Shown piece by piece: positions 1 through 64,000 of a stretch of 64,000 nt of DNA. Where the stretch lies: positions 48,155 through 112,154 of the forward strand of contig DATDTD010000071.1 in the NCBI GenBank assembly GCA_035290965.1. Reading direction: 5' to 3'. How positions within the stretch are numbered: position 1 is the stretch's first letter; every line of letters starts with the position of its first letter. Both the position numbers and the translations under genes were made by a program. The DNA is from an archaeon. GTDB taxonomy: Archaea > Iainarchaeota > Iainarchaeia > Iainarchaeales > GCA-2688035. The notes beneath the pieces were generated by a model. The model did no database searches. It was not told the origin of the DNA and saw nothing but the letters and a program-made list of their open reading frames with translations.

Positions 1-680
1 TCGGTTATTACTAACAAATCAGTTCTACTGCCTACTCCCGGTGCGGCTTCAGAATTTTTCTTTGCTTTAAAAACCAAGAAAAGCGCTTTCTCAAAATCAA
101 GATTGGGCGAATATCCTTCTGAAATCAAAGTATTAATTGCATGTATGTTCCCTATTCCTATTGCTTGAAATCCTATCTGGTTATTTTCTATAGGCTTGCC
201 TGCTTGGTTAATAGTATACAAGTGAGTTCCTTCTTCATCTATGCCCGCAAGAAGCAATTCAACACCCAAGTTAAAAGTTTCGACATCTTGATTTAGTTTG
301 AATGCTATTTCCGGAATCAAGTTTCTCATTTGTCCGCCTCTGTAAAACTCTTCCATGTCTAACTTCTTTGGCTTAAAAATAAATTCATTTATTACTTCCA
401 TCCTTTTCTCTATGACTATTTCTTGCAATCTATTAGCAATCTCTTCAACAGTGCTGGTTTCTCCAACTGAGGCTTTCAACTTTTTTTTAAATTCTTGCTG
501 TAAAACAGTAGTCCCCGCAAGCAGCATTATTGTTCTCTCAGTTATCTCGCAAAACTTTTTACTATCATGTTCAAATTCAACATTATAGCTACCAAAATTG
601 CCAGTAATTAAATGATCTGACGCTGCAATTATAACTTCTTTTCCATCCAATTTACATATCGAAGTAATACAAATAGTCAT
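1..680 (-). CDS. hypothetical protein, C-terminus beyond window start. Possible Ntn-hydrolase-like fold, unverified.
   Basis: Manual reverse translation from the ATG at 680..678 gives an uninterrupted frame to position 1 (MTICITSICKLDGKEVIIAASDHLITGNFGSYNVEF...). It is not in the ORF track because it runs off the edge. Confidence 0.45.
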   Translation of the reverse strand, partial: MTICITSICKLDGKEVIIAASDHLITGNFGSYNVEFEHDSKKFCEITERTIMLLAGTTVLQQEFKKKLKASVGETSTVEEIANRLQEIVIEKRMEVINEFIFKPKKLDMEEFYRGGQMRNLIPEIAFKLNQDVETFNLGVELLLAGIDEEGTHLYTINQAGKPIENNQIGFQAIGIGNIHAINTLISEGYSPNLDFEKALFLVFKAKKNSEAAPGVGSRTDLLVIT

Positions 681-835
681 GTTCTCTTCAAAATTGGCAT
701 TAGAAAAATTGATAAATCCAGCACCATTACTGCAATTGTCGAAAATGAGTTTTCAGCAAAGCCATCACAGGAACTCAGAGCAACGGAAAAGAACAATTCA
801 AGACAACACAAGTTTTGGGTTCAGGAAAACCCTAA

Positions 836-2167
836 ATGATTTATATAAGTTTAATCAAATTAATTGTTGGTGTTGCCTTGGGAAAACAGAATCTTGCGTA
901 TTCAGGCTTTATTGACATTGGCTATAAGCCTTCTCCAAAAGACCTTGTTGCGGAATTTTTTCTGGAAAAAGGCAGAGGGGTTTCTTTCAGGGAAGCTGCG
1001 CAGGCAATTGCATCGGAATCAAGCATCGGCACATGGACGGAAATTTCCACAATGAAACCCGAAATAAAAAAAAGCCTTTCTCCAAAAATATTTGAAATGC
1101 GCCCTTACAGCGGAACAGTAAAAATCGCTTATCCAATGGAACTGTTTGAAAAGGGAAACATTCCCCAATTGCTTTCAAGCATTGCGGGAAATATTTTTGG
1201 AATGAAGGAAGCCAAAAACCTGCGCCTTGAGGATATTAATTTTCCCGACGAATACATCAATGCATTCAAGGGACCGAAATTCGGAATCGCAGGAATAAGA
1301 AAAACACTTAACATTTACAACAGGCCGTTGTTGGGCACAATAATAAAGCCGAAACTCGGATTGAATCCAGAAGAGCATGCAAAGGTTGCTTTTGAGGCAT
1401 GGCTCGGAGGCTGCGATTTAGTTAAAGATGATGAAAACCTTACAAGCATGGCTTTTAACAATTTTGAAAGGCGTGTAAAGGAAACTTTGAAAATGCGCGC
1501 AAAAGCAGAGAAAATGACTGGAGAAAGAAAGGCTTACATGGCAAATGTCTCTGCTCCTTACAAGGAAATGGTGCGCAGGGCAAAATTTTTGAAAAAGCAG
1601 GGCAATGAATACGCAATGGTTGACATTGTCTCTATTGGATGGAGCGCCTTGCAGGAACTGCGCAATGAAGAGCTCGGATTGATTCTGCATGCGCACCGCG
1701 CAGGGCACGCTGCCTTTACAAGAAATCCCAAGCACGGAATTTCAATGCTTGCAATTGCAAAGCTATGCAGATTATGCGGACTGGACCAGCTGCATATTGG
1801 CGCAATTTTCGGAAAAATGACTGGTGCAAGGTTTGAAGTGCAAAAAATCGGCGAAGAAATAGAGCACAGAATAGTCAGGCCGAGCATCGGGGGGCACGTG
1901 CTTGCTGAAAACTGGCTTCATTTAAAGCCAATGCTTGCTGTTTGTTCGGGAGGACTGCATCCTGCAAAAGTTCCCGGGCTTGTGAATGCGCTTGGAAAAG
2001 ATATTGCTATACAAATGGGCGGAGGAATTCACGGGCACCCAATGGGAACAATGAAGGGCGCAACCGCGGCAAGGCAGGCAATAGAAGCAGCAGTCCATAA
2101 AATTCCCTTGCACGAATTTGCAAAAAACCATTTTGAACTCCAAGCAGTTTTGAGGCAATGGAAATAA
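836..2167 (+). CDS. rbcL: ribulose-1,5-bisphosphate carboxylase/oxygenase large subunit, form III (archaeal) type. The true start may be the in-frame TTG at 878.
   Basis: Carbamylation/catalytic KDDE motif (LVKDDENL). RuBisCO C-terminal signature GGLHPAKVPGLVNALGKDIAIQMGGGIHGHPMG. Length ~440 aa. A TATA-like TTTATATAA lies at 839-847, inside the ATG-836 model. Confidence 0.85.
   Translation: MIYISLIKLIVGVALGKQNLAYSGFIDIGYKPSPKDLVAEFFLEKGRGVSFREAAQAIASESSIGTWTEISTMKPEIKKSLSPKIFEMRPYSGTVKIAYPMELFEKGNIPQLLSSIAGNIFGMKEAKNLRLEDINFPDEYINAFKGPKFGIAGIRKTLNIYNRPLLGTIIKPKLGLNPEEHAKVAFEAWLGGCDLVKDDENLTSMAFNNFERRVKETLKMRAKAEKMTGERKAYMANVSAPYKEMVRRAKFLKKQGNEYAMVDIVSIGWSALQELRNEELGLILHAHRAGHAAFTRNPKHGISMLAIAKLCRLCGLDQLHIGAIFGKMTGARFEVQKIGEEIEHRIVRPSIGGHVLAENWLHLKPMLAVCSGGLHPAKVPGLVNALGKDIAIQMGGGIHGHPMGTMKGATAARQAIEAAVHKIPLHEFAKNHFELQAVLRQWK
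839..847 (+). promoter_or_regulatory. candidate archaeal TATA box (TTTATATAA) about 30 nt upstream of the in-frame TTG at 878
   Basis: Sequence motif only. Implies a short-leader transcript for the RuBisCO gene. Confidence 0.3.
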
Positions 2168-2192
2168 AATTGTTTTTGCCCAAACTGTTTTT

Positions 2193-2504
2193 ATGGCAGC
2201 AGATTTTTCAAAAAGAGTCTGGAAACTTATTGCAAAAATCCCGCGCGGAAAAGTTTCCACTTACAAGGAAATTGCGCGCGCACTCGGAAATTCAAAGGCG
2301 GCGCGCGCAGTGGGAAATGCATGCAATGCAAATCCTTTTGCCCCAAAAGTTCCCTGCCACAGGATAGTGGGAGCATGTGGAAGGCTGGGAGGATACGCAA
2401 AGGGCGCAAAAGAAAAAGCGCGTTTGCTGGAAAAAGAAGGCATTGAAATTAAAAAAAGCAGAATACAAAACTTTGAAAAGTTTTTTTTCAGGTTTGAAAA
2501 ATAA
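2193..2504 (+). CDS. ogt: methylated-DNA-protein-cysteine methyltransferase, stand-alone C-terminal DNA-binding/active-site domain (103 aa)
   Basis: Active-site PCHR(I)V motif (VPCHRIVGA) within the MGMT helix-turn-helix domain (STYKEIARALGNSKAARAVGNACNANP). Confidence 0.75.
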   Translation: MAADFSKRVWKLIAKIPRGKVSTYKEIARALGNSKAARAVGNACNANPFAPKVPCHRIVGACGRLGGYAKGAKEKARLLEKEGIEIKKSRIQNFEKFFFRFEK

Positions 2505-2530
2505 AAATTATTTTTTGTTTCTTTTTATTT
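2470..2530 (+). terminator. oligo-T tract after the ogt-like gene (archaeal-type terminator)
   Basis: Several T5-T8 runs immediately after the stop codon. Confidence 0.3.
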
Positions 2531-2874
2531 CATTTTTTGCGCTTTGGTTTCCTGTATTTATAGCCACGCCATCTTCTGTCCTCATAAAGCATGCCGGAAT
2601 ATTTAGGAGAATGTACGCGCGGATTCGCGCCAAGCCCAACCACGCGGCCCAATCGCTTTCGTTTGTCTTCGAGAAGATTTACAAAATCGCTTAAACTTTC
2701 AACATGCCGCTGGCTTTTAAGTCTTTCACGCGGTTGAAAAAAGCGAATGCTTTGCATATCCGGGCCCGCAAAAACTTGGCCCCTGGATACAGGCGGAGTT
2801 ACACGCCTGTTGGCATGTTTTTTTGGATTCCATTTTTCGCCTGGTTTTGGGCGGGATCGTTTTCGTGCTGGCAT
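2530..2874 (-). CDS. hypothetical highly basic small protein (114 aa). Uncertain whether it is real.
   Basis: ORF in a locally GC-rich patch between the convergent ogt-like and carB genes. Lys/Arg-rich termini (…KYRKPKRKK). No recognisable family. Confidence 0.25.
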   Translation of the reverse strand: MPARKRSRPKPGEKWNPKKHANRRVTPPVSRGQVFAGPDMQSIRFFQPRERLKSQRHVESLSDFVNLLEDKRKRLGRVVGLGANPRVHSPKYSGMLYEDRRWRGYKYRKPKRKK

Positions 2875-2927
2875 GCAATTTCACTAACATAACTAAGCCT
2901 ATTTGTAATATTTAAAGTTAATTGAAT

Positions 2928-5900
2928 TCATTTTCCAAAGTATTCCTGCCAGTGCTTTATTTCGAATTCTTTTCCGCCTGTTTTTTCAAGGCTGCGGATG
3001 AACAGCTTTGCAAGCTGCTTGTTTGTAATCAATGGAACGTTAAAATCAACTGCGGAACGCCGCAGGGCATACTGCTTTTCAAGCTGTTTCCTGTTGAATT
3101 CCTGCGGAATGCAGATTACAAGGTCGAGAAGGCCTTTTCTCAAAAAAGTTGCAGTGTTGGGCTCTTTTTTTTCATGCTCCTTGAAAACCATTCTGCAGGG
3201 AATTGCATTTTTTTCGAGAAATTTCTGCGTGTGCTCTGTTGCGAACAATGCAAAGCCACGGTTTTTCAGAACTCGGATTTCCTCAAGCAAATCCTTCCTG
3301 TTTTCATCCCCGCTGATGCTTACAAGAATGTTTTTTTCAGGCATTGAAAAACCAGCCGCAATAATGCTTTTGAGAAAAGCGTCCTCAAAGCTTGTTGAAA
3401 GGCACGCCACTTCTCCTGTAGAAGCCATTTCAACCCCAAGAAGAGGGTCTGCCCCCTTTAGCCTGCTGAAGGAAAACTGGGGAGCTTTAACGCCCACAAA
3501 ATCAAGCTCGGGAAACTCTTCAGGCTTCAGGTTTTTTTCACCCATTACTGCCTTTGTGGCTGTTTCAATAAAATTCTTCCCGGAAATTTTTGAAACAAAG
3601 GGAAAGCTCCTGCTTGCGCGCAGGTTGCATTCAATTACCTTTACCTCATTCTGCTTTGCAATGAACTGAATATTGAAGGGGCCGTTAATCTCAAGCTTCT
3701 GCGCGATTTTTTCCCCTATTTCAAGAATCCTGTTCTTTGTTGCGGGATAGGTTTTCTGCGTAGGGAGGACAATTGTCGCGTCTCCGCTGTGCACGCCGGC
3801 ATTTTCAACATGCTCGCTTACTGCATAAACAAGAAGCCTTCCGTCCTGCGCAACTGCATCGAGCTCTAACTCCCTTGCATTCACAATGAATTTGCTCATT
3901 ATTACAGGATGTTCCGGAGAAAGAGCGGTTGCCTTTTTCAGGTATGAAATCAGGTCTTTTTCATTGAATGCAACGCTCATTGCGCTTCCGCTCAAAACAT
4001 AGCTCGGGCGCACCATAACCGGAAAGCCCACCTTGTTTGCAAAAACCACTGCATCTTTTTCAGCTGAAAGCTCTTTCCATTCAGGCTGGTCAATTCCCAA
4101 AGAATCGCAGAGAGCGCTGAACTTGTGCCTGTCCTCTGCAATGTCGATTGTTTCTGCTTTTGTGCCTAAAATTCTTGCGCCGGCTTTCTGAAGCTTCAAA
4201 GCAAGATTGTTCGGGATTTGCCCGCCCATGCTAATGATTATTCCTTCGGGATTTTCCTTTTCATAAATGTCAAGCACTCTTTCAAGGCTGAGCTCTTCAA
4301 AATAAAGCTTGTCGCAGATGTCATAGTCAGTGCTCACTGTTTCAGGATTGAAATTAAGCATTATTGTTTTTTTTCCGAGCTTTTTCAAGGCCTGGATTGC
4401 TGTTACAGAGCACCAGTCGAATTCAACGCTGCTTCCGATGCTGTAACTGCCGCTTCCCAAAACCAGGACCTGGTTTTTTTCTCCAAAGGAAATGTCGCTT
4501 TCAATTGCATTATAGGTTGCGTACAAATAGTTTGTCTGCGCGGGAAATTCAGCTGCAAGAGTGTCAATCTGCTTTATGAAAGGCAGAATCCCTAACTGCT
4601 TTCTTTTTTCCCTTACAACAAGCTCATCTTCACTCCCTGAAAGAATTGCAATCTGCTTGTCGCTGAAACCGAGTTTTTTTGCCTTCAGGAGCAATTCTTT
4701 TTCAATTCCCCTTTCCTTTACCTGTTCTGATGTTGCTATTATGTTTTTTATTTTTTCAAGGAACCATTTGTCTATTTTTGTGAGCGAATGGATTTTTTCA
4801 ATGCTCCAGTTTTTCTGGATTGCCTTTGCAATTGCAAAAAGCCTTTCATCGTTTGGGACTGAAATTTTTTTTTCAAGCCCCTTGAATTCAATGTTGTTTG
4901 CAATAAGGCCATACATTCCAATGTTCAGCATTCTCACTGCCTTCTGGACTGCCTCTTCAAAAGTCCTGCCTATTGCCATTACTTCTCCCACGCTTTTCAT
5001 TTCAGTTCCAATCAGATGATTTGCTTTCTTGAATTTTTTCAAATCCCAGCGCGGCATTTTTACTACAATGTAATCAAGAGCAGGCTCAAAGCACGCCTTT
5101 GTTTTTTTTGTAATGCTGTTTTCAAGCTCGAGAAGGCTGTGCCCCAAGCTGAGCTTTGCGGCAACAAATGCAAGCGGATAGCCTGTTGCTTTTGAGGCAA
5201 GCGCACTGCTCCTGCTTAATCTCGCGTTTACTTCAATAACCCTGTAATCAGAACTTTTTGTGTCAAGCGCAAATTGTATATTGCATTCTCCAACTATTCC
5301 AAAGTGCCTTATTGCCTTTATTGAAAGTTCGCGGAGCATGTGATATTCGCTGTTTGAAAGAGTCTGGCTTGGGGCGACAACAATGCTTTCTCCTGTGTGA
5401 ACTCCTAAAGGATCGAAGTTTTCCATGTTGCATACAGTAATGCAGTTGTCATTGACATCCCTTACAACTTCATATTCTATTTCCTTCCAGCCTGCAAGGC
5501 ATTCTTCAACAAGAAGCTGCGGGCTGACTTTGAAGGATTGTTCCGCGAGCTTTTTAAGTTCTTCCAGATTGTTTGCAAATCCGCTTCCTTTTCCTCCGAG
5601 CGCAAAAGCAGCTCTTACAATTACAGGAAAACCTATTTTGCTTCCTGCAGAGAGGGCTTCTTCAAGGTTTTTTGCGGGAATGCTTTTCGGAACATTTATT
5701 CCGATTTTCCGGAGTTCAAGATTGAACAATTCCCTGTCCTCTGTTTTCCTGATTGCATCAATCTGTGTCCCAAGAACCTTTACATTGTGCTTTTCAAGAA
5801 CTCCAGAATCATGCAGAGCAAGCCCGCAATTGAGGGCTGTCTGCCCTCCGAAACCAAGAAGAATTGCCTCTGGCTTTTCTTTTTCAATTATTTTTTCCAC

Positions 5901-6071
5901 AAACTGCGCGTTCACTGGCAGAAAATAAATTTTGTCTGCAAAGCCCGAGCTTGTCTGGATAGTAGCAATATTTGGATTGACAAGGACTGTCTCAATTCCT
6001 TCTTCCTTGAGAGCTTTTATGGCTTGAGAACCGGAGTAGTCGAATAGACGGTCTAATGGTTTAACAACCAA
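2928..6071 (-). CDS. carB: carbamoyl-phosphate synthase large subunit
   Basis: 1047 aa. Two ATP-grasp halves (…GGQTALN…, …EVNARLSRSSALASKATGYPLA…) and a C-terminal MGS-like domain. Confidence 0.95.
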   Translation of the reverse strand: MVVKPLDRLFDYSGSQAIKALKEEGIETVLVNPNIATIQTSSGFADKIYFLPVNAQFVEKIIEKEKPEAILLGFGGQTALNCGLALHDSGVLEKHNVKVLGTQIDAIRKTEDRELFNLELRKIGINVPKSIPAKNLEEALSAGSKIGFPVIVRAAFALGGKGSGFANNLEELKKLAEQSFKVSPQLLVEECLAGWKEIEYEVVRDVNDNCITVCNMENFDPLGVHTGESIVVAPSQTLSNSEYHMLRELSIKAIRHFGIVGECNIQFALDTKSSDYRVIEVNARLSRSSALASKATGYPLAFVAAKLSLGHSLLELENSITKKTKACFEPALDYIVVKMPRWDLKKFKKANHLIGTEMKSVGEVMAIGRTFEEAVQKAVRMLNIGMYGLIANNIEFKGLEKKISVPNDERLFAIAKAIQKNWSIEKIHSLTKIDKWFLEKIKNIIATSEQVKERGIEKELLLKAKKLGFSDKQIAILSGSEDELVVREKRKQLGILPFIKQIDTLAAEFPAQTNYLYATYNAIESDISFGEKNQVLVLGSGSYSIGSSVEFDWCSVTAIQALKKLGKKTIMLNFNPETVSTDYDICDKLYFEELSLERVLDIYEKENPEGIIISMGGQIPNNLALKLQKAGARILGTKAETIDIAEDRHKFSALCDSLGIDQPEWKELSAEKDAVVFANKVGFPVMVRPSYVLSGSAMSVAFNEKDLISYLKKATALSPEHPVIMSKFIVNARELELDAVAQDGRLLVYAVSEHVENAGVHSGDATIVLPTQKTYPATKNRILEIGEKIAQKLEINGPFNIQFIAKQNEVKVIECNLRASRSFPFVSKISGKNFIETATKAVMGEKNLKPEEFPELDFVGVKAPQFSFSRLKGADPLLGVEMASTGEVACLSTSFEDAFLKSIIAAGFSMPEKNILVSISGDENRKDLLEEIRVLKNRGFALFATEHTQKFLEKNAIPCRMVFKEHEKKEPNTATFLRKGLLDLVICIPQEFNRKQLEKQYALRRSAVDFNVPLITNKQLAKLFIRSLEKTGGKEFEIKHWQEYFGK

Positions 6072-6139
6072 AAAGACTTTCGCCCGCTTCCCCGATTTTC
6101 AAGGCACCGCTTCCAAGAATCAATACCTTTTTTGGCTTT

Positions 6140-7354
6140 TCAATAGGCTGTCACCTCTTTTATTTTCCAGATTATTGCCCGGTTAGGGGCTGTTTTTCCA
6201 ATTTGTTCCACAAGATTCTTTACTTCAAGCTGTTTTAATTTCTTTAATGTTTTTTGAACGCTGAAGTTTAGTTCATTAGCAATTCCTGATGTGGATGCGG
6301 AATTTCTTTTAAGGCATTCTATTATTTTTTGTCTAAATCTGTTTTCTTCATGCTTAGTGTATTTCGTTGCTTTAGTGGCAAGTTTTTCTAGTTTCAAAAA
6401 CTTTTTGCCTGAGCACAGCCCGATGTTTTGATAAAAATTTGTGATACTATACTGGTCTGTAATATTTAGGTACATTACGCAGTGTCGCCCGTCAACTTTA
6501 GTATAATACCTTGAAATAAGCGGTTCCCCTGCGTTAATATCGAATTCTTTTAACAACTCTTTTATCTGGCTTAAAAGCATCCTTAAAGAATCTGCAATTG
6601 ATTCATGCCTTGTTTGATAAAGATTAACTCCCTTTGCCCTAAATGATTTCGAATACATTACCGAACCGTCATCATCAAATATTGCTTTGAGGAAAGCCTT
6701 TTTGCAGGGCTTGCTGCCGTTCATAATCCAGGCAGGAACCAAATTTTTATTATAAATTTTGGGGGCTTGTGGAGCGCCAAATTGCAGCAGTATTTCGCCG
6801 ATTATCGAGGGATACCCTATCCGCGTGTTATTTTTTGTATAGGGCTTAATCCCAAACTGTTTCTCAACCAGTTCTTCAACCTCACACAGCAGTAAACTGT
6901 TTGTGTTGCTATATTCAAACTGCCTTCTTCTTGAACAAACAAACCCATCTCCAAAAACATGCCCAACCAATGAAGCAATATCCTCGTTTCCAGTTATTGG
7001 CAATTTTGTTTTTAATGAAAGCCCGGCACGTGTTTTTATCTCTTTAATATTTTTTTCAACCAGCTCCAGATTCAAATTTGCAAGTTCTGAGAGTTTAACC
7101 AATATTTTTTTAGGAATCGAATATTCAGACCTTTTCAGGCAGATGACAAAAGGATATGAAACCCCTAATTTTTCTGCAAGCGCATAATAATTTCCATTGC
7201 TCGCCTTTTCAGCAAGTTCTTTGCAAAATTGTTCCTCAAGAATGAATCTTGCAGAATCTGATAATTCCCAGAAATGCATTGTCTTTTGCATAGTTCTAAA
7301 TAATATTTTTTTTATTTTAAAACTGTTTCGGGACAGCAGATTTCCGCTAATCAT
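6140..7354 (-). CDS. free-standing LAGLIDADG-type homing-endonuclease-like protein with N- and C-terminal HTH/winged-helix domains
   Basis: Two LAGLIDADG-like motifs (LVGHVFGDGFV and LKAIFDDDGSV). N-terminal HTH (YALAEKLGVSYPFV), C-terminal wHTH. Its start overlaps the carA stop (ATGA). Confidence 0.65.
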   Translation of the reverse strand: MISGNLLSRNSFKIKKILFRTMQKTMHFWELSDSARFILEEQFCKELAEKASNGNYYALAEKLGVSYPFVICLKRSEYSIPKKILVKLSELANLNLELVEKNIKEIKTRAGLSLKTKLPITGNEDIASLVGHVFGDGFVCSRRRQFEYSNTNSLLLCEVEELVEKQFGIKPYTKNNTRIGYPSIIGEILLQFGAPQAPKIYNKNLVPAWIMNGSKPCKKAFLKAIFDDDGSVMYSKSFRAKGVNLYQTRHESIADSLRMLLSQIKELLKEFDINAGEPLISRYYTKVDGRHCVMYLNITDQYSITNFYQNIGLCSGKKFLKLEKLATKATKYTKHEENRFRQKIIECLKRNSASTSGIANELNFSVQKTLKKLKQLEVKNLVEQIGKTAPNRAIIWKIKEVTAY

Positions 7355-8439
7355 TTTTTTCCCTCTGCTATTTTCAAAAACTTGTCAAACAAAAAACCCG
7401 TATCCAAAGGCCCGGGATTTGCTTCTGGATGGAACTGCACGCTCATGAATGGCTTTGTTTTGTGCCGTATTCCCTCGTTTGTTCCGTCATTCAGATTTCT
7501 GAACCAGGGTTCCCATTCCTCTGAAAGTTTTTTTTCGTCAACTGCAAATCCGTGGTTCTGGCTTGTAATAAAGCATTTTTCCGTTCCCACAACAGTGCAG
7601 GGCTGGTTCTGGCTCCTGTGCCCGTATTTCAATTTGTAAGTGTCTGCTCCCGCGGCAAGAGCTAAAATCTGGTTTCCCAAACAAACGCCAAAAACAGGCT
7701 TTGAATATTCAAGGGCTTTTTTTATTGTTTCAATTGTAGCAGTGCATTGTTTGGGATCGCCAGGACCGTTGCTTATCATTATTGCGTCAAAATCAATTTT
7801 GCCGTTGAACAAATCAAAATCCCAGGGCACCTTGATTACTGAAGCGTTTCTTTCCAAAAGGCAGCGCACAATGCTGTTTTTTGCCCCGCAGTCAATGAGC
7901 GCGATTTTTACACCGCTGTTCTCATGAAAAATAGGTTCTCTGCAACTGACGTCAGCCACAAGGTTTTTTTTGTTAGGATCATTAAAAACTATTTCTTCGC
8001 CATCGAGCACAATCTTTCCTAACATTACTCCTTTTTCGCGGAGTTTTTTTGTGAGCGCCCTGCAGTCAATGCCAGTGATTGCGGGAATTTTTTCCTCGCG
8101 AAGCCATTCCTGAAGGGATTTTTCAGAGTTCCAGTGATTATGCTCAAAGCTGTAATCAGAAACAATCAATCCTTGTGCATGAATCCTGCTGCTTTCAAAG
8201 TTTTTTTCAAGATTGGATTCAAGGGCTTTGCCGGGAACACCATAATTTCCTATCAAAGGGTAGGAACAAACAAGAATCTGCCCCTCGTAACTCGGGTCTG
8301 TAAGGCTTTCAGGATAGCCCACCATTCCAGTGTTGAAAACAACTTCCCCTGAAATGCTTTTTTCAAAGCCAAAAGAAATTCCTGAAAAAACAGAAGAATC
8401 TTCCAAAACAAGTTTAATGCTTTTTTCTTGTTGCCGCAT
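7351..8439 (-). CDS. carA: carbamoyl-phosphate synthase small subunit (glutamine amidotransferase)
   Basis: Class I GATase triad region (GVCLGNQILALAAGA…HG) and the CPSase small-subunit N-domain. Confidence 0.93.
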   Translation of the reverse strand: MRQQEKSIKLVLEDSSVFSGISFGFEKSISGEVVFNTGMVGYPESLTDPSYEGQILVCSYPLIGNYGVPGKALESNLEKNFESSRIHAQGLIVSDYSFEHNHWNSEKSLQEWLREEKIPAITGIDCRALTKKLREKGVMLGKIVLDGEEIVFNDPNKKNLVADVSCREPIFHENSGVKIALIDCGAKNSIVRCLLERNASVIKVPWDFDLFNGKIDFDAIMISNGPGDPKQCTATIETIKKALEYSKPVFGVCLGNQILALAAGADTYKLKYGHRSQNQPCTVVGTEKCFITSQNHGFAVDEKKLSEEWEPWFRNLNDGTNEGIRHKTKPFMSVQFHPEANPGPLDTGFLFDKFLKIAEGKK

Positions 8440-8636
8440 TCTAAAAAAGGATTAATCACACAAACAGTTTAAAATAGTTTCCAGAATGCGGGGCACTGTA
8501 ATACAAACACCGAACAAAACAAGAGTAAGACAGGCTGCAAGTAAATCGCGCTTTCTCAGCAAGAGTGATTACGACAAAAAACGACAGCAAAGCAAAGTTT
8601 ATTAACTACAAAAACGCTAAATAAAATTGATTATGA

Positions 8637-9200
8637 ATGAAAAAAGGCTTTCTATTAATCATTTTTTTTAGCTTGCTTTTTTTGCCTGGCGCTTTTGCTA
8701 GCTACGGTATGATCTGTAATAGCAGTGCTCCGATTTTGTTGGTGGTGCAAAGTTATTCTTTTGTAGATGGAAATTTTTCTGTTAAACTGTTTAACAACAC
8801 TAACACAGATATTACTGTTGTTTCAACCCAGCCCCAAGGGGCTTTGGTTTTGGAGAGCGCTTCTAGCGGGCTAATTAAAAAAAATGAATTAATTAGCATT
8901 AGTGGAAAATACCCTCACAGAGAGATAAACGAAAACATTTTGTTATCTTATTTAAATCAAGCGGGAGAAAAAAAAGAATTAACTCTTAATTGCAGAGGAA
9001 GCGACCCAGATGTTGTAGATTCTGGAAACATGGCAAATTTTGTATTTCTCGCTTTAACTATCTTTTTCTTTGTGTCAAGTCTAATTTTAATTTGGTACGG
9101 ACAGAAAAAAGGAAAACCAACAATTAGAGCAATTGGAATTATATTGTTCTTATTTTTTTTATTAGCGCTGTTTCTTCTCCTCGTGCCCGTGCAGCCTTAA
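8637..9200 (+). CDS. small exported/membrane protein: signal peptide, extracellular domain, two C-terminal TM helices
   Basis: N-terminal hydrophobic leader (MKKGFLLIIFFSLLFLPGAFAS). C-terminal hydrophobic stretches. Convergent with protease gene A. Confidence 0.5.
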   Translation: MKKGFLLIIFFSLLFLPGAFASYGMICNSSAPILLVVQSYSFVDGNFSVKLFNNTNTDITVVSTQPQGALVLESASSGLIKKNELISISGKYPHREINENILLSYLNQAGEKKELTLNCRGSDPDVVDSGNMANFVFLALTIFFFVSSLILIWYGQKKGKPTIRAIGIILFLFFLLALFLLLVPVQP

Positions 9201-9215
9201 GAAACCAGCAGGTTT

Positions 9216-12200
9216 TTAGTTCCAACCTATTAGAACATTATAGTCTATACTAACAAGTTTTTTTGTAGGCTGTGATAGAATAGAATAAATTATGTTATAG
9301 TCTTGTCCAATTCTTTTATTACCACCATAACCTAGAATCCAACTGATTCCGGTAGGTTGGAGTGTTTGAATCGCTCCTTGAACAAAAGCTCTTTTTGAGT
9401 TTTCATCTGGGTCATTAGAACCAATATTCATATCACTAAAATAATTCCCTGAAAGGTTCTGAGTGTTAAGTGTTGCACTAAAAATATGAGATTCTCCTGG
9501 CGCTAGAGTTAATGGAACTGAAAGCCCCGAAATGTCTATTTCGGGTGGAGAATTAATGTTAAAAATATTCAAGTCTGCATTGCCAGTATTTGTTATATTA
9601 AAGTCTTGTGAAAGCATTTCCCCTTTTGTTATGCTTCCAAAATCCCATAAAAACGGTTGAATTGAAATGTCCGGGTTTCTAACAATAAAATTGTCCGAAA
9701 CCGCTTCACTGGTTAATACTCCGTCTGTGGCAATTATTTTAATTTTAGCATTATTACTAGGAGTAGCAAAATCAGCATTCCAAGAATAATTAGTGTCTGT
9801 TATGCCTATGGCTAAAGGATTCCAAGTTGCACCATTATCAGAACTGTATTCTAAAACATAAGACAAGTTATCTCCATCAAGGTCACTAGAATTCCAAGTA
9901 ATGGAATTTATGCCAGTCCAAATATCTTCGCTTGTCGGAGAAGTAATAGTTACAGTCGGAGCATTTGAACTTATTTGCCTCTCAGCCTTGATCAGGCCGT
10001 CGTATTTAACAATTACTTTATTAGTGTCAGTGTTGTAAGGGATAGCAAATACAAAAGCCGTTACATTAGTATCAATAGGTGGATTCGCATAGGGCAAAAA
10101 ATTGACGTTAAAATTAATGTCATTTAATACCTGCTCGTTGCTGTCCAAAACTTGGATAGAATAGGGTCCAGCTTCAATTTCGCTAGGATATCCATCAACT
10201 AAATACCATGGATCTAGTTCAACTGTATTATTTTTGTCCACAGTTCCACTCAATAGCAAAACTTGTTCTGGTTCTGTGTGTGGAATCATAAAAAGATTCA
10301 ATAAATGTGTGTATTCATCTTTTGCAATCCACTTTCCTAACTCGCCACTTTGGTAGGACATTAGACTTGCCGCATTGATTCGTTCTTTATTACCACACCA
10401 AGAGTCATTACAATCGACCCAAAAACCGTTCACGATCTGGCCATTTGGATCGGGATTAGGACAACCAGAACATCCTTCTGGCCTGCCACAGTCGCCACCA
10501 ATAGTTATCTCGTCGCATAATCCAAATGTATGACCGACCTCATGAGATGGTGTTACCGCACTTAGTTCGCTTAAAGATGAATTACTTGTTGTTGGGCTAG
10601 AAATGCCAGACCAATTTTGCCAGTAATTACTTAAAAGCCAACCATTAGGAGTAATTCCTACTACTCTGTCGTAAGATTTCAAACCGCCATAAGCCAAGTA
10701 TTCTACAGTATAAAGCCTGTGGAGCGTAAAAATAACTCCCTTATCTGGAATAAACTCCAAGGGACTCAATCGGCCATATATTACAGGATCTTCTCTGTTG
10801 TCAATTGCATTTTCTGGAAGCGGATAAACCGCCTTCATATATTCCTCGCTATGAGAAATAAAAAAATTGAAGAGGTCCCGATCTAATAGTTCCACTGGCA
10901 CGTAAATTACTTTGAACCCGTAAGTTCTTGTTACATTCAAATCTACTGTTTTTGTGTTGTTGTTTTCATTTGTTTCTGATATGCTTGCATAGGGGTCTAC
11001 CATCGCACTTATTTGGTATGTTCCTGACGTTGAATATGGTGTTGGATAGAAATCAATTGTTCTAAAGTCTGCGATTTGATTTGTGTCGTAATAGTCTTGC
11101 CCGTTGTATGATAGCTTTGCTGTTACTACTTTTGGACTGCCCGTGTTTATTACTTTTACTCGCACTACCGTTGCTTTATCAGTGATAAGATTTACATCTT
11201 CAATAACTTGAATTGGTTTTACCCATTCAATGAATAAATCGCCTTCAGGAGCAGCGGTAATCTGGAACTGGTTAGAACTTGCTTGAATGGAGTTTCCATA
11301 ACTGTTCGTAACATTTACATCAACATAATAATCTCCGGGAGAAACATTTGTTGTGTTCCAAGAATAAGAGCAAGTTATTGGATTTGCTGTTACTGGTTGG
11401 AAGGTATCTGGCTGGTTGTCCATTACTGCTCTCACATCATCACCACTCGACAAAAGCATTGCTAAAAGAAAATAAGTTTCATGATTAAAATCGATTGCTT
11501 GACTGGTTATAACACTAATAAATGGGTAAGCATTGGGTAAACTGTTAAAATTAAAATCCGTTGTTACATTAGACCATTGAGACCCATTGTATTTTGCGAC
11601 AAAGCGTATTGGGGGAAATGTAGAACAGATACTATACGCCAGCAAGCCGACTTCCTCCTTTTCTGAAAACCCGTTAAGCGCACTGCCTGTACACCCAGAA
11701 GCAGTTTTTAGAGAAGGTAAATTTGCAACAATGCTGTTTGTTTTAACCCATTGGTTGCTGACTATTTCCCAAGAGCTATTCCCGTCTGATGCTAAAAGAT
11801 AAGGTTTGTCATTGTAATATCCTACAAAATAACTCGCATTTGGAGTTCCGCTCCCAGTAAAAATAAGCGAATTGGAATCCGTTAACCATTGTGAAGTTGC
11901 ATCGTCCCAGCGATATAATCTGTTTGGTGAAGAAACAATTTGCACAAAAACGGAATTGTCATAGTTATAAACGAGCGTAGATGCGAGATTGCCAGTCTGC
12001 CCATAATCTGCAGTATCATACCCTGCAGTTTTATCTTCTTCATAAAATAAGGAATAGGGCGAGTTTAGATAATTTGGAGTTCCATTCTTTTTGATAGAAT
12101 AAACATAAATCGTGTTTTTTCCATAAACCGCCCAAATTCTCCATAACGTGTCGTCATCTTTTTTCACCATAGTTGTATACTCGGCCCGACCCGGAAGATT

Positions 12201-12506
12201 GTTAGGATACAAATTTCCAACATTAACACCAGCATTTTGCCAGACATACCTCGAAGAATAAGTGCAGGAACTTAAATTCAAATCAGCAATAAAATGCTCT
12301 CGCGAACCAGGCGTTCCCCCATAATATAAATTAAAATGCTGGTTCGGATTGTTTGTTGAATCAGAATAAGTCCAAGAAATAGTCTGCGGATTACCTGCAG
12401 TTTCAGGCATAGAACCAACAGCCAAAGTTTGAGAAGAAAAAACACTCGGCAAAAAACAAAAAAAAGCAAACAAAAAAAACAATTGCCAACAAAATATTTT
12501 TTTCAT
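9216..12506 (-). CDS. giant secreted multidomain metzincin-like zinc protease with CARDB/Ig-like domains (copy A). Probable start at the internal Met preceding the signal peptide.
   Basis: Signal peptide MKKIFCWQLFFLFAFFCFLPSVFS. HExxH zinc motif SHEVGHTFGLCDE plus Met-turn SLMSY. CARDB-like block (DLFIEWVKPIQVIEDVNLITDKATVVRVKVINTG…NENNNTKTVDLNV). Paralog of 58685..62632. Confidence 0.8.
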   Translation of the reverse strand: MKKIFCWQLFFLFAFFCFLPSVFSSQTLAVGSMPETAGNPQTISWTYSDSTNNPNQHFNLYYGGTPGSREHFIADLNLSSCTYSSRYVWQNAGVNVGNLYPNNLPGRAEYTTMVKKDDDTLWRIWAVYGKNTIYVYSIKKNGTPNYLNSPYSLFYEEDKTAGYDTADYGQTGNLASTLVYNYDNSVFVQIVSSPNRLYRWDDATSQWLTDSNSLIFTGSGTPNASYFVGYYNDKPYLLASDGNSSWEIVSNQWVKTNSIVANLPSLKTASGCTGSALNGFSEKEEVGLLAYSICSTFPPIRFVAKYNGSQWSNVTTDFNFNSLPNAYPFISVITSQAIDFNHETYFLLAMLLSSGDDVRAVMDNQPDTFQPVTANPITCSYSWNTTNVSPGDYYVDVNVTNSYGNSIQASSNQFQITAAPEGDLFIEWVKPIQVIEDVNLITDKATVVRVKVINTGSPKVVTAKLSYNGQDYYDTNQIADFRTIDFYPTPYSTSGTYQISAMVDPYASISETNENNNTKTVDLNVTRTYGFKVIYVPVELLDRDLFNFFISHSEEYMKAVYPLPENAIDNREDPVIYGRLSPLEFIPDKGVIFTLHRLYTVEYLAYGGLKSYDRVVGITPNGWLLSNYWQNWSGISSPTTSNSSLSELSAVTPSHEVGHTFGLCDEITIGGDCGRPEGCSGCPNPDPNGQIVNGFWVDCNDSWCGNKERINAASLMSYQSGELGKWIAKDEYTHLLNLFMIPHTEPEQVLLLSGTVDKNNTVELDPWYLVDGYPSEIEAGPYSIQVLDSNEQVLNDINFNVNFLPYANPPIDTNVTAFVFAIPYNTDTNKVIVKYDGLIKAERQISSNAPTVTITSPTSEDIWTGINSITWNSSDLDGDNLSYVLEYSSDNGATWNPLAIGITDTNYSWNADFATPSNNAKIKIIATDGVLTSEAVSDNFIVRNPDISIQPFLWDFGSITKGEMLSQDFNITNTGNADLNIFNINSPPEIDISGLSVPLTLAPGESHIFSATLNTQNLSGNYFSDMNIGSNDPDENSKRAFVQGAIQTLQPTGISWILGYGGNKRIGQDYNIIYSILSQPTKKLVSIDYNVLIGWN

Positions 12507-12588
12507 TTTACGCCCCTTTTTTTTATTTCCGCACAAACTATTAGTTCTGGTTTGCATCAAAGATTGCTAGCGAGTTTGTTAATCCTTT

Positions 12589-13434
12589 TTAACAGTCGCT
12601 TGCAGTGATTATTCCTGCGTTAACGTCAATGAAACAGCTTCCTGAATCATTGCCTTTTCTTACAAACAAGGTTTTTGTCAAACCGGCAACAGTGCCAGTG
12701 CTTGTTATTACAGTAAAATTGTTCGCTTTTATTTTGAATGCACTGAACTCTTTGTTCTGGCTTACATTTGTATCACTGTTCAAAGAAATTTTTCCTGTTC
12801 CTGTGGCAGTTATTGCAATGTTACCGTTTATTGCAGCAGAAGTAATTGTTCCGGTTGGAGTCGAAAAATTAATGCTCGTTGCAATATTTGGAGTAGTAAT
12901 AGTTGGAGTAATCGAAAAAACCGGAACAGTTCCAGAACCAGTAACAGTACCCCAAAAAACACTTCCCGCACCATTAACAAGCGCCCTCATCCCACTGGTA
13001 GAAGAAAGAGCAGTCCAAACATTCGGAGAATTTGCAACCAAAACACTGCCAGGATTAACGCTCGACAAGTTTGTTCCACCGGAAGAAACACCAATTTGAC
13101 CCTGTCCGCCTCTGAAATTGTTCGGGCCATCAACAAGAGAACCGTTAACAGATAAGCATAGCCAATAGTCTTGGTTGTAATTGAGGTTTAGTTGGTCTAA
13201 ATCTCCAAGCAACAGATTGAATGTGCTGTCTTGGATAGCGCCTGTGTAATTGTGGTCAAAAAAGACTCCGTTCGAACAAGAGTTTTGATCCGAAATTTTT
13301 ACGCCCAAATCTCCGTTTGACAAGCCTTCTACTTTTCCCTGCAAAGACATTTTCGTAGGCTGAGTTGCTAAAACAAAACTAAAAAAAATCAGGCTAACTC
13401 CAATTAGTGCTAACGCTAAAAAAAACTTTTTCAT
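12589..13434 (-). CDS. secreted Thr/Ser/Gly-rich adhesin-like protein (copy A partner)
   Basis: Signal peptide (MKKFFLALALIGVSLIFFSFVLA). Low-complexity Thr-rich repeats. N-terminal block QDSTFNLLLGDLDQLNLNYNQDYWLCLSVNGSLVDGPNNFRGGQGQIG shared with 63138..64000. Confidence 0.65.
   Translation of the reverse strand: MKKFFLALALIGVSLIFFSFVLATQPTKMSLQGKVEGLSNGDLGVKISDQNSCSNGVFFDHNYTGAIQDSTFNLLLGDLDQLNLNYNQDYWLCLSVNGSLVDGPNNFRGGQGQIGVSSGGTNLSSVNPGSVLVANSPNVWTALSSTSGMRALVNGAGSVFWGTVTGSGTVPVFSITPTITTPNIATSINFSTPTGTITSAAINGNIAITATGTGKISLNSDTNVSQNKEFSAFKIKANNFTVITSTGTVAGLTKTLFVRKGNDSGSCFIDVNAGIITASDC
13091..13302. repeat. ~210-bp segment about 90% identical at nucleotide level to 63787..64000, including a stretch of ~60 identical nt. 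Dispersed repeat inside paralogous genes.
   Basis: Direct comparison of the two regions read from the sequence. Confidence 0.85.
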
Positions 13435-13553
13435 TCAACCAACCCCCAAAAAATTCTTTCAGAGCAAAAACTCAAAAAGAAAAACCCCAAATAGCAGTAA
13501 CAAGAATGAAATTAAAAAGCTTTGCAAGACTACGACAATTGACTAAGTGCGGT

Positions 13554-15341
13554 TTATCGCATCTTTTCTTCCGCAGCCTTTTCCTTGAGCACGCGCAGGA
13601 ATTCTTCTCCGAGCGAGGGGCGGGGAACTTTTCCTGAAACCAAAAAATCCTGGATGGCTTCAAGACAGGCATTGCTTCCGAGGACAGCAGGCATTACAAC
13701 AAGGTCTGCCTTTGCATTGTACAATTCAAGTGCATCCCTGAAATAATGAGCGCGCGCAAAAACAACTGTTTCAGGATTCAGGGATTTTGCACGCTTCACT
13801 AACTGCAAAGTAGCGGCTGCATCCGGAATAGTTACAACAAGAGCCTTTGCATTTTCAATGCAGAGATTTTCCCAGACCTCATTGTTAGTGCGCGAGCCGT
13901 AAACTCCCACAATGCTTTTTTCCGAAAGCCTTTCCAAAACATCGGGATCGTGGTCGACAACAAGAACAGTTTCAGAATTTTTCAGTTCAGTCGCAATGCT
14001 TCCTCCAAAGACTCCTCCGCCCGCAATAATAATATGGTTTTTGAGTTCAAGCGCGGAAGGAAGGGAATTTAATTTTTCAAGTTTGCGCGCAAAAAAATGC
14101 CTGCTCTTTTCAGCATCAAGCCTTGTTTTCTTGAAAAGCCTGTTGAAAAAGCCTGAAATCGCCTCCGAAGAATTCATGAGATAGGGGGTTGCAACCATTG
14201 AAATCAGGATTACCCAGATTGCAATGTTATACATTGAATCAGAAACCTGCCCCAAAGAAAGCCCCTGCCGCGCAATGATAAAAGAAAACTCGCTAGCCTG
14301 CGCAAGAGACAGGCCTACAAACCAGGCAATCTTGTTTCCAAAACCCGAATAAAGAGTAATCAGGTAAAGAATCAGGGGATTGAGAATAAAAACAATTGCA
14401 AGCAGGATTGGGAAAAAAACAAGCGACTGCGCCTGAAAAACAGAAAGATTCAATTGTATTCCCAGAGAAACAAAAAAAACAGTTGCAAACAAATCCCTTA
14501 TGTACTTTATCTGGGAAAGCGCTTCAGTGCTGTAGGAAACACGCGCAAGCGCAAGCCCTCCGATAAAGGCGCCGATTGCAATTGAAAAGTCAACCGCATA
14601 GGCAAAAAACATGAAGAGAAAGCAGACTGAAACAGTTGTAAGGTAAAAAACCTCCTGGTGCTTTGCAGAGGCATGCATTATTACAGGGAAAATCTTTTTG
14701 CTGAAAACAAAAGCAAGCAAAAACAATCCCACTATTCCTAGAAGGAATTTTGCGGCAAGGTCAATGGAAAAAAAAGTAGCGGGATTTGCAAGCAATGGAA
14801 GAGCAATGACTGCAACCATGTCCTGCACAAGCGCAAAGCCTATAATCAATTTTGCCTCTAGAGAAGCAAGCCTGTTTGAATCAGAAAGAATCTTTACAAC
14901 AATCGCAGTGCTGCTGAAGGCAACAATCAGGCCAATGTAAACGCTTTCAATAAGCGGCAATCCCAAAAAATTCATTATTCCCGAAACCAGCAGCGCAGTA
15001 ATTGAAATCTGCGCCAATCCCCCGAGAAGGATTGTTTTTTTGAACTGCCAGATTTTTGAAAAATCAATCTGCATTCCCACAGCAAAAAGAAGGAACGCAA
15101 TTCCGAGCTCTGAAAGAGCTCCGATGTTCTGCGCATCAGGAATAAGATTCAAAAAAATCGGCCCGATTATTATTCCCGCAAGGATATAGCCCACAATGAG
15201 CGGCTGTTTCAGTGCCCTTGCAATGAATGCAAAAACAGTTCCCGCAAGAATAACTATTCCAAGGTCAAAAAGCAGAAAAGGCGCTTCAAGCATGGATAAT
15301 AAAAAAGGCGTTTGACTATTTATAATTATCCTGAAAAACAA
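13554..15341 (-). CDS. kefB: CPA2-family K+/H+ antiporter (Kef-type) with C-terminal TrkA-N (RCK) domain
   Basis: Multi-TM N-terminal half. Rossmann GxGxxG (IIAGGGVFGGSIA) in the C-terminal RCK domain. Confidence 0.8.
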   Translation of the reverse strand: MFFRIIINSQTPFLLSMLEAPFLLFDLGIVILAGTVFAFIARALKQPLIVGYILAGIIIGPIFLNLIPDAQNIGALSELGIAFLLFAVGMQIDFSKIWQFKKTILLGGLAQISITALLVSGIMNFLGLPLIESVYIGLIVAFSSTAIVVKILSDSNRLASLEAKLIIGFALVQDMVAVIALPLLANPATFFSIDLAAKFLLGIVGLFLLAFVFSKKIFPVIMHASAKHQEVFYLTTVSVCFLFMFFAYAVDFSIAIGAFIGGLALARVSYSTEALSQIKYIRDLFATVFFVSLGIQLNLSVFQAQSLVFFPILLAIVFILNPLILYLITLYSGFGNKIAWFVGLSLAQASEFSFIIARQGLSLGQVSDSMYNIAIWVILISMVATPYLMNSSEAISGFFNRLFKKTRLDAEKSRHFFARKLEKLNSLPSALELKNHIIIAGGGVFGGSIATELKNSETVLVVDHDPDVLERLSEKSIVGVYGSRTNNEVWENLCIENAKALVVTIPDAAATLQLVKRAKSLNPETVVFARAHYFRDALELYNAKADLVVMPAVLGSNACLEAIQDFLVSGKVPRPSLGEEFLRVLKEKAAEEKMR

Positions 15342-15424
15342 CTGCGCAATATTCAGCCTGCTGGCATAATCCGTGCTTTTTTATTCTTTTTGCAATAATT
15401 CTTTTGCTATCGGGAGGCTGTTTT

Positions 15425-15880
15425 ATGTTCGGAAAAAGTTCTTCAAAAGGAATTGCGCTTGAAACAACAAAGGCGGGTTTTGCAAAAAACTCTGCAGTCG
15501 AATTTTCATTGAAAAATAATTCTTCAAAAACAATTTTTGTAATGCCGGCTCTTTTCAACGAGCTTTCACTGCAGGGCGAAGTTTCCCAGAAAACAGGCAG
15601 CGGCTTTGTGAAAATTTCTACTTTCAATGCGCAGGCTTCTGCGATAGACAACAAAGAAAGGCAGCCTCTTGAGGCTGTTGAAATTTCCGCAGGAGAATCT
15701 CTTGAAGGAAGCTGGAGCGGGACAGCATACAAAAAAACTGGTTCCGATGCAATAAGCGGCTGGAACAGTTTCCAGGCAACAGGAACATTCAGAATAAAAA
15801 TAGCCTATTACAATTCCGAAGCAGATGCAAAAGCAGGCAAAAAGGCATTGTTTGCCGAAACAGAATTCCAGATAAAATAA
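15425..15880 (+). CDS. hypothetical protein (beta-rich, 151 aa)
   Basis: GGGAGG Shine-Dalgarno 8 nt before the ATG at 15425. A TATA-like TTTATAATTA lies at ~15333. Preferred over the overlapping antisense ORF. Confidence 0.45.
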   Translation: MFGKSSSKGIALETTKAGFAKNSAVEFSLKNNSSKTIFVMPALFNELSLQGEVSQKTGSGFVKISTFNAQASAIDNKERQPLEAVEISAGESLEGSWSGTAYKKTGSDAISGWNSFQATGTFRIKIAYYNSEADAKAGKKALFAETEFQIK

Positions 15881-15890
15881 AAAAGCCGAA

Positions 15891-17252
15891 TCAGATTTTT
15901 TTTATTTTCGTTCCCTCTGGAGTGTCGTCCAGGAAAAATCCTTTCTGCAAAATCTGTTCGCGCAGAGAATCCGCCAACTGCCAGTTTTTTTCACTTCTTG
16001 CTTTTTCTCTTTCATCCGCAAGCTTTTTGATTTCAGAAGGGACTGAAAGCGATTCTTTTTTCAATAAATCAAGCGCAAAAACTTTGTCCATTTCTTTTAT
16101 AGCGCTGATTTTTCCAACTGCTTTTTTGTCTCTCAGCAATGCCCACAAAACAGACAAAGCCTTTGGCATGTCAAGGTCGTTGTTTATTGCGCTTTCAAAT
16201 TTTTTCAGGAAAGCGGAGTTTGTTTTTCCATCATCTTTGAACTCTGAAATAATGTTTTTCATTCTTCCCAAGGAGTTCTGCGCGCCTTCAAGCGCCTGCA
16301 AAGAAAATTCCAATGGATTTCTGTAATGGCTTGTAAGGACAAGATACCTGTAGGAAAGCGGAAGAAAGCCTTTTTCTTCAAGCTCTGAGATAGTGAACAG
16401 GCCGCCTTTCGATTTTGAAATTTTTTCTCCCTTGAAAACAAGGAATGCGCCGTGCACCCAGTAGTTCACGAATTTTTTTCCTGTTGCAGCAGTGCTTTGC
16501 GCGATTTCGTTTGTATGATGAACCTGCAGATGGTCAATGCCTCCTGTATGAATGTCGAAATGCTCTCCAAGATATTTCATTGACATTGCACTGCATTCAA
16601 TATGCCATCCAGGAAATCCAAGTCCAAAAGGAGAATCCCATTCCTGCTGCCTTTTTCCGGGGTGTTCGGAAAATTTCCATAATGCAAAATCAGTAATGTT
16701 TCTTTTTTCCTTCAAAGAAACTCTTTTTCCCGCCTGCAATCCGGATTTTTTCAGGCGAGCGAATTTCGCATAATCCCTGAATTTGGAAGTGTCAAAATAA
16801 ATCCCGTCGCTGGTTTTATAGGCAAAGCCTTTCTTTTCAAGTTTTTTAATAAGCTCAATTTGTTCCTTTATGTGTTCAGTGGCTTTGCACCAAATGGTTG
16901 GCTCTTCAATGTTAAGTTTTTTCAAATCCTGCTGAAAAATTCCGAAATAGTAATCCACTATTTCCTTTGCACTGCGGCCTTCCTTTGCTGCGGCGCTTTC
17001 AATCTTGTCTTCTCCTTCATCAGCATCGCTTGTCAGATGCCCTACATCTGTTACATTCATTACCTGCTTTACCTTGAAGCCGTTGAATTCAAGTGTCCTG
17101 CGCAGGATATCGGAAAAAATGTAAGTGCGCAGGTTTCCAATGTGCTGGAACCAGTAAGCAGTCGGGCCACAGCAATACATTCCTGCATTCTTTGCCTTAA
17201 CCGGCTTGAAAATTTCTTTTTTCCGCGAAAGAGAATTGTAGAGCTTGAGCAA
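15891..17252 (-). CDS. cysS: cysteinyl-tRNA synthetase
   Basis: Class I HIGH-type motif ([17 protein letters not shown]) and KMSKS (KISKSKG). Confidence 0.93.
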
Positions 17253-17328
17253 AAAACCACTATTACAAGTAGAATCAAAAATTATTTATAATGCAGTATT
17301 GGGCAAATGGATGCAAAAGCGTGCGCCA

Positions 17329-18714
17329 TTACAGCCGCAGCTCTTTTTTCCAGTGCTCAACAATCTGCACTGTTTTCTTTTCAGCAAAGCCGGTATATTT
17401 TTCAGGATTCTCAAGAATTTCAAGCTGTTTTTTAGAAAACTTTTTCAAAAAAGGCTTCAATGATTCTTCCTGCATAAAAATTTCCTGCAAAGGCTTTTTC
17501 TCAGCCTGGGATTTCAAAGTAAGCTTTCTCACTTCCTCATGCGCATCTGAATGCCCGTGAAAGGCAAGCAGAATGTAAAGCGGCTCTGCAATTAACAAGC
17601 CCTTGCTCTTGTTGAAATTTTCCTGCATGTTTTTTTTGTCAACAGCCATTTTTGCAACAACTTTTTCAAGGCGCTTTGCGCTCAAAATCAATGCGGCAAT
17701 TAGTTCTGGCAAAAATCTCTGCGAAGCGCTGTTAGTCAAATCGCGCTGATGTTCAGAAATTTGATCTAAGTAAACAGTGTTCATGCGCGGCATAAACTGT
17801 TTCCAGAAGCTTTTCACATTTTCAAAATTAATGGGATTTCTTTTCTGCGGCATTGTGCTGCTTCCGACCTGCTTTGCCTCGAACTCTTCCCCAACCTCTG
17901 CAATTTCGCTTCTCTGCAAATTGCGCATATCATCGGAAAAATTTGCAAGCACTCCAAAACAGGAAACGAGCGCATGCATTAAATCAGCCATTGGCTCTGC
18001 TTCCACAATCTGAGTGCTCGAAACGCTTGCCTTCAGGCCGAGCTCCTGCATTATTTCTTTTTCAAATTCAACGGGGTTTTCAAAAAAAAGGCTGCTTGCA
18101 TTATAAGCGCCAACTGCGCCTGAAAATTTTCCGCACAAATTATTTTTTGCATTCTCGATTGCCTTTATCCTGCTGCCAAGCCTGCTTACATAGGAGGCAA
18201 CTGCAAATCCAAAGGTAATTGGTTCAGCATGCTGTCCGTGGGTTCTTCCAATCTGAACTGTTTCTTTTTCCCTCAAAGCAAGCTGCATGAATGTTTTTTC
18301 AAGCTCCAAAAGCGCGGGAATAATTGCCTGCTCTGCAGCATCCTTGAAACGCAGAGCGTTCGCAGTATCGACAATGTCATAGGAAGTTGCGGAAAAATGC
18401 ACAAAGGGCTTTGCTCTTTCGCTTACTTTTGCGCGAATGCAGTTCGCAAGCGCGCGGATGTCATGCTTTATCCTGTCTTCTTCCGCATAAACCTCTTCGG
18501 CAGTAACCTGCAGAGAGGCTTTTTCTATTTCATCAGCAATTTCCTTTGAACAGAGATTTTTTTTTGCAAGGACTTTTACAAGCGCAGCCTCTGTTTTTGC
18601 AAAATATCTTATGCGCGCATTTTCAGAAAGAAAAGGCTTTAAAGATTCAAAGATTTTTGAGTCTCTCCCGTAATAGCGGTAATCGAGAGGGCTGATGTTG
18701 TCGAACAAATCCAT
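17329..18714 (-). CDS. purB: adenylosuccinate lyase
   Basis: Fumarate-lyase signature GSSTMPQKRNPINFEN. Confidence 0.92.
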   Translation of the reverse strand: MDLFDNISPLDYRYYGRDSKIFESLKPFLSENARIRYFAKTEAALVKVLAKKNLCSKEIADEIEKASLQVTAEEVYAEEDRIKHDIRALANCIRAKVSERAKPFVHFSATSYDIVDTANALRFKDAAEQAIIPALLELEKTFMQLALREKETVQIGRTHGQHAEPITFGFAVASYVSRLGSRIKAIENAKNNLCGKFSGAVGAYNASSLFFENPVEFEKEIMQELGLKASVSSTQIVEAEPMADLMHALVSCFGVLANFSDDMRNLQRSEIAEVGEEFEAKQVGSSTMPQKRNPINFENVKSFWKQFMPRMNTVYLDQISEHQRDLTNSASQRFLPELIAALILSAKRLEKVVAKMAVDKKNMQENFNKSKGLLIAEPLYILLAFHGHSDAHEEVRKLTLKSQAEKKPLQEIFMQEESLKPFLKKFSKKQLEILENPEKYTGFAEKKTVQIVEHWKKELRL

Positions 18715-18721
18715 TGAAAGC

Positions 18722-19678
18722 TCACTTTGCCAAAAATTTTTTGTATGCGTTCACGCATTCTTTTATGCTCGGCACTTTCCAGTTTTTTTCTCCTGTCCAT
18801 GCGACTGTAACTGATTTGTACATGTTGCTTACTATTTCAATTAGCTCTTTCGGAAGCGCGGGAGGGACAGTATAATTTCCTTTTCCTTTGCCTTGGGTTT
18901 TTTCCTTTTCAATTATCGCATACCAGGGAGTTTTCTTGTAATAATCCCGCAGAACCTGCTTGCTGATGTGAAAGCCGTTGAACAAAAACCTGTCCTCATC
19001 AAGAGTTCCGGAAACATCCACGAGAATTAATTCGTTTTCAGGATTTAATCCGAATTCTACTTTGCCATCGGCATGCTCAAGCATGATTTTTTTCGCCTTC
19101 CTGTTCAAAAAACCGTTTATTTTCAAAGCCGTTGCTTTCAGTTCTTCAATCTGTTTTTTTGACAGGGCGGAAAGCTGCCTTGCTTCTTCCCATCCCATGT
19201 ATCTGTCTGTTGCCTCCAACTTTGTGCTTACATCCATTATCGGCTTTGAAAGCTTTTCACCGGGAACAGGCTTTTTTTTCAGCCCCAAAGATTTCCAGTC
19301 CAATTGCCCTGAATCAATTCTTTTGAAAACACTGCTTCCCTCAGGGAGAGAATTCCTGTAAATGACTTCAAGCGGAACAAGATAATTTTTCATGCCGGGC
19401 AAAAGCTCGCCTTTCTGCGGATACAAAACGCGCACTAAATCAACTTCCATCTTGCTTCCCGAAACAAGCCGGCGGAAATGGCTTTTTATGCCGAGCTTTT
19501 TCAGCTGCTGGAAATTATATGAAGCCATTCTGCACAATGCCTCTCCCTTCCCTGGAATTTCATCCGGCATTTTTCCATAATCGAAAACACTGTAATCATC
19601 GGTGAAAGTAAAAATTCCCATTCCCGATTCCTTTTCTGTTGCAGGCTTTGTTATTTCCAGATCCTTTACGCTTCCCAA
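18722..19678 (-). CDS. purC: phosphoribosylaminoimidazole-succinocarboxamide (SAICAR) synthase, long form
   Basis: N-terminal SAICAR synthetase motif (GSVKDLEI…FTDDYSVFDYG). 318 aa. Confidence 0.85.
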   Translation of the reverse strand: MGSVKDLEITKPATEKESGMGIFTFTDDYSVFDYGKMPDEIPGKGEALCRMASYNFQQLKKLGIKSHFRRLVSGSKMEVDLVRVLYPQKGELLPGMKNYLVPLEVIYRNSLPEGSSVFKRIDSGQLDWKSLGLKKKPVPGEKLSKPIMDVSTKLEATDRYMGWEEARQLSALSKKQIEELKATALKINGFLNRKAKKIMLEHADGKVEFGLNPENELILVDVSGTLDEDRFLFNGFHISKQVLRDYYKKTPWYAIIEKEKTQGKGKGNYTVPPALPKELIEIVSNMYKSVTVAWTGEKNWKVPSIKECVNAYKKFLAK

Positions 19679-19748
19679 AAAATCACCTCGTATTTTTGTT
19701 AGTTTTAGTGCTTAAACTTATTTAATATTTGCCAAAGTTTAATGTGCC

Positions 19749-20201
19749 TTAATAAAGCCCCCTATTTTTTCTTACGCTTCTTATCCATTCCAAATCCAGC
19801 TTAGCTGTTTGAATTGCTGTTTGTAAGAGTTTTGTTAAAGAATCCAATGTTGGTTTTGCATCCGCATATCTGGACGCGTTTTTTTTGTACTTTCGCAGGT
19901 TTTCCAATCCATGTTCAAACTCATATAACGCTTCCGACAAGACTGTTTCAGCCCCATTTATTTTTTTTATGTCGGACTCTGTTTTTTCCAGTTCTTTGGC
20001 GACAATCTCTTTTTGCAGCTTGACAGCAGGCAGCAATACTTTTAATTTTTTATTTAGAACCATTATCCTGCTTTGCCTGCCGTACAAAGCAGACGACATT
20101 CTGTTGAGGCGCCTTCTTCTGTCAGCTATTTTATTTTTCAATTCTTCCGAAGGCTGTTTGCTTTTTCCTCTTCCAAACCATTTTTTGAACATTTCTTCCA
20201 A
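19749..20201 (-). CDS. hypothetical coiled-coil protein (150 aa)
   Basis: Long ORF with heptad-like charged pattern. No recognisable catalytic motif. Confidence 0.4.
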   Translation of the reverse strand: MEEMFKKWFGRGKSKQPSEELKNKIADRRRRLNRMSSALYGRQSRIMVLNKKLKVLLPAVKLQKEIVAKELEKTESDIKKINGAETVLSEALYEFEHGLENLRKYKKNASRYADAKPTLDSLTKLLQTAIQTAKLDLEWIRSVRKNRGLY

Positions 20202-20214
20202 CCTTTGCTTTTTC

Positions 20215-21027
20215 TCATTTTGTTTTTTTCACGGCAAGATTTTTCCTGTATTCAAGCAATTTTTTTGAAAAAGAATTATCCGAAACGTTCAGGAGCCCGA
20301 CTGCGGCAAGCGCGGAATTTTCAAGCCTGTTCAAGCCAACCCAGATTCCTGTTCTTGTTTTCTCAAGAAGTTTCTGCGCATCAAAAGAAGTGCTCTTTTC
20401 AAGAAGAGGAACGTTAATTGCAAAAAAATCTTTTGAATCAATGCCGTGCTCCGAGGAAAGCTCCACAAAATTTATTCCAAGCTCGCGGTTTTTGAGGGAA
20501 TCAAGGCTTTCAACTGTTTCAAAAGCCGCGCCGAAACTTTGAAGGATCTCGAGCATTTTTGAAAATTTCTGCCCGAAAACTGCTTCTTCAAAATTTTTCG
20601 TTATTGTGATTTTTTCAAAGCCGTTAACTGCAATGCCTGCTGCGCACGCTGCTGTTTCCACTGCATTTACTCCTGTTCCGAGAACGGGAATTCCGGAAGG
20701 CATCTGGTGCACTGAAAGCAATGCATCCAAGCCCGAATAATTGCCTTCAACAGGCAGCCCGATTACAGGCTTTAGCGTCTGCGAGGCAATTACTCCCGGG
20801 AGAGCGGCACTCAAGCCAGCGCCGGCAATAATGACTTTTGCCTTTGAAGAGGAAATGATTTTTTCAAGTTCCTTTGGATTCTTGTGCGCGGAACAGATTT
20901 GAAGCTCCGCCTCCACATTTTTTTCTTTCAGAGCAAGCATTAGTTTGTCAAAAACAGGAGAATCAGATTCAGAACCAAAAACAACCAGGACAGTTGCAGG
21001 CATAACAAGAACTCCTAAGAGCAACAA
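20215..21027 (-). CDS. purE: PurE (AIR carboxylase / N5-CAIR mutase family) with ~110-aa C-terminal extension
   Basis: VLVVFGSESDSPVF…SAHKNP…IIAGAGLSAALPGVIA…PVIGLPV…SVHQMPSGIPV. Confidence 0.85.
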   Translation of the reverse strand: MLLLGVLVMPATVLVVFGSESDSPVFDKLMLALKEKNVEAELQICSAHKNPKELEKIISSSKAKVIIAGAGLSAALPGVIASQTLKPVIGLPVEGNYSGLDALLSVHQMPSGIPVLGTGVNAVETAACAAGIAVNGFEKITITKNFEEAVFGQKFSKMLEILQSFGAAFETVESLDSLKNRELGINFVELSSEHGIDSKDFFAINVPLLEKSTSFDAQKLLEKTRTGIWVGLNRLENSALAAVGLLNVSDNSFSKKLLEYRKNLAVKKTK

Positions 21028-21067
21028 CTTTTAATATTCTTTGTTTTCTTAATTTCTTGGGGTTTTT

Positions 21068-24055
21068 TTGGCACTGCAGAGGATAGAAGTAAGCACCTTG
21101 AACGACACAAGGGAAATTGTAAAGAAAAAAAACCTTTCAGGAATCGGCTTTAAGGTCGAAGGCGTAAAGCTCAACGATGTCTACACAATTGAATCTGATT
21201 TGAAAACAGCAGAGCTTGAGGAATGCGCAGAACTATTGCACAACCCTGTTTCTCAGAAAGCAGAAATCGGAAAGCCGATTGCCCCGAAAAGCTTTGATTA
21301 CTGCATTGAAACAGGATTTCTGCCGGGAGTAACAGACAACATTGGAAACACTGCTTCGGAACTCATAAAAGACTTTTTCAGGGCAAAAGGAAAAGAAATT
21401 TCCGCACGCGTTTATTATTCGCAGGAAATGTTTCTCAGGGGAAAACTTTCTTTGGAAGAGGCAAAAAGCATTGCTGAAAGCAGCGCAAACCCGCTTATTC
21501 AAAGGATTCACATCAAGAGCAAAAAAGATTTTTTAGCTGAAAAAGGAATGCCCGCGGTTGCGCCGAAGGTAAAACTTGAACAGTCACAGGAAATAAAGGA
21601 AATAGATTTGAATTTAAGCGAGGACGCGCTTGCAAAAATCGGCAAGGCGGGAATACTTGAAAAAACAGATTCAGAGGGAGAAAAAAGAAACGGCCCGCTT
21701 GCGCTTGATTTGGAATCAATGAAAACAATCAAAGAGCATTTCAACAAATTAGGAAGAAAGCCCACGGATATTGAACTTGAAAGCTTGGCACAGACCTGGA
21801 GCGAGCACTGCAAGCACACAATTTTTGCCGCGGAATTGGATGAAATAAAGGGCGGATTGTACAAGGAAAGAATCCGAAAGGCGACTGAAACAGTAAGGCA
21901 GAAAAAAGGCAAAAAGGATTTCTGCGTTTCTGTTTTTGTAGACAATTCAGGGGCAATAAAATTCTCCGAAGAATGGCTTGTAACAGACAAGGCGGAAACA
22001 CACAACAGCCCTTCGGCGCTAGACCCTTTTGGTGGTGCAATAACAGGAATAGTGGGAGTAAACAGGGATGCAATAGGATTCGGAAAAGGCGCAAAGCCGA
22101 TTGTGAACAGGTATGGCTTCTGCTTTGCAGACCCAAAGGATATCAAGGCGCTTTACAAGAGCAAAAATAAGCAGAACAAAATGCTTTCTCCAGAAAAAAT
22201 AATGCTCGGAGTAATAGAAGGAGTGAATGTCGGGGGAAATTGCTCGGGAATTCCAACTCCGCAGGGATTCATGTATTTTGACGAGAGATATAAGGGAAAG
22301 CCGCTTGTTTTTGTAGGCACAATCGGATTGATTCCCAAAAAAATAAACGGAAAGGATTCGCATGAAAAAACAGCAAAGGCGGGAAATACAATTGTAATGG
22401 TCGGCGGAAGAGTTGGCTTGGATGGAATTCACGGCGCGACTTTTTCTTCGGAAGCGCTTTCATCAGGCAGCCCTGCAACCGCTGTCCAGATTGGAGATCC
22501 TATTACACAGAAAAAGCTGAGCGATGCAATTGTAAAGGAAGCAAGGGATTTGGAATTGTTTGAAAGCATTACTGACAATGGCGCGGGAGGATTGAGCTGT
22601 TCTGTTGCAGAAATGGCAAAAGAATGCAACGGCTGTGTTGTAGAGCTTGAAAAAGTTCCCCTGAAATATGCGGGAATGCAGCCATGGCAGACATGGATTT
22701 CCGAAAGCCAGGAAAGAATGACTCTTGCAATTCCAAAGGAAAAAGTTTCCGAATTTCTCGCACTGATGGAAAAGCGCGGAGTAGAGGCAACAGCAATCGG
22801 AGAATTCACTGATTCGGGAAAATGCATTGTGAAAAGCAACGGCAAAGAAATAATGAACATTGACCTTGAATTTTTGCATGACGGCCTGCCGAAAAAAAAA
22901 CTCTCTACAAAAGAAATCCTGCAGGAATTTTCAGAGCCAATTTTTGAAGAACCAAATATTGGAATTGCCTTAAAGGAAATGCTTTCAAGGCTGAATATCT
23001 GCAGCAGGGAATTTGTTTCAGCGCAGTATGATTTTGAAGTCCAGGGAAACTCTGTGCTGAAGCCATTGCAGGGAAAAGGAAAAGTAAATGCAGAGGCAAG
23101 CGCAGTAAGGCCTGTTCAGGAATTAAAAAATGCCTTGGGGGTTTCACAGGCGCTCTATCCCGCTTACGGGGACATCGACACCTACTGGATGGCTGCATGC
23201 GCAATTGATTCAGCAATAAAAAATCTGGTTGCAATAGGCGCAAAGCAGGAGAACATTGCCCTGCTTGATAATTTCTGCTGGTGCAGCAGCAATGATTCTG
23301 AAAGATTATGGCAGCTGAAAAAATCCGCGCAGGCATGCCTTGATTTTGCAGTCGGGTTTGAAACTCCTTTTATTTCGGGAAAAGACAGCATGTTCAATGA
23401 TTTTCAAGGGTATGATGAAAACAACAATCAGGTAAAAATTTCAGTTCCGCCTACTTTGCTGATAAGCTCTCTTGCGCAGATAGAAAATTCTGAAAACTGC
23501 GTTTCAATCGATGCAAAAATTGCAGGCGACTTGATTTTTGTGCTGGGCGAAACAAAAAACGAGCTGGGAGCAAGCGAATATTTTTCTTACATGGGAAAAA
23601 AGCTTTCGGGAAAAAGATTCATTGGCAAAAATGTTCCAAAGGTTGAAATTGAAAAAGCAAAAAAATTGTACAATGCCTTGAACAAAGCGATTGAATCAGG
23701 GCTTGTGGCAAGCTGTTATCCTGTCGGATTGGGAGGATTGGGAATTGCAATTGCAAAAACATGCATTGCAGGCTCTCTGGGGGGAGAAATTTTCCTTGAA
23801 AAAATTCCTGCGGAAAAAATGCGCGGCGATTATATTCTGTTTTCAGAATCACAGAGCAGGTTTATTGCAACCATAAATCCCGCACACAGGGAAGCGTTTG
23901 AAAAAATTTTCAGGGACAATAAATGCGCGTTCGCTGAAATAGGAAAAATAACAGAAGAAAAAAAGCTTGTAATAAATGCAAACAGCACAAAACAGTTTTC
24001 AATGCAGATTGTGGAGCTTGAAGAGGCATACAAAAAAACACTGAGGGATTACTAG
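21068..24055 (+). CDS. purL: FGAM synthase II (PurL) with extended N-terminus containing PurS-like repeat(s)
   Basis: 995 aa. Two PurM-like domains. The N-terminal ~150 aa contain two …L(L/S)ANP(V/L)I(Q/E)… stretches resembling the PurS C-terminal motif. Confidence 0.88.
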   Translation: MALQRIEVSTLNDTREIVKKKNLSGIGFKVEGVKLNDVYTIESDLKTAELEECAELLHNPVSQKAEIGKPIAPKSFDYCIETGFLPGVTDNIGNTASELIKDFFRAKGKEISARVYYSQEMFLRGKLSLEEAKSIAESSANPLIQRIHIKSKKDFLAEKGMPAVAPKVKLEQSQEIKEIDLNLSEDALAKIGKAGILEKTDSEGEKRNGPLALDLESMKTIKEHFNKLGRKPTDIELESLAQTWSEHCKHTIFAAELDEIKGGLYKERIRKATETVRQKKGKKDFCVSVFVDNSGAIKFSEEWLVTDKAETHNSPSALDPFGGAITGIVGVNRDAIGFGKGAKPIVNRYGFCFADPKDIKALYKSKNKQNKMLSPEKIMLGVIEGVNVGGNCSGIPTPQGFMYFDERYKGKPLVFVGTIGLIPKKINGKDSHEKTAKAGNTIVMVGGRVGLDGIHGATFSSEALSSGSPATAVQIGDPITQKKLSDAIVKEARDLELFESITDNGAGGLSCSVAEMAKECNGCVVELEKVPLKYAGMQPWQTWISESQERMTLAIPKEKVSEFLALMEKRGVEATAIGEFTDSGKCIVKSNGKEIMNIDLEFLHDGLPKKKLSTKEILQEFSEPIFEEPNIGIALKEMLSRLNICSREFVSAQYDFEVQGNSVLKPLQGKGKVNAEASAVRPVQELKNALGVSQALYPAYGDIDTYWMAACAIDSAIKNLVAIGAKQENIALLDNFCWCSSNDSERLWQLKKSAQACLDFAVGFETPFISGKDSMFNDFQGYDENNNQVKISVPPTLLISSLAQIENSENCVSIDAKIAGDLIFVLGETKNELGASEYFSYMGKKLSGKRFIGKNVPKVEIEKAKKLYNALNKAIESGLVASCYPVGLGGLGIAIAKTCIAGSLGGEIFLEKIPAEKMRGDYILFSESQSRFIATINPAHREAFEKIFRDNKCAFAEIGKITEEKKLVINANSTKQFSMQIVELEEAYKKTLRDY

Positions 24056-24856
24056 ATGCCAAAAGCGCTTGTATTGACTGGATATGGAATCAACTGCGAG
24101 GAAGAAACAGCGCTCGCTTTCAGGAAAGCGGGAGCACAGGCAGAAATCGTTCACATCAATGATTTGATTGAAAAGCCTGCGAGATTAAAGGAATTCAATA
24201 TTCTCGCTTTTCCGGGGGGATTTTCCTATGGCGATGACACTGGAAGCGGAAATGCGCTTGCAAGCAAAATCCGCAGCAATATCTGGAACCAGATACTTGA
24301 ATTCATTGAAGCAGAAAACCTTGTAATCGGGATCTGCAATGGTTTCCAGGTAATTGCAAACTTAGGGTTAGTTCCCGGATTCAAAAAAAATTACGGCGAA
24401 AGAAAAATCGCACTGATGCACAACAATACTGCGAGGTATGAATGCAGATGGGTCTCATTGAAGGGGATTTCTAAAAAATGCGTTTTTACAAAGGGAATTG
24501 AAACAATCCGCCTGCCTGTTGCGCACGGAGAGGGAAAGTTTTTCGCACCTGCAAAAATACTTGAAAAGCTCAATGCCCAGGAACAAATTGTTTTCAGGTA
24601 TGCAAATGAAAATGGCGCACTTGCGGAAGGAAAGTTTCCCGAAAATCCGAACGGGGCTCTTGAAGACATTGCGGGAATCTGCAATGAAACAGGAAAAGTT
24701 TTCGGTTTAATGCCGCACCCTGAAAGAAACATTTTCTTTACACAGCAGGACAACTGGCTATTGCAGAAGGAAATTCTCCTGCGGCAGGGAAAAAAGCTTC
24801 CCGAAGAAAGCGCAGGAATGCGGATTTTCAGGAATGCAGTTGAATATTTCAAGTGA
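24056..24856 (+). CDS. purQ: FGAM synthase I, glutaminase subunit
   Basis: Class I GATase (GICNGFQ…HGEG). Starts 1 nt after the purL stop. Confidence 0.9.
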   Translation: MPKALVLTGYGINCEEETALAFRKAGAQAEIVHINDLIEKPARLKEFNILAFPGGFSYGDDTGSGNALASKIRSNIWNQILEFIEAENLVIGICNGFQVIANLGLVPGFKKNYGERKIALMHNNTARYECRWVSLKGISKKCVFTKGIETIRLPVAHGEGKFFAPAKILEKLNAQEQIVFRYANENGALAEGKFPENPNGALEDIAGICNETGKVFGLMPHPERNIFFTQQDNWLLQKEILLRQGKKLPEESAGMRIFRNAVEYFK

Positions 24857-26663
24857 TTTTTTGGACAAGGTTTTGGTTCTGGATTTCGGCGGGCAATACT
24901 GCCACCTGATTGCAAACAGAATCAGAAGGCTTGGAGTGCTTGCGGAAATAATAGATCCTGATTCTGAACTGAAAAATCTTGAAGGAGTAAAGGCGCTCGT
25001 GCTTTCCGGAGGGCCGGCATCTGTTTACGATGCAAACTCACCAAAATGGAACAGAAAAATCCTTTCACTTGGAATTCCAATGCTCGGAATCTGTTATGGG
25101 CACCAGCTATTGATGCAGGAGCTCGGCGGAAAAGTGGAAAAAGGAACAAAGCGCGAATATGGAATTGCAGAGCTCAGAATAATGCGCGGAAATGCCGCTG
25201 CCCTGCAGATGGCAAAAGGGCTTTCTGAAAAAGAACAGGTCTGGATGTCTCACGGAGACGTTGTTTCAAAACTGCCTGAAGGATTTACTGCAATAGGCTC
25301 GACTGAAAACTGCGCAGTTGCAATGGCAATGAATCCCGAAAAAAAAATCCTTGGTCTGCAGTTCCATCCCGAAGTGGAACACACAAAAAACGGAATGAAA
25401 CTCCTGGAAAATTTTCTTGAATTGTGCGGATGCAGAAAAGAATGGAACACTGATTCCTACCTTGAACAGAAAAAAAAAGAAATAATCACAAAAGCAGGAG
25501 GAAAAAAAGTTTTTCTGCTTGCATCGGGCGGAGTTGATTCAACTGTCTGTTTGGCAATGCTGAATTCAGTGCTCGGAAAGGAAAAAATAGTCGCACTGCA
25601 CATTGACACTGGTTTCATGCGCAAAAATGAAAGCAAAAAAGTCAAAAAAGCACTGCTTGCAGTCGGCTTTGACAATCTGCATGTTGCAAATGCATCTGAC
25701 TATTTTTTTGAAAAAATAAAAGGCGTTATCGAGCCCGAGGAAAAAAGAAAAATAATCGGAAACGCTTTCATTGAAGTACAGCAGGAAGAAATGAAAAAAC
25801 TCGGATTGAATCCTGAAGAATGGCTTTTGGGGCAGGGAACAATTTATCCGGATACAATTGAAAGCGGCAGGACAAAAAACGCTGAAGTAATCAAAACCCA
25901 TCATAACAGGGCGCCGATAATAATGGAAATGCTGAAACAGGGAAAAATAATCGAGCCCCTTGATTTGCTTTACAAGGACGAAGTACGGGAACTTGGAGAA
26001 AAGCTTGGATTGCCGCATGAACTTGTATGGAGGCATCCTTTTCCCGGGCCGGGATTGGCAATCAGGATTCTCTGCAGCAATGGAAAAGCAAATGGAAAAG
26101 AGCTTGAAGAAATTTCAAAAGCCGCGGATAAAATTGCAGAGGCTTCTGGTTTGCATGCAGAAGCTCTGCCAGTGCAGAGCGTCGGAGTTCAGGGAGACGG
26201 AAGGACTTTCAAGCATCCTGCGGTTTTGATTGGAAAAGCAGACTGGAAAAAGCTCGAGGCTGTTTCAACAGCAATTACAAATGAAATTTCAGGAATAAAC
26301 CGCGCGCTCTGGCTTGTAAAGGGAAAAAAAGATTTCAAGCTGCAGAGTGCGAGCATTACAAAAAAGCGCGTTGCTTTATTGCAGGAAGCCGATGAAATTG
26401 TTTTTGAAGAAACAAGCAGGGCGGGGCTCTGGGAAAAAATCTGGCAGTTTCCCGTTGTATTGATTCCTGTTGGCAGTGAAAGCGGGAAGGAATCAATTGT
26501 GCTGAGGCCTGTTTTTTCAAGGGACGCAATGACTGTGCAGTTCGCAGACCTGCCGCAGGAATTTTTGGAAATGCTTGCAGAAAAGCTTCTGAAAATCAAG
26601 GGCATTGAAAATGTTTTTTTTGACGTAACCCACAAGCCCCCGGGAACAATTGAATGGGAATAA
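24834..26663 (+). CDS. guaA: GMP synthase, fused glutamine-amidotransferase and ATP-pyrophosphatase form
   Basis: N-terminal GATase (GICYGHQ), PP-loop SGGVDSTV, C-terminal dimerisation domain. Overlaps purQ by 23 nt. Confidence 0.9.
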   Translation: MQLNISSDFLDKVLVLDFGGQYCHLIANRIRRLGVLAEIIDPDSELKNLEGVKALVLSGGPASVYDANSPKWNRKILSLGIPMLGICYGHQLLMQELGGKVEKGTKREYGIAELRIMRGNAAALQMAKGLSEKEQVWMSHGDVVSKLPEGFTAIGSTENCAVAMAMNPEKKILGLQFHPEVEHTKNGMKLLENFLELCGCRKEWNTDSYLEQKKKEIITKAGGKKVFLLASGGVDSTVCLAMLNSVLGKEKIVALHIDTGFMRKNESKKVKKALLAVGFDNLHVANASDYFFEKIKGVIEPEEKRKIIGNAFIEVQQEEMKKLGLNPEEWLLGQGTIYPDTIESGRTKNAEVIKTHHNRAPIIMEMLKQGKIIEPLDLLYKDEVRELGEKLGLPHELVWRHPFPGPGLAIRILCSNGKANGKELEEISKAADKIAEASGLHAEALPVQSVGVQGDGRTFKHPAVLIGKADWKKLEAVSTAITNEISGINRALWLVKGKKDFKLQSASITKKRVALLQEADEIVFEETSRAGLWEKIWQFPVVLIPVGSESGKESIVLRPVFSRDAMTVQFADLPQEFLEMLAEKLLKIKGIENVFFDVTHKPPGTIEWE

Positions 26664-26664
26664 A

Positions 26665-27204
26665 TTATTTTCTTCTGCGATCGCGCATTTTTCTGGCAAC
26701 GTAGTCCCGGGTGCGCTTGGTGGCAGTTGAAATTTTGTAACGATACGGCCTTTTCCAACCCATGGGCACCAGCATTTTACGCATGATAGTGGTGGGAGAC
26801 GTCCCAAAACTGATTTTGAAGGAAGGGAACAGTTCTTTTGTTTCTTTTAAAACCCGGAAAAATGCAAATGCGCCGATTCCTTTGCGGCCAAAAATTTCGT
26901 CAGGGTGTTTTGATTCTCCTTTCACGCTTATCTTGTCTTCCCCAAAAGGATAAAACCACATAAACTTGATTTTTTTCTCTTTTTCATGAATACGCAATTC
27001 GACGCTGCCCAAATTTTTTCCAATCCACTCAGAGTTTCCCTGAATCCATTCCTGAAAAGCCGGCGTTGTGACAAACAATCCTTCAGCCCCTTTTTCAAAA
27101 GGCCCGAAATGTGTTTTGTAGCACAAACGGTCGTCGCCCTTATACCCGGGTTTTTCGGCTTCATAATCCGGAACAATCCACAACCCCAAAACCTGTTTGC
27201 GCAT
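26665..27204 (-). CDS. hypothetical protein. Probable start at an internal Met (MRKQVLGLW…); the longer ORF runs to 27351.
   Basis: ORF only. The hydrophobic N-terminal extension of the long ORF looks non-coding. Confidence 0.4.
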   Translation of the reverse strand: MRKQVLGLWIVPDYEAEKPGYKGDDRLCYKTHFGPFEKGAEGLFVTTPAFQEWIQGNSEWIGKNLGSVELRIHEKEKKIKFMWFYPFGEDKISVKGESKHPDEIFGRKGIGAFAFFRVLKETKELFPSFKISFGTSPTTIMRKMLVPMGWKRPYRYKISTATKRTRDYVARKMRDRRRK

Positions 27205-27272
27205 ACTAATCAATACGATTGAGAGATTAAAAAATGTTTTGACATGTATTTTCAAAAGGAAGCGAAAAAACA

Positions 27273-28352
27273 ATGAAATACAGCCAAATAGTGGATTATT
27301 CAAAGCTCGACCCTGTGAAGGCAGCGGCTTTGGAAAAGTTTTCCGGCACAATGAAAAATCCCGAGAGGCTTGGGATTAGGATTGTGCAGGAAACAATCGG
27401 AGAGCCCGCGGTTGCGATTGATTTTCAGAAAGAGGATTTTCTGCTTGCATTCAATGTCGAAGGATTGGGAACAAAAAACCTCATTGCAGATGCAATGTGC
27501 CGCGATAAAAGAGGAAAAGGCGCGAAATACTTTGAATGCGTTGGCATTGACAATGTTGCAATGAGCACAAACGATCTGCTTGCAATTGGCGCGGATGCAT
27601 TTGCTTACGGAGACATAATAAGCTCGGGAAATTCCACGTGGTTCGATGAAGGAGAAAAAATCAAAAACCTGTTTGAGGGGTTCAGAAAGGCTGCGGAAGA
27701 AATTGGAATGGCAATTCCCTGCGGGGAAACACCCACTTTGAGCGGCATTGTAAATCCCGAAACTCTGGATATGGCAGGGGCATCTGTAGGAATAATAAAG
27801 CCGAAAACAAGGCTGGTTTATGGAAAAGAAATTTCAGAAGGAGACCTGATTATCGGATTGGAAAGCTCGGGACTGCATGCAAACGGAATTTCTCTCGCGA
27901 GAAAAGTAGCGGAAACTCTCCCTCAAGGATATTTCACTGAAATGCGGAATGGAAAAATTTTCGGAGAAGAAATACTGAAGCCGACTGTGCTGTACACTCG
28001 CGCAGTAATTGAAATGCTTGAAAAAACAGAAATCCATTATCTTGCCCCCATTACTGGGCATGGATGGAAAAAAATAATGCGTGCAAAAAAAACATTTTCA
28101 TATGAAATAGATTTTGTTCCTGCGCCAGAAGAAATTTTCAGATTCCTGCAGGAAAAAGCTGAAATTTCCGATAAAGAGGCTTATTACACCTGGAACATGG
28201 GCATTGGATACGCAATAATCGCCCCGAAAAAAAGCCTTGCGGAAATAGAAAAAATTTCTTCAAGGCACAAAATAAAGTGCTTTGAACTCGGAAAAGTGTG
28301 CAAAGGGGAAAAAAGAGTGCTCATAAAGCCAAAGGGATTTGCGCTTGAATAA
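27273..28352 (+). CDS. purM: phosphoribosylformylglycinamidine cyclo-ligase (AIR synthetase)
   Basis: PurM N- and C-domains. 359 aa. Confidence 0.85.
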   Translation: MKYSQIVDYSKLDPVKAAALEKFSGTMKNPERLGIRIVQETIGEPAVAIDFQKEDFLLAFNVEGLGTKNLIADAMCRDKRGKGAKYFECVGIDNVAMSTNDLLAIGADAFAYGDIISSGNSTWFDEGEKIKNLFEGFRKAAEEIGMAIPCGETPTLSGIVNPETLDMAGASVGIIKPKTRLVYGKEISEGDLIIGLESSGLHANGISLARKVAETLPQGYFTEMRNGKIFGEEILKPTVLYTRAVIEMLEKTEIHYLAPITGHGWKKIMRAKKTFSYEIDFVPAPEEIFRFLQEKAEISDKEAYYTWNMGIGYAIIAPKKSLAEIEKISSRHKIKCFELGKVCKGEKRVLIKPKGFALE

Positions 28353-28401
28353 AACAGGTTTTTAAAACCAAAGCAAAGTAGTATTTACAAGTTTTGAGGG
28401 T

Positions 28402-29679
28402 ATGCTTATGGCAAAAAAACAGAAGCTCTATGAAATGCATCTCAAGGCAGTCGAGAAATTTGATTCAGAACTTTTCAACGCAGTTGTTTCCGAAAAAGAA
28501 AGGCAGATGTCTGGAATTGAACTTATTCCAAGCGAAAACCTTGTAAGCTCGGCAGTGCTTGAAGCCCTTGGAAGCGTTGCAACAAACAAGTACTCCGAAG
28601 GATACCCTGCAAAAAGATATTACGGGGGAAACGAATTCATTGACGTAATTGAAAACCTTGCAATTGAAAGGGCAAAAAAACTTTTTAGTGCGGAACACGT
28701 GAATGTACAGCCGTTAAGCGGTTCTCCTGCAAATATGGCAATGTATTTTGCGCTCATGGAAATAGGGGAAACATTCATGGGAATGAAGCTTACAGAGGGA
28801 GGGCATCTCACTCACGGGCATCCTGTGAATTTTTCGGGAAAGCTTTACAAATGCGTCCAGTACGGCGTGGATAAAGACACTGAAATGCTTGATTACGATG
28901 CAATAAAAAAAATTGCAATTGAAACAAAGCCGAAAATAATTCTTTCAGGATACACCGCATATTCAAGGGCAATTGATTTCAAGGCATTCAGGGAAATCGC
29001 GGATGCGAGCGGAGCATACTGCTGCGCAGACATTGCTCACATTGCGGGATTGTGCGCTGCTGGCGTGCACGAGAATCCTGTTCCTTATTTTGATGTAGTA
29101 ACAACTACAACGCACAAAACCCTTAGAGGGCCGCGCGGCGCAATGATAATGTGCAAAAAAGATTTTTCAGAAAAAATAGACAAATCTGTTTTTCCCGGTT
29201 TGCAGGGCGGCCCGCATGAAAACGTGATTGCTGCGAAAGCCGTTGCTTTCAAGGAGGCAATGCAGCCCGCATTCAGGGATTATGCCTCACAGATTGTAAA
29301 GAATGCAAAGGCGCTTGCAGAATCCTTGATGGGAAAAGGACTGAGGCTTGTTAGCGACGGGACAGACAATCATTTAATGCTTGTTGATGTTTTTGAAAGC
29401 AAAAAAATAACGGGAAAACAGGCGGAACATGCGCTCGAGCTTGCGGGAATTTACTGCAACAAGAACACTATTCCCTTTGACACAAGAACTCCATGGGATC
29501 CCAGCGGAATCAGGATCGGAACTCCTGCAATCACAACGCGCGGAATGAAGGAAACACACATGAAGGAAGTTGCCGGCTTTATTGTAAAGGCGCTTGACAA
29601 TTCAAGCGATGAGGCAAAGCTCGCGCTTGTAAAGGCGGAAGTAAAGGAATTCTGCAGACAGTTCACTTTCTACAAGTAA
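28402..29679 (+). CDS. glyA: serine hydroxymethyltransferase
   Basis: PLP-lysine region [17 protein letters not shown]. Confidence 0.93.
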
Positions 29680-29736
29680 AGCTTCTGCTGTTTCTTGCAA
29701 ATATGCCTTTTTATTTTTTTTGGCTGAAAGTAAATT

Positions 29737-31200
29737 ATGGAAAAAGAGCTTGCTTTGGCGTTTGATGACATTCTTCTTCTGCCCGGAGCTTCGAGCGTGC
29801 TTCCGAAAGATGCCGAGCTTAAAACACGGCTTACAAAAAAAATCTCCTTGAATATTCCGCTCATTGCGGCCGCAATGGACACTGTAACCGAAAGCCGGAC
29901 AGCAATTGCAATTGCAAGGCAGGGCGGCATTGGAATAATCCACAGGAATCTTTCCATTGAAAAACAGGCAGAGGAAGTAAAAAAAGTAAAAAATTCCGAA
30001 TTCTGGATAATCCACGAGCCTGTTACGCTTCACGAGAATGATTCTCTTTCAAAAATTTTCGAACTGCGGAAAAACTTAGGCATTGGAAGCTTTCCAGTTG
30101 TTGATGAAAACAAAAAGCTCGTTGGAATTGTCACTCAGCGCGATTTATGGCTGGAGAAAAACCCGGAAAAAAAGGTTTCTGAAGTAATGCAGAAAGACCT
30201 TGTTACAATCGACAAATTCATTTCGACTGAAAAGGCAAAAGAAATACTTCATGCACACAGGATTGAAAAGCTTCCAATTGTTGACGCAAAAGGGCATTTG
30301 AAGGGATTGATTACTGCGGGAGATATTGAAAAAAATGAAAAATATCCCAATGCCTTGAAGGACAAAAACGGCAGGCTTCTTGCAGGAGCGGCAATAGGGC
30401 CTTCTCCGAAAGAAATCGAAAGGCTGGAAAAGCTCATTGAAGCAGAGGTTGATGCAGTCGTGCTCGACACTGCGCACGGGCACAGCAAAATGGTAATTGA
30501 TGCCGTAAAAAAAATCAAAAAAGAATTTTCAGTTGAATTGATTGCGGGAAATGTCGCAACCGGAAAGGCAACAGAGGATTTGATTGCAGCAGGCGCAGAT
30601 GCAGTAAAAATCGGAGTTGGGCCGGGAAGCATCTGCACAACAAGAATAATTTCGGGAGTAGGGGTTCCCCAGTTTTCCGCTGTTCTTGAATGCGCAAAGG
30701 CAGCCGAAAAATATGATTGCCCGGTAATTGCAGACGGCGGAATAAGATATTCTGGAGACATTGCAAAAGCACTTGCAGCAGGCGCAAGCAGCGTAATGAT
30801 CGGAAGCCTTTTCGCGGGCTGCGAAGAAACACCAGGGAGAGTAATTTTCCTTGCGGGAAGAAAATTCAAGCAGTACAGGGGAATGGGCTCTCTGGGAGCA
30901 ATGACTGCAAGGGCGGATGCAAATGTCTGCGACAGGTATTTTCAGGGAAAGGAAATGGGAGAAAGCAAGCTTGTTCCGGAAGGAGTTGAAGGGCTTGTTT
31001 CATACAGGGGAACAATTGCAGAAGTTGTTTTCCATTTGCTCGGGGGAGTAAAAAGCGGAATGGGAATGGTGGGCGCAAAAACAATTTCCAATCTGCAGAA
31101 AGAAACAAAATGGTGCAGGATAACAAATGCAGGGCTGAAGGAAAGCCATCCGCATGACATTACAATAACAGAAGAGTCACAGGCATTCGAATCCAAATAA
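29737..31200 (+). CDS. guaB: IMP dehydrogenase with CBS pair
   Basis: Catalytic loop IGVGPGSICTTR. CBS domains in the insert region. Confidence 0.93.
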   Translation: MEKELALAFDDILLLPGASSVLPKDAELKTRLTKKISLNIPLIAAAMDTVTESRTAIAIARQGGIGIIHRNLSIEKQAEEVKKVKNSEFWIIHEPVTLHENDSLSKIFELRKNLGIGSFPVVDENKKLVGIVTQRDLWLEKNPEKKVSEVMQKDLVTIDKFISTEKAKEILHAHRIEKLPIVDAKGHLKGLITAGDIEKNEKYPNALKDKNGRLLAGAAIGPSPKEIERLEKLIEAEVDAVVLDTAHGHSKMVIDAVKKIKKEFSVELIAGNVATGKATEDLIAAGADAVKIGVGPGSICTTRIISGVGVPQFSAVLECAKAAEKYDCPVIADGGIRYSGDIAKALAAGASSVMIGSLFAGCEETPGRVIFLAGRKFKQYRGMGSLGAMTARADANVCDRYFQGKEMGESKLVPEGVEGLVSYRGTIAEVVFHLLGGVKSGMGMVGAKTISNLQKETKWCRITNAGLKESHPHDITITEESQAFESK

Positions 31201-31224
31201 TGCAAAAAAAACAGGGTTTTTCCA

Positions 31225-32085
31225 ATGGCTGCAGAAATCCTTGACGGAAAAAAACTTTCGGAAAAAATCCTTGAAACAGCAAAAAAAGAAGCAGGGGAAT
31301 TAAAGCAAAAAGGAATTTCTCCCTGCCTCACAGTAATGCTTATAGGGGAACGCGAGGATTCAAAGCTGTATGTGGAAAAAAAGCAGGAAGCCTGCAAAAA
31401 AACAGGCATTGAATCAAAGGGAATTTTCCTTCCCGAAAATGTTTCCGAAAAAAAACTTCTTGAAGAAATAGAAAAATTAAATGCTGATTCTTCGGTGCAC
31501 GGCATCCTTGTACAGCTTCCTCTTCCAAGGCAGATTTCACAGGAAAAAATCCTGAACTCGGTTTCCCCCTCAAAGGATGTGGACGGATTTCACGCGCAGA
31601 ACATCGGAAGGCTTGCGCAGGGCATTGAGGATTTTGCAGGCTGCACTGCAAGCGGGATAATAAAACTGATTGAAAGCACGGGCACTGGAATAGAAGGCAA
31701 AAATGCCTGCATAATAAACGACACAATCGTAGTCGGAAAGCCTCTCGCCTTGATGCTCCTGAACAGGAACGCAACTGTGAGCATCTGCAACAAATTCACG
31801 AAAAACATTTCTGATTTCTCAAAAAAAGCAGACATTTTAGTAAGCGCAGTCGGCAAAAAAAACCTTGTTTCAAAGGAAATGATAAAGGAAGGCGCGATTG
31901 TAATTGACGCAGGGATTTGCGTTTCAGGCACTGAAGAAAAAAAGGTTTTTGGCGATGTTGATTTCACGGAAGCAAAAAAAATCGCTTCATGGATTACTCC
32001 CGTTCCGGGGGGAGTGGGGCCAATGACTGTTGCATGCCTGATGCAGAACACTATTATCGCGGCAAAAAAAATCTCGGGTGCCTGA
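31225..32085 (+). CDS. folD: bifunctional methylene-THF dehydrogenase / methenyl-THF cyclohydrolase
   Basis: 286 aa. Conserved GILVQLPLP and DVDGFH motifs. Confidence 0.9.
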   Translation: MAAEILDGKKLSEKILETAKKEAGELKQKGISPCLTVMLIGEREDSKLYVEKKQEACKKTGIESKGIFLPENVSEKKLLEEIEKLNADSSVHGILVQLPLPRQISQEKILNSVSPSKDVDGFHAQNIGRLAQGIEDFAGCTASGIIKLIESTGTGIEGKNACIINDTIVVGKPLALMLLNRNATVSICNKFTKNISDFSKKADILVSAVGKKNLVSKEMIKEGAIVIDAGICVSGTEEKKVFGDVDFTEAKKIASWITPVPGGVGPMTVACLMQNTIIAAKKISGA

Positions 32086-32697
32086 ATGCTGAAAATCGGG
32101 GTTCTTGCAAGCACAAAGGCAAGTGATTTGCAGGCAGTAATAGATGCTATTGAAGCAAAAAAAATAAATGCGCAGATTGTGTGCGTGATTTCAAACAAGG
32201 AAGACGCTTTCGCGCTCGAGAGGGCGCGCACGCACGGCATTGAAACTGTTTTTTTAGACCCGAAAAAAATTCCCAAAAAGGAAAAATTCGATTCCCTGCT
32301 TGTTGAAGAGCTTGAAAAAAGAAAAGCAGAACTTGTTCTTTTGATTGGTTACAACAAAATCCTTACAAAAATTTTTGTGGATGCGTTCAAAAACCGTGCA
32401 ATGAACATCCATCCCGCACTGCTCCCTTCCTTTAAAGGATGGGACAGGAATGTGCATCAGGAAGTCCTTGATTCCGGAGTGAAAATAACAGGCTGCACTC
32501 TGCATTTTATTTCAGAAGAGGCCGATGAGGGGCCGATAATAATGCAGGCGCCTGTAAATGTTTCTGAAACAGAAACAGTTGATTCTCTCAAGGAAAAAGT
32601 CCAGAAGGTTGAACAGGAAATAATAGTAAAGGCAGTTAAATTGTTTGCAGAAGGAAAAATAAAAGTGCAGGGGAAAAAGGTGCATCTGCTTGGATAA
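32086..32697 (+). CDS. purN: phosphoribosylglycinamide formyltransferase
   Basis: HPALLPSFKG formyl-transferase motif. 203 aa. Confidence 0.88.
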   Translation: MLKIGVLASTKASDLQAVIDAIEAKKINAQIVCVISNKEDAFALERARTHGIETVFLDPKKIPKKEKFDSLLVEELEKRKAELVLLIGYNKILTKIFVDAFKNRAMNIHPALLPSFKGWDRNVHQEVLDSGVKITGCTLHFISEEADEGPIIMQAPVNVSETETVDSLKEKVQKVEQEIIVKAVKLFAEGKIKVQGKKVHLLG

Positions 32698-34252
32698 TGT
32701 AAAAATCAAAACCGCGCTTTTGAGCGTGACAGACAAAACAGGGCTGGAAAAATTCGCAAAAAGCCTCAGCGCGCTCGGAATAAATCTGATTGCAACTGGC
32801 GGGACTTTCAAGGCTATTGAAAACGCAAAAATTTCAGTCAAAAAAATAGAGGACATTACTGGATTTCCTGAAATTCTTGAAGGGCGAGTAAAAACACTTC
32901 ATCCCGCAATTCATGCAGGGATACTCGCGGATAAAAACAAGAAAGAGCATCTCGAAACACTTGAAAAGCACAAAATAACTCCCATTGATTTGATAGTGAT
33001 AAACCTTTACCAGTTCAAAGAAACAATTGCAAAAAAGGATTTTTCCTTTGAAGATGCGGTTGAAAACATTGACATTGGCGGCCCTGCAATGATACGGGCT
33101 GCGGCAAAAAACCACGGAAGCGCGGCAATAGTAACCTCCCCCAAGCAATATGATGCGATTATTGAAGAGCTTGAAAAAAACAATTCGTGCATTTCCCTTG
33201 AAACAAGGAAAAAGCTCGCTGCAAAAGCATTCGAGGAAACAGCGGCGTATGATTCTGCAATAAGCCTTTTCCTTTCAAAAAAGTTTTTCGGAAAGGATTT
33301 TTTTCCTGAAAAAATTTCGCTTTCATTCGAAAAAATCCAGGAACTGAGATACGGGGAAAACTGGCACCAGAAAGCGGCTTTTTACAAAAGCCAGTTTCCT
33401 GAAAATGCCTGCATTGCAAATGCAAAACAGGTTCACGGAAAAGAGCTTTCATACAACAATATTTTAGATGCGAACACTGCAGTAGAAATCGCAAAGGAAT
33501 TCAAAGAGCCGAGCGCAGTAATAATAAAGCACACTAATCCATGCGGAGTGGCATCTGATTCTGAAATTTCAGAAGCATTCAGAAAGGCACTTGAATGCGA
33601 TTCAACAAGCGCATTCGGGGGAATAATCGCGCTGAACAGGGAATGCGATTTGGAAACAGCAAATCAGATTGCATCTTTTTTCAACGAAATAGTTATTGCT
33701 CCGGGCTTTGAAAAAGGCGCGCTTGAAATCCTGGAGAAAAAGGAAAACCTGCGCATTCTCGAACTGCAGGGAATAGAAAATTTTGAAAACTCTGATGCAA
33801 TTGATTTCAGGGCAGTAAAAGGCGGAGCTCTCCTGCAGACAACTGACAATCACACCTTGAAAGAAAGCGATTGCAAAATTGTTTCCGAAAGAAAGCCGAC
33901 TGAAAACGAAAATAAGGATCTGCTATTTGCATGGATAGTCGCAAAATATGCAAAGAGCAATGCAATTGTTCTTGCAAAAAACCTTGCAACAGTCGGAGTA
34001 GGGGCGGGACAGATGTCAAGGATTGATTCAACAGAAATAGCAGTGAAAAAATCAATGGGAAAGCACAAGGGAAGCGTGCTTGCTTCCGATGCATTTTTTC
34101 CTTTCAGGGACAATGTAGACCTTGCCGCAGAAGCGGGGATAACTGCAATAATACAGCCCGGAGGCTCGGTAAAGGATAAGGAAGTAATAGAAGCCGCTGA
34201 TGCGCACAAAATAGCAATGATTTTTACTGGAACGCGGCACTTCAAGCATTGA
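32690..34252 (+). CDS. purH: bifunctional AICAR transformylase / IMP cyclohydrolase
   Basis: N-terminal MGS-like IMPCH domain plus AICARFT domain. 520 aa. Confidence 0.9.
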   Translation: MDNVKIKTALLSVTDKTGLEKFAKSLSALGINLIATGGTFKAIENAKISVKKIEDITGFPEILEGRVKTLHPAIHAGILADKNKKEHLETLEKHKITPIDLIVINLYQFKETIAKKDFSFEDAVENIDIGGPAMIRAAAKNHGSAAIVTSPKQYDAIIEELEKNNSCISLETRKKLAAKAFEETAAYDSAISLFLSKKFFGKDFFPEKISLSFEKIQELRYGENWHQKAAFYKSQFPENACIANAKQVHGKELSYNNILDANTAVEIAKEFKEPSAVIIKHTNPCGVASDSEISEAFRKALECDSTSAFGGIIALNRECDLETANQIASFFNEIVIAPGFEKGALEILEKKENLRILELQGIENFENSDAIDFRAVKGGALLQTTDNHTLKESDCKIVSERKPTENENKDLLFAWIVAKYAKSNAIVLAKNLATVGVGAGQMSRIDSTEIAVKKSMGKHKGSVLASDAFFPFRDNVDLAAEAGITAIIQPGGSVKDKEVIEAADAHKIAMIFTGTRHFKH

Positions 34253-34261
34253 ATAACTGCT

Positions 34262-35527
34262 TCACATCATTATTGTTTTCTGCCTTTCGGCGCCTATTGA
34301 AACAATTGAAATTTTTGTTTTCAGTTCCTTCTCAATGAATTTTATGTATTTTTTCGCGTTTGTGTCAAGCTCTTCAAAGCTTTTTTCGTTTCCGCTGATT
34401 TCAAATCCCCTGAATTCTTTGAAGACAGGAGTGCATTCGGAAATTTTTTCCACATCAGCGGGAACTTCACTTGTTTTTTTTCCTTCAAGAATATAATCAG
34501 TGCAGACATTCAGTTTTTCTATTCCGCTAAGCACATCGGCTTTTGTAAGCGCGATTTCATCCGTACCATTAAGCCTGTTCGCAGTCCGCAATAAAACCAA
34601 ATCCAGCCAGCCCACTCTTCTCGGCCTTCCCGTTGTTGTCCCGAATTCGTTTCCCTGCTTTCTTATTTTGTCGCCCAGCTCGTTTTTGAGTTCAGTCACA
34701 AAAGGGCCTTCTCCCACTCTTGTAGTATAGGCTTTTGCAACTCCGATTACCTTGTCGATTGTGTTTGCTCCCAGGCCGATTCCGACAAGCGCGCCTCCCG
34801 CAGTCGGATGTGAGCTTGTGACAAAAGGATACGTCCCGAAACTGTTATCGAGAAAAGTTCCCTGGGCGCCCTCAAGCAAAACCTCTTTTTTCGCGGTTAT
34901 GGAATTGCTTATTTCAAGGGAAACATCGCCGTAAAACTTGCTTAAGATTTTTCCGAACTCAGAATATTCCGCAAAAATTTTTTCCTCTGAAAAATCGGCT
35001 TCGAGATTCATTTCAAATACTTTTTCAAGGATTTTCTTGTTTAAAGCAAAACAGGATTTTATTTTTTGGGAAAGCCTTTTTTCATCGACCAGATCCGCAA
35101 ATCTTATTCCGGTTCTTGCCGCACTGTCAGAATAGCACGGGCCAATTCCCCTCCCTGTTGTCCCGATTTTGCAGTTCCCCTTGTTTTTTTCGCTCGCGCA
35201 GTCAAGCAGGCCGTGCCATGGCATTATTATCTGGGCGCGCGGATCAATAAGCAGGTCGATTTCATTTTTTCCGAATTCCTCTATTTCCTTTATCAGCACG
35301 CGCGGGTCAATGACTGTTCCTGCGCCTATGCAACATTTTTTTCCGTGAACCAGCCCGCTCGGAAGCAGGTGAAATTTGTATTCCCTGTCTCCCGCAACAA
35401 CAGTGTGCCCCGCGTTGTTGCCTCCGTTGTAACGCGCGACAACATCAGCCTTTTCAGAAAAAAAATCAGTTATTTTGCCCTTTCCCTCATCGCCGAACTG
35501 CAGACCCACAATAACAGTTGTTGCCAA
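34262..35527 (-). CDS. purA: adenylosuccinate synthetase
   Basis: P-loop QFGDEGKGK. GHTV motif. Confidence 0.93.
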   Translation of the reverse strand: MATTVIVGLQFGDEGKGKITDFFSEKADVVARYNGGNNAGHTVVAGDREYKFHLLPSGLVHGKKCCIGAGTVIDPRVLIKEIEEFGKNEIDLLIDPRAQIIMPWHGLLDCASEKNKGNCKIGTTGRGIGPCYSDSAARTGIRFADLVDEKRLSQKIKSCFALNKKILEKVFEMNLEADFSEEKIFAEYSEFGKILSKFYGDVSLEISNSITAKKEVLLEGAQGTFLDNSFGTYPFVTSSHPTAGGALVGIGLGANTIDKVIGVAKAYTTRVGEGPFVTELKNELGDKIRKQGNEFGTTTGRPRRVGWLDLVLLRTANRLNGTDEIALTKADVLSGIEKLNVCTDYILEGKKTSEVPADVEKISECTPVFKEFRGFEISGNEKSFEELDTNAKKYIKFIEKELKTKISIVSIGAERQKTIMM

Positions 35528-35704
35528 AAAATCCCTACTAACACAGACAGGAAAGAATTTAAAAACCTAATTTGATTTTCACGCCAAGGCAAAAGCAAAA
35601 AGCGTGCAAAGAAGGCAATTGTATATACAAATGCTGTTTTTTGGCGCTTTATTTCCAAAATGCCTGCGGAAAGGCTTTTATACATCAAATGTATATATGT
35701 TTGC

Positions 35705-35950
35705 ATGGCGAACAGGCTTATTACTCTGCGATTGGGGAACAAGCTCCTGAAGGAAATAGACACAAGGCTTGAGAACTCTTCTTTTGAAAACCGCACTGAA
35801 TTCATCAGGCATGCAGTGCGCTCGCTGCTCAAGGAAATGGACAGCAGCTCTCTTGAAGAAACTGAAGAAAGAGCTGTTGAAAAAACAGCAAAAGGAAAAA
35901 AGAGCGGCTTTGCTGAAGAAATCATTGAAGAGCTGCGCTATGTGCGCTAG
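35705..35950 (+). CDS. small ribbon-helix-helix (CopG/NikR-like) DNA-binding protein
   Basis: MANRLITLRLGNKLLKEIDTRLE… is a typical RHH beta-strand plus two helices. Start taken at the internal Met of the longer ORF. Confidence 0.45.
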   Translation: MANRLITLRLGNKLLKEIDTRLENSSFENRTEFIRHAVRSLLKEMDSSSLEETEERAVEKTAKGKKSGFAEEIIEELRYVR

Positions 35951-37236
35951 CGCTTCAAAGCCTTTTTTCCTATGTCCTTGCGGAAGTGCATTTTTTCAAA
36001 AGATATTTTTGAAACAGCCGAATAAGCATTTTGAATGGATTCCTCAATTGTTTTTCCAAGAGCGCTTACTCCAAGAACCCTTCCGCCGTTTGTAAGGATT
36101 TTTCCGTTCTCTGTTTTTGTGCCCGCATGGAAAACAATTGCGCTGCCTGTTTTCTGCAAGCCGAAGATTTCCTTATTTTTTTCATAATGCCCGGGATAGC
36201 CCCCCGAGGCGAGAACAACGCATGTGCAGGGATTTTCGCCCCAGAAAATTTTTTTTTCCGCGAGCTTTCCTTCTATGCATGCAAGCATTATTTCCACAAT
36301 GTCTGATTCCATTCTTGGAAGAATTGCCTGTGTTTCAGGGTCTCCGAAGCGCGCATTGAACTCAATGACTTTTGCCTCTCCGCCTTTTATCATTAAGCCG
36401 GCATACAAAACCCCTTTGTAAGGAGTGCCTTCCGAGCGCATTGCATTGATTGTTTTCTGCATTATTCCCTGCAGAATTTTTTTTTCAACGGCTTTTGAAA
36501 CAACAGGCGCAGGGGAATAAGCGCCCATTCCGCCCGTATTCGGGCCTTTGTCATCGTCAAAAACCTGCTTGTGGTCCTGGCTTGAAACAAGCGGCAGAAT
36601 GTTTTTTCCGTCCGAGAATGCAAAATAGCTTGCCTCTTCCCCTTCGAGAAATTCCTCTAGAAGAATTTTTTCTCCCGCGCTGCCGAATGCCTTTTCAACC
36701 ATTATTTTTTTCACTGCATTCTCAGCCTCTGAAACAGAATTGCAGATAATGACTCCTTTTCCGAGCGCAAGGCCGTCTGCCTTCACTACAATCGGAGCGC
36801 CTTTTTTTTTCACAAAAGCAACCGCTTCTTCGGGAGAAGAAAACTCCTGCGCAAATGCAGTCGGAATATTGTATTTCTGCATGAGTTTTTTTGCAAAAAT
36901 CTTGCTGCTCTCAATCATTGCGGCTTTTTTGCCTGGCCCGAAAATTTTCATTCCCTTTGCTTCAAACTCGTCAACTATTCCCAAAGCGAGGGAATTGTCG
37001 GGGCCTACAACAGTCAGGCTGATTTTTTCCTTCCGGACAAAATCCAAGAGCGCTTTAATATCTTCCGCATTTATCGGAATGTTTTCCGCAATCTGCGATG
37101 TTCCTGCATTTCCAGGGGCACAGAAAAGCTTTTCACATTGCGCGCTCTGCCTTATTTTCCATGCAAGCGCATGCTCGCGCCCTCCGCTCCCGATGAGAAG
37201 GATTTTCATTTCAGGCACCTTAACTTTTTTAATCAC
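35947..37236 (-). CDS. purD: phosphoribosylamine-glycine ligase
   Basis: ATP-grasp GARS domains. 429 aa. Confidence 0.92.
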   Translation of the reverse strand: MIKKVKVPEMKILLIGSGGREHALAWKIRQSAQCEKLFCAPGNAGTSQIAENIPINAEDIKALLDFVRKEKISLTVVGPDNSLALGIVDEFEAKGMKIFGPGKKAAMIESSKIFAKKLMQKYNIPTAFAQEFSSPEEAVAFVKKKGAPIVVKADGLALGKGVIICNSVSEAENAVKKIMVEKAFGSAGEKILLEEFLEGEEASYFAFSDGKNILPLVSSQDHKQVFDDDKGPNTGGMGAYSPAPVVSKAVEKKILQGIMQKTINAMRSEGTPYKGVLYAGLMIKGGEAKVIEFNARFGDPETQAILPRMESDIVEIMLACIEGKLAEKKIFWGENPCTCVVLASGGYPGHYEKNKEIFGLQKTGSAIVFHAGTKTENGKILTNGGRVLGVSALGKTIEESIQNAYSAVSKISFEKMHFRKDIGKKALKR

Positions 37237-38029
37237 GAATTTTAGTCAGTTTTATCAATCCATTTTCTTCCCATTTATCAATTTTAAAACCGAGTTTTTC
37301 AATATCCCTTTTTGAAATATCATTAGACAAATAAACAATATGATAGCTTTTCCCGCCTTTTCTTGTCATTGCAGCGGCATTCGCAAGCGCTTTCAAGGCA
37401 TCCTCTTTTTCCAGAACCTGCGGATCTAAAAATCCAATCGAATAAGTCACGTCGAATTTTCCAATTTTTCTTATTTCAGGATTTGTAGCATCAGCACCGT
37501 GAATTACGCCAAGCCTTTTATCTTTTGTCATTTCTTTGGAAAAATACCCTATGTCAATACCCCTTGTTTTTGCACGCATAAAATTCCTTAAAAAAAACAA
37601 AGTCGGCGCAAAGCCAACGCCGAAGCCGAACACTTTCAGGCCCCTTGTTCTGCCGAAATCAGTAATAATTTCTTCAGTAATCTCAAAATTTGTTACGACA
37701 TGCCCGACAACACTCCCAAGAGCATCCCTATGTGTTAACTTAATCATCCTCTCAATTCCCTCCAACTCTTCAATAGTTTTTGCTGTTCCTAATAAGGACA
37801 GCAGCATTCGCAGGTGCCTCTCGCTTTTTCTGTCCAATCGTTCAGCTTGCGCAGAAATTTTCCTGCCATATGCTTCCATTAACTGTTCATATCTTTCAAA
37901 AGTCAGCGGCAGTTTTCTTCCGGGCTTAACAACTGCCTTTGGCCTGCCTTTCCTCAGTCTGTATTCACCCCATGCCTTTACATGCCCTGCCTGCGGGTTT
38001 CTTCTCAAATTTGCGGGAATTTTTGCCAT
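37229..38029 (-). CDS. putative class I SAM-dependent methyltransferase with ~110-aa N-terminal extension
   Basis: Motif I-like VFGFGVGFA. Acidic residue after beta2 (GIDIG). Motif III-like FDVTYS. Confidence 0.4.
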   Translation of the reverse strand: MAKIPANLRRNPQAGHVKAWGEYRLRKGRPKAVVKPGRKLPLTFERYEQLMEAYGRKISAQAERLDRKSERHLRMLLSLLGTAKTIEELEGIERMIKLTHRDALGSVVGHVVTNFEITEEIITDFGRTRGLKVFGFGVGFAPTLFFLRNFMRAKTRGIDIGYFSKEMTKDKRLGVIHGADATNPEIRKIGKFDVTYSIGFLDPQVLEKEDALKALANAAAMTRKGGKSYHIVYLSNDISKRDIEKLGFKIDKWEENGLIKLTKIRD

Positions 38030-38032
38030 AAG

Positions 38033-38590
38033 TCAAGCACCGATTATTCTTTCCTCTGTGATTATTTTGTCCATTTTCTCGTCATGGCTGCTGCCCTGAA
38101 TGCTTTCCTCAATGTTGCATTCAAAGGCAAGCCCGATTTTTTTCGCGCCCTTTCTTGTTCCGCGAAGAAACCTGTCGAAAAAGCCTTTTCCATAACCAAG
38201 GCGGGCTCTCTGCAAATCAAATGCGACTCCGGGCACAATAATAAGGTCAAGCTCCTGTGCAGGAATCTCTTTTCCCGATTCAGGCTCTAACAGGCCAAAT
38301 TTTTTTTCCTCAAGCGCTGCAAGAGAGGTTATCTTTACTGCGCGCATTGAATTTTTTTCAAAATCAGAAAGCGGCACAGCAACAATTTTTCCGAGCGAAA
38401 GCGCCTCTTGAATCATTTCCCTTGTGGAAACCTCGCTCTTAAAAGAAACATAAAAAAGGATTTTTTTTGCCTGCAAAAATTCGGGAAGGAAAAAAAGCAT
38501 TTGCTTTATTGCAAGGCTTTTTTCGAGAATTTGTTTTTCTGAAAGAGAATTTCTTTTCTCAAGATTCTGCAGTCTCAAAAGCTCTTTCAT
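38033..38590 (-). CDS. 5-formyltetrahydrofolate cyclo-ligase (MTHFS)
   Basis: N-terminal K-x-x-LR helix, …AVPL…, and GYGKGFFDRFL (GYGxGYYDR-type) motif. Start at internal Met, giving a typical ~186 aa. Confidence 0.75.
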   Translation of the reverse strand: MKELLRLQNLEKRNSLSEKQILEKSLAIKQMLFFLPEFLQAKKILFYVSFKSEVSTREMIQEALSLGKIVAVPLSDFEKNSMRAVKITSLAALEEKKFGLLEPESGKEIPAQELDLIIVPGVAFDLQRARLGYGKGFFDRFLRGTRKGAKKIGLAFECNIEESIQGSSHDEKMDKIITEERIIGA

Positions 38591-38597
38591 AAAAATC

Positions 38598-38963
38598 TCA
38601 TTTGAAATCAAAAACCAACTGGTCGGGATGCCCCTTTTGGATTTCACGCAGTTTTTCAAAAATTGCCCTTGCCTGTTCAGGATTCCTTGAACCCGACTCT
38701 TTCAGAAATTTTCTGCATTCGGACAAAAAAGCCCTGTTCTCCTTGTGCCACTTTGGATTTTTTTTTGAATATTCAAAAATAGAAAGAACAGCCTTCACTG
38801 CATTGGCAGTAAATTTCGATTGCCGCCTGCGCGGCTTTTGGGCGCGCGAAGAAAGGCTCCACTTCCTATCTCTGGGCTTTCTCGGGGGCTTTGGGATTCC
38901 GGCCATAGAATAAAGGAACAAGAGAAGTTTTGAAAAAGCCTTTCTTTTGTGCAGGAGAATCAC
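38598..38963 (-). CDS. hypothetical basic protein (121 aa)
   Basis: ORF only. Sits between a nucleotidyltransferase gene and the MTHFS gene on the same strand. Confidence 0.3.
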   Translation of the reverse strand: MILLHKRKAFSKLLLFLYSMAGIPKPPRKPRDRKWSLSSRAQKPRRRQSKFTANAVKAVLSIFEYSKKNPKWHKENRAFLSECRKFLKESGSRNPEQARAIFEKLREIQKGHPDQLVFDFK

Positions 38964-39772
38964 AGCAACGCGGCGGCAGCCTCGAAATCCTTTTTTGTGT
39001 TTATATTGAAATACTTTCCCTGAAAAGGATAGCCGAACAAAAGCCCTTTTTCCGCAAGCTTTGGGAACAGGTCTTTTTCAATGCTCTGCATTCCCTTTGA
39101 CAAAAACTTGAAAATTTCCGGCTCAAAGAGAAAATAGCCTGCGTTAATCAAATAAGAATGCGCTGCGCTCTTTGGCTTTTCCGAAAACTCAGTAATCTTG
39201 TTGCCCTGCAAAACAGCCACTCCAAAATCCTTTGGGTTGCTTACGGTTGTAAGAGCCATTGTTGCAAGCGCATTGTTTTTCCTGTGAAAAGAAAGCATGT
39301 CATTGATGTTTATAGAGGCAATCGTATCGGCATACGCAACAAGAAAAGTGTCTTTCAAAGAGGACTTTGCCATTAACAAAGGCTTTATTGTCCCTGTGGG
39401 CTTTTCAGCGCTGAGGAAATCAACCGAGAAAGGGAGTTTGCGCGGCTGCATTTCAAGCATTATTTCCCTTGCAAAGGAATCAGCATAAACAATGAAATTG
39501 TTGACATTATAGCCGTGGATTTCCTCCATTGCAAGCTGGATTACTGGCTTGCCCTTTATTTTCAGCAAAAACTTCGGCATATTGTTCAGGAGAAGAGAGC
39601 TTTTTTTTCCGCCGGCAAGCATGAGCGCAGTCTGCAGCCTGTAATCGGAAAGAAACTTGCTCAGAAGGAATTCGAAAGCCTGGCTCCTGCTCCTGATTGT
39701 GAGCCCGTCGACAAGCCTGTCGACCTGGGAAAGCAAATCCTCTTTCACTGTTATTGTGACGCGCTCCCTCAC
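38960..39772 (-). CDS. sugar-1-phosphate nucleotidyltransferase fused to an N-terminal ribbon-helix-helix domain
   Basis: N-terminal VTITVKEDLLSQVDRLV…RSQAFEFLL (RHH). Then the NTP-transferase G-loop ALMLAGGKKS and a Rossmann-like fold. Confidence 0.6.
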   Translation of the reverse strand: MRERVTITVKEDLLSQVDRLVDGLTIRSRSQAFEFLLSKFLSDYRLQTALMLAGGKKSSLLLNNMPKFLLKIKGKPVIQLAMEEIHGYNVNNFIVYADSFAREIMLEMQPRKLPFSVDFLSAEKPTGTIKPLLMAKSSLKDTFLVAYADTIASININDMLSFHRKNNALATMALTTVSNPKDFGVAVLQGNKITEFSEKPKSAAHSYLINAGYFLFEPEIFKFLSKGMQSIEKDLFPKLAEKGLLFGYPFQGKYFNINTKKDFEAAAALL

Positions 39773-39875
39773 AAAAACACTCCTTTTGGTACATCAATAA
39801 AAAAGTTCATACATTATCATACTATGTATGATGCAGTCACAAATTTAAAAACCTTTTGCAAATCCCTTCTTTCAG

Positions 39876-41192
39876 GTGATTGGGTTGGATGTTGCGGTTG
39901 TAGGGACAGGTTATGTCGGACTGGTTGCAGGGGCATGCTTTGCTGAAATGGGAAACAAGGTGCACTGCGTCGACATTGACAAAAAAAAGATTGAAATTCT
40001 GAATTCGGGAAAATGCCCGATTTACGAGCCGGGATTGGAGCCTCTGCTTGAGAGAAATGCAAAGGCAGGCAGGCTGTTTTTTACAACAGACATAAAGAAA
40101 GCGGTTAAGGAAAGCGCGATTATTTTCATTGCAGTAGGAACCCCTCCAAAGCCGAACGGGGATGCGGATCTGAGCTTTGTGGAAAACGTTGCAAGGACAA
40201 TTGCCGAGACTGCAACCGAAAGCAAGATTGTTGTGGAAAAAAGCACTGTGCCTGTTGAAACAGGAGAAAGGATTGCTAGTGTCTTGAAACTTTACAATCC
40301 GCACAAGGTTGAATTTTTTGTGGTTAGCAATCCGGAATTCCTGCGCGAGGGCTCGGCAGTAAAGGATTTTCTGGAGCCTGACAGGATTGTAATAGGAACT
40401 GACAGCGGGCATGCAAGAAAAATAATGGAAGAGCTCTACAAGCCCTTGAACGCAAAAATTTTGTTTACTGATGTCAAGAGCGCCGAAATAATAAAGCACG
40501 CGAGCAACAGCTTCCTTGCGACAAAAATTTCTTTCATAAATGCAGTGGCAAACATATGCGAAAAAACAGGGGCAGACATAAAAAAGGTTGCAGAGGGAAT
40601 GGGATTGGACAAAAGAATAGGAAGGTCCTTCCTGGATTCGGGAATCGGATACGGGGGGTTCTGCTTTCCGAAGGACGTGGAGGCATTTATCCGGATTTCG
40701 GAAAAACTGGGATATGATTTCAAATTATTGAGGGAGGTCCAGAGCGTCAATGAAAACCAGAGAAAGATTTTTGTGAAAAAAATAGAGAAAAAGCTCTGGA
40801 ACCTGAACGGAAAAAAAATAGGTGTTTTAGGACTGTCTTTCAAGCCTAACACTGACGACATGAGGTTTGCGCCGAGCATTGAAATAATAAAAATGCTGCA
40901 GCAGGAAGGCGCGAACATAAGCGCTTTCGACCCTGCCGCAATGGAAAGGGCAAAGGCTGATTTGAACGGCATTGAATACTGCGAAAACTGCTATGATGCC
41001 GCAAAAGATTCCGAGGCGCTGCTCATACTGACTGAATGGCAGGAATTCCTGAATCTTGATTTCAAAAAAATCAAGGATTCAATGAAAACGCCTTTTTTGT
41101 TCGACGGCAGAAACTGCCTTGAACAGGCTGAAATGAAAAAAATAGGTTTCAATTACTGCGGAGTCGGAAGGCACGCAAAACTCGAGGATTAA
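39876..41192 (+). CDS. ugd: UDP-glucose 6-dehydrogenase
   Basis: N-terminal VVGTGYVGLV NAD-binding motif. Catalytic GYGGFCFPKD motif. Confidence 0.9.
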   Translation: MIGLDVAVVGTGYVGLVAGACFAEMGNKVHCVDIDKKKIEILNSGKCPIYEPGLEPLLERNAKAGRLFFTTDIKKAVKESAIIFIAVGTPPKPNGDADLSFVENVARTIAETATESKIVVEKSTVPVETGERIASVLKLYNPHKVEFFVVSNPEFLREGSAVKDFLEPDRIVIGTDSGHARKIMEELYKPLNAKILFTDVKSAEIIKHASNSFLATKISFINAVANICEKTGADIKKVAEGMGLDKRIGRSFLDSGIGYGGFCFPKDVEAFIRISEKLGYDFKLLREVQSVNENQRKIFVKKIEKKLWNLNGKKIGVLGLSFKPNTDDMRFAPSIEIIKMLQQEGANISAFDPAAMERAKADLNGIEYCENCYDAAKDSEALLILTEWQEFLNLDFKKIKDSMKTPFLFDGRNCLEQAEMKKIGFNYCGVGRHAKLED

Positions 41193-41207
41193 AAAAAAGT
41201 GTTTTGA

Positions 41208-41969
41208 ATGAAAGCAATAATTCCGGTAGCTGGTTATGCGACAAGAATGTATCCTCTCACTGAAAACATGCCGAAGGCTCTGCTCGAGGTTGCGGGAAAG
41301 CCGATGATGGAACATGTCTTTGAAAAAATTTCAGAACTGAAGGAAATAGAACAGGTTGTTGTTGTTTCAAACCACAAGTATTTTGAAAGATTCCGCGAAT
41401 GGGCCGAAAAATTCGGGCGCAGAACAAAAATTCCAATTTTAGTGATTGACGACGGAACTGCTTCGAGCGAAAACAGGCTCGGCGCAATAGGGGATGCGCA
41501 GTTTGCCGTGGAAAAAGCTGGCATTAATGGGGACCTGCTCTGGATTTCAGGCGACAATCTCTTTACCTTTTCCCTGAAGGAAATGCAGAAGGAGTTTGAA
41601 GAAAAAAAAACCGATTTGATTGCATGCTATGATGTAAGGGATTCTGAAGAGACAAAAAAAATGTCGGAAGCAAGGCTTGATTCTGAAAACAGGGTTGTTT
41701 TTTTCGAGGAAAAGCCGCAGCACCCTGAAACAACCCAGGTTTCAATAGGAATTTATTTTTACACCGCGGAAACAGTAAGGCTGTTCAAAAAATATCTCGA
41801 GGAAGGGAACAGCCCGGATAAGCCGGGAGAGTTTGTCCAGTGGCTCTACAAGCAGAAGCCTGTTTTTGCAAAAGTTTTTGGCGGAAAAAAAGACTTCTGG
41901 TTTGACATAGGCAGCCTGCAGATGTTCGAGCACGTGAAAATAGAATTCGCGAAACTTGCCAAAAAGTGA
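41208..41969 (+). CDS. sugar-1-phosphate nucleotidyltransferase
   Basis: MKAIIPVAGYATRMYPLT…PKALL… (G-loop plus K-motif). Confidence 0.8.
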   Translation: MKAIIPVAGYATRMYPLTENMPKALLEVAGKPMMEHVFEKISELKEIEQVVVVSNHKYFERFREWAEKFGRRTKIPILVIDDGTASSENRLGAIGDAQFAVEKAGINGDLLWISGDNLFTFSLKEMQKEFEEKKTDLIACYDVRDSEETKKMSEARLDSENRVVFFEEKPQHPETTQVSIGIYFYTAETVRLFKKYLEEGNSPDKPGEFVQWLYKQKPVFAKVFGGKKDFWFDIGSLQMFEHVKIEFAKLAKK

Positions 41970-42024
41970 ATTAAAAAAACATTTGCACAAGAGATTTTTG
42001 CATAACTTGCTTTGGTCTTGAAAA

Positions 42025-42963
42025 ATGCCTGAAAAGGTTCTTGTAACAGGGGGAGCGGGATTCATCGGCTCCACAACCGCAGATTTGCTTATTGAAAACG
42101 GGTTTGAAGTATGCATTGTTGACAATCTTTTCATGGGAAAAAAAGAAAACATTCCGAAAAAAGCAGTTTTTTACAAGGCGGATGTAAGGGAAAAAAAAGC
42201 CCTGCAGAAAATTTTTGAAAAGGAAAAGCCGCAGTATGCAATGCACTTTGCGGCACACATGAATCTGAGGCAGTCAATCACTGACCCTTTTTTCAACGCG
42301 GACGTGAATATCACAGGTTCCCTGAACCTGCTTGAATGCTGCAGGGAGGCAAAAACAAAAAAAATTATTTTTGCCTCTTCGGGGGGCGCTGCTTATGGGG
42401 ATCCTTTTGAACTGCCTGTTCCCGAAAGCCATGCCCTTCAGCCGCTGTCGCCATATGGGGCTTCGAAAATAGCGGTTGAACAGTATCTTTTTTCCTACTG
42501 GAAAAATTTCGGGCTTGATTTTACGGCAATGAGATATGCGAATGTTTACGGACCGCGGCAGAATCCTGAAAGCGAAGCGGGAGTAATTTCCATTTTTGCA
42601 AGGGCAATGCTTGAAAATCGGGAGCCGCTTATTTTTGGAAACGGAGAACAGACAAGGGATTTTGTTTTTTCAGGGGATGTCGCAAGGGCAAACTTGCTCG
42701 CGCTGAAAAAAGATACAAAAAGAAAAATCTTCAATATAGGGACAAGCGAGGAGCACTCTGTAAACGAAATTTTTTCATATTTAAAAAAATTTTTCGGGTT
42801 TGAAAAAGGCGCTGTTAAAAAGCCGGCAATTTCCGGAGAAGTGAAAAGAATTTCGCTTGACAATTCGAATGCAAAAAAAGAGCTTTCATGGGCTCCCGAA
42901 ACCAGCTTTGCAAAAGGCCTTGAAATCACTGCAGAATGGTTCAAAAAAGAGGCTGAAAAATGA
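42025..42963 (+). CDS. NAD-dependent sugar-nucleotide epimerase/dehydratase (GalE-like)
   Basis: [12 protein letters not shown] Rossmann motif. YxxxK-type SDR catalytic residues (YGASK). Confidence 0.85.
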
Positions 42964-43886
42964 AAATAATTGTCGCGGGCGGCGCAGGCTTCATTGGAAG
43001 CCATTTGTGCGAAAGGCTTATTGAAGAGGAAAATGAAGTAATTGCACTAGACAATTTCTGCACTGGAACAAAAAAAAACATTGAACTGCTTGAAAAAAAC
43101 AAAAATTTTTCTTTTTTAGAGCACGATATTCAGGAGCCTCTGGAAATAGAAGAAAAAATCTCGCAGGTTTACAACTGCGCCTCTCCCGCAAGCCCTGTGG
43201 ATTTTTCAAAAATACCCATTGAAATAATGCTTACAAACTCTCTGGGAATAAAAAACCTTCTCGATTTCTGCCTTGAAAAAAAGGCAAGGTTTCTGCAGAC
43301 ATCAACCTCTGAAGTTTACGGCGATCCCCTCGAACATCCGCAGAAAGAATCCTACTGGGGAAATGTAAATCCGATAGGGCAGAGGGCGTGCTATGATGAG
43401 GCAAAGAGATTCGCGGAAGCGCTTATAATGTCGTACAAAAGGGCGAAGAATCTTGAAGTGCGCATAGCGAGAATTTTCAATACCTTCGGGCCGAGGATGC
43501 GGAAGGACGACGGAAGAGCTATTCCGGAATTCATAGGAAAGGCGCTGCAGAATCTCCCTTTGGAGGTTTTCGGAAGCGGGAAACAGACAAGGAGCTTCTG
43601 CTATGTTTCAGACCAGGTTGCGGGATTAATTGCACTGATGAATTCTGATTTTACAGGGCCTGTAAATATCGGAAATCCAGTGGAAATAACACTGCTCGAG
43701 CTTGCGCAGAAAACAATTGAATTTTCAGGTTCAAAATCAAAAATTGTTTTTAAGGCACTGCCCCAGGACGACCCAAAAAAAAGAAAGCCCGACATTTCCC
43801 TTGCAAGGGAAAAATTGTCCTGGGAGCCTAAGGAAAAATGGGAAAACGGGCTGAAAAAGACAATTGAATGGTTCAAAAAAAACTGA
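42960..43886 (+). CDS. UDP-glucuronate decarboxylase (UDP-xylose synthase)-like SDR
   Basis: [18 protein letters not shown]. Strong similarity pattern to UXS (…SEVYGDP…YDEAKR…). Immediately downstream of ugd. Confidence 0.75.
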
Positions 43887-43960
43887 TTCCTAAATTTGGA
43901 ATGTTTTTTCCAAGAGCATGGCTTTAAAAATTTTTTTTTCTTTATTCTATCGGTGCTATT

Positions 43961-46309
43961 TTGCTGAAAAAAGCCTTGATTGTTTTTTTTGCATTGCTTC
44001 TCCTGTCTTCGGGAGCCTTCGCAGTAATAACGCACGACACCATGAAAGTTTTTGCAGTAACAGAAGACGGGCAGACTGCAATGAGCGCTGATTTAGGCCT
44101 TACAATAGAATCCGGAACCGGAAGAGTATGGAGCAGCGTTGAACCCCTCATTGGAACTTCTACACAGGCAACTGAAAAAATAGCTGTTTCAATTGCAAAA
44201 AACTATTTTAGCAGGGTTGATGCCTATGATTACAAGTTCGACATCAACAGCAATGCATCCCTTGTAGACGGGCCGAGCGCGGGAGCCGCAATGACTCTGC
44301 TTGTTGTTTCAATGCTTGAAGACAAAAAAGTCCCTGAAAATGTCGGGATTACGGGAACAATTACAACAGACGGAAGCGTTGGGCAGGTTGGAGGAGTATT
44401 CAAAAAGGCGCAGGAAGCCGCGCGCATCGGAATAAAGCTTTTCATGATTCCTTCGGGGGAAGCAAAGCAGATAGTGAAAAACAATACAGTGGAATCAATA
44501 AACCTGATTGATTATGCCTCAAAAAACTGGGGCATGAAGGTAGTGGAAGTAAACAATATAGACGATGTATTAAAACTCGCTTTTACTGAAATTTCAAGCA
44601 TTGACGTGAACTCTGCAAAATCTGAAATGCCGGATTTTGTTCCCCAGTCAATTGCAATTTCGCCCAATCTTTCAAAAATGAAGGAACTCACAAACACTTA
44701 CATACAAAAAGCAACTGATTCTGTTTCAAACGCACGAAAAAGCCTCACTGGAACGCTTTTAAACGACCCGGGCACGCTTGATGCGCTGCTTGCCGCGCTT
44801 ACCAATGCGGAAGACAGCCTGCAGAGCGCAAAAATACTTGCAGACCAGAACTTTTTGTACAGCGCGGCAAACTATGCCTTTCTTGCACAGGTGAGCGCCA
44901 ACTTTGTTGGAGACATAAGCAAAGATCCTTCACTAGCGGACCCGGGCTCACCAAGCCTGGATTTAAGAATAATGGATTTGAAAAAACAGATTGAACAGCA
45001 GAAAAAGGACCTGAACGATTTTGTTCCCATAGAGGACTGGGAATGGCACATTGCCGCACAGGAAAGGCTTGAATGGGCGGAACAAAAAATAGACGCTTTG
45101 ATACAGCAGAAAACAGTTGCAATCCAGCCTGACGGCTCTGCGGATTCGCTGCAGGATTTGCAGGATTTCGAATTTGCGGGTGCATGGCTGGGCGCTTCAG
45201 AGAATTTTGCGGCATTGACAAAAACCTCGACAAAAAAAGTCCGCTCAAAAACAATGTTCAACAATGAAATTGCAACAAACATTCTCAATGCGCAGAACAA
45301 TATCAATGCGCTTCCTCAGGAGGACAATTCAGACACTGAAAGAAGGATTGAAACAGCAAAAAAAGAGCAGGAATACGGCTGGAGCGCTGCGGCATTGTTT
45401 GATTCCTCTTCGGCGCTTGCGCTTTCAAATGCGGCAATCTTTACCCAGAACAAGGATTTGAACGAACTGACAGGCGTTCTTGAACAAAAAACAGCTGATT
45501 TGAAACAGCAGCTCGCGCAAAAAGGAAACAATTTTGCATGGGCACAATTGTATCTCGACCATGCAAATTATTACCTTGAAGGAGTTTATTTTTACAAAAG
45601 CAAGGGCATGAATCTGCAGGCTCTTGAAATGGCAAAAAGCGGTGTTTCAATCGCTTACTTGGCGGAAGCAATCTTCAATGCCTCAAAGCAAGCCGATGCG
45701 TATTATTCAAGCGTTCCGCAGTCAGAGCTTGTTGCAGTGGAAAACAGCCAGGTAATCTTTTTGCCAAGCGAGGAAATTATCCCCGCAATAACTGCATTGT
45801 TAATAGTGGCAATAATCCTTGTTTCATTGTTTTTGCTTGTGCGCTATTACAAAAAAGTTCCCGCAAAGAATTCCGCAGAGGCAATAAAACAGGCGAGGGC
45901 AAGGCTTGATTCATTGTTTGCGGAAAAAAAGATTTCTCTGGAAAAATATCTGGAAATGCATTCAATTCTTGAAAGCAGGCTGCAGGAAATCGGAAGAGAC
46001 AGGGCTTCCTTGAGCCATACGACAGTGAAAAACGACAGAATGCGCTTCGAGTTACAAGCCTTGAGAAAAACCCTTCTGGAACTGCAGAAACAGCGGAAAC
46101 AGGGAGTAATAACAAAAAGAGACTTTGAAAAAAGCTCTGCAAAAATAGCTTTAAAAATAGCTTTTTTGAGAAAGGCGATTGCCGAAGACGAAAAGGATAT
46201 TTCTGCGGAAAAAAGCAAAATAAAAAAAGAGCTTGTTGATTACAGCGCGGAAGCAAAAAAAATAGTTTCATCCGCAAAAAAAGCAAAAACAAAAAAAGAA
46301 AAAAAATAA
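43961..46309 (+). CDS. exported Lon-like S16 serine protease domain protein (archaeal COG1750-type) with long coiled-coil region, one TM helix and SHOCT-like tail
   Basis: Signal peptide. Lon catalytic Ser in DGPSAGAAM and Lys in GGVFKKAQEA. Coiled coil follows, then TM IIPAITALLIVAIILVSLFLLV, then C-terminal KISLEKYLEMHSILESRL. Confidence 0.7.
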   Translation: MLKKALIVFFALLLLSSGAFAVITHDTMKVFAVTEDGQTAMSADLGLTIESGTGRVWSSVEPLIGTSTQATEKIAVSIAKNYFSRVDAYDYKFDINSNASLVDGPSAGAAMTLLVVSMLEDKKVPENVGITGTITTDGSVGQVGGVFKKAQEAARIGIKLFMIPSGEAKQIVKNNTVESINLIDYASKNWGMKVVEVNNIDDVLKLAFTEISSIDVNSAKSEMPDFVPQSIAISPNLSKMKELTNTYIQKATDSVSNARKSLTGTLLNDPGTLDALLAALTNAEDSLQSAKILADQNFLYSAANYAFLAQVSANFVGDISKDPSLADPGSPSLDLRIMDLKKQIEQQKKDLNDFVPIEDWEWHIAAQERLEWAEQKIDALIQQKTVAIQPDGSADSLQDLQDFEFAGAWLGASENFAALTKTSTKKVRSKTMFNNEIATNILNAQNNINALPQEDNSDTERRIETAKKEQEYGWSAAALFDSSSALALSNAAIFTQNKDLNELTGVLEQKTADLKQQLAQKGNNFAWAQLYLDHANYYLEGVYFYKSKGMNLQALEMAKSGVSIAYLAEAIFNASKQADAYYSSVPQSELVAVENSQVIFLPSEEIIPAITALLIVAIILVSLFLLVRYYKKVPAKNSAEAIKQARARLDSLFAEKKISLEKYLEMHSILESRLQEIGRDRASLSHTTVKNDRMRFELQALRKTLLELQKQRKQGVITKRDFEKSSAKIALKIAFLRKAIAEDEKDISAEKSKIKKELVDYSAEAKKIVSSAKKAKTKKEKK

Positions 46310-49306
46310 TCAGGCAGTTGAAAAATTCTGGTTCTGCGCGTCAAGCTCTTCTTTTAGTTTCAATCCCACTACGCTGCTTTTCTGCCTGTTCAAGGCAACT
46401 CCGATTACCTGGCTTGCGCTCTGAATCAAGGGGTCATTGTGCGTAATTACAAGGAACTGGGATTTCTTGCTCATTTCCTTTATGAGGCCGACCATTTTTG
46501 CCGAGTTCTGCTTGTCAAGCGCTGCATCTGCCTCGTCAAAAACATAAAAAGGCGCGGGCTCGTACAACTGGATTGAAAACAAAAATGCAAGTGCTGCAAG
46601 TGTTTTTTCCCCGCCACTCATTGAATCAATGTTTTTCAGGACAGTGCCCTTGTGCTTTGCCTCAATCAGCAGGCCGGCTTCAAGAGGATTTGAAGGATTG
46701 CTCAGTGACAGCTGTCCGGAACCGGAAAACAATTCAAGGAAAACCCTTGAAAAATTCTTGTTCAGCTCATTGAAACAATCCATAAAAAAGCTTGTCCTCT
46801 TGAATTCAATCTTCTGAATCAGGTCAAGGACTGCGGTTTTTTCCTCTCCAAGAGTGCCGAGCTTCTGCCTTACATCCACGACTTCCTTCTGCAGCTCTTC
46901 AAACGATTCAACAGCCTTCATGTTTATTGCGCCGAGCTCTGCAATTCTTTTTTCAATTTCAATCACGCGCCTCTGCAGCTGCTTTTCATCGGCAAAATCT
47001 TTCAGGCGCGGAGTTTCGGCATACTGGGCGAATTCCTCTCCCAAATCAGAAAGCCTTACTTCAAGCTTTGAGTTCTCAATCTTAAAATCGTTTGCCTGCT
47101 GTTCAGTGCGCCGAATTTTCTGCTGCAAAGAATTTTTCCTTTCAAAGGAGACCGAAAGCTTCTGGTCTGCAAGGCTTTTTTCCTCCAACAAGCGTGCGCT
47201 TGCCTTTTCGGATTTTTTCATTTCTTCCTGCAAAGCAAGGAATTCCTTTTCAAGCAGAAGCAGTTTTGCGTCTCCGTTCCCTGTTTCCTTCTGCATTTCA
47301 GCATTGAATTTTTTCAGCTGGGAAATCTCTTCTTCCAGAAAAGACTTTTCCTCCGAGCTTTTTTCATTGCCGTGCAGAAAAAGCGATTTTTTCTGCTCGA
47401 GCAAACCGAAACGCAGCTGGATTTCATTAATCGAATTTGCAAGCGAAGAATGCTTTTCAAAGCCTGTGCCTGCCCTGAACTGCCTTGCCTCGTTTTCCTT
47501 TGCGGATTTTTTCGCTTTTGCCGCAAGCAATTGTTCCTCGAGCTTTTTTGCATCGCGCTCCTTCTGCTCAAGGGAATTTGCCGCAAGGGCTCTGCGCAGC
47601 TTTGAGTTTTTTTCCTCAAGCAGGGAATGCTTCTGCCTTATTTCTGAAAGATTAAAAACATCTGATTCAAGCTCGCGCTTTTTTTCAAAAATATTTTCGA
47701 GCAGCAATTTTTTTTCTTCAAGCTTTTTTGCATCCCTTGAAAAAACACCCAGCTTTGAATTCAGCTCTGCAAGCAAATCCTGCTTTTTTTCCATAAGCGA
47801 TTTCTTTTTTTCTGCTGAGAGCTTTGAATCGCATACAGGGCAGCTTGCAATCTGCTTCTGGAGCTCCTTCACTGCCTTCTGGGCTTCAAGAATTCCAGCT
47901 TCAAGAGTCTTGCTTTCAAGAAGGTTTTTTTTGCTTTCCTCGAGCGCAAGGGCAAGCTCTGATTTCAAATCCTTGTGCTCCTGCAGAAGCACGTCAAGGC
48001 TTTTTTTCCTTGATTCCTTTCTTTCAAGCTCTGAGCGCAGCTTTTCAAGTTCCGAGAAAGACTCCTGCAATAACTGCTTTGAAAAATCTATTTCGCGCTT
48101 AATGGATGAGATTTCTGATTTTTTTTCAAAAAGCGATTTCTGGATTTTTGCCTCTTCATCCGCAAATGCGAGCGTTTCCTTTTCAAGCTGCTTCAGGAAC
48201 TGTTCCTGCCCCAATCCCTTTTCCTCAAGGATTTTTTTGTTCTGTTTGAGGGCTGACAATTGTTCCTGCAGTTCCGGCAGTTCCTTTTCAATGCCTGAAA
48301 GCTCTTTTTCGCGCGAATTTTTTTCATTCAGAAGAAGCTTTACTTTTTCGTTCAGGGAAAAAATCTTGGCATTGTTTTTTTCAAGCATGTGCTTTTTTGT
48401 TTCAAGCGACTGCTGCAAAAGCATTTTTTCGGATTTTTTTTCCTCTGCCTTTATCCCGAAGTTTGAAAAAGTGCGCTCGCTCGCGCTCAGGATCTGGCTG
48501 TTTAATTCCTCAATCGACTGCCGAAGCTGCCCTGTTTTTTCATCCTCCTCGAAAATCTTTTTCTGAAGGGAGTTCTGCTCTTCTTCAAGCGAAAAAATCC
48601 TGTCGGAATTTTCCTTTCGAGAGGAGGTTATTTTTTCCATTTCAAGGAAAAGCCCTGTTGCAGTTGCCTGTTTTTTTTCCTCGCGCAGCTTTTCGAATTC
48701 AAGCGCTGCCTGCCTGTCTTTTTCAAGGCTCTGAAGGTAGTTTTCCCTTTCGGAAAGCACAATGCCAGCGTCCTTTATTTTTGTTTCAACTCTTTCAAGG
48801 TTTTTCAGGGACTCGACTTTTTTTTCATCGAATTCATGCAGGCCCGCTAATTCGTCAATAATCTGGCGCCTTTCTTCTGGAGACATTTCTATTATTCTTG
48901 TTGCATCGCCCTGCACTACAATATTGTGCCCGTTGGGCTTTATTCCCATCTCAGAAAGGAGGGAGCTTATTTCATTGAGTGTTTTTCTCTGGTCGTTTAA
49001 TCTGTAAACGCTTTTTCCCTGCTTGTCAATCATTCTGCTTATTTCATAGCGCGCATCGTTGTGCTTTATTACCAGATCGACTTTTGCATAGTTTTCCATT
49101 GCAGTGTTGTTGACAAGTTCCGAAAGCTTTGCCGCGCGCAGTGTTTTCAAAGAGGTTGTTCCGAGCGCAAACATAAGCGCGTCGAGAATGTTTGTTTTTC
49201 CGCAGCCGTTTCCCCCCACAATCGCAGTAAAGCCGTCGGCAAACGGGATTTCGGCCTTGCGGAAGCTCTTGAAGTTTTTCAAAACCAGCTTTTGGAGCTT
49301 TACCAT
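46310..49306 (-). CDS. smc: SMC-family chromosome-condensation ATPase (998 aa) with CxxC motif at coiled-coil midpoint
   Basis: N-terminal FKSF…GGNGCGKTNILDALMFALG (Walker A). C-terminal MSGGEKTLAALAFLFSIQLYEPAPFYVFDEADAALD (signature plus Walker B). CPVC at residues ~489-492 of 998. Confidence 0.8.
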   Translation of the reverse strand: MVKLQKLVLKNFKSFRKAEIPFADGFTAIVGGNGCGKTNILDALMFALGTTSLKTLRAAKLSELVNNTAMENYAKVDLVIKHNDARYEISRMIDKQGKSVYRLNDQRKTLNEISSLLSEMGIKPNGHNIVVQGDATRIIEMSPEERRQIIDELAGLHEFDEKKVESLKNLERVETKIKDAGIVLSERENYLQSLEKDRQAALEFEKLREEKKQATATGLFLEMEKITSSRKENSDRIFSLEEEQNSLQKKIFEEDEKTGQLRQSIEELNSQILSASERTFSNFGIKAEEKKSEKMLLQQSLETKKHMLEKNNAKIFSLNEKVKLLLNEKNSREKELSGIEKELPELQEQLSALKQNKKILEEKGLGQEQFLKQLEKETLAFADEEAKIQKSLFEKKSEISSIKREIDFSKQLLQESFSELEKLRSELERKESRKKSLDVLLQEHKDLKSELALALEESKKNLLESKTLEAGILEAQKAVKELQKQIASCPVCDSKLSAEKKKSLMEKKQDLLAELNSKLGVFSRDAKKLEEKKLLLENIFEKKRELESDVFNLSEIRQKHSLLEEKNSKLRRALAANSLEQKERDAKKLEEQLLAAKAKKSAKENEARQFRAGTGFEKHSSLANSINEIQLRFGLLEQKKSLFLHGNEKSSEEKSFLEEEISQLKKFNAEMQKETGNGDAKLLLLEKEFLALQEEMKKSEKASARLLEEKSLADQKLSVSFERKNSLQQKIRRTEQQANDFKIENSKLEVRLSDLGEEFAQYAETPRLKDFADEKQLQRRVIEIEKRIAELGAINMKAVESFEELQKEVVDVRQKLGTLGEEKTAVLDLIQKIEFKRTSFFMDCFNELNKNFSRVFLELFSGSGQLSLSNPSNPLEAGLLIEAKHKGTVLKNIDSMSGGEKTLAALAFLFSIQLYEPAPFYVFDEADAALDKQNSAKMVGLIKEMSKKSQFLVITHNDPLIQSASQVIGVALNRQKSSVVGLKLKEELDAQNQNFSTA

Positions 49307-49429
49307 TCTTTATTCCCCGAAAAAAAGGCATTAAGGCGCCAGATAGGTTTTTGAAGGAAAGGATTTAAAAATAAATTTTTAAGCAAAAAAGCGCGCAAAC
49401 AATTTGCATTTGCAGTGAAAGGCACGCGT

Positions 49430-50077
49430 TCACGACGGAAAAAATCCCTCGTCCATTGCCCATCTTCTCATTTGCGCCAATAAGTTCATGTCTTTGGAGT
49501 TTTTCGCGGCTTCAAGAGCCATTCCCCAGTATCTTCCAGATTCCTTGCTTCTGCCCTTAAACTTGTGCTCGCACGAAACCGCGAGGCTTGCCCAAAGTGC
49601 CGCCAGCTCCTTCAATTCCTGCGGTTTTTTTGCAAACGCAGTTGCTTTCAAAAGAACTTTTTCCGCGTCTTCAATCTGGCTGAATTGCGAGGCATAATGC
49701 GAGGCTCGAAGCATAACAGAATATCGTTCCAAAAACAGGTGAAACCTCTTTGCTTTCGAAATCTTGGCTCTGCTGCGTATTTCTTCTGCAGAAAGATGGG
49801 GAAGCCCCGCCAGTATTTTCTGAATGCGTTCCTGCAATTCATTGCGGGCTTCGGGAGTCACAGCATGCTTTTGAAGTTCAATCATGAGATTGGAAAAATG
49901 GCCGCTGTCAAAGTCTCCGCGGGTACTGACCAGAAAATTGTCAAGCCTGTCAAAAACCCTGTCGATTTGCGCAGCAGTAAAATATTTTTTGGACGGAATG
50001 CGGCTGGCACGGTATCTTTGCCTGTTTTTTGCAGCCGTTTTGCCTGCGCGCTTTTCAACGGGCATTTGCCGAAGCAC
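49430..50077 (-). CDS. hypothetical protein (215 aa) immediately upstream of the SMC-like gene
   Basis: ORF only. Confidence 0.4.
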   Translation of the reverse strand: MLRQMPVEKRAGKTAAKNRQRYRASRIPSKKYFTAAQIDRVFDRLDNFLVSTRGDFDSGHFSNLMIELQKHAVTPEARNELQERIQKILAGLPHLSAEEIRSRAKISKAKRFHLFLERYSVMLRASHYASQFSQIEDAEKVLLKATAFAKKPQELKELAALWASLAVSCEHKFKGRSKESGRYWGMALEAAKNSKDMNLLAQMRRWAMDEGFFPS

Positions 50078-50870
50078 CTTTTTTCAGGTAAAAAAAGGCA
50101 ATCGCGCTTCCCGAGAAGGCGATTGAAAAGGCCCAGAACAATGCAAAAACAAGCAAATTGAGAAAATCAATTGCGACAAGGTCTGCAAGGGAAGAGCCGA
50201 TTGAGGAAACAACTGATGCTATTATTGAAACAAGAAGCAGGAAAATAATCAGCAACAAGAAACCCAAGAAGCCCCTGTTTGTGAAGGCCCAGGATTTTCC
50301 AAGCGCATCCCTCAAGGAAAGCTTTTCAATTGCCATTATAGGGACAAAAAAAACAAGTTTTACAAGCAAAAAGAAAACCAGCAGTGCGAGAAGCGCAAGG
50401 AGAACAAGCGAAACAGCCAGGCTTATTGACGCAAGGGCAAATAATTCCCAGAAAACAATTCCAAACAACGCGCCCAAAAAAAACATGAAAACAACTGTTG
50501 CAAGGGCGGCTTTCCATTCCGAAAGAGTTTTTGAAAAAGCCTCTCCAAGCGAGGGCTTTTTTTCAAGTGCTTCCGAGGCAAAATTTGCGTAAAAAAAGTT
50601 TGTGGCAACAACGGCAAAAGCAATTACAAAAGAGGCAATGAACAAAACCGCAATGTCAAAGGAATACAAGAACAAAATCTGGAATGGCAACCCAAAGAAG
50701 CTTGTGTCCGGAACCTGCCCCAGAACAGCAATGTTTACAAGCAGGTCAAAATACTGTTCGGATACAATGAAAAAAACAAGGAAAATAAAGCCTATGAGCG
50801 CAAGCCCCGGCAGGAAAGACAACGGATGCTGCAATGGTTTCCTGAAACCGTTCAGCAGAGAGCCGATCAA
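50055..50870 (-). CDS. polytopic membrane protein of unknown function
   Basis: At least six hydrophobic helices. Overlaps the start of the downstream gene by 23 nt. Confidence 0.5.
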   Translation of the reverse strand: MIGSLLNGFRKPLQHPLSFLPGLALIGFIFLVFFIVSEQYFDLLVNIAVLGQVPDTSFFGLPFQILFLYSFDIAVLFIASFVIAFAVVATNFFYANFASEALEKKPSLGEAFSKTLSEWKAALATVVFMFFLGALFGIVFWELFALASISLAVSLVLLALLALLVFFLLVKLVFFVPIMAIEKLSLRDALGKSWAFTNRGFLGFLLLIIFLLLVSIIASVVSSIGSSLADLVAIDFLNLLVFALFWAFSIAFSGSAIAFFYLKKGASANAR

Positions 50871-50931
50871 AACAAAACACCTGAGTAAAATATGTTTTTG
50901 TTATTTAAAACACTTGCTGTTCAAAAAAAAA

Positions 50932-51777
50932 TTATGCTTTTGCAAGGAAGCCTTCCAGGAGTTTTTTTTCCGTGAGAATCTGCTGTTCTGAAACATTTGT
51001 GCCGTGCTCGAAAATCAAGGGGATTTTTTTAATCTGCGGAATTGTTTTCATGAAAGAAACAGCCTCTTCAGAGGGAATGGGTTTGTGCTCGTCAAAAGTA
51101 TTTGCCCTGCTGTAATGCACATGCATCTGGACAATTTTTTCCTTAAATTGCAGCATTTCTTCCAATCTGCCCTCTGAAAGCGCATGCCCCATGTCCAAAA
51201 GAAGCCCTGCCTTCGGAAGCCTTGAAAAAAACTCTCTGAAATCATCCGCAGAATAAATTGCGGGCTTGAAATGCGAATCAGGCACAACCTCAATGCCAAA
51301 ACCAATGCCGGATTTTTCAGCAAGTTCAAGGGCAAATTCTGCTGCGGAAAAACAGCCTTCAAGCGCTTTTTCCTTTGGAATAGGCTTTCCCTTGTTTTTT
51401 GGATAGTGCATTGAATCCGGCTCTCCGAAAAAGGCCTCTGACAAATAACCCGGATGGACAGTAACGCAGACAGCCTCAACTTCTTCTGCTGCCTTGAACA
51501 TTTCCGCAAGGATTTTTTTGTTCTGGGCAGTAAGCCCTAAAGAAAGGTTAAACCAGTGCTTTTCAGGGAGAGGAGGAAACAAGCCATGCAGAGTAAAATG
51601 CATTTCTGAAAAATCCTTTTTTATTTTTTTCAGTGTCTGGAAAATGCCTTTTTCAAAAGTATGCGCTGCTCCAAGCTCCGCTGTTTCAAAGCCAAGCTCA
51701 TGAATGCGCTTCACTGCATTATAAACAGAAAATTTCTGGAATGCAAAATAGCTCGAGCTTAACCCTATCATAAGCAT
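50932..51777 (-). CDS. sugar phosphate isomerase/epimerase (xylose-isomerase-like TIM barrel)
   Basis: Typical family N-terminus …GFETAELG… and overall conserved pattern. 281 aa. Confidence 0.6.
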   Translation of the reverse strand: MLMIGLSSSYFAFQKFSVYNAVKRIHELGFETAELGAAHTFEKGIFQTLKKIKKDFSEMHFTLHGLFPPLPEKHWFNLSLGLTAQNKKILAEMFKAAEEVEAVCVTVHPGYLSEAFFGEPDSMHYPKNKGKPIPKEKALEGCFSAAEFALELAEKSGIGFGIEVVPDSHFKPAIYSADDFREFFSRLPKAGLLLDMGHALSEGRLEEMLQFKEKIVQMHVHYSRANTFDEHKPIPSEEAVSFMKTIPQIKKIPLIFEHGTNVSEQQILTEKKLLEGFLAKA

Positions 51778-51845
51778 GAAAACCAGGAAAAAGAAATGCC
51801 TGAAAAAGGTTAAAAATCTCTTGCTGCTAAAATAAATCGGTTGAA

Positions 51846-52565
51846 ATGAATCTCGGGATAAAAAAAGCGTTTATTCTTGCAGGGGGTTTAGGAGAAAGGC
51901 TTAGGCCCTTGACGCTTGAAACAGCAAAGCCAATGCTCCAGGTGCTTGGAAAGCCGCTGCTGCAATGGAACATGGAGCTATGCAAAAAGTTCGGTGTTGA
52001 AGAAATAGTGCTTGCAACAGGATACAAGCACGAACAGATTGAGGACTTTTTCAAAAGCGGCGAGCATCTTGGCTTGAAAATTTTTTACAATGTGGAAGAA
52101 ACTTTTTTAGGAACAGCAGGAGCATTGAAGTTTGCAGAGGATTTTTTCAACGAGGAAAAAAAATTCATTATGATGAACGGCGATGAGACAAAGGACATTG
52201 ATTTTTCAAGCGTAAATGAAACCCATGAAAAAAATTCCGCGCTTGCAACAATTGCGCTTACAAAAGTCAACGATGCAAGCGATTTCGGATGCGTTTCCCT
52301 GCAGGGAGAAAAAATTTTGGAGTTCAGGGAAAAAAATCCCTCTTTGAAAAATCCCGGCATTATTAATTCGGGAGCTTACATTCTTTCCGGCAAAATCTTT
52401 GAGCTGATTCCTTCAGGGGGCAAGGTTTCCATTGAAAAGGAAACCTTTCCAAAAATAGCCTCAATGGGAAGGCTTTTCGGAAAGCAGGTTTCCGGGCAGT
52501 GGTTTCCGACCGATACTTTTGAACGCCTGGAAAAGGCAAAAAAAGAATGGAAAGGCTGGAAATAA
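51846..52565 (+). CDS. sugar-1-phosphate nucleotidyltransferase (third paralog)
   Basis: KAFILAGGLGERLRPLT…AKPML G-loop/K-motif. Confidence 0.8.
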   Translation: MNLGIKKAFILAGGLGERLRPLTLETAKPMLQVLGKPLLQWNMELCKKFGVEEIVLATGYKHEQIEDFFKSGEHLGLKIFYNVEETFLGTAGALKFAEDFFNEEKKFIMMNGDETKDIDFSSVNETHEKNSALATIALTKVNDASDFGCVSLQGEKILEFREKNPSLKNPGIINSGAYILSGKIFELIPSGGKVSIEKETFPKIASMGRLFGKQVSGQWFPTDTFERLEKAKKEWKGWK

Positions 52566-52984
52566 GAATAAGTGGACAAAACAAATTTCCCGTTGGGAAT
52601 TGCTTTTTGGAGACTGCAAAAAAATTTATAGAAAACATACTGCCAATCCGCCTGGTGAGCGCTCCATTGCAAGGCAATTCCGCAACAGGCAGCAGTGGTT
52701 TAACAGATTTCAATTTTGGAAAAAAATTTTCGCTGGTGATTCGAAAATAAACACCTCCGTGTTCAAAGCCTATCCTTTTTCCTTGGTGAGCCCCAAAAAA
52801 ACCACTACTAATAGAAATAGCGCCTTTGAAATATTAAAAGACAGGTATAACCGGCTAACGATGCGGAATTAAGGGCTGATTAAAAAGAGAGAATAGCGCT
52901 AAACAAAAAAAAAGTCTGGATAGTTTTTTGCAGTAACAGACAGCAAACTAAAACAACGCTACAAACAATACGGAAAAGTATTCG

Positions 52985-53090
52985 GAAGATTCGAAGCAAA
53001 AAAAGAAATACAAAAAATGTTCAAAAAAGAGCCTTGCACTTTAAGTCAAGGTTGCATTTTTAGTCTGAAAGTTGCATTTAAAGTCTTTAA
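52985..53090 (+). promoter_or_regulatory. three direct copies of TTGCAyTTnnAGTC upstream of the RM gene, followed by TATA-like TTTTATATAG at ~53096-53105
   Basis: The three copies read cttGCACTTTAAGTCaagg, ggTTGCATTTTTAGTCtg and gTTGCATTTAAAGTCttt, spaced about 20 nt apart. Confidence 0.35.
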
Positions 53091-53126
53091 AGTGGGTTTT
53101 ATATAGTTTTTTTGCCTAAATCAAAC

Positions 53127-55730
53127 ATGCAAATTGAACAAACAAAAGCTAAAATCCAAGAGTTAATTGTGGATTTTAGAGCTAATTATTCAAAGTATGA
53201 ACAGGGTTCGGAAGCGAATACTGAAACCAAACTTATTGAACCCTTGTTTGAAGCATTAGGTTGGGTTAAACAAGATTTTGATAAACGAATACCTGCTCGA
53301 AGAGAAGGTAAACGAGGGATAGCGGATTACGCCTTTAAAGTTGGGGATAGAACAGTTTTCTTTTTAGAAGCCAAAACAGTCGGAATACCTTTAGAAAAAG
53401 AAGCCGATAAACAAGTTATTTCCTATGCCTTGTCAAAAAGAATCCCCTTTGCGATTTCTACTAATTTTGAAGAATTGAAAGTTTTTTGCGTTGAACAAGA
53501 AAATGCTTTAACACAAACTTTTAGAGTTTTCAAAAAACCAGAGGATTATATTATCAACATTCAAGATTTATTATTGTTATCCAAAGAAAGCTTTGAAAAT
53601 AATTTGGCTTTAAAAAAAGCCGAAGATGAAGGAAGACTCAAAAAAAGAATGTCTATTGACAAGGCACTTCTTGAAGATTTAATTGGCATAAGAAAACACA
53701 TTGTTGAAGATTTAGAAAAGAACTATGCCCAAATATATGATTTGAATGAAAAAGAAGAAATTGTCCAAAGAATAGTTGACCGCTTAATTTTCATTAGAAG
53801 GTGCGAAGATGTTGGAATCAATCCAGAAAACTTTTCCTTGAAAGAAATAACTGAATTACCTCATGATGAGGCGTATCCAAAATTAAAACAATACTTCAAA
53901 AAATACAACGAAATTTACAATAGCGGATTATTTGTTATTGGAATAGACAACGATTGTGATAAAATTAATGTTAATGGTTTAATAATAAAAAAATTAATTG
54001 ACTGCTTGTATGAATCAAAAGATAAACAATACATTTACAATTTTGATTGGATTGATGCAGATGTTTTAGGGCAGATTTATGAACAATATTTAGGCAAAAT
54101 ATTGCAGCAAACAAAATCAGGCAAAGCTAAACTAAAGAATGGGCAAGCACATAGAAGAGAATCGGGTATATATTACACGCCCACGTTCATTGTAGATTTC
54201 ATTGTCAAAAATACTCTTGGAGAACTACTAAAAGACAAAAAAGTAAAGTTGAAAGAATTAAAAATTTTAGACCCCGCTTGTGGGTCAGGTTCTTTTCTAA
54301 TAAAAGCCTTTGATTACCTCTATGGAAATTTATCAGATAGCGATGACGCAAAACAACACAAATTAGATGGGCAGGGCTCTTATTCAATCAAAACAGAAAT
54401 ACTGAAAAAAAATCTTTATGGAGTGGACTTGGACAACAAGGCAGTAGAGATAACAAAGTTGAACTTATTACTTAAAGCTGCAGAAAAAAATAGAAGGCTA
54501 CCAGAAGAAATAGATTTGCATATAAGGAATGGAAATTCATTAATAGACAATGAAAATATTGACAAGAATGCTTTTGTATGGAAAGGCGATTTTCAGGCAG
54601 AAACATTTGATGTTATAATCGGAAATCCACCATATGGGGCATCACTAAATAAAGAAGAGCGAAGTTTTTTCTTGGAAAATTATAAGTATCGGGACAAGGA
54701 TATTAACACTTTTGTTTTGTTCATAGAACGAGCAGAAAAAGTTTTAAAAAACACTGGAAAGTTCGGTTACATAGTTCCAAAAAATATAATCAAAACAGAT
54801 GATTATGAAAACATTAGAAAATTCATTTTTGAAAACTTTTCAATAGAATCTATAACCGATTGTGGCAAATCATTTGAAGAAGTTACTGGCGAAATGGTAA
54901 TCTTAATATTAAGAAAACAGAAAAAAAATAGCAATAAAACAAAAATCTTCAGAATAGAAAATGAGAAACTAACAGAAATTGGTTTAATAGACCAATCCGA
55001 ATTTGGAAAACTTGAAAAATATCGGTTTAATATTTGCCTAACTGAAAAAATTCTTGAATTACTCAACAATATAAAGCGGGATACTTTGCCACTTGGAGGG
55101 CAAGTAAAAATATTTCGCGGAGTTGAAACTGGAAAAAAAGACGCATTCATTAGCGATAAACCAAAATCAAAAAAATTTAAACCGATAATTGCAGGAAAAG
55201 ATTTGGATAGATATGTAATCAAAAACATTAGGTTCATTGAGTATAATCCCACGCTTATTGAATTTAAAGACGAAAGAATGTATAACCAACCAAAAATATT
55301 GGTTAGAAAAATAGCTGGAGAGATTCATGCCACTTTTGATAAAGATAATATTTATACTACACAAGGGGTTTACATTTTCAATAATCCAGACCAAAATAGA
55401 TTAAAATTTGTTTTGGGTTTAATAAATTCAAAACTAATCAATTGGTATTATGAAATAATTTTTAACATGGGTTCACACTTAACAACGAATGTAACTATTG
55501 AAAATCTGAAAAATATTCCAATTGCAAAGACAGAATCTGTAAAAATAGTCCATCTTGTTGATAAAATGCTTGCATTGAATAAACGACTAAGCGAAATCGG
55601 AGAAAAAAATACTGCTGAAACTAAAGACATAAAGGGAAAGATTGATGGTTTGGATAAAGAAATTAATCAAGAAGTTTACCAGCTATATGGTTTGACTAAA
55701 ACAGAAATAAAGATAATTGAAAATAGTTAA
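53127..55730 (+). CDS. single-polypeptide Type IIG/IIL restriction-modification enzyme (N-terminal PD-ExK nuclease, gamma-class N6-adenine methyltransferase, C-terminal TRD)
   Basis: PD-(D/E)xK-like DYAFKVGDRTVFFLEAKTVG near the N-terminus. MTase motif I LDPACGSGSFL. Motif IV IIGNPPYG. The ORF track begins at the TTG at 53112; the ATG at 53127 is preferred. Confidence 0.8.
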   Translation: MQIEQTKAKIQELIVDFRANYSKYEQGSEANTETKLIEPLFEALGWVKQDFDKRIPARREGKRGIADYAFKVGDRTVFFLEAKTVGIPLEKEADKQVISYALSKRIPFAISTNFEELKVFCVEQENALTQTFRVFKKPEDYIINIQDLLLLSKESFENNLALKKAEDEGRLKKRMSIDKALLEDLIGIRKHIVEDLEKNYAQIYDLNEKEEIVQRIVDRLIFIRRCEDVGINPENFSLKEITELPHDEAYPKLKQYFKKYNEIYNSGLFVIGIDNDCDKINVNGLIIKKLIDCLYESKDKQYIYNFDWIDADVLGQIYEQYLGKILQQTKSGKAKLKNGQAHRRESGIYYTPTFIVDFIVKNTLGELLKDKKVKLKELKILDPACGSGSFLIKAFDYLYGNLSDSDDAKQHKLDGQGSYSIKTEILKKNLYGVDLDNKAVEITKLNLLLKAAEKNRRLPEEIDLHIRNGNSLIDNENIDKNAFVWKGDFQAETFDVIIGNPPYGASLNKEERSFFLENYKYRDKDINTFVLFIERAEKVLKNTGKFGYIVPKNIIKTDDYENIRKFIFENFSIESITDCGKSFEEVTGEMVILILRKQKKNSNKTKIFRIENEKLTEIGLIDQSEFGKLEKYRFNICLTEKILELLNNIKRDTLPLGGQVKIFRGVETGKKDAFISDKPKSKKFKPIIAGKDLDRYVIKNIRFIEYNPTLIEFKDERMYNQPKILVRKIAGEIHATFDKDNIYTTQGVYIFNNPDQNRLKFVLGLINSKLINWYYEIIFNMGSHLTTNVTIENLKNIPIAKTESVKIVHLVDKMLALNKRLSEIGEKNTAETKDIKGKIDGLDKEINQEVYQLYGLTKTEIKIIENS

Positions 55731-55912
55731 TGTGTTCTTATTTTTCTATTGTTATTTTGATTTTTGCTTTTTTTCCTATGTGTTTGGCTAATTCTGGTTT
55801 TCTGATGTTTATTGTGCCATAGTCGTAGCTTTTTTTTGTGTTGTCAGCAAGCTTTTTTTTGTCTGTTGTTTTGCTGATTTTTCCTTCATATTCAAAGGTT
55901 GGCATACAATAG

Positions 55913-55966
55913 TATTCTATATAGAATAGGTTTATAAACCTAATGCAATATATTCTATATAGAATA
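55913..55966. repeat. two identical perfect 16-bp palindromes TATTCTATATAGAATA (55913-55928 and 55951-55966) immediately upstream of the transposase gene
   Basis: Read directly from the sequence. Each contains a TATATA core. Confidence 0.85.
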
Positions 55967-55984
55967 CAAGGAGTGTTTTTTATT

Positions 55985-57175
55985 ATGAATCCAAGACAAG
56001 AAAGGGGTTTGCAGATAGCGCAGACAAAAACAATTCAGGCAGGGATTGATGGTTGGGTTGTGCCTTCGCAATCAAGCAGTAGAAAGTATTTTGTTCGCAA
56101 GGATTTTTCTTGTTCCTGTCCTGATTGCAAGGAACATAATGTTAAGTGCAAGCACGCTTTTGCTGTTGAATATTTTTTGAACATTGAAAAAACAAACAGG
56201 CAGGGAGTAAAAACAATTGAAAAAGTCAGAGTATCTTATCCACAGGCTTGGCACGTTTATAATCAGGCACAGCAAAGCGAAGGAAAAATGTTTGACGAAT
56301 TGTTAAAAGATTTGGTTGCTGATTTGCCTGAAGAAGAATATTTTTTTGGCAGACCTTCTCTTTCAAACAAAGAATCTGCTTTTTGTTCAATCAAAAAGGT
56401 TTATTCAAGGCTTTCAAGCAGGAGAGCAAAAAGCCTGTTCAACAGAGCAGTTGATTCAAAGCAGTTGAATCATTCTCCACATTTTAACGCTGTTTCAAAA
56501 TTTTTGAACAAAGAAACCACTACTGTTTTGCTTCAGGAATTGTTAGTTAAAACTGCTGAACCTTTGCAGGCTGTTGAAACAAGTTTTGCAATTGATTCAA
56601 GCGGATTCAGAACAACAAGATTTAACGAATACTGCAAAGAAAAACACGACACCAAAAAAAAGCATGAATGGATTAAGGCGCATATTTGTTGCGGAGTAAA
56701 AACCAATGTAATAACAGGCGCATTAATAACTGAAGGAAGCGCAAACGACAGTCCAATGCTCCCTGAACTTGTTGTACAAACAAGCCAGACATTTGATGCA
56801 GGGGAATATAGTGCAGACAAAGGCTATTGTTCAAGAAAAAATATGCAGTTTATTTCAGATACTGGGGCAAAGCCGTTTATTCTTTTCAAAGATAACACAA
56901 AGCCAAAGGCTTTTGGTTGTAGTGCTTGGAGAAATGCTTGGCATTTTTTCTCCCTGCATAAAGAAGAATTTTTACAGCACTACCATAAAAGAAGCAATGT
57001 GGAAACAACTTTTTTTATGGTAAAATCAAAGCTGGGGGATTCAGTTAAAAGCAAAAACTTCACAGCACAAAAAAACGAATTACTCTGCAAGCTAATAGCG
57101 CATAACATTATCGTGCTGATTCAAGAGATTCACGAGCTTGGAATAAGTGTCAATTTTGCAAAAGAATATGTGTAA
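55985..57175 (+). CDS. DDE transposase (IS4/IS5 superfamily) with N-terminal SWIM-type zinc finger
   Basis: CxCx(n)CxH motif: SCSCPDCKEHNVKCKHAF. DDE candidates AIDSSGF, YSADKGYCS, and Y-2-R-3-E-6-K (YHKRSNVETTFFMVK). Confidence 0.75.
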   Translation: MNPRQERGLQIAQTKTIQAGIDGWVVPSQSSSRKYFVRKDFSCSCPDCKEHNVKCKHAFAVEYFLNIEKTNRQGVKTIEKVRVSYPQAWHVYNQAQQSEGKMFDELLKDLVADLPEEEYFFGRPSLSNKESAFCSIKKVYSRLSSRRAKSLFNRAVDSKQLNHSPHFNAVSKFLNKETTTVLLQELLVKTAEPLQAVETSFAIDSSGFRTTRFNEYCKEKHDTKKKHEWIKAHICCGVKTNVITGALITEGSANDSPMLPELVVQTSQTFDAGEYSADKGYCSRKNMQFISDTGAKPFILFKDNTKPKAFGCSAWRNAWHFFSLHKEEFLQHYHKRSNVETTFFMVKSKLGDSVKSKNFTAQKNELLCKLIAHNIIVLIQEIHELGISVNFAKEYV

Positions 57176-57486
57176 ATGCTTTTTGCTGTTAAAGATTTAT
57201 TAGGTGGTAAAAATGGTTTTTATTGATGACCACAACAGAAACAAGGCTGACCTTGATGGTTATGGAAAGAAAACGATTACAAAAAAAGAATTTGAAGAAA
57301 TTGTAAAAGAAGAAAAAGAAATGGGTGGGCTAATAACAAGAGCTATGCTTAAAAAAATGTATAATATAAAAAAATGATTTTCAAAAGCTATTTTTAAAAA
57401 AAGAATAAGCGTAAAAACAATTTGCTTTCTACTTCTAATAAGAATTGCATATTGGGAGATGCACTCCCTCAAAGATTGTGGCGCTA

Positions 57487-57511
57487 ACCACTATCTTAAA
57501 CAGATAGTGGT
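57487..57511 (+). other. perfect hairpin (8-9 bp stem CCACTATC / GATAGTGG, 7-nt loop) immediately before the ATG at 57516
   Basis: Seen directly in the sequence. Confidence 0.6.
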
Positions 57512-57515
57512 AGCT

Positions 57516-57713
57516 ATGAAAATAAAAAACAATCTGAAAGGGGGTGAACAAAAAGAGGGATTTAGAATGGCAATAAGAGTCAAAAAAGCAGATTTGAAAA
57601 CACTCAGCGTACTTCTTTCTATTTTTTTAGCCATTTCTACTTTTTTTCAAGCGCAATATGTTTTAACTGTAATTTTCATTATTTTTGCAGTAGTTCTTTG
57701 GCGGTTGGATTGA
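57516..57713 (+). CDS. tiny hydrophobic membrane protein
   Basis: Short ORF with a C-terminal TM segment. First of three consecutive small membrane-protein ORFs. Confidence 0.3.
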   Translation: MKIKNNLKGGEQKEGFRMAIRVKKADLKTLSVLLSIFLAISTFFQAQYVLTVIFIIFAVVLWRLD

Positions 57714-57714
57714 C

Positions 57715-57981
57715 ATGAGTGTAAAGAGCAATGTGCTGTTTATTATTGGGCTTGTTGTCATTTTGCACGCTTTATATTTTTCTTTTACAAATCCAACTAT
57801 GTTAACTAATTTTTTCTCTATTCAAACAATTATAATTATCCAACCCATTGCCGAGATATTTTTGGGTCTTTCACTCTGTGTAGTTTCTTTATTCTTTAAT
57901 GGTGGGAATGAAGATACTTTAGAAGCCGAAATAGGGCTTAGAAGTATTAAACTAAAAAAAACAAAAAAAGAGGTGAAATAA
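57715..57981 (+). CDS. small membrane protein (88 aa, two TM segments)
   Basis: ORF with hydrophobic helices. Stop and start are juxtaposed with neighbouring ORFs. Confidence 0.35.
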   Translation: MSVKSNVLFIIGLVVILHALYFSFTNPTMLTNFFSIQTIIIIQPIAEIFLGLSLCVVSLFFNGGNEDTLEAEIGLRSIKLKKTKKEVK

Positions 57982-58145
57982 TGGACATAATAAAATTTGT
58001 GCTTTCAATAATTGGTTTTTTCGTTGGTATTGGCTTTGTTTATTTTTTCATGCCATTTGCTTCAGCTACCGCCCTTTTCGTAGCCATTATAGGCATCATA
58101 GTCATTGCTTTGATTATAATTTTTTCTATTATAACCAATAGATAA
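57981..58145 (+). CDS. tiny membrane protein (54 aa, two TM segments). Not in the ORF track (<60 aa).
   Basis: AGGTGA Shine-Dalgarno 6 nt upstream of the ATG at 57981. Protein MDIIKFVLSIIGFFVGIGFVYFFMPFASATALFVAIIGIIVIALIIIFSIITNR. Confidence 0.35.
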   Translation: MDIIKFVLSIIGFFVGIGFVYFFMPFASATALFVAIIGIIVIALIIIFSIITNR

Positions 58146-58276
58146 AAAATTTTTATCTTTGCATTTTAAGTGTTCATTCTGCACTTTTAGTTCCCCTTTT
58201 TCAAGACTTTAAGTGCAAGGCTTCAAAAAAGAACAAGTTTATTAAGTAGAAAAAGGCTAAATAGAATTGGTTTTAA

Positions 58277-58693
58277 ATGAAAAAACTAGTGTTATTGGCC
58301 GTTTTAGTTCTGATTCTTATTGTAATACTTTTTGGCGTATTTTGGAGTAATCTGTTTGTGCCGCGAGTTAATCCAAGAGCAGAGCCTTACTTTGATTTTT
58401 CAAAAGCGGTTAATGCTCCGAACACAATTATTGTTTCGCAAAATTTGAGGATTCCACAAGGTGCCGTTTATACTGCTGGAATCTTTGCTGAAACAGCAAC
58501 AGGAATAGACGAAAACTGTGTAGAGATTCAAGCAAACGACCCAGTTACATTTACTGTTCACGAAGGCAAGCTTCTGCAAACAAACAAAGTAAGTACAACT
58601 AACATTTATTACAAGTGTGTTTCTGGAGAAACAATAGAAAAAAACACATGCCCGCTCTTTTGTACAATAAGTTTTGGAAAAGAACTAACTTGA
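58277..58693 (+). CDS. small secreted protein (138 aa), convergent with and overlapping the 3' end of protease gene B
   Basis: N-terminal signal/TM segment MKKLVLLAVLVLILIVILFGVFW. Cys-containing C-terminal part. Confidence 0.5.
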   Translation: MKKLVLLAVLVLILIVILFGVFWSNLFVPRVNPRAEPYFDFSKAVNAPNTIIVSQNLRIPQGAVYTAGIFAETATGIDENCVEIQANDPVTFTVHEGKLLQTNKVSTTNIYYKCVSGETIEKNTCPLFCTISFGKELT

Positions 58694-61600
58694 ATAATAT
58701 TTCCAGCCTATAAAAAGATTGTAATCTACGCTAATTATTTTTTTTACTGGCCGTGGTAAAATAGAATAGGTTATGTTATAGTCCGGTCCTATGACTTTTT
58801 TTCCACCATATCCAACAATCCAGTCTATTGTTGGGGAGAGCACTTCAAAAGTTGTTACGTTAGAGTCTAATAATTGTCTATTAGAATCGTACAAATATGT
58901 AGTTACTTTATAGTTTCCCGACATTTTGTTTCCTTTATCCCAATAATTGAAAAGTGTTTGTGTATCTCCAGCAAAAAGTGTTGTAATATGATTGTGCAAA
59001 TTTGTGTTATTGTCTTGTGAATCTGTAATTACGCTGTTAATGTCTAAGTTTGTGTAGGTTACTCCTGAATTAAAGTTTGTAATCACAGGATAAATTCTTA
59101 CTCTTTCAGTTAGATAATACGCATTTTTGTCCGTTGAAATGTCACTAACTCCTATTCTGGTAACATTAACTAAAACAGTTTCATTGAAATCAGCATTATT
59201 AATGGAAGAAACAGTTAAAACAATTTCAAATAAGCCCGCTTGGCTTGTATTAATGTTCCAACTTGCATTGTTTGAACTTGATTCAAAAATATTTCCTAAA
59301 TTTACTGTTAAAGGGTTGGCAGTTGAAAGTCCTTGAGGAAGATGAATGGTAATGTTTGCATCGCGTAAAGGCGAGTTTTGAGTTGTTACAAGTGCATTCA
59401 AAGAAAAAGAGTTTGGATAATTTATTTCATACGGCGCTGAAACAGCTACACTTATTTGTGGAGAAACTTGTTGAATGTTTCCGTCAACAAAAATTGTTTT
59501 TATTGACTCGTTAGGATCGTTTGAACTAATATTAATATCACCAGAATAACCACCTAAAATAGGCAAAATATCAATAGTTGCAGTAAAAGTTTGCGATTCA
59601 TTTGGTTGCAGAGTTAGTGGGAAAGAAATGCCTGCAATGTCTATGGTCGGAGAAGAATTAATACTAAAAAGATTTAAATCAGCGTTTCCAGAATTAGTTA
59701 TAGTAAAATTTGATTCTAGAATTCTTCCTTTAGCCTGTCTTCCAATATCCCAGAGATAGGGTGAAAGTTCTATGTTTGGGGCTTTTATTGTAAATGTTCC
59801 TGAGTTATTATCTCCTGTTAAAACTCCGTCCGTTGCAATAACTTTGATTTTGTAAGTATTTTTTGGGTCAACCTCTTTGACACTCCAAGTATAATTTTTG
59901 TCAGTAACATCTAAGGCAATGGGATACCAGGAAGCTCCATTGTCAAAAGTATAAAGTAAGGAATAACTCAAGTTATTGCTGTCTGAATCGTTTGCACTCC
60001 ATTGTATTGAATTCGTATCAGTCCAAACATCGCCTTGTTTTGGATAGACCACAGTTACAGTCGGCGCAACAGAACTAACAATTCTTTCAACTTTTACATT
60101 GCCACCATATTTTCCAACAATTTTGTGAATATTTGAATTGTAATCGATTGCAAAATCAAAAGCAGTTGTATTAATGTCTTTTCCCCAATTCAAATCACCC
60201 AAAAAAGGAGGTCCAAAATTGACATCTCTTATCACTCCATTGTTACTATCTTTAAGTTCAATAGTATAATTTCCATCTGTAATTCCATAGGGATAACCGT
60301 CAGTTAAATAAAAGTCATAAAAGGAAATATCTCCGTTTGCGTCTATTATGCCTCTAATCAAAATTATTTGAGGGTCGATAGGTCCGTTAGGATCTAACTT
60401 CTTCAAAATTTGAGTATAAGACTCTTTTGAAGCCCATGAAAAACTGTCTGCATCCCCCATAAAGCTATGCCAAGACACAACAAAGCCATTAAACTGATTA
60501 GATGGTTCGCCTGTTTTTCTACTATCATTCTTGCGGACTGAGAAACCATTAATGTCCATATTTCCAATACAACTTTCAGGGTCAGAACCAGCTCCAAAAC
60601 AATTGTTCGGAAAAGGATTTCCGCATCCCCCTACACTACTTAATTGATTGTTTTCATCTATCCAAACACTTTGTTTATATTCATCGCAAAGATTGTAAGT
60701 GTGACCTAACTCATGTGCTGCAACGCCAGAAGCAAGGGAGGAATACTCAAGCAGAGCACTTTTAGTATGAGGGACAGTAAAGCCTCCTTCTGAATAATAA
60801 AAATGGTTAGCAAGCCAACCTTTTGGGACAACTAATATTCCTCTATCCACATTTAAGTGTCCTGAGTTAATCTGAGTGTCTAATGCGGAAAGCACTAAAG
60901 AGGGGCACCACCAAGGCAATACGCATCCAATCGAAGTAAGACCGGGGTCAAACGGGGTTTTTACTGGAACAATTTCAAGTTTATTTTTTGCTATTGGGTA
61001 AGTATCAAGCAAAAAGGTTGATAGAGTATTAACATCGTTTAGATACTTATCTAAATTAGGGTAATCGTATCTAAAAAATGCTACTCTTAATCTATCAGTG
61101 TTAATCACATTTACATCGACTGTTTTTGTGTTGTTGTTTTCGTTTGTTTCAGGGATTTGATTGGCATCGTCAACTATTGCAGTTATTTGGTATTTTCCTG
61201 GCGTTGAATATGGGCTTGGATAGAAATCGAGTGTATTAGAATCACTAATTGGTTCAGTTATATTATAGTCTTGTCCGTTGTATGTTAGTTTTGTTCTGAC
61301 TGTTGCTGGATTGCCTGTGTTTTTTACTTTTACTCTTACTACTGTTGCTTTGTCTGTTACTAGATTTACATCTTCTACTACTTGGATTGGTTTGATTGAT
61401 TCAATGTATAAATCGCCTCTAGCTACGCGATAGTTTATTTTATTCTGAATGTAGTTGCCATTGATTTGTGCTCTTATGCTGAAAGAATAATTTCCATCTG
61501 TTGAGGGCGCTTGAACAGAAAAAGAATAAGTTCCCGTACCAATCTGAGTTGCATTTTTTGCAGTCCAAGAATCAGGGTCTTTTAATTTATATTGAATTTG

Positions 61601-62632
61601 GCTTAATCCAGTTTCTGCAAAATCATTACCCGAACTATTCACTGCAAATTGAACATTCATATCTTGGCTCGGATAAAAAGAGCTATTCATCGTTGGAGAT
61701 GTTATTATAATGGAGAATGGCTCGTTGTAATATGTTCCTAAAACACCTTGGGTCGTTCCGGTGTAAATATTTCCATCATAAACAGCAAAAGCACTTTGCC
61801 GGTAAAAATTAAAAGCAACTGAAAAAATATTGCTTGTGCTATCATACGTCCAAACTTCACTATAATCCTCTCCAGTTCCAATATAAAGATTTCCATCATA
61901 AACTGTGAGAAAATTATTAAAGTTCCAGTATTGTGATTCCCTCCAAGTTAAAGAAGACCAGATGCCATTTTTATAAGTTCCAATATGTCCATATTGTCCA
62001 GCATAAAGATTTCCATCATAAACCGCAAGAGAACGAATTGCGCTTCCTTTATCTCCTAAATTAGCCCATATCCCACTAGCAGCATTATAAGTTCCAAAAA
62101 CGCCATCTTCGTTTCCAGTAAAGAGATTTCCATCATAAACCGCAAGAACATTAAAAAAGCTATTAACTACTCTAGTCCAAACTTTACCATCATAGGTTAG
62201 TAATCCACCATATTCAGGATGCCTCCAATTAGGATTTACCGATGCATAAAGATTTCCATCATAAACGACTAAATCTTCTATTTCATATCCTTGTAATATT
62301 CCTTCAGTCCAAATACCAGTAATATTGTCATAGGAACCCAAAACATTAGCGTCGCCCGGTCCCCCTAATCCACTACTTCCAACGAAAAGATTTCCATCAT
62401 AAGAAGCAAGAGCAGTAGTAGGGTAACCAGTGTATCCTTTTGGCACTAAAGAAGTCCAAACTCGTGAAGCACTGTTATAAGTTCCTAACCCGTTTTGTAG
62501 AGTGTAAAGGTTTCCATCATGAACTGCTAGAGAACTTATTCCAGTCCCAATATCTCCTAAAGAAGTCCAAGTTCCAGCATAACTGTTAAAAGAAAGAAGA
62601 ACCAGAAAAAATAAAATCAACATTCTTTTCAT
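58685..62632 (-). CDS. giant secreted multidomain metzincin-like zinc protease with N-terminal 7-bladed YDGNLY beta-propeller and CARDB/Ig-like domains (copy B)
   Basis: Signal peptide MKRMLILFFLVLLSFNSYAG. Seven (V/A)YDGN(L/I)(Y/F) repeats. CARDB-like block about 70% identical to copy A. HELGHTYNLCDE zinc motif. C-terminal module shared with copy A. Confidence 0.8.
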   Translation of the reverse strand: MKRMLILFFLVLLSFNSYAGTWTSLGDIGTGISSLAVHDGNLYTLQNGLGTYNSASRVWTSLVPKGYTGYPTTALASYDGNLFVGSSGLGGPGDANVLGSYDNITGIWTEGILQGYEIEDLVVYDGNLYASVNPNWRHPEYGGLLTYDGKVWTRVVNSFFNVLAVYDGNLFTGNEDGVFGTYNAASGIWANLGDKGSAIRSLAVYDGNLYAGQYGHIGTYKNGIWSSLTWRESQYWNFNNFLTVYDGNLYIGTGEDYSEVWTYDSTSNIFSVAFNFYRQSAFAVYDGNIYTGTTQGVLGTYYNEPFSIIITSPTMNSSFYPSQDMNVQFAVNSSGNDFAETGLSQIQYKLKDPDSWTAKNATQIGTGTYSFSVQAPSTDGNYSFSIRAQINGNYIQNKINYRVARGDLYIESIKPIQVVEDVNLVTDKATVVRVKVKNTGNPATVRTKLTYNGQDYNITEPISDSNTLDFYPSPYSTPGKYQITAIVDDANQIPETNENNNTKTVDVNVINTDRLRVAFFRYDYPNLDKYLNDVNTLSTFLLDTYPIAKNKLEIVPVKTPFDPGLTSIGCVLPWWCPSLVLSALDTQINSGHLNVDRGILVVPKGWLANHFYYSEGGFTVPHTKSALLEYSSLASGVAAHELGHTYNLCDEYKQSVWIDENNQLSSVGGCGNPFPNNCFGAGSDPESCIGNMDINGFSVRKNDSRKTGEPSNQFNGFVVSWHSFMGDADSFSWASKESYTQILKKLDPNGPIDPQIILIRGIIDANGDISFYDFYLTDGYPYGITDGNYTIELKDSNNGVIRDVNFGPPFLGDLNWGKDINTTAFDFAIDYNSNIHKIVGKYGGNVKVERIVSSVAPTVTVVYPKQGDVWTDTNSIQWSANDSDSNNLSYSLLYTFDNGASWYPIALDVTDKNYTWSVKEVDPKNTYKIKVIATDGVLTGDNNSGTFTIKAPNIELSPYLWDIGRQAKGRILESNFTITNSGNADLNLFSINSSPTIDIAGISFPLTLQPNESQTFTATIDILPILGGYSGDINISSNDPNESIKTIFVDGNIQQVSPQISVAVSAPYEINYPNSFSLNALVTTQNSPLRDANITIHLPQGLSTANPLTVNLGNIFESSSNNASWNINTSQAGLFEIVLTVSSINNADFNETVLVNVTRIGVSDISTDKNAYYLTERVRIYPVITNFNSGVTYTNLDINSVITDSQDNNTNLHNHITTLFAGDTQTLFNYWDKGNKMSGNYKVTTYLYDSNRQLLDSNVTTFEVLSPTIDWIVGYGGKKVIGPDYNITYSILPRPVKKIISVDYNLFIGWKYYSS

Positions 62633-62679
62633 TCAACCCACCCAAGACAATTTAATGTGTACTGTTAATGCTTTATTTT

Positions 62680-63147
62680 TTATTGGTTCAATTTTTCGTC
62701 CGGTATTCTTAGTCCCTGTGTTATTGTTTCAATGTCTTTGCTTGTTTGCAGGCTCGCTATGTTTTTTCTAATGTCGTTTTTGAATGCGACAAAGTTGTCT
62801 ATTGCTTTGTTTTGGAAAAAGAGAATTGTGTCTTGAATGTTACCTGTTTCCGCAAGCTTCTCCAAAATTTCTCCAAAAGAAACGCTTAGGACTGCTTGGA
62901 CATCTCTCTTGACTTCAAAAGAAGCAGTCAAATCATTCTTTTCAACTGACAAACAAGATGCATATACTTGAACTGTCTGGGAAGCAAAATCAGTAATCAC
63001 AGACTCGTTTCTGCAATCTAAAGATTCTGCTTTTGCATTCAAAACATCTACTTGGTCTTGCGCAATAGATTGTCCTTCTGTTAAACTAAAAGCCACTGGC
63101 AAAGACAACAACAGTATTAGAATACAAATTATTTTTTTTATGTGCAT
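62680..63147 (-). CDS. small secreted protein (155 aa)
   Basis: Signal peptide MHIKKIICILILLLSLPVAFS. Lies between protease B and the Thr-rich partner gene; its start overlaps the partner gene's 3' end. Confidence 0.5.
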   Translation of the reverse strand: MHIKKIICILILLLSLPVAFSLTEGQSIAQDQVDVLNAKAESLDCRNESVITDFASQTVQVYASCLSVEKNDLTASFEVKRDVQAVLSVSFGEILEKLAETGNIQDTILFFQNKAIDNFVAFKNDIRKNIASLQTSKDIETITQGLRIPDEKLNQ

Positions 63148-64000
63148 TGAAAAACCCCTCCGTCAGTTACACCACAATTGTATGGTGTGCCGTTTGGCGA
63201 ATACATTGTTAAATTTCCATCCGCCTTAATCACTGTCTTCATTCCAGCAATATCCCCCGTATTGTTTACTCTAAAAAAATTCTTATCTGCACTCGTGTTC
63301 CTGATTAAGAAAGAGTCTTCAAAAGAACCTAGTACATAATCATCGTCGTTTGTTGTTGTGTCTGTTATTGTTATGAACGGTTTGATATTGGAAATTGTTG
63401 GGTTTACAGAAAAAGTTTTTACACCGGAAACAGTTTGACTAGTGTTTAAAGTGCAAATATTGCTGACTGCAACACTGGTTGTTGGACCATTGGAAATATT
63501 GGCAAAATAACCCGTTGGAAAAACCAAGCTAGTGCTTCCAACAGAACTGGAACTAATCGGAACCATTAATTCTTCGCCAAAAGAAATAGCCTGTCCGTCC
63601 GGAATTAAAAGCCCAGAATTAAAACGGGTAGTAGAAGAAAAAGTCTTTACCACCGTAATTGTTTGGGTTAAGTTCCTGCCAATATCCAAAAAATAATTTT
63701 GCATGTTGGCATCAAAAACACTCCAAGAAGTCTGCCAATTAGTATCGCCGCTGCTGGAACCAAAAGAACCATTAATATCTTCCATGCCAATCTGGCCCTG
63801 TCCGCCTCTAAAATTGTTCGGACCATCAACAAGAGAACCGTTAACAGATAAGCATAGCCAATAGTCTTGGTTGTAATTGAGGTTTAATTGGTCTAAATCC
63901 CCTAACAATAGATTGAATGTGCTGTCTTGAATAGCGCCTGTGTAATTGTGGTCGAAAAAGACTCCGTCTAAGCAGGAGTTTTGATCAGAAATCTTTACTC
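63138..64000 (-). CDS. secreted Thr/Ser-rich adhesin-like protein (copy B partner), N-terminus beyond window end
   Basis: Shares QDYWLCLSVNGSLVDGPNNFRGGQGQIG and LLGDLDQLNLNYN with 12589..13434. The frame remains open to position 64000. Confidence 0.6.
   Translation of the reverse strand, partial: VKISDQNSCLDGVFFDHNYTGAIQDSTFNLLLGDLDQLNLNYNQDYWLCLSVNGSLVDGPNNFRGGQGQIGMEDINGSFGSSSGDTNWQTSWSVFDANMQNYFLDIGRNLTQTITVVKTFSSTTRFNSGLLIPDGQAISFGEELMVPISSSSVGSTSLVFPTGYFANISNGPTTSVAVSNICTLNTSQTVSGVKTFSVNPTISNIKPFITITDTTTNDDDYVLGSFEDSFLIRNTSADKNFFRVNNTGDIAGMKTVIKADGNLTMYSPNGTPYNCGVTDGGVFQCT
63787..64000. repeat. second copy of the ~210-bp near-identical repeat (see 13091..13302). Runs to the window edge.
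   Basis: Direct sequence comparison. Confidence 0.85.

Follow-up and report, generated by a model that had tools for sequence, protein, structure and literature searches.

Introduction

In cyanophages, the free-standing homing endonuclease F-CphI is encoded beside an intron-containing psbA gene, an arrangement termed collaborative homing, and a related case is formed by mobE and the I-TevIII intron of nrdB in phage T4 (PMC6083498; PMC2790892; PMC3984707). Phage T4 also pairs a homing endonuclease with a 50-nt translational bypass insert in mobA/gene 60 (bioRxiv 10.1101/2022.08.31.505936; PMC7026636). In archaea, LAGLIDADG endonucleases such as I-DmoI and I-PorI are encoded within rRNA introns (PMC2738675; PMC6125680). 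Archaeal pre-mRNA splicing is represented in the literature searched by cbf5 of Crenarchaeota (Desulfurococcales, Sulfolobales; Watanabe 2002; Yokobori 2009, PMC2738675) and by one Haloferax mRNA cleavage substrate (PMC2738675; PMC7714728), and cbf5 is still the sole example cited in a 2025 structural paper on splicing enzymes. How short bulge-helix-bulge (BHB) introns spread has been an open question, since their size leaves no room for an endonuclease gene (PMC2738675). Our literature search retrieved no paper joining LAGLIDADG, carbamoyl, archaea and intron, and only cbf5-era work on BHB introns in protein-coding genes together with DPANN archaea or homing endonucleases.

The carA-carB locus described here lies in a 64-kb stretch of DNA from a DPANN archaeon, referred to below as the window. 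As in phage collaborative homing, a free-standing endonuclease adjoins a conserved gene with a short, ORF-less candidate intron, and the two are inherited together. However, the phage introns are self-splicing group I introns that interrupt the target of the endonuclease, and the enzymes are not of the LAGLIDADG type, whereas the carB insert is 16-39 nt long, BHB-shaped and found in a cellular archaeon, and is only presumed to interrupt the target. Being far too small for a ribozyme and BHB-shaped, it would depend on the tRNA-splicing enzymes of the host. The locus resembles T4 mobA/gene 60 as a cassette of an endonuclease and a short stop-containing gap in a neighbouring essential gene that host machinery would make harmless; yet the gap of gene 60 is skipped by the ribosome between matched take-off and landing codons, whereas the carB insert has no matched codons and its pairing suggests RNA splicing. 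With cbf5 it shares a short BHB-type intron (16-44 nt) in an archaeal protein gene that is gained or lost among lineages and causes gene-prediction errors. The cbf5 intron has no endonuclease and is too short to encode one, whereas the carB intron occurs in DPANN archaea, is coupled to a neighbouring endonuclease and is accompanied in some genomes by a second intron 23 nt upstream. Finally, archaeal rRNA introns likewise bring a BHB-type intron and a LAGLIDADG endonuclease together in an archaeon, but there the ORF lies inside the intron, while at carB the ORF is found outside the intron and ahead of exon 1, with no conserved BHB around it, and the host gene is protein-coding.

Results

The genes of the locus are arranged on one strand in the order carA, endonuclease, carB exon 1, intron and carB exon 2, with overlapping stops and starts (Table 1). 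The minus-strand ORF with two LAGLIDADG-like motifs that a first-pass annotation had reported is present in the sequence, and its ATG does share ATGA with the TGA of carA; carB follows on the same strand 3' of the ORF, as seen from ORF reading and Pfam domains. In locus L020, which lacks the endonuclease, carA is joined directly to carB by the same ATGA overlap, and the ATG that starts the endonuclease ORF in the window belongs there to carB. In the loci examined, the endonuclease always occupies the slot between carA and carB exon 1. A small ORF separates carA from the endonuclease in several other loci, in place of the ATG/stop overlap of the window.

Table 1. Features of the carA-carB locus, listed in transcriptional order.
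Feature	Position	Strand	Basis
carA, CPSase small subunit, 362 aa	7351..8439	-	Pfam CPSase_sm_chain (2.7e-50), GATase (5.4e-54)
Free-standing LAGLIDADG homing endonuclease ORF, 404 aa	6140..7354	-	Pfam LAGLIDADG_3, homologues, AlphaFold2, Foldseek
LAGLIDADG motif 1, LVGHVFGDG, aa 129-137, catalytic-position Asp D136	6944..6970	-	Homologue alignment, model
LAGLIDADG motif 2, LKAIFDDDG, aa 222-230, acidic D227-D229	6665..6691	-	Homologue alignment, model
Shine-Dalgarno-like GAGGTGA in 3' end of endonuclease ORF	6151..6157	-	Sequence; 6 nt upstream of proposed exon-1 start
carB exon 1, 22 codons	6079..6144	-	Translation; same peptide runs into FDYSG in 80/80 uninterrupted loci
Candidate BHB mini-intron, 34 nt, AGUCUUUUUGGUUGUUAAACCAUUAGACCGUCUA	6045..6078	-	Same-site inserts, covariation, folding
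carB exon 2, FDYSGSQAIKALKEEG... to stop, 1038 codons	2928..6044	-	Pfam CPSase_L_D1/D2/D3, ATP-grasp, MGS domains

The endonuclease ORF looks like an intact double-motif homing endonuclease with an intein-type fold, and it is predicted to be active. Pfam LAGLIDADG_3 (PF14528) matches residues 217-312 (E = 7.4e-12; 45.8 bits, the cut-off being 22.5), which is the second LAGLIDADG domain only; the first domain is known from the alignment and the structural model. A disordered N-terminal extension (aa 1-19) is followed by a helical, HTH-like domain (approximately aa 25-110), the two LAGLIDADG domains and a MarR-like winged helix (aa 334-400). The AlphaFold2 model (pLDDT 89.8, pTM 0.83) shows two halves of the alpha-beta-beta-alpha-beta-beta-alpha type, with motif 1 at the end of helix 124-134 and motif 2 ending helix 215-229. 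The top Foldseek matches were the endonuclease domains of the Tli VMA intein and PI-SceI (E = 8e-9 to 5e-6, probability 1.00), and the bI3 maturase was also matched with probability 1.00. Weak Pfam matches of the C-terminus to HTH_24 and a PF0610-like domain, a profile match to MarR/ZitR winged helices and the AlphaFold model bear out the earlier proposal that HTH/winged-helix domains flank the motifs.

A total of 41 homologues were found, mostly named from DPANN archaea. Across 33 aligned homologues (32-68% identity), D136, G137, D228 and G230 are invariant, and D227 and D229 are retained in at least 90%, so that the acidic residues are kept in both motifs and not only in the second, which the first-pass annotation had judged to appear intact. 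The family therefore does not consist of conserved HTH regulators devoid of endonuclease residues, which that annotation had named as evidence against an endonuclease. The ORF is intact in lineages that are only 44-50% identical. One family member (P0016) lacks D229, and the C-terminal winged helix is absent from a whole subgroup of homologues. Four distant LAGLIDADG/HTH homologues (L014-L017; 25-30% identity) adjoin neither carB nor an obviously split gene.

Inteins (PI-SceI, Tli/Pho VMA), which share the LAGLIDADG_3 type with the ORF, provide the nearest solved folds of its core. The ORF is nevertheless not an intein, as had been stated: it has no Hint domains and is no in-frame insertion, but a free-standing gene with its own start (MISGN) and stop (...VTAY) in another frame than carB exon 1. 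We also considered that the ORF might lie inside a large BHB intron of its own, for which the window offers complementary sequences close to the two ends of the ORF (GCUGUC on the start side, GACAGC on the stop side); this complementarity is absent from the closest relatives (L103, L099), and no in-frame BHB could be drawn.

The central feature of the locus, overlooked in the first-pass annotation, is the interruption of carB by a candidate BHB mini-intron that always accompanies the endonuclease. The 68 bp reported between the ORF and carB are made up of carB exon 1 and part of the 34-nt insert: the TTG called as carB start (6071) falls within the insert, and exon 1 already starts at 6144. 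The ORF does lie between the two CPSase genes, but there is no clean gap between intact genes, as carB is split and the ORF abuts exon 1. All 80 carB loci without an insert read ...LGSGALKIG(E/Q)AGEFDYSG uninterrupted, while in the window the insert parts exon 1 from FDYSG, contains a TAA and changes the reading frame, which makes carB a split gene. The insert falls between the codons of GEAGE and FDYSG in the most conserved stretch of carB, and the joined exons would read ...AAAATCGGGGAAGCGGGCGAA followed directly by TTCGACTACTCCGGTTC... The exon flanks with an insert between them can be written as the pattern GGNGARGCNGGNGAR N{10,40} TTYGAYTAYWSNGG, with a GCNGCNGAR variant. The protein sequence of exon 1 is kept among relatives, with synonymous changes between them, and exon 2 is an intact ORF of 954-1075 aa in 12 of 13 complete related loci. 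In L003, codon 33 of exon 2 is an in-frame TAG. No other split gene appears in the ORF map of the window. A group I intron was rejected, as no Rfam family reached its gathering score anywhere in the window and the insert measures 34 nt. A recoded TGA would not rescue the frame either, because carA terminates normally at TGA and the insert also holds TAA.

Exon 1 overlaps the endonuclease stop by 3 nt (6144..6142), inside ATTGA, the two frames being different. There is no in-frame ATG, GTG or TTG ahead of the TTG at 6123, and carB is likely to start at the near-cognate ATT at 6144..6142. The closest relative (L103) has the same exon-1 head, ATT GAG AAA CCA, and the equivalent place holds GTG in L099 and TTG in L003. 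A GGAGG/GAGGT-type element was found at the place equivalent to the Shine-Dalgarno-like sequence in 12 of the 19 distinct carrier loci by pattern, and in more by eye. In several relatives the endonuclease ORF runs through carB exon 1 and stops only within an intron.

Judged by its sequence and predicted folding, the insert is shaped like a substrate of the archaeal splicing endonuclease. In the window, the exon sequence GGCG (6084..6081) pairs with CGUC of the intron (6050..6047) in the central helix, flanked by the 5' bulge AA/A and the 3' bulge UA/U (slashes mark the junctions), and an intron stem is formed by GUCU (6077..6074) with AGAC (6054..6051) plus GGUU/AACC. The register of the structure was set from the protein alignment and not fitted to structure. 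In this register 99.3% of 144 cells are paired, and six of eight pairs have changed on both sides in a compensatory manner. The covariation score is 0.727 compared with 0.243 in shuffles, and none of 500 shuffles reached the observed pairing or covariation; slid-register controls gave 39-52% pairing. The central helix is paired in 100% of cells with covariation (18 sequences) and follows the exon codons (GGCG:CGYC, GCCG:CGGC, GCUG:CAGU). All loci have the intron-side helix h', with 98.6% pairing and compensatory changes in 4/4 pairs. Both bulges, aRA and WW or AC plus U, are 3 nt long by construction of the register. The exon-side helix h is represented by a single A-U or G-U pair and an asymmetric internal loop, followed by an exon-exon helix of 5-8 bp (CGGAG/CUCCG), and owing to this weak helix the motif appears to be relaxed HBh'-like and not strict hBHBh', in which outer helices of 2 bp or more close each bulge. 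EndA enzymes of the strict type cleave relaxed motifs poorly (PMC5829648). The BHB is the MFE structure in 12 of 19 loci and at most 2.4 kcal/mol away in the others; the enforced structure is within 0.4 kcal/mol of the MFE in the window, where the local fold of the insert has a z-score of -2.7.

The structure comprises four exon bases, a 5' bulge of two exon bases and one intron base, and a 3' bulge of two intron bases and one exon base. Four exon bases with such 3-nt bulges are the geometry of tRNA 37/38 introns in standard tRNA numbering, from which the bulge geometry was taken. For calibrating the bulges, no tRNA is available in the window, and the 23 related loci contain one tRNA, which is intron-less. 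If each bulge is cut behind its second base, ...GEAGE is predicted to be joined in frame to FDYSG... in each of the 19 distinct loci, including L012, where a shift of both cuts by one base leaves the product in frame. No protein or contig with the spliced junction was recovered: among 5.8 billion proteins nothing closer than 77% identity was returned, the value of the best uninterrupted CarB, and hence no record resembling a cDNA of the spliced transcript. Neither the splicing endonuclease EndA nor the ligase RtcB was detected among the 43 ORFs scanned in the window.

Third codon positions of 15 carrier alleles have an identity of 0.72 and 0.62 over the 18 nt that flank the intron on each side, compared with 0.30-0.49 further into the exons and with 0.31-0.44 everywhere in 80 non-carriers. 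This uniformity of synonymous sites beside the intron hints at a constraint on the exon flanks, acting either at the RNA level or through conversion. A second intron site lies 23 nt upstream in L002, L004, L104-107 and L110.

Downstream sequence was available for 26 endonuclease-bearing loci (19 distinct; from Woesearchaeota, Diapherotrites and Nanoarchaeota), and every one of them carries a 16-39-nt insert at this codon boundary, in one locus 1 nt later. Judged by the names given to homologues and contigs, the hosts are archaea. The insert occurs in 26/26 carrier loci as opposed to 0/80 other carB loci, of which only two to five are plausibly archaeal, so that the non-carrier set is mostly bacterial, and of which only L020 and L023 were directly inspected for absence of the endonuclease; no endonuclease was found in the carA-carB interval of these two archaeal-labelled loci. 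The comparison of carA-carB junctions proposed in the first-pass annotation thus yielded both presence and absence of the gene among closely related carB alleles. In the CarB tree carriers and non-carriers interleave: L020 is sister to L099, and L023, which lacks both endonuclease and insert, is nested among carriers inside the L008/L108 group. The pairing of endonuclease and insert spans two CarB clades that are only about 53% identical.

In L102 and L002, a second, synonymously diverged copy of carB exon 1 is located just upstream of the endonuclease, which is the retained, duplicated old 5' end of carB. In L012 the endonuclease is frameshifted and the intron still present. The distances of endonuclease and CarB correlate (Spearman 0.66), and the endonuclease gene appears to have largely co-diverged with carB while staying intact at about 45% identity. 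In view of this correlation, much of the distribution could go back to one old insertion followed by vertical descent and a few precise losses. For an endonuclease to stay intact for so long under vertical descent, recurrent homing or a host function is needed.

Discussion

We propose that the locus is probably a composite selfish element at the 5' end of carB. Its first part would be the free-standing, apparently active double-motif LAGLIDADG gene, and its second part the candidate BHB mini-intron sixty-odd bases downstream. carA, the endonuclease gene and carB would be co-transcribed. Host EndA would then cut in both bulges and RtcB would ligate the exons, which would remove the stop-containing, frame-shifting insert and restore a normal CarB, translated from its own Shine-Dalgarno sequence and ATT start within the 3' end of the endonuclease gene. 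The endonuclease would cut intron-less carB alleles at or near the exon junction, whereas in the carrier genome the intron would split this target and so protect the carrier; the uniform synonymous sites within 18 nt of the insert and the duplicated exon-1 footprints of two loci are indirect hints of this. During repair of the cut allele from the carrier, the intron would be copied together with the adjacent endonuclease by co-conversion, as in collaborative homing. The first-pass annotation had offered a selfish insertion or a domesticated regulator; the former fits better because the catalytic Asp residues are conserved, the fold is of the intein type, the gene is present in some relatives and absent from others, exon-1 footprints are duplicated and one copy is frameshifted, and the latter is less well supported.

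Domestication would make the LAGLIDADG protein a host factor, either a DNA-binding regulator of carA-carB or a helper of the carB transcript, with the intron as a fixed relic of its arrival. Such a role would agree with the two accessory DNA-binding-type domains that flank the core, the constant position after carA with the start/stop overlap in the window, the intactness of the ORF at 44-50% identity, the correlated distances and the match to the bI3 maturase. We consider it unlikely, as a pure binder would not need the catalytic Asp that both motifs have kept, close relatives do well with carA joined straight to carB, and one copy is frameshifted, P0016 is without D229 and a whole subgroup is without the C-terminal winged helix; moreover, the constant company of an insert that splits the target would be left unexplained. 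The same company makes it quite improbable that endonuclease and intron are independent, the intron being an old feature of the carB lineage and the endonuclease aiming elsewhere, for instance at the carA-carB junction. The endonuclease ORF does start exactly at the former carB start and hence sits at this junction, and the second intron site 23 nt upstream indicates a region that gathers introns. Yet the co-occurrence is perfect both ways, holds across both divergent CarB clades and is matched by the joint absence from the nested L023, and an intron beside a decaying endonuclease, as in L012, is what is expected of a linked pair late in its cycle.

That the insert stays in the RNA is very improbable in our view. 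Ribosomes would then have to bypass it in the manner of T4 gene 60, where a homing endonuclease accompanies a short untranslated gap (bioRxiv 10.1101/2022.08.31.505936), or CarB would lack its first 22 residues and start downstream, for example at the in-frame TTG (6071) that the ORF caller used in the window; a stop codon follows soon after exon 1 in most loci. For a bypass, however, the take-off codons GAA/GAG are not matched by the codons before TTC (CUA, CAA, UUA, UAA, CAU, UAU, UAC), the length of the insert varies between 16 and 39 nt with the helices alone conserved, and covariation falls on exactly the pairs that make up a splicing-endonuclease substrate. A downstream start is contradicted by the lack of any start codon in the insert at most loci, and the truncated protein would be without the LGSGxxxIG segment, which is retained in each of the 80 uninterrupted homologues. 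There is equally little to recommend carB as a decaying pseudogene killed by the LAGLIDADG insertion, or as an assembly artefact, although the carB region is uncalled in six loci, L003 has the in-frame TAG in exon 2 and exon 1 of the window does not open with ATG, GTG or TTG. The same interruption recurs in 26 loci that were assembled independently and belong to several phyla, exon 2 has all CarB domains and is an intact ORF in all but one of the complete loci, exon 1 has kept its protein sequence through synonymous changes between relatives, and the structure has undergone compensatory changes.

As a composite selfish element, the locus would make carB the second archaeal protein gene with a BHB intron and the first tied to an endonuclease. 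It adds to cbf5 a second gene family with a candidate BHB intron, in a different archaeal group and in 19 independent sequence variants, and a candidate driver of intron spread adjoins it. With a few constructs from this locus it becomes testable whether BHB introns are mobile, whether a carrier protects itself by having the target interrupted, and which substrates the splicing endonucleases of DPANN archaea accept. We regard it as an evenly balanced proposition that free-standing homing endonucleases can, in trans, drive BHB introns into archaeal protein genes, with host tRNA splicing making the insertion harmless and carB being the first recognised case of a wider class.

In the NCBI-derived gene calls, the carB region of about 3 kb is empty in L001, L002, L003, L108, L110 and L111. 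As carB is uncalled in at least six of the NCBI assemblies examined, reconstructions of metabolism from these DPANN genomes would wrongly score the synthesis of pyrimidine and arginine precursors as absent. If the proposed explanation is true, some genes of DPANN and other archaea that are called pseudogenes or missing are intron-containing and functional. Since the endonuclease ORF of several relatives reads through exon 1 to a stop in the intron, the choice between endonuclease and CarB as the product of the shared transcript may also depend on splicing.

Structure of the carA-carB junction

All relevant genes of the junction lie on the minus strand. The LAGLIDADG ORF carries both motifs read in it by the first-pass annotation (LVGHVFGDG and LKAIFDDDG), scores above the curated Pfam cut-off and, as had been described, overlaps the carA TGA with its own ATG as ATGA. 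Of the flanking HTH/winged-helix domains proposed there, C-terminal winged-helix profile matches were recovered, but these are weak. The claimed distance of 68 bp to carB had to be abandoned: it stems from the TTG at 6071, taken as the carB start by the ORF caller, while translation of the supposed spacer reveals a first carB exon, which overlaps the stop codon of the endonuclease ORF, and a short insert that contains a TAA and shifts the frame. In all 80 uninterrupted carB loci retrieved with the window's CarB, the exon 1 peptide is contiguous with the FDYSG peptide. The carB gene of the window is thus interrupted between exon 1 and exon 2.

Positions of features in the window and in related loci (L numbers)
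Feature	Locus	Position	Strand	Remarks
carA	window	8439..7351	minus	362 aa; CPSase_sm_chain 2.7e-50, GATase 5.4e-54
LAGLIDADG ORF	window	7354..6140	minus	404 aa; Pfam LAGLIDADG_3, E = 7.4e-12
Shine-Dalgarno-like element	window	6157..6151	minus	GAGGTGA
carB exon 1	window	6144..6079	minus	canonical CarB N-terminus by translation; frame differs from carB ORF
Head of exon 1	window	6144..6121	minus	
Head of exon 1	L103	2262..2290		
Insert in carB	window	6078..6045	minus	34 nt, AGTCTTTTTGGTTGTTAAACCATTAGACCGTCTA
carB remainder (exon 2)	window	6044 to 2928	minus	begins FDYSGSQAIKALKEEG; long ORF
In-frame TAG in exon 2	L003	~6384		codon 33; IQTS*GMADKIYF
Read-through endonuclease ORF	L104	3501..4700		
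Upstream exon 1, fused	L102	2538..2600		
Upstream exon 1, truncated	L002	4954..5003		
Frameshifted endonuclease	L012	4860..6160		split over two frames
Shifted intron	L012	6204..6225		GAAU/.../UCGAC
Second insert	L002	6372..6400		
Second insert	L004	~6191..6224		
Second insert	L104	~4689..4718		
Second insert	L110	~4860..4890		
carB region, no called gene	L001	6233..9648		NCBI gene calls
carB region, no called gene	L002	6314..9848		NCBI gene calls
carB region, no called gene	L003	6218..9241		NCBI gene calls
carB region, no called gene	L108	4733..7940		NCBI gene calls
carB region, no called gene	L110	4802..8170		NCBI gene calls
carB region, no called gene	L111	4380..7575		NCBI gene calls
Distant LAGLIDADG protein	L014	83..1138		
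Distant LAGLIDADG protein	L015	4731..6065		
Distant LAGLIDADG protein	L016	3693..4745		
Distant LAGLIDADG protein	L017	853..1605		
RuBisCO large subunit; purine/folate cluster	window	836..2167; 17329..37236		
Restriction-modification gene and transposase	window	53112..57175		872 aa; 410 aa

The insert accompanies the endonuclease gene

The LAGLIDADG ORF has 41 homologues of about 400 aa, most of them 44-69% identical. Those with names belong to Woesearchaeota, Diapherotrites, Nanoarchaeota and "ainarchaeum", which makes the host a DPANN archaeon. On every related contig the endonuclease gene follows carA, in some with a small ORF between, and precedes carB. More distant LAGLIDADG proteins (25-30% identity; L014-L017) occur in other genomic contexts, none adjoining carB.

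Endonuclease gene and insert co-occur. An insert of 16-39 nt was found in 26 of the 26 endonuclease-bearing loci that extend far enough (19 distinct sequences), the sequence of a 27th, L005, ending inside it; the 80 carB loci that the window's CarB retrieved are all without it. Its site is exactly the boundary where the Glu codon ending G(E/Q)A(G/A)E meets the Phe codon of FDYSG, except in L012, where it is one base later. Absence of the endonuclease was inspected directly in two insert-free loci, L020 and L023. In L020 (Candidatus Iainarchaeum), whose CarB is 75% identical to that of the window and reads uninterrupted, the carA TGA overlaps carB's own ATG as ATGA.

The insert forms a bulge-helix-bulge motif

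The register of the bulge-helix-bulge (BHB) motif was set solely by the exon boundaries from the protein alignment. Four exon bases located two bases before the 5' junction pair with four intron bases located two before the 3' junction to form the central helix, and a second helix joins intron bases 2-5 to intron bases -10 to -7. Three nucleotides remain unpaired as a bulge at either junction (5' A-R-A; 3' UA, AA, AU or AC plus the exon U), the junction itself coming after the second of them. The geometry is that of the canonical archaeal tRNA intron at 37/38, in which loop bases 32-35 form the 4-bp helix and the bulges consist of bases 36-37 plus the first intron base and of the last two intron bases plus base 38 (after standard tRNA numbering and the BHB definition of PMC7714728 and PMC5829648).

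Across 18 distinct sequences, 99.3% of the cells pair, compared with 39-52% in registers slid by 1-3 columns. Six of the eight pairs show changes on both sides, a number reached by 2 of 500 shuffles, and the covariation score is 0.727 (shuffles 0.243; observed value reached by 0 of 500). The central helix of this covarying BHB motif tracks the exon codons, being GGCG:CG(C/U)C in CarB of the GEAGE type (named after the residues before the insert), GCCG:CGGC in L009 and L011, GCUG:CAGU in L013 and a perfect CUGA:UCAG in the shifted L012. Folding without constraints gives the BHB as the minimum-energy structure in 12 of 19 loci; in the others it lies within 2.4 kcal/mol of the minimum (0.4 kcal/mol in the window; local fold z = -2.7). 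On the side of the exon helix closing the 3' bulge the motif is relaxed, with one pair only, then an asymmetric loop, then a 5-8-bp exon-exon helix (CGGAG/CUCCG). Relaxed motifs require broad-specificity variants of the tRNA-splicing endonuclease EndA, and insert-bearing EndA types are common in DPANN (PMC5829648).

Within the GEAGE clade, identity at third codon positions across 15 carrier alleles is 0.72 and 0.62 in the 18-nt stretches flanking the insert and 0.30-0.49 deeper in exon 2; in the 80 non-carriers it is 0.31-0.44 throughout. Such synonymous uniformity fits a constraint from RNA structure on the flanking exon sequence, short tracts of co-conversion, or the two together.

In L002, L004, L104-107 and L110 a second insert, of 29-34 nt, is present 23 nt upstream of the main one, its site lying a single base past the Ala codon in GSGA. 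Besides a long stem within the intron, it shows a central helix of 3 bp with a mismatch on the outer side; where the exon differs by a synonymous GGU/GGC change, the helix has changed in step (UGC:GCA versus CGC:GCG). Splicing at the standard positions would yield GSGALKIG.

The endonuclease and the carB reading frames

In 33 sequences, D136 and G137 of motif 1 and D228 and G230 of motif 2 are invariant, and at least 90% retain D227 and D229; the catalytic acids D136, D228 and D229, whose integrity the first-pass annotation had left to be checked, are therefore in place. The AlphaFold2 model is confident (pLDDT 89.8, pTM 0.83), with disorder only at residues 1-19 and the last three. Structurally it comes closest to the endonuclease domains of the Tli VMA intein and PI-SceI (E = 8e-9 to 5e-6), and next to the bI3 maturase. 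The C-terminal domain, similar to MarR/ZitR winged helices, is missing from a subgroup of homologues (P0022-P0031). Judged by residues and model, the endonuclease looks active. In five homologues (P0020, P0024, P0033, P0034, P0040; e.g. at L104 and L007) the ORF continues in frame through exon 1 and stops only inside an intron, and these proteins would be fused in frame to CarB after splicing unless an internal start is used.

Of 13 complete loci, 12 have an intact exon 2, with an ORF of 954-1075 aa. The sole exception, L003, has a lone in-frame TAG in an otherwise normal carB, which could reflect a sequencing error, early decay or something else. Exon 1 is preceded, within the 3' end of the endonuclease gene, by a strong Shine-Dalgarno-like element, with the putative start codon 6-9 nt on: GTG in L099, TTG in L001 and L003, and ATG in L102. 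This position is occupied by ATA in L012, before PKRQDIKK, and by ATT in the window and its closest relative L103, where the head of exon 1 is without ATG, GTG or TTG and ATT GAR AAR CCA follows six bases after the element (GAGGTGA/GGAGGCGA). ATT and ATA may serve as near-cognate start codons; in the window, the TTG at 6123 offers an alternative. A sequencing error does not account for the ATT, because it and the frame are kept in both loci despite synonymous changes. In six NCBI assemblies the carB region (~3 kb) is without any called gene, presumably because annotation pipelines rejected the broken gene, and carB would be scored absent in these genomes (L001, L002, L003, L108, L110, L111).

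Insertion and turnover

In the empty allele, carB begins at the very ATG from which the endonuclease ORF starts in carriers. The disordered N-terminus of the endonuclease (window MISGNLLSRNSFKIKKILF; L099 MTSGTVLFRKCFKIKKSMF) is similar to the old CarB start as it stands in L020; this likeness is only suggestive of a trace of insertion. In L102 an unmistakable, truncated old exon 1 is fused in frame to the endonuclease N-terminus, and a similar copy lies directly upstream of the endonuclease ORF in L002. Both differ from the working exon 1 downstream by many synonymous changes, and the duplication looks like the footprint of an insertion event.

The element is patchily distributed: carriers and non-carriers interleave in a neighbour-joining CarB tree, L020 being sister to L099 and L023 falling inside the L008/L108 group. 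L012 retains the intron beside a more distant endonuclease copy (36% identity) that is frameshifted and probably decaying. Between loci, endonuclease distance rises with CarB distance (Spearman 0.66), and the two trees are broadly similar; much of the history is therefore co-divergence.

A probable composite selfish element

The best-supported reading is a composite selfish element, consisting of a free-standing LAGLIDADG homing endonuclease and a BHB mini-intron that interrupts its probable target. The gene anatomy, the co-occurrence, the covarying BHB motif, the intact catalytic residues and the patchy distribution are observed. We infer splicing in vivo, the start codon of exon 1 and the cleavage target: the host EndA and ligase would remove the intron, so that the interruption is harmless, and the intron would protect the carrier genome and be co-converted with the endonuclease. 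That the protein is instead a domesticated regulator, as the first-pass annotation had considered, or a helper is rather unlikely in our estimate, although its gene has persisted intact through deep divergence. Independence of intron and endonuclease is still less probable, since the two go together without exception, in both directions, in two CarB clades. Translational bypass or a truncated CarB would be very surprising, as there are no matched codons, the insert varies in length and the conserved pairs are those of a splicing substrate. We give equally little credence to a carB pseudogene or an artefact in view of 26 independent assemblies and intact ORFs.

The nearest precedents for the composite element are phage collaborative homing, as in F-CphI with the psbA group I intron and mobE with I-TevIII (PMC6083498, PMC2790892, PMC3984707), and the T4 mobA/gene 60 bypass cassette (bioRxiv 10.1101/2022.08.31.505936). 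The nearest archaeal ones are the cbf5 intron, which is without endonuclease (PMC2738675), and rRNA introns, whose endonuclease lies inside the intron. By analogy, the carB element may be classed as collaborative homing in which a protein-spliced archaeal intron replaces the ribozyme or ribosomal bypass. A full-text search of literature available without subscription returned no paper linking LAGLIDADG proteins, carbamoyl-phosphate synthase and archaeal introns, nor any on a BHB intron within a protein gene of DPANN archaea; for archaeal pre-mRNA splicing, cbf5 is still the one gene cited in reviews and in a structural paper of 2025.

Genomic context

The window's CarB type shares 69-75% identity with CarB of Bacteroidota, Aminicenantes and Ignavibacteria (window 2928..6144; loci L019-L098) and only ~53% with the GQAAE type of the other DPANN loci L011-L013; transfer of carB between bacteria and DPANN archaea is suggested by these identities. 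Some small contigs that carry window-type carB and were assigned to bacteria or Methanosarcinales (L019, L022, L026) may have been misbinned.

No tRNA or rRNA gene was found within the 64-kb window, which encodes large CARDB proteins. It also holds a RuBisCO large-subunit gene and a nearly complete purine/folate cluster (purB, purC, purE, purL, purQ, guaA, purM, glyA, guaB, folD, purN, purH, purA, purD), biosynthetic equipment of unusual richness for a DPANN archaeon. A possible mobile island consists of a fused, Eco57I/MmeI-like restriction-modification gene and, after it, a DDE_Tnp_1 transposase gene, with unusually long non-coding gaps (212-295 nt) around them.

Follow-up and report, generated by a model that had tools for sequence, protein, structure and literature searches.

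Two genes in the window (the whole 64-kb stretch of DNA that was analyzed, in which no tRNA genes or Rfam families were found) encode large proteins, A and B, that end in a common module, referred to below as the tail.

9216-12506, minus strand: protein A, 1096 aa, named "CARDB domain-containing protein [archaeon]" at NCBI (HLD59035.1)
9219-9356, minus strand: C-terminal module of protein A, 46 aa (PTGISW...LIGWN), from the translation and the tail HMM
58685-62632, minus strand: protein B, 1315 aa, with a core shared with A
58688-58834, minus strand: C-terminal module of protein B, 49 aa (PTIDW...FIGWKYYSS)

Protein A consists, in order, of a signal peptide, an N-terminal region, a CARDB domain, an HExxH core, an FN3-like domain, a choice-of-anchor-D-like Ig domain (residues 942-1035) and, straight after it, the tail. 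Protein B differs in having its own N-terminal repeat region and an insert of ~205 aa that separates the tail from the choice-of-anchor-D-like domain. We call this domain "choice-of-anchor-D-like" because the NCBIfam model for choice-of-anchor D (NF012200) scores 41.8 bits in A (residues 942-1035) and 41.1 bits in B (E ~1e-10), below its curated cutoff of 45; Pfam HYDIN_VesB_CFA65-like_Ig scores above its own cutoff for the same domain. The choice-of-anchor D family is named for its position ahead of alternative anchors.

Both proteins were taken to be proteases in the preliminary description, an assignment for which the HExxH motif found in A (HEVGHTFGLCDE at residue 655) and in B (HELGHTYNLCDEY at residue 640) is the sole basis, since no Pfam peptidase family matches either protein. 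The motif reads HE[VL]GHT[FY]xLCDE[IY] in the two proteins, and the Pfam model PF09471 (Peptidase M64, HExxHxxxGxxDEY) matches neither.

In a BLASTP comparison of A and B, the bodies were 42% identical over 703 aa, and the tails formed an HSP of their own (31/49 residues, 63% identical, E=1e-15), because the ~205-aa insert precedes the tail in B. The shared C-terminal module of ~45 aa is present at the coordinates and with the sequences first noted. It was said to match position for position, which holds for nearly all of its length, the exceptions being a 1-residue indel at the start and, at the end, the KYYSS that lengthens B by five residues. It was also said to surpass the flanking Ig-like domains in conservation, and this is so by a modest margin: the tails are 62-65% identical, and the FN3-like and choice-of-anchor-D-like domains 52.6% and 51.9%, respectively. 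The CARDB domain is more alike between A and B than the tail (68.8%), and ~10% of 47-aa windows match or beat the tail identity. Of the 28 residues that are identical in the two tails, 10 are encoded by different codons.

Sequence and internal repeat of the module

The module of A (PTGISWILGYGGNKRIGQDYNIIYSILSQPTKKLVSIDYNVLIGWN) is the minus-strand translation of window positions 9219-9356, followed by a stop codon at 9216-9218, and it matches the tail HMM with 82-108 bits; PTIDWIVGYGGKKVIGPDYNITYSILPRPVKKIISVDYNLFIGWKYYSS is the C-terminal end of protein B (58685-62632, minus strand). In A, a lead strand and GYGG are followed by two repeat units of ~19 aa (KRIGQDYNIIYSIL and KKLVSIDYNVLIGW). 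The consensus has the same layout, with a lead beta-strand running to LGYGG and then KxxGxDYN[IV]TYSL - QP - KKLxGxDYN[IV]LLGW, and a short aromatic end (xYYxx) usually closes the module after the second unit. The duplication of the ~19-aa unit (KxxGxDYNhxYSL and KKLxGxDYNhLLGW) was recovered by hhalign with a probability of 94% (P=1e-7), and the D-Y-N and aromatic positions are invariant across the tandem repeat. A conserved Pro lies 2-4 residues ahead of the module, which is probably beta-rich, judging from the pattern of its sequence only.

As the preliminary description had it, the tail has no transmembrane helix: in the last 60 aa, the 19-residue Kyte-Doolittle mean peaks at 0.83 in A and 0.70 in B, and among 15 proteins that bear the module it reaches at most 1.03, with longest charge-free runs of 9-17 residues in their tails.

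The structure prediction that had been proposed for the module gave no usable fold with AlphaFold2, either alone (pLDDT 53 from the tail alignment, with no secondary structure) or in context (tail pLDDT 35-47 in residues 855-1096 of A). We consider this failure to be weak evidence, because the adjoining choice-of-anchor-D-like domain was also modelled poorly and the alignment is shallow; a monomer that appears unstructured in AlphaFold2 would be compatible with folding on a partner. We also rejected a candidate origin of the tail as half of an Ig domain of the choice-of-anchor-D type, which came from a MAFFT misalignment artefact (hhalign P=0.14).

The module was described as a candidate novel domain, and our searches bear this out, as we found no match to a known domain in Pfam, NCBIfam or PDB. 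Pfam at E<=10 gave no match for any of 27 tails, including to CW_binding_1, SLH, LysM, GW, Dockerin (PF00404) and the PPC domain (PF04151), and the internally duplicated unit (KxxGxDYNhxYSL) is of a different type from the dockerin repeat. NCBIfam gave no match for the A and B tails at E<=1 or for the 27 tails at E<=10, and a profile search of PDB with the tail gave none at E<=10. We found no description of the module in the literature on Iainarchaeota, on DPANN archaea with dockerin or on choice-of-anchor; in a paper on cannulae (PMC12518558), the phylum is mentioned only on a tree.

Distribution of the module

When 1.84 billion cluster representatives were searched with a profile, 27 credible clusters of carriers were recovered, with at least five unrelated N-terminal architectures, so that the module extends well beyond the two paralogs in the window. 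The carrier bodies include the CARDB/HExxH family, Peptidase_M64, Peptidase_S8 subtilase, NosD/Beta_helix, TSP_3 fragments and an HEYGH protein; two of them, P0015 and P0024, pass the Pfam model for Peptidase M64 (PF09471) with 35.7 and 34.1 bits (cutoff 26). Nearly all carriers with a recognizable catalytic domain are peptidases, of several clans, and P0012 and P0033 bear the module on TSP3-only and unknown bodies. P0033 is labelled Woesearchaeota. Full-length carriers begin with hydrophobic signal segments, and their tails have none. The module lies at most three residues from the C-terminus in 26 of the 27 carriers; in the exception, P0019, it is internal and followed by 314 residues.

The positions of the invariant motifs are kept down to 30-40% overall identity across the 27 clusters. 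Since these positions persist and the A and B tails differ synonymously, selection acts on the tail peptide, and recent DNA exchange is not the cause of its conservation.

Searching DNA with degenerate patterns of the tail returned two GTDB species representatives and five metagenome loci, all of them known carriers, and thus the tail family is rare. A word-index protein search with the tail alone or with the 27 tails, a method insensitive for 50-aa queries, gave nothing new. As judged from these sequences, the module is a portable C-terminal domain, previously undescribed, and it appears to be confined to one lineage, a few small DPANN archaea of the Iainarchaeota type. The preliminary description took it to be a functional tag rather than a passenger domain. 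Neither of the two outcomes named there as refuting this, restriction to the two paralogs or a match to a known domain, came about, which favors the core of the idea. With 27 carrier clusters, unrelated bodies and no match to a known domain, it does behave as a portable module and not as a passenger, and its C-terminal place in 26 of 27 carriers agrees with a tag, whose function we infer below.

Genes adjoining the carriers

Five further genes lie next to A and B. Among them, NB denotes secreted proteins whose N-terminal domain of ~100 aa is highly conserved, and DM a small membrane protein encoded convergently with its carrier.

12589-13434, minus strand: NB_A, 281 aa, the next gene upstream of A, in the same orientation
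63138-64000, minus strand: NB_B, 330 aa on the complete contig, truncated where the window ends; the second gene upstream of B, in the same orientation
62680-63147, minus strand: secreted protein of 155 aa, of no family, between NB_B and B
8637-9200, plus strand: DM_A, 187 aa, convergent with A, with 15 nt between the stop codons
58277-58693, plus strand: protein of 138 aa, convergent with B, whose 3' end it overlaps by 9 nt; a TM segment lies at its N-terminus

NB_A has an N-terminal hydrophobic segment, the NB domain (QPTKMSLQGKVEGL...FNLLLG...LNLNYNQDYWLCLSVNG...FRGGQGQI) and a variable C-terminus, and no family of Pfam, NCBIfam or PHROG matches it. In their N-terminal regions, NB_A and NB_B are 79% identical over 149 aa and 92% identical over the ~100-aa domain, compared to 42% for A and B themselves. 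We found an NB gene at most two genes away and on the same strand in 10 of the 10 distinct carrier genes that have enough flanking DNA (A, B, P0002, P0008, P0010, P0016, P0019, P0023, P0024 and P0033), and no match to the NB HMM elsewhere in the ~330 kb examined, to which the remaining ~60 genes of the window belong. Among the A, B and P0008 loci, the NB N-terminal domains are 92-95% identical and the C-termini are variable; the carriers mirror this arrangement, with a variable body and a conserved tail. Some NB proteins resemble tail fibers (PHROG tail-fiber matches, E=5.5e-11). Recent gene conversion, considered as a source of the conservation of both tail and NB, was ruled out by the synonymous differences.

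The identity matrices of tails and NB domains correlate (r=0.68, Mantel p=0.027), a relationship that is confounded by phylogeny. At the P0010 and P0024 loci, the NB domains are 85% identical and the tails just 37%; thus, if NB is the partner of the tail, recognition rests on a few invariant motifs. A resemblance between "FNLLLG" in NB and "DYNVLLG" in the tail was examined as possible homology and rejected as not significant (hhalign gave P=0.03 with the whole tail and P=0.017 with the repeat unit, on a par with the 0.027-0.047 of control domains).

DM_A combines a signal peptide and a domain of ~110 aa containing conserved Cys with two hydrophobic helices at the C-terminus. DM homologs are convergent to P0024, P0015, P0010, P0009 and P0011, which with A makes six carriers of two enzyme types; the 138-aa protein beside B is not detectable as a DM homolog. 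No dedicated secretion genes are consistently near the carriers. Two loci, L010 and L021, have flanks that are 85-90% identical and different enzyme bodies, both of which end in the tail, and at a third, L008, an integrase ORF is fused to a TSP3 and tail end.

Interpretation of the module

The tail caps various secreted enzymes, always beside an NB gene, and therefore it is probably a tag that holds them at the surface. The specific reading that we favor, tentatively and at somewhat less than even confidence, is that the module is a non-covalent docking or retention tag at the cell surface, with NB as its likeliest partner. According to this proposal, multi-domain enzymes with signal peptides, mostly proteases, would leave the cell via Sec export, and the tag at their ends would then bind a surface component, so that the enzyme would stay at the cell. 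The best candidate for the receptor is the conserved N-terminal domain of NB; NB proteins are secreted or anchored at the N-terminus, and their variable C-terminus is tail-fiber-like in some cases. DM might be a second or alternative anchor. Partner binding was among the functions first suggested for the module, and the strict linkage to NB (10/10) fits this suggestion, the binding itself being conjectural. Also in line with a docking tag are the signal segments of the carriers, the place of the tail in A straight after a choice-of-anchor-D-like domain, its internal duplication, the mirrored conservation of NB and carriers, and the exchange of bodies at L010 and L021. On the other side, the linkage could mark a tail gene and an NB gene that function together with no contact via the tail, and DM is present at six loci only.

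The closest parallel for such a tag is the type I dockerin, which is likewise short, non-catalytic, internally duplicated and C-terminal on many different secreted hydrolases, with enzyme bodies that are interchangeable behind a constant tag, as they are behind the module with its putative partner. Dockerins are ~70 aa in length. In contrast, the module is ~45 aa, appears beta-rich, lacks the Ca-binding loop pattern and has no sequence relation to dockerin in Pfam. Moreover, dockerins are received by one scaffold with multiple cohesins, whereas each enzyme with a tail has its own adjoining gene for a candidate partner; this single NB gene per carrier is unlike a scaffold with many receptor sites.

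We considered that the two hairpin-like repeats of ~19 aa, which are rich in aromatic residues, Asp and Asn, might instead bind an S-layer glycan or another surface polymer, in the manner of short bacterial repeats that bind the cell wall, with NB displayed alongside and not acting as the receptor. The tandem repeat with its invariant D-Y-N and aromatic positions, and its C-terminal place on secreted enzymes without a TM helix, recall the choline-binding (CW_binding_1), SLH and GW families, which are likewise aromatic- and Gly-rich repeats of ~20 residues at the C-termini of exported enzymes, and the near-identical NB domains found with divergent tails would fit a ligand other than NB. However, no CW_binding, SLH, LysM or other repeat model of Pfam or NCBIfam matches at E<=10, there are only two repeats where these families usually have at least three in tandem, the host is an archaeon, and the strict gene linkage to a candidate protein partner (10/10) is left unexplained by such an anchor. 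We regard this alternative as unlikely.

An improbable alternative is that the tail serves export or folding as a C-terminal pro-domain or secretion aid and is cleaved off afterwards, like the PPC domain, which is also a C-terminal appendage found mostly on secreted peptidases of several clans, or like the T9SS CTD. The prevalence of peptidases among the recognizable catalytic domains agrees with this, and the conserved Pro ahead of the module could mark a boundary or processing site. Nevertheless, neither PF04151 nor the T9SS CTD models (Por_Secre_tail; TIGR04183/PF18962) match the tail, which at 45 aa has half the size of these domains and belongs to an archaeal host, whereas the T9SS CTD is a beta-sandwich of ~80-100 aa in hosts with a Bacteroidota-type T9SS; the bodies of P0012 and P0033, the internal copy in P0019 and the lack of consistently adjoining secretion genes also speak against it.

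We think it quite improbable that the module is a foldon-like unit through which the enzymes form dimers or trimers. A short, internally duplicated and probably beta-rich module that AlphaFold2 leaves unfolded as a monomer would suit this role, as would the tail-fiber-like members among the adjoining NB proteins, but the linkage to NB and DM would be unexplained, and the bodies are large, unrelated and give no other hint of obligate oligomers.

It is very unlikely that the tail has no specific function and is a remnant of domain shuffling or a recombination arm for cassette swapping. The exchange of bodies between conserved flanks at L010 and L021 and the integrase fusion at L008 are what such a history might leave; against it, 10 of 28 conserved residues differ synonymously, and the invariant motifs persist at 30-40% overall identity in 27 clusters.

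Least credible is recognition by a sortase or archaeosortase, which the preliminary description had raised: although the tail shares with the PGF-CTERM/archaeosortase A, PEP-CTERM/exosortase, LPXTG/sortase and T9SS CTD signals an extreme C-terminal position on unrelated exported cargo, and follows a choice-of-anchor-D-like domain, it lacks their combination of motif, TM helix and basic tail (no hydrophobic helix with basic cluster at the C-terminus of 15 carriers), matches no PGF-, PEP- or other CTERM model in NCBIfam, has one internal copy (P0019) and has no processing enzyme nearby, as no archaeosortase-like gene is found by Pfam among the genes of the 64-kb window.

Returning to the docking or retention tag, we also considered an extended form in which tail, NB and DM make up a three-part enzyme-display system of Iainarchaeota-type DPANN archaea. 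Proteases would be docked on a fiber or anchor protein whose gene adjoins each of theirs, and their bodies would be swapped as cassettes between the conserved NB and tail/DM flanks. Such a system would follow the cellulosome principle in archaea, with proteases as the enzymes and with parts unrelated to those of the cellulosome. We consider this extended form doubtful.

Significance

Iainarchaeota are among the less reduced DPANN archaea, and organic matter outside the cell is presumably what they live on; to our knowledge, the cell-surface organization and feeding of DPANN archaea are largely uncharacterized. The tail, the NB domain and DM are three new unannotated families, whose members are at present labelled "hypothetical" or "CARDB domain-containing" and which lend themselves to new profile models, and the pairing of tail and NB is a concrete protein-protein hypothesis that is approachable in vitro without culturing the organism. 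Should the tail turn out to be no more than a cleaved pro-domain or a glycan binder, it would still represent a new domain family, though one of an ordinary kind. If it is a docking tag, this would be the first enzyme-tethering system described for DPANN archaea of the Iainarchaeota type, one that retains large secreted proteases of several families.

The shared C-terminal module and its carriers

Proteins A and B, two giant secreted proteins with an HExxH motif, end in the same module of about 45 aa (the tail), and both C-terminal sequences are exactly as written in the preliminary description.

9216-12560, minus strand: ORF of protein A; 1096 aa from the probable start codon (ATG at 12506), N-terminus MKKIFCWQLFFLFAFFCFLPSVFSS
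58685-62632, minus strand: protein B, 1315 aa

The shared bodies of A and B are 42% identical over 703 aa (BLASTP), and the tails align as a separate HSP (31/49 identical, E=1e-15; BLASTP) because B carries, after its last shared Ig-like domain, an insert of ~205 aa that precedes the tail. Thus, the tail keeps the extreme end despite differing upstream sequence. The earlier observation that the tail is better conserved than its Ig-like neighbors was borne out, but the difference is modest (62-65% A/B identity, compared to 52.6% for the FN3-like and 51.9% for the choice-of-anchor-D-like domain); identity was 68.8% in the CARDB domain and 28.8% in the catalytic core. In A, the domain preceding the tail is choice-of-anchor-D-like at 41.8 bits, which is below the NCBIfam cutoff of 45. 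Since 10 of the 28 identical tail residues are specified by different codons in A and B, conservation acts on the peptide. The tail has no hydrophobic helix, in agreement with the proposed lack of a TM segment.

We searched 1.84 billion cluster representatives with a three-sequence tail profile and obtained 31 matches at E<=1e-3. Four, all repetitive proteins with multiple partial matches, were left out; the remaining 27 (clusters at 50% identity) are single full-length matches, and in 26 of these carriers the HMM envelope places the end of the module within 0-3 residues of the C-terminus. The carriers belong to more than one protein family, and those of full length begin with signal-like hydrophobic segments.

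Table. Carriers of the tail by body type, with the locus of the neighboring NB gene (see below) in brackets
CARDB/HExxH family of A and B: A (window), B (window, L002), P0002 (L006), P0008 (L016), P0010 (L011), P0006, P0011
Peptidase_M64-type, motif HEFGHSFGGLxDEY: P0024 (M64-like; L017), P0015, several fragments
NosD/beta-helix protein with the same M64-like motif: P0023 (L018)
S8 subtilase: P0019 (L022)
HEYGH protein with Cys-rich region: P0016 (L009; C-terminal fragment of an NB at the edge of the contig, a homolog of the NB in L011)
TSP3-repeat fragments: P0012
610-aa protein, no family: P0033 (L019; NB directly downstream)

The A and B tails had no Pfam or NCBIfam match at E<=1, the 27 tails had none at E<=10 beyond noise, and no PDB sequence matched the tail profile at E<=10. 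Thus, the module is neither confined to two paralogs nor a copy of a known domain, the two outcomes that the preliminary description had named as counting against its proposal. The family is small and restricted to one lineage. Among GTDB species representatives, only two, which are Candidatus Iainarchaeum MAGs, matched a degenerate DNA pattern of the module, and P0033 is labeled Woesearchaeota by its depositor; we therefore term the hosts Iainarchaeota-type DPANN archaea. We also note that P0003, a 649-aa homolog of A from the same CARDB/HExxH/FN3-like family, is without the tail and has an amphipathic, hydrophobic stretch (...FWFRFLERLPNILPRIRYLLGLVYS) in its place, an ending consistent with alternative anchors.

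In the alignment of the 27 tails, the elements are, in order, a Pro 2-4 residues upstream, the lead strand [IV]x[WYF]x[LIV]GYGG, xKxxGxDYN[IV]TYS[LI], xxQPxKK, LxGxDYN[IV][LI]LGW and, often, a terminal xYYx[EDN]. The second G of GG, the Asn of the first DYN, the Q, the P and the last G are nearly invariant. Homology between the halves that contain DYN (hhalign, 94% probability; P=1e-7, 14 columns) shows that a unit of ~19 residues has been duplicated in tandem to form the module. With AlphaFold2, neither the module by itself (pLDDT 53) nor the tail within residues 855-1096 of A (pLDDT 35-47, compared to 85-95 for the FN3-like domain) yielded a structure. This failure hints weakly, given a shallow alignment and an adjacent Ig-like domain that was also poorly modeled, that the module may need a partner, or assembly into an oligomer, to fold.

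A secreted protein with a conserved domain is encoded beside the carriers

Near the genes for A and B lie genes for secreted proteins with a conserved N-terminal domain (NB), and the gene for A converges with that of a small membrane protein (DM).

12589-13434, minus strand: NB of A, directly upstream of A, 281 aa
63138 to beyond the window end (63138-64000 in the window), minus strand: NB of B, two genes upstream of B, 330 aa in the full contig
8637-9200, convergent with A: DM of A

The NB domain comprises ~100 residues after a hydrophobic N-terminal segment (consensus PTxMSLQGxVEGLxxGDLGVKxSDxNSCxxGVFFDxNYxxAIQxxxFNLLLGxxxDLNLNYNQDYYLCLYVNGELxxGPxxFRGGQGQI) and matches no Pfam, NCBIfam or PHROG family. 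The C-terminal parts are variable: one 887-aa member matches PHROG tail-fiber families (E=5.5e-11), and another has YadA-head-like repeats. With an HMM of the domain run across every fetched locus, we found a same-strand NB gene no more than two genes away for 10/10 distinct carrier genes with flanking DNA, representing at least five body types. There were no further NB matches in the ~330 kb examined, and among the ~60 genes of the window NB occurs in these two places only. The single exception to the linkage is the rearranged locus L008, the only tail locus without a nearby NB gene.

The N-terminal regions of the two NB proteins in the window are 79% identical over 149 aa, far above the 42% for A and B themselves. 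Their NB domains are 92% identical as protein (96% over the core, counted by eye), and the domains of the A, B and P0008 loci share 92-95% identity. Different codons are used at 15 of 69 identical residues in the A and B paralogs, which points to strong purifying selection. These codon differences also rule out recent gene conversion of the NB domains. Identities between tails correlate with those between NB domains (r=0.68, Mantel p=0.027), a relation that shared phylogeny could produce; for the P0010 and P0024 loci, the NB domains are 85% identical, the tails only 37%.

DM genes are convergent with their carriers, the 3' end of the DM gene lying 2-23 nt from the carrier stop codon. DM proteins have a signal peptide, a Cys-containing domain of ~110 aa and, usually, a pair of hydrophobic helices at the C-terminus. 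Besides A, they accompany P0009, P0010, P0015 and P0024, as well as P0011, where DM is one gene further away; the remaining carriers have different small membrane proteins in this position. In L011 and L009, the NB and carrier genes are separated by a member of a third family (665-669 aa). Downstream of P0010 (L011 11991-15628, plus strand), we also observed genes for a TrbC-like small protein, a T2SSE-type ATPase and two T2SSF-type membrane proteins; they resemble a type IV filament-like assembly set, seen at this single locus, and we claim no link to the tail.

Apparent rearrangements at the carrier genes

Loci L010 (P0015) and L021 (P0011), from the same JGI sample (3300041085), have flanks that are 85-90% identical in DNA (L010 1-273 and L021 1-274, 85%; L010 3682-5733 and L021 5950-8001, 90%) around different bodies, a 920-aa M64-like enzyme in L010 and a 1527-aa CARDB-type protein in L021, both terminated by the tail. 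Like flanks with unlike bodies suggest, from these sequences, cassette-like replacement of the enzyme body between constant ends. The two contigs end at an identical point a short way upstream of the enzyme gene, possibly at a repeated NB gene.

P0019 (L007 1495-5937, minus strand; the same gene as L022 10001-14434, plus strand) is the only carrier with an internal module, at residues 1116-1162 of 1477, followed by a 314-residue extension that is homologous to the 665-669-aa family (E=1.2e-14). To judge from its sequence, P0019 looks like a fusion of a carrier and its neighbor. Thus, a free C-terminus is not strictly required.

In L008 (JAFCCL010000009.1, a Ca. Iainarchaeum MAG), a 396-aa ORF (275-1465, plus strand) is an in-frame fusion. 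Its first ~330 aa are an apparently complete tyrosine recombinase (HQFRHSRATYL, ARYIHL, by eye), and the remainder is a TSP3-like Asp repeat and then the complete tail, with ...LLGWNWYYTN at the C-terminus. A tRNA-Arg gene (153-227) lies 48 nt before the start of the ORF. One possibility is an integrated element that landed in, or carries, the 3' end of a gene with the tail; another is an assembly chimera.

Other genes in the window

The window encodes the archaeal proteins proteasome subunit, Spt5-NGN, ribosomal L10/P0 and P1-type proteins, SecE and FtsZ, together with the following.

836-2167, plus strand: RuBisCO large subunit
2928-6071: carB (carbamoyl-phosphate synthase large subunit)
6140-7354, minus strand: 404-aa ORF with a weak LAGLIDADG_3 match, between carA and carB
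7351-8439: carA (small subunit), overlapping the LAGLIDADG ORF by 4 nt
~13.5-37 kb: purine/folate/one-carbon run (FGAM synthase, AIR carboxylase, SAICAR synthase, adenylosuccinate lyase and synthetase, GMP synthase, IMPDH, SHMT, FolD, GAR transformylase, AICARFT/IMPCH, GARS)
53112-55730, plus strand: large methyltransferase/restriction-type gene (Pfam N6_Mtase, MmeI_Mtase, Eco57I, TaqI_C)
55943-57175, plus strand: adjoining DDE_Tnp_1 transposase, called at 396 or 410 aa in different contig copies

The purine/folate/one-carbon set is fuller than usual in DPANN archaea. The LAGLIDADG ORF possibly encodes a free-standing homing endonuclease whose gene has inserted between carA and carB. The methyltransferase/restriction-type gene and the transposase lie downstream of protein B, from which a few small ORFs separate them.

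Possible role of the tail

The tail is a portable, internally duplicated, TM-less C-terminal module on exported enzymes and under selection at the peptide level; its gene is strictly linked to one for a secreted protein that carries a conserved domain. We tentatively favor, at a little under an even chance, a non-covalent docking or retention tag; that the NB domain is its specific partner, a receptor, is possible but rather doubtful. The tail would bind the NB domain and so dock or retain the enzyme, with NB held at the membrane through its N-terminal hydrophobic segment, if uncleaved, or built into a fiber, and with DM as an alternative or additional anchor.

Binding of glycan or the S-layer through the two aromatic/Asp/Asn repeats is unlikely: it accounts for near-identical NB domains alongside divergent tails but leaves the NB linkage unexplained. 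The bias toward proteases would fit a cleaved PPC-like pro-domain, which we consider improbable given the absence of any model match, the internal copy in P0019 and the non-protease carriers. Homo-oligomerization, compatible with the AlphaFold2 failure and supported by nothing else, seems more improbable still. Body swapping and the L008 fusion might indicate a recombination arm, or no function, and the synonymous-site evidence and motif invariance make this very improbable. Recognition by a sortase-type system, proposed earlier and suited to the extreme C-terminal position, is highly implausible, as the tail lacks the sequence features that define such signals.

Among known systems, dockerin with cohesin is closest in logic, short cell-wall-binding repeats in repeat size and composition, and C-terminal sorting domains in position; by profile matches and sequence features, the tail falls into none of these. 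None of the three families (module, NB domain, DM) is annotated; depositor labels read 'hypothetical' or 'CARDB domain-containing', and our literature search found no paper describing any of them. C-terminal targeting or anchoring tags on secreted hydrolases are a well-known kind; new are the parts themselves and the cassette arrangement of one putative partner per enzyme. Under the docking reading, a constant tail on variable enzymes and a constant NB domain on variable fibers fit two constant surfaces meeting, while the variable parts, enzyme bodies and fibers, would do the work.
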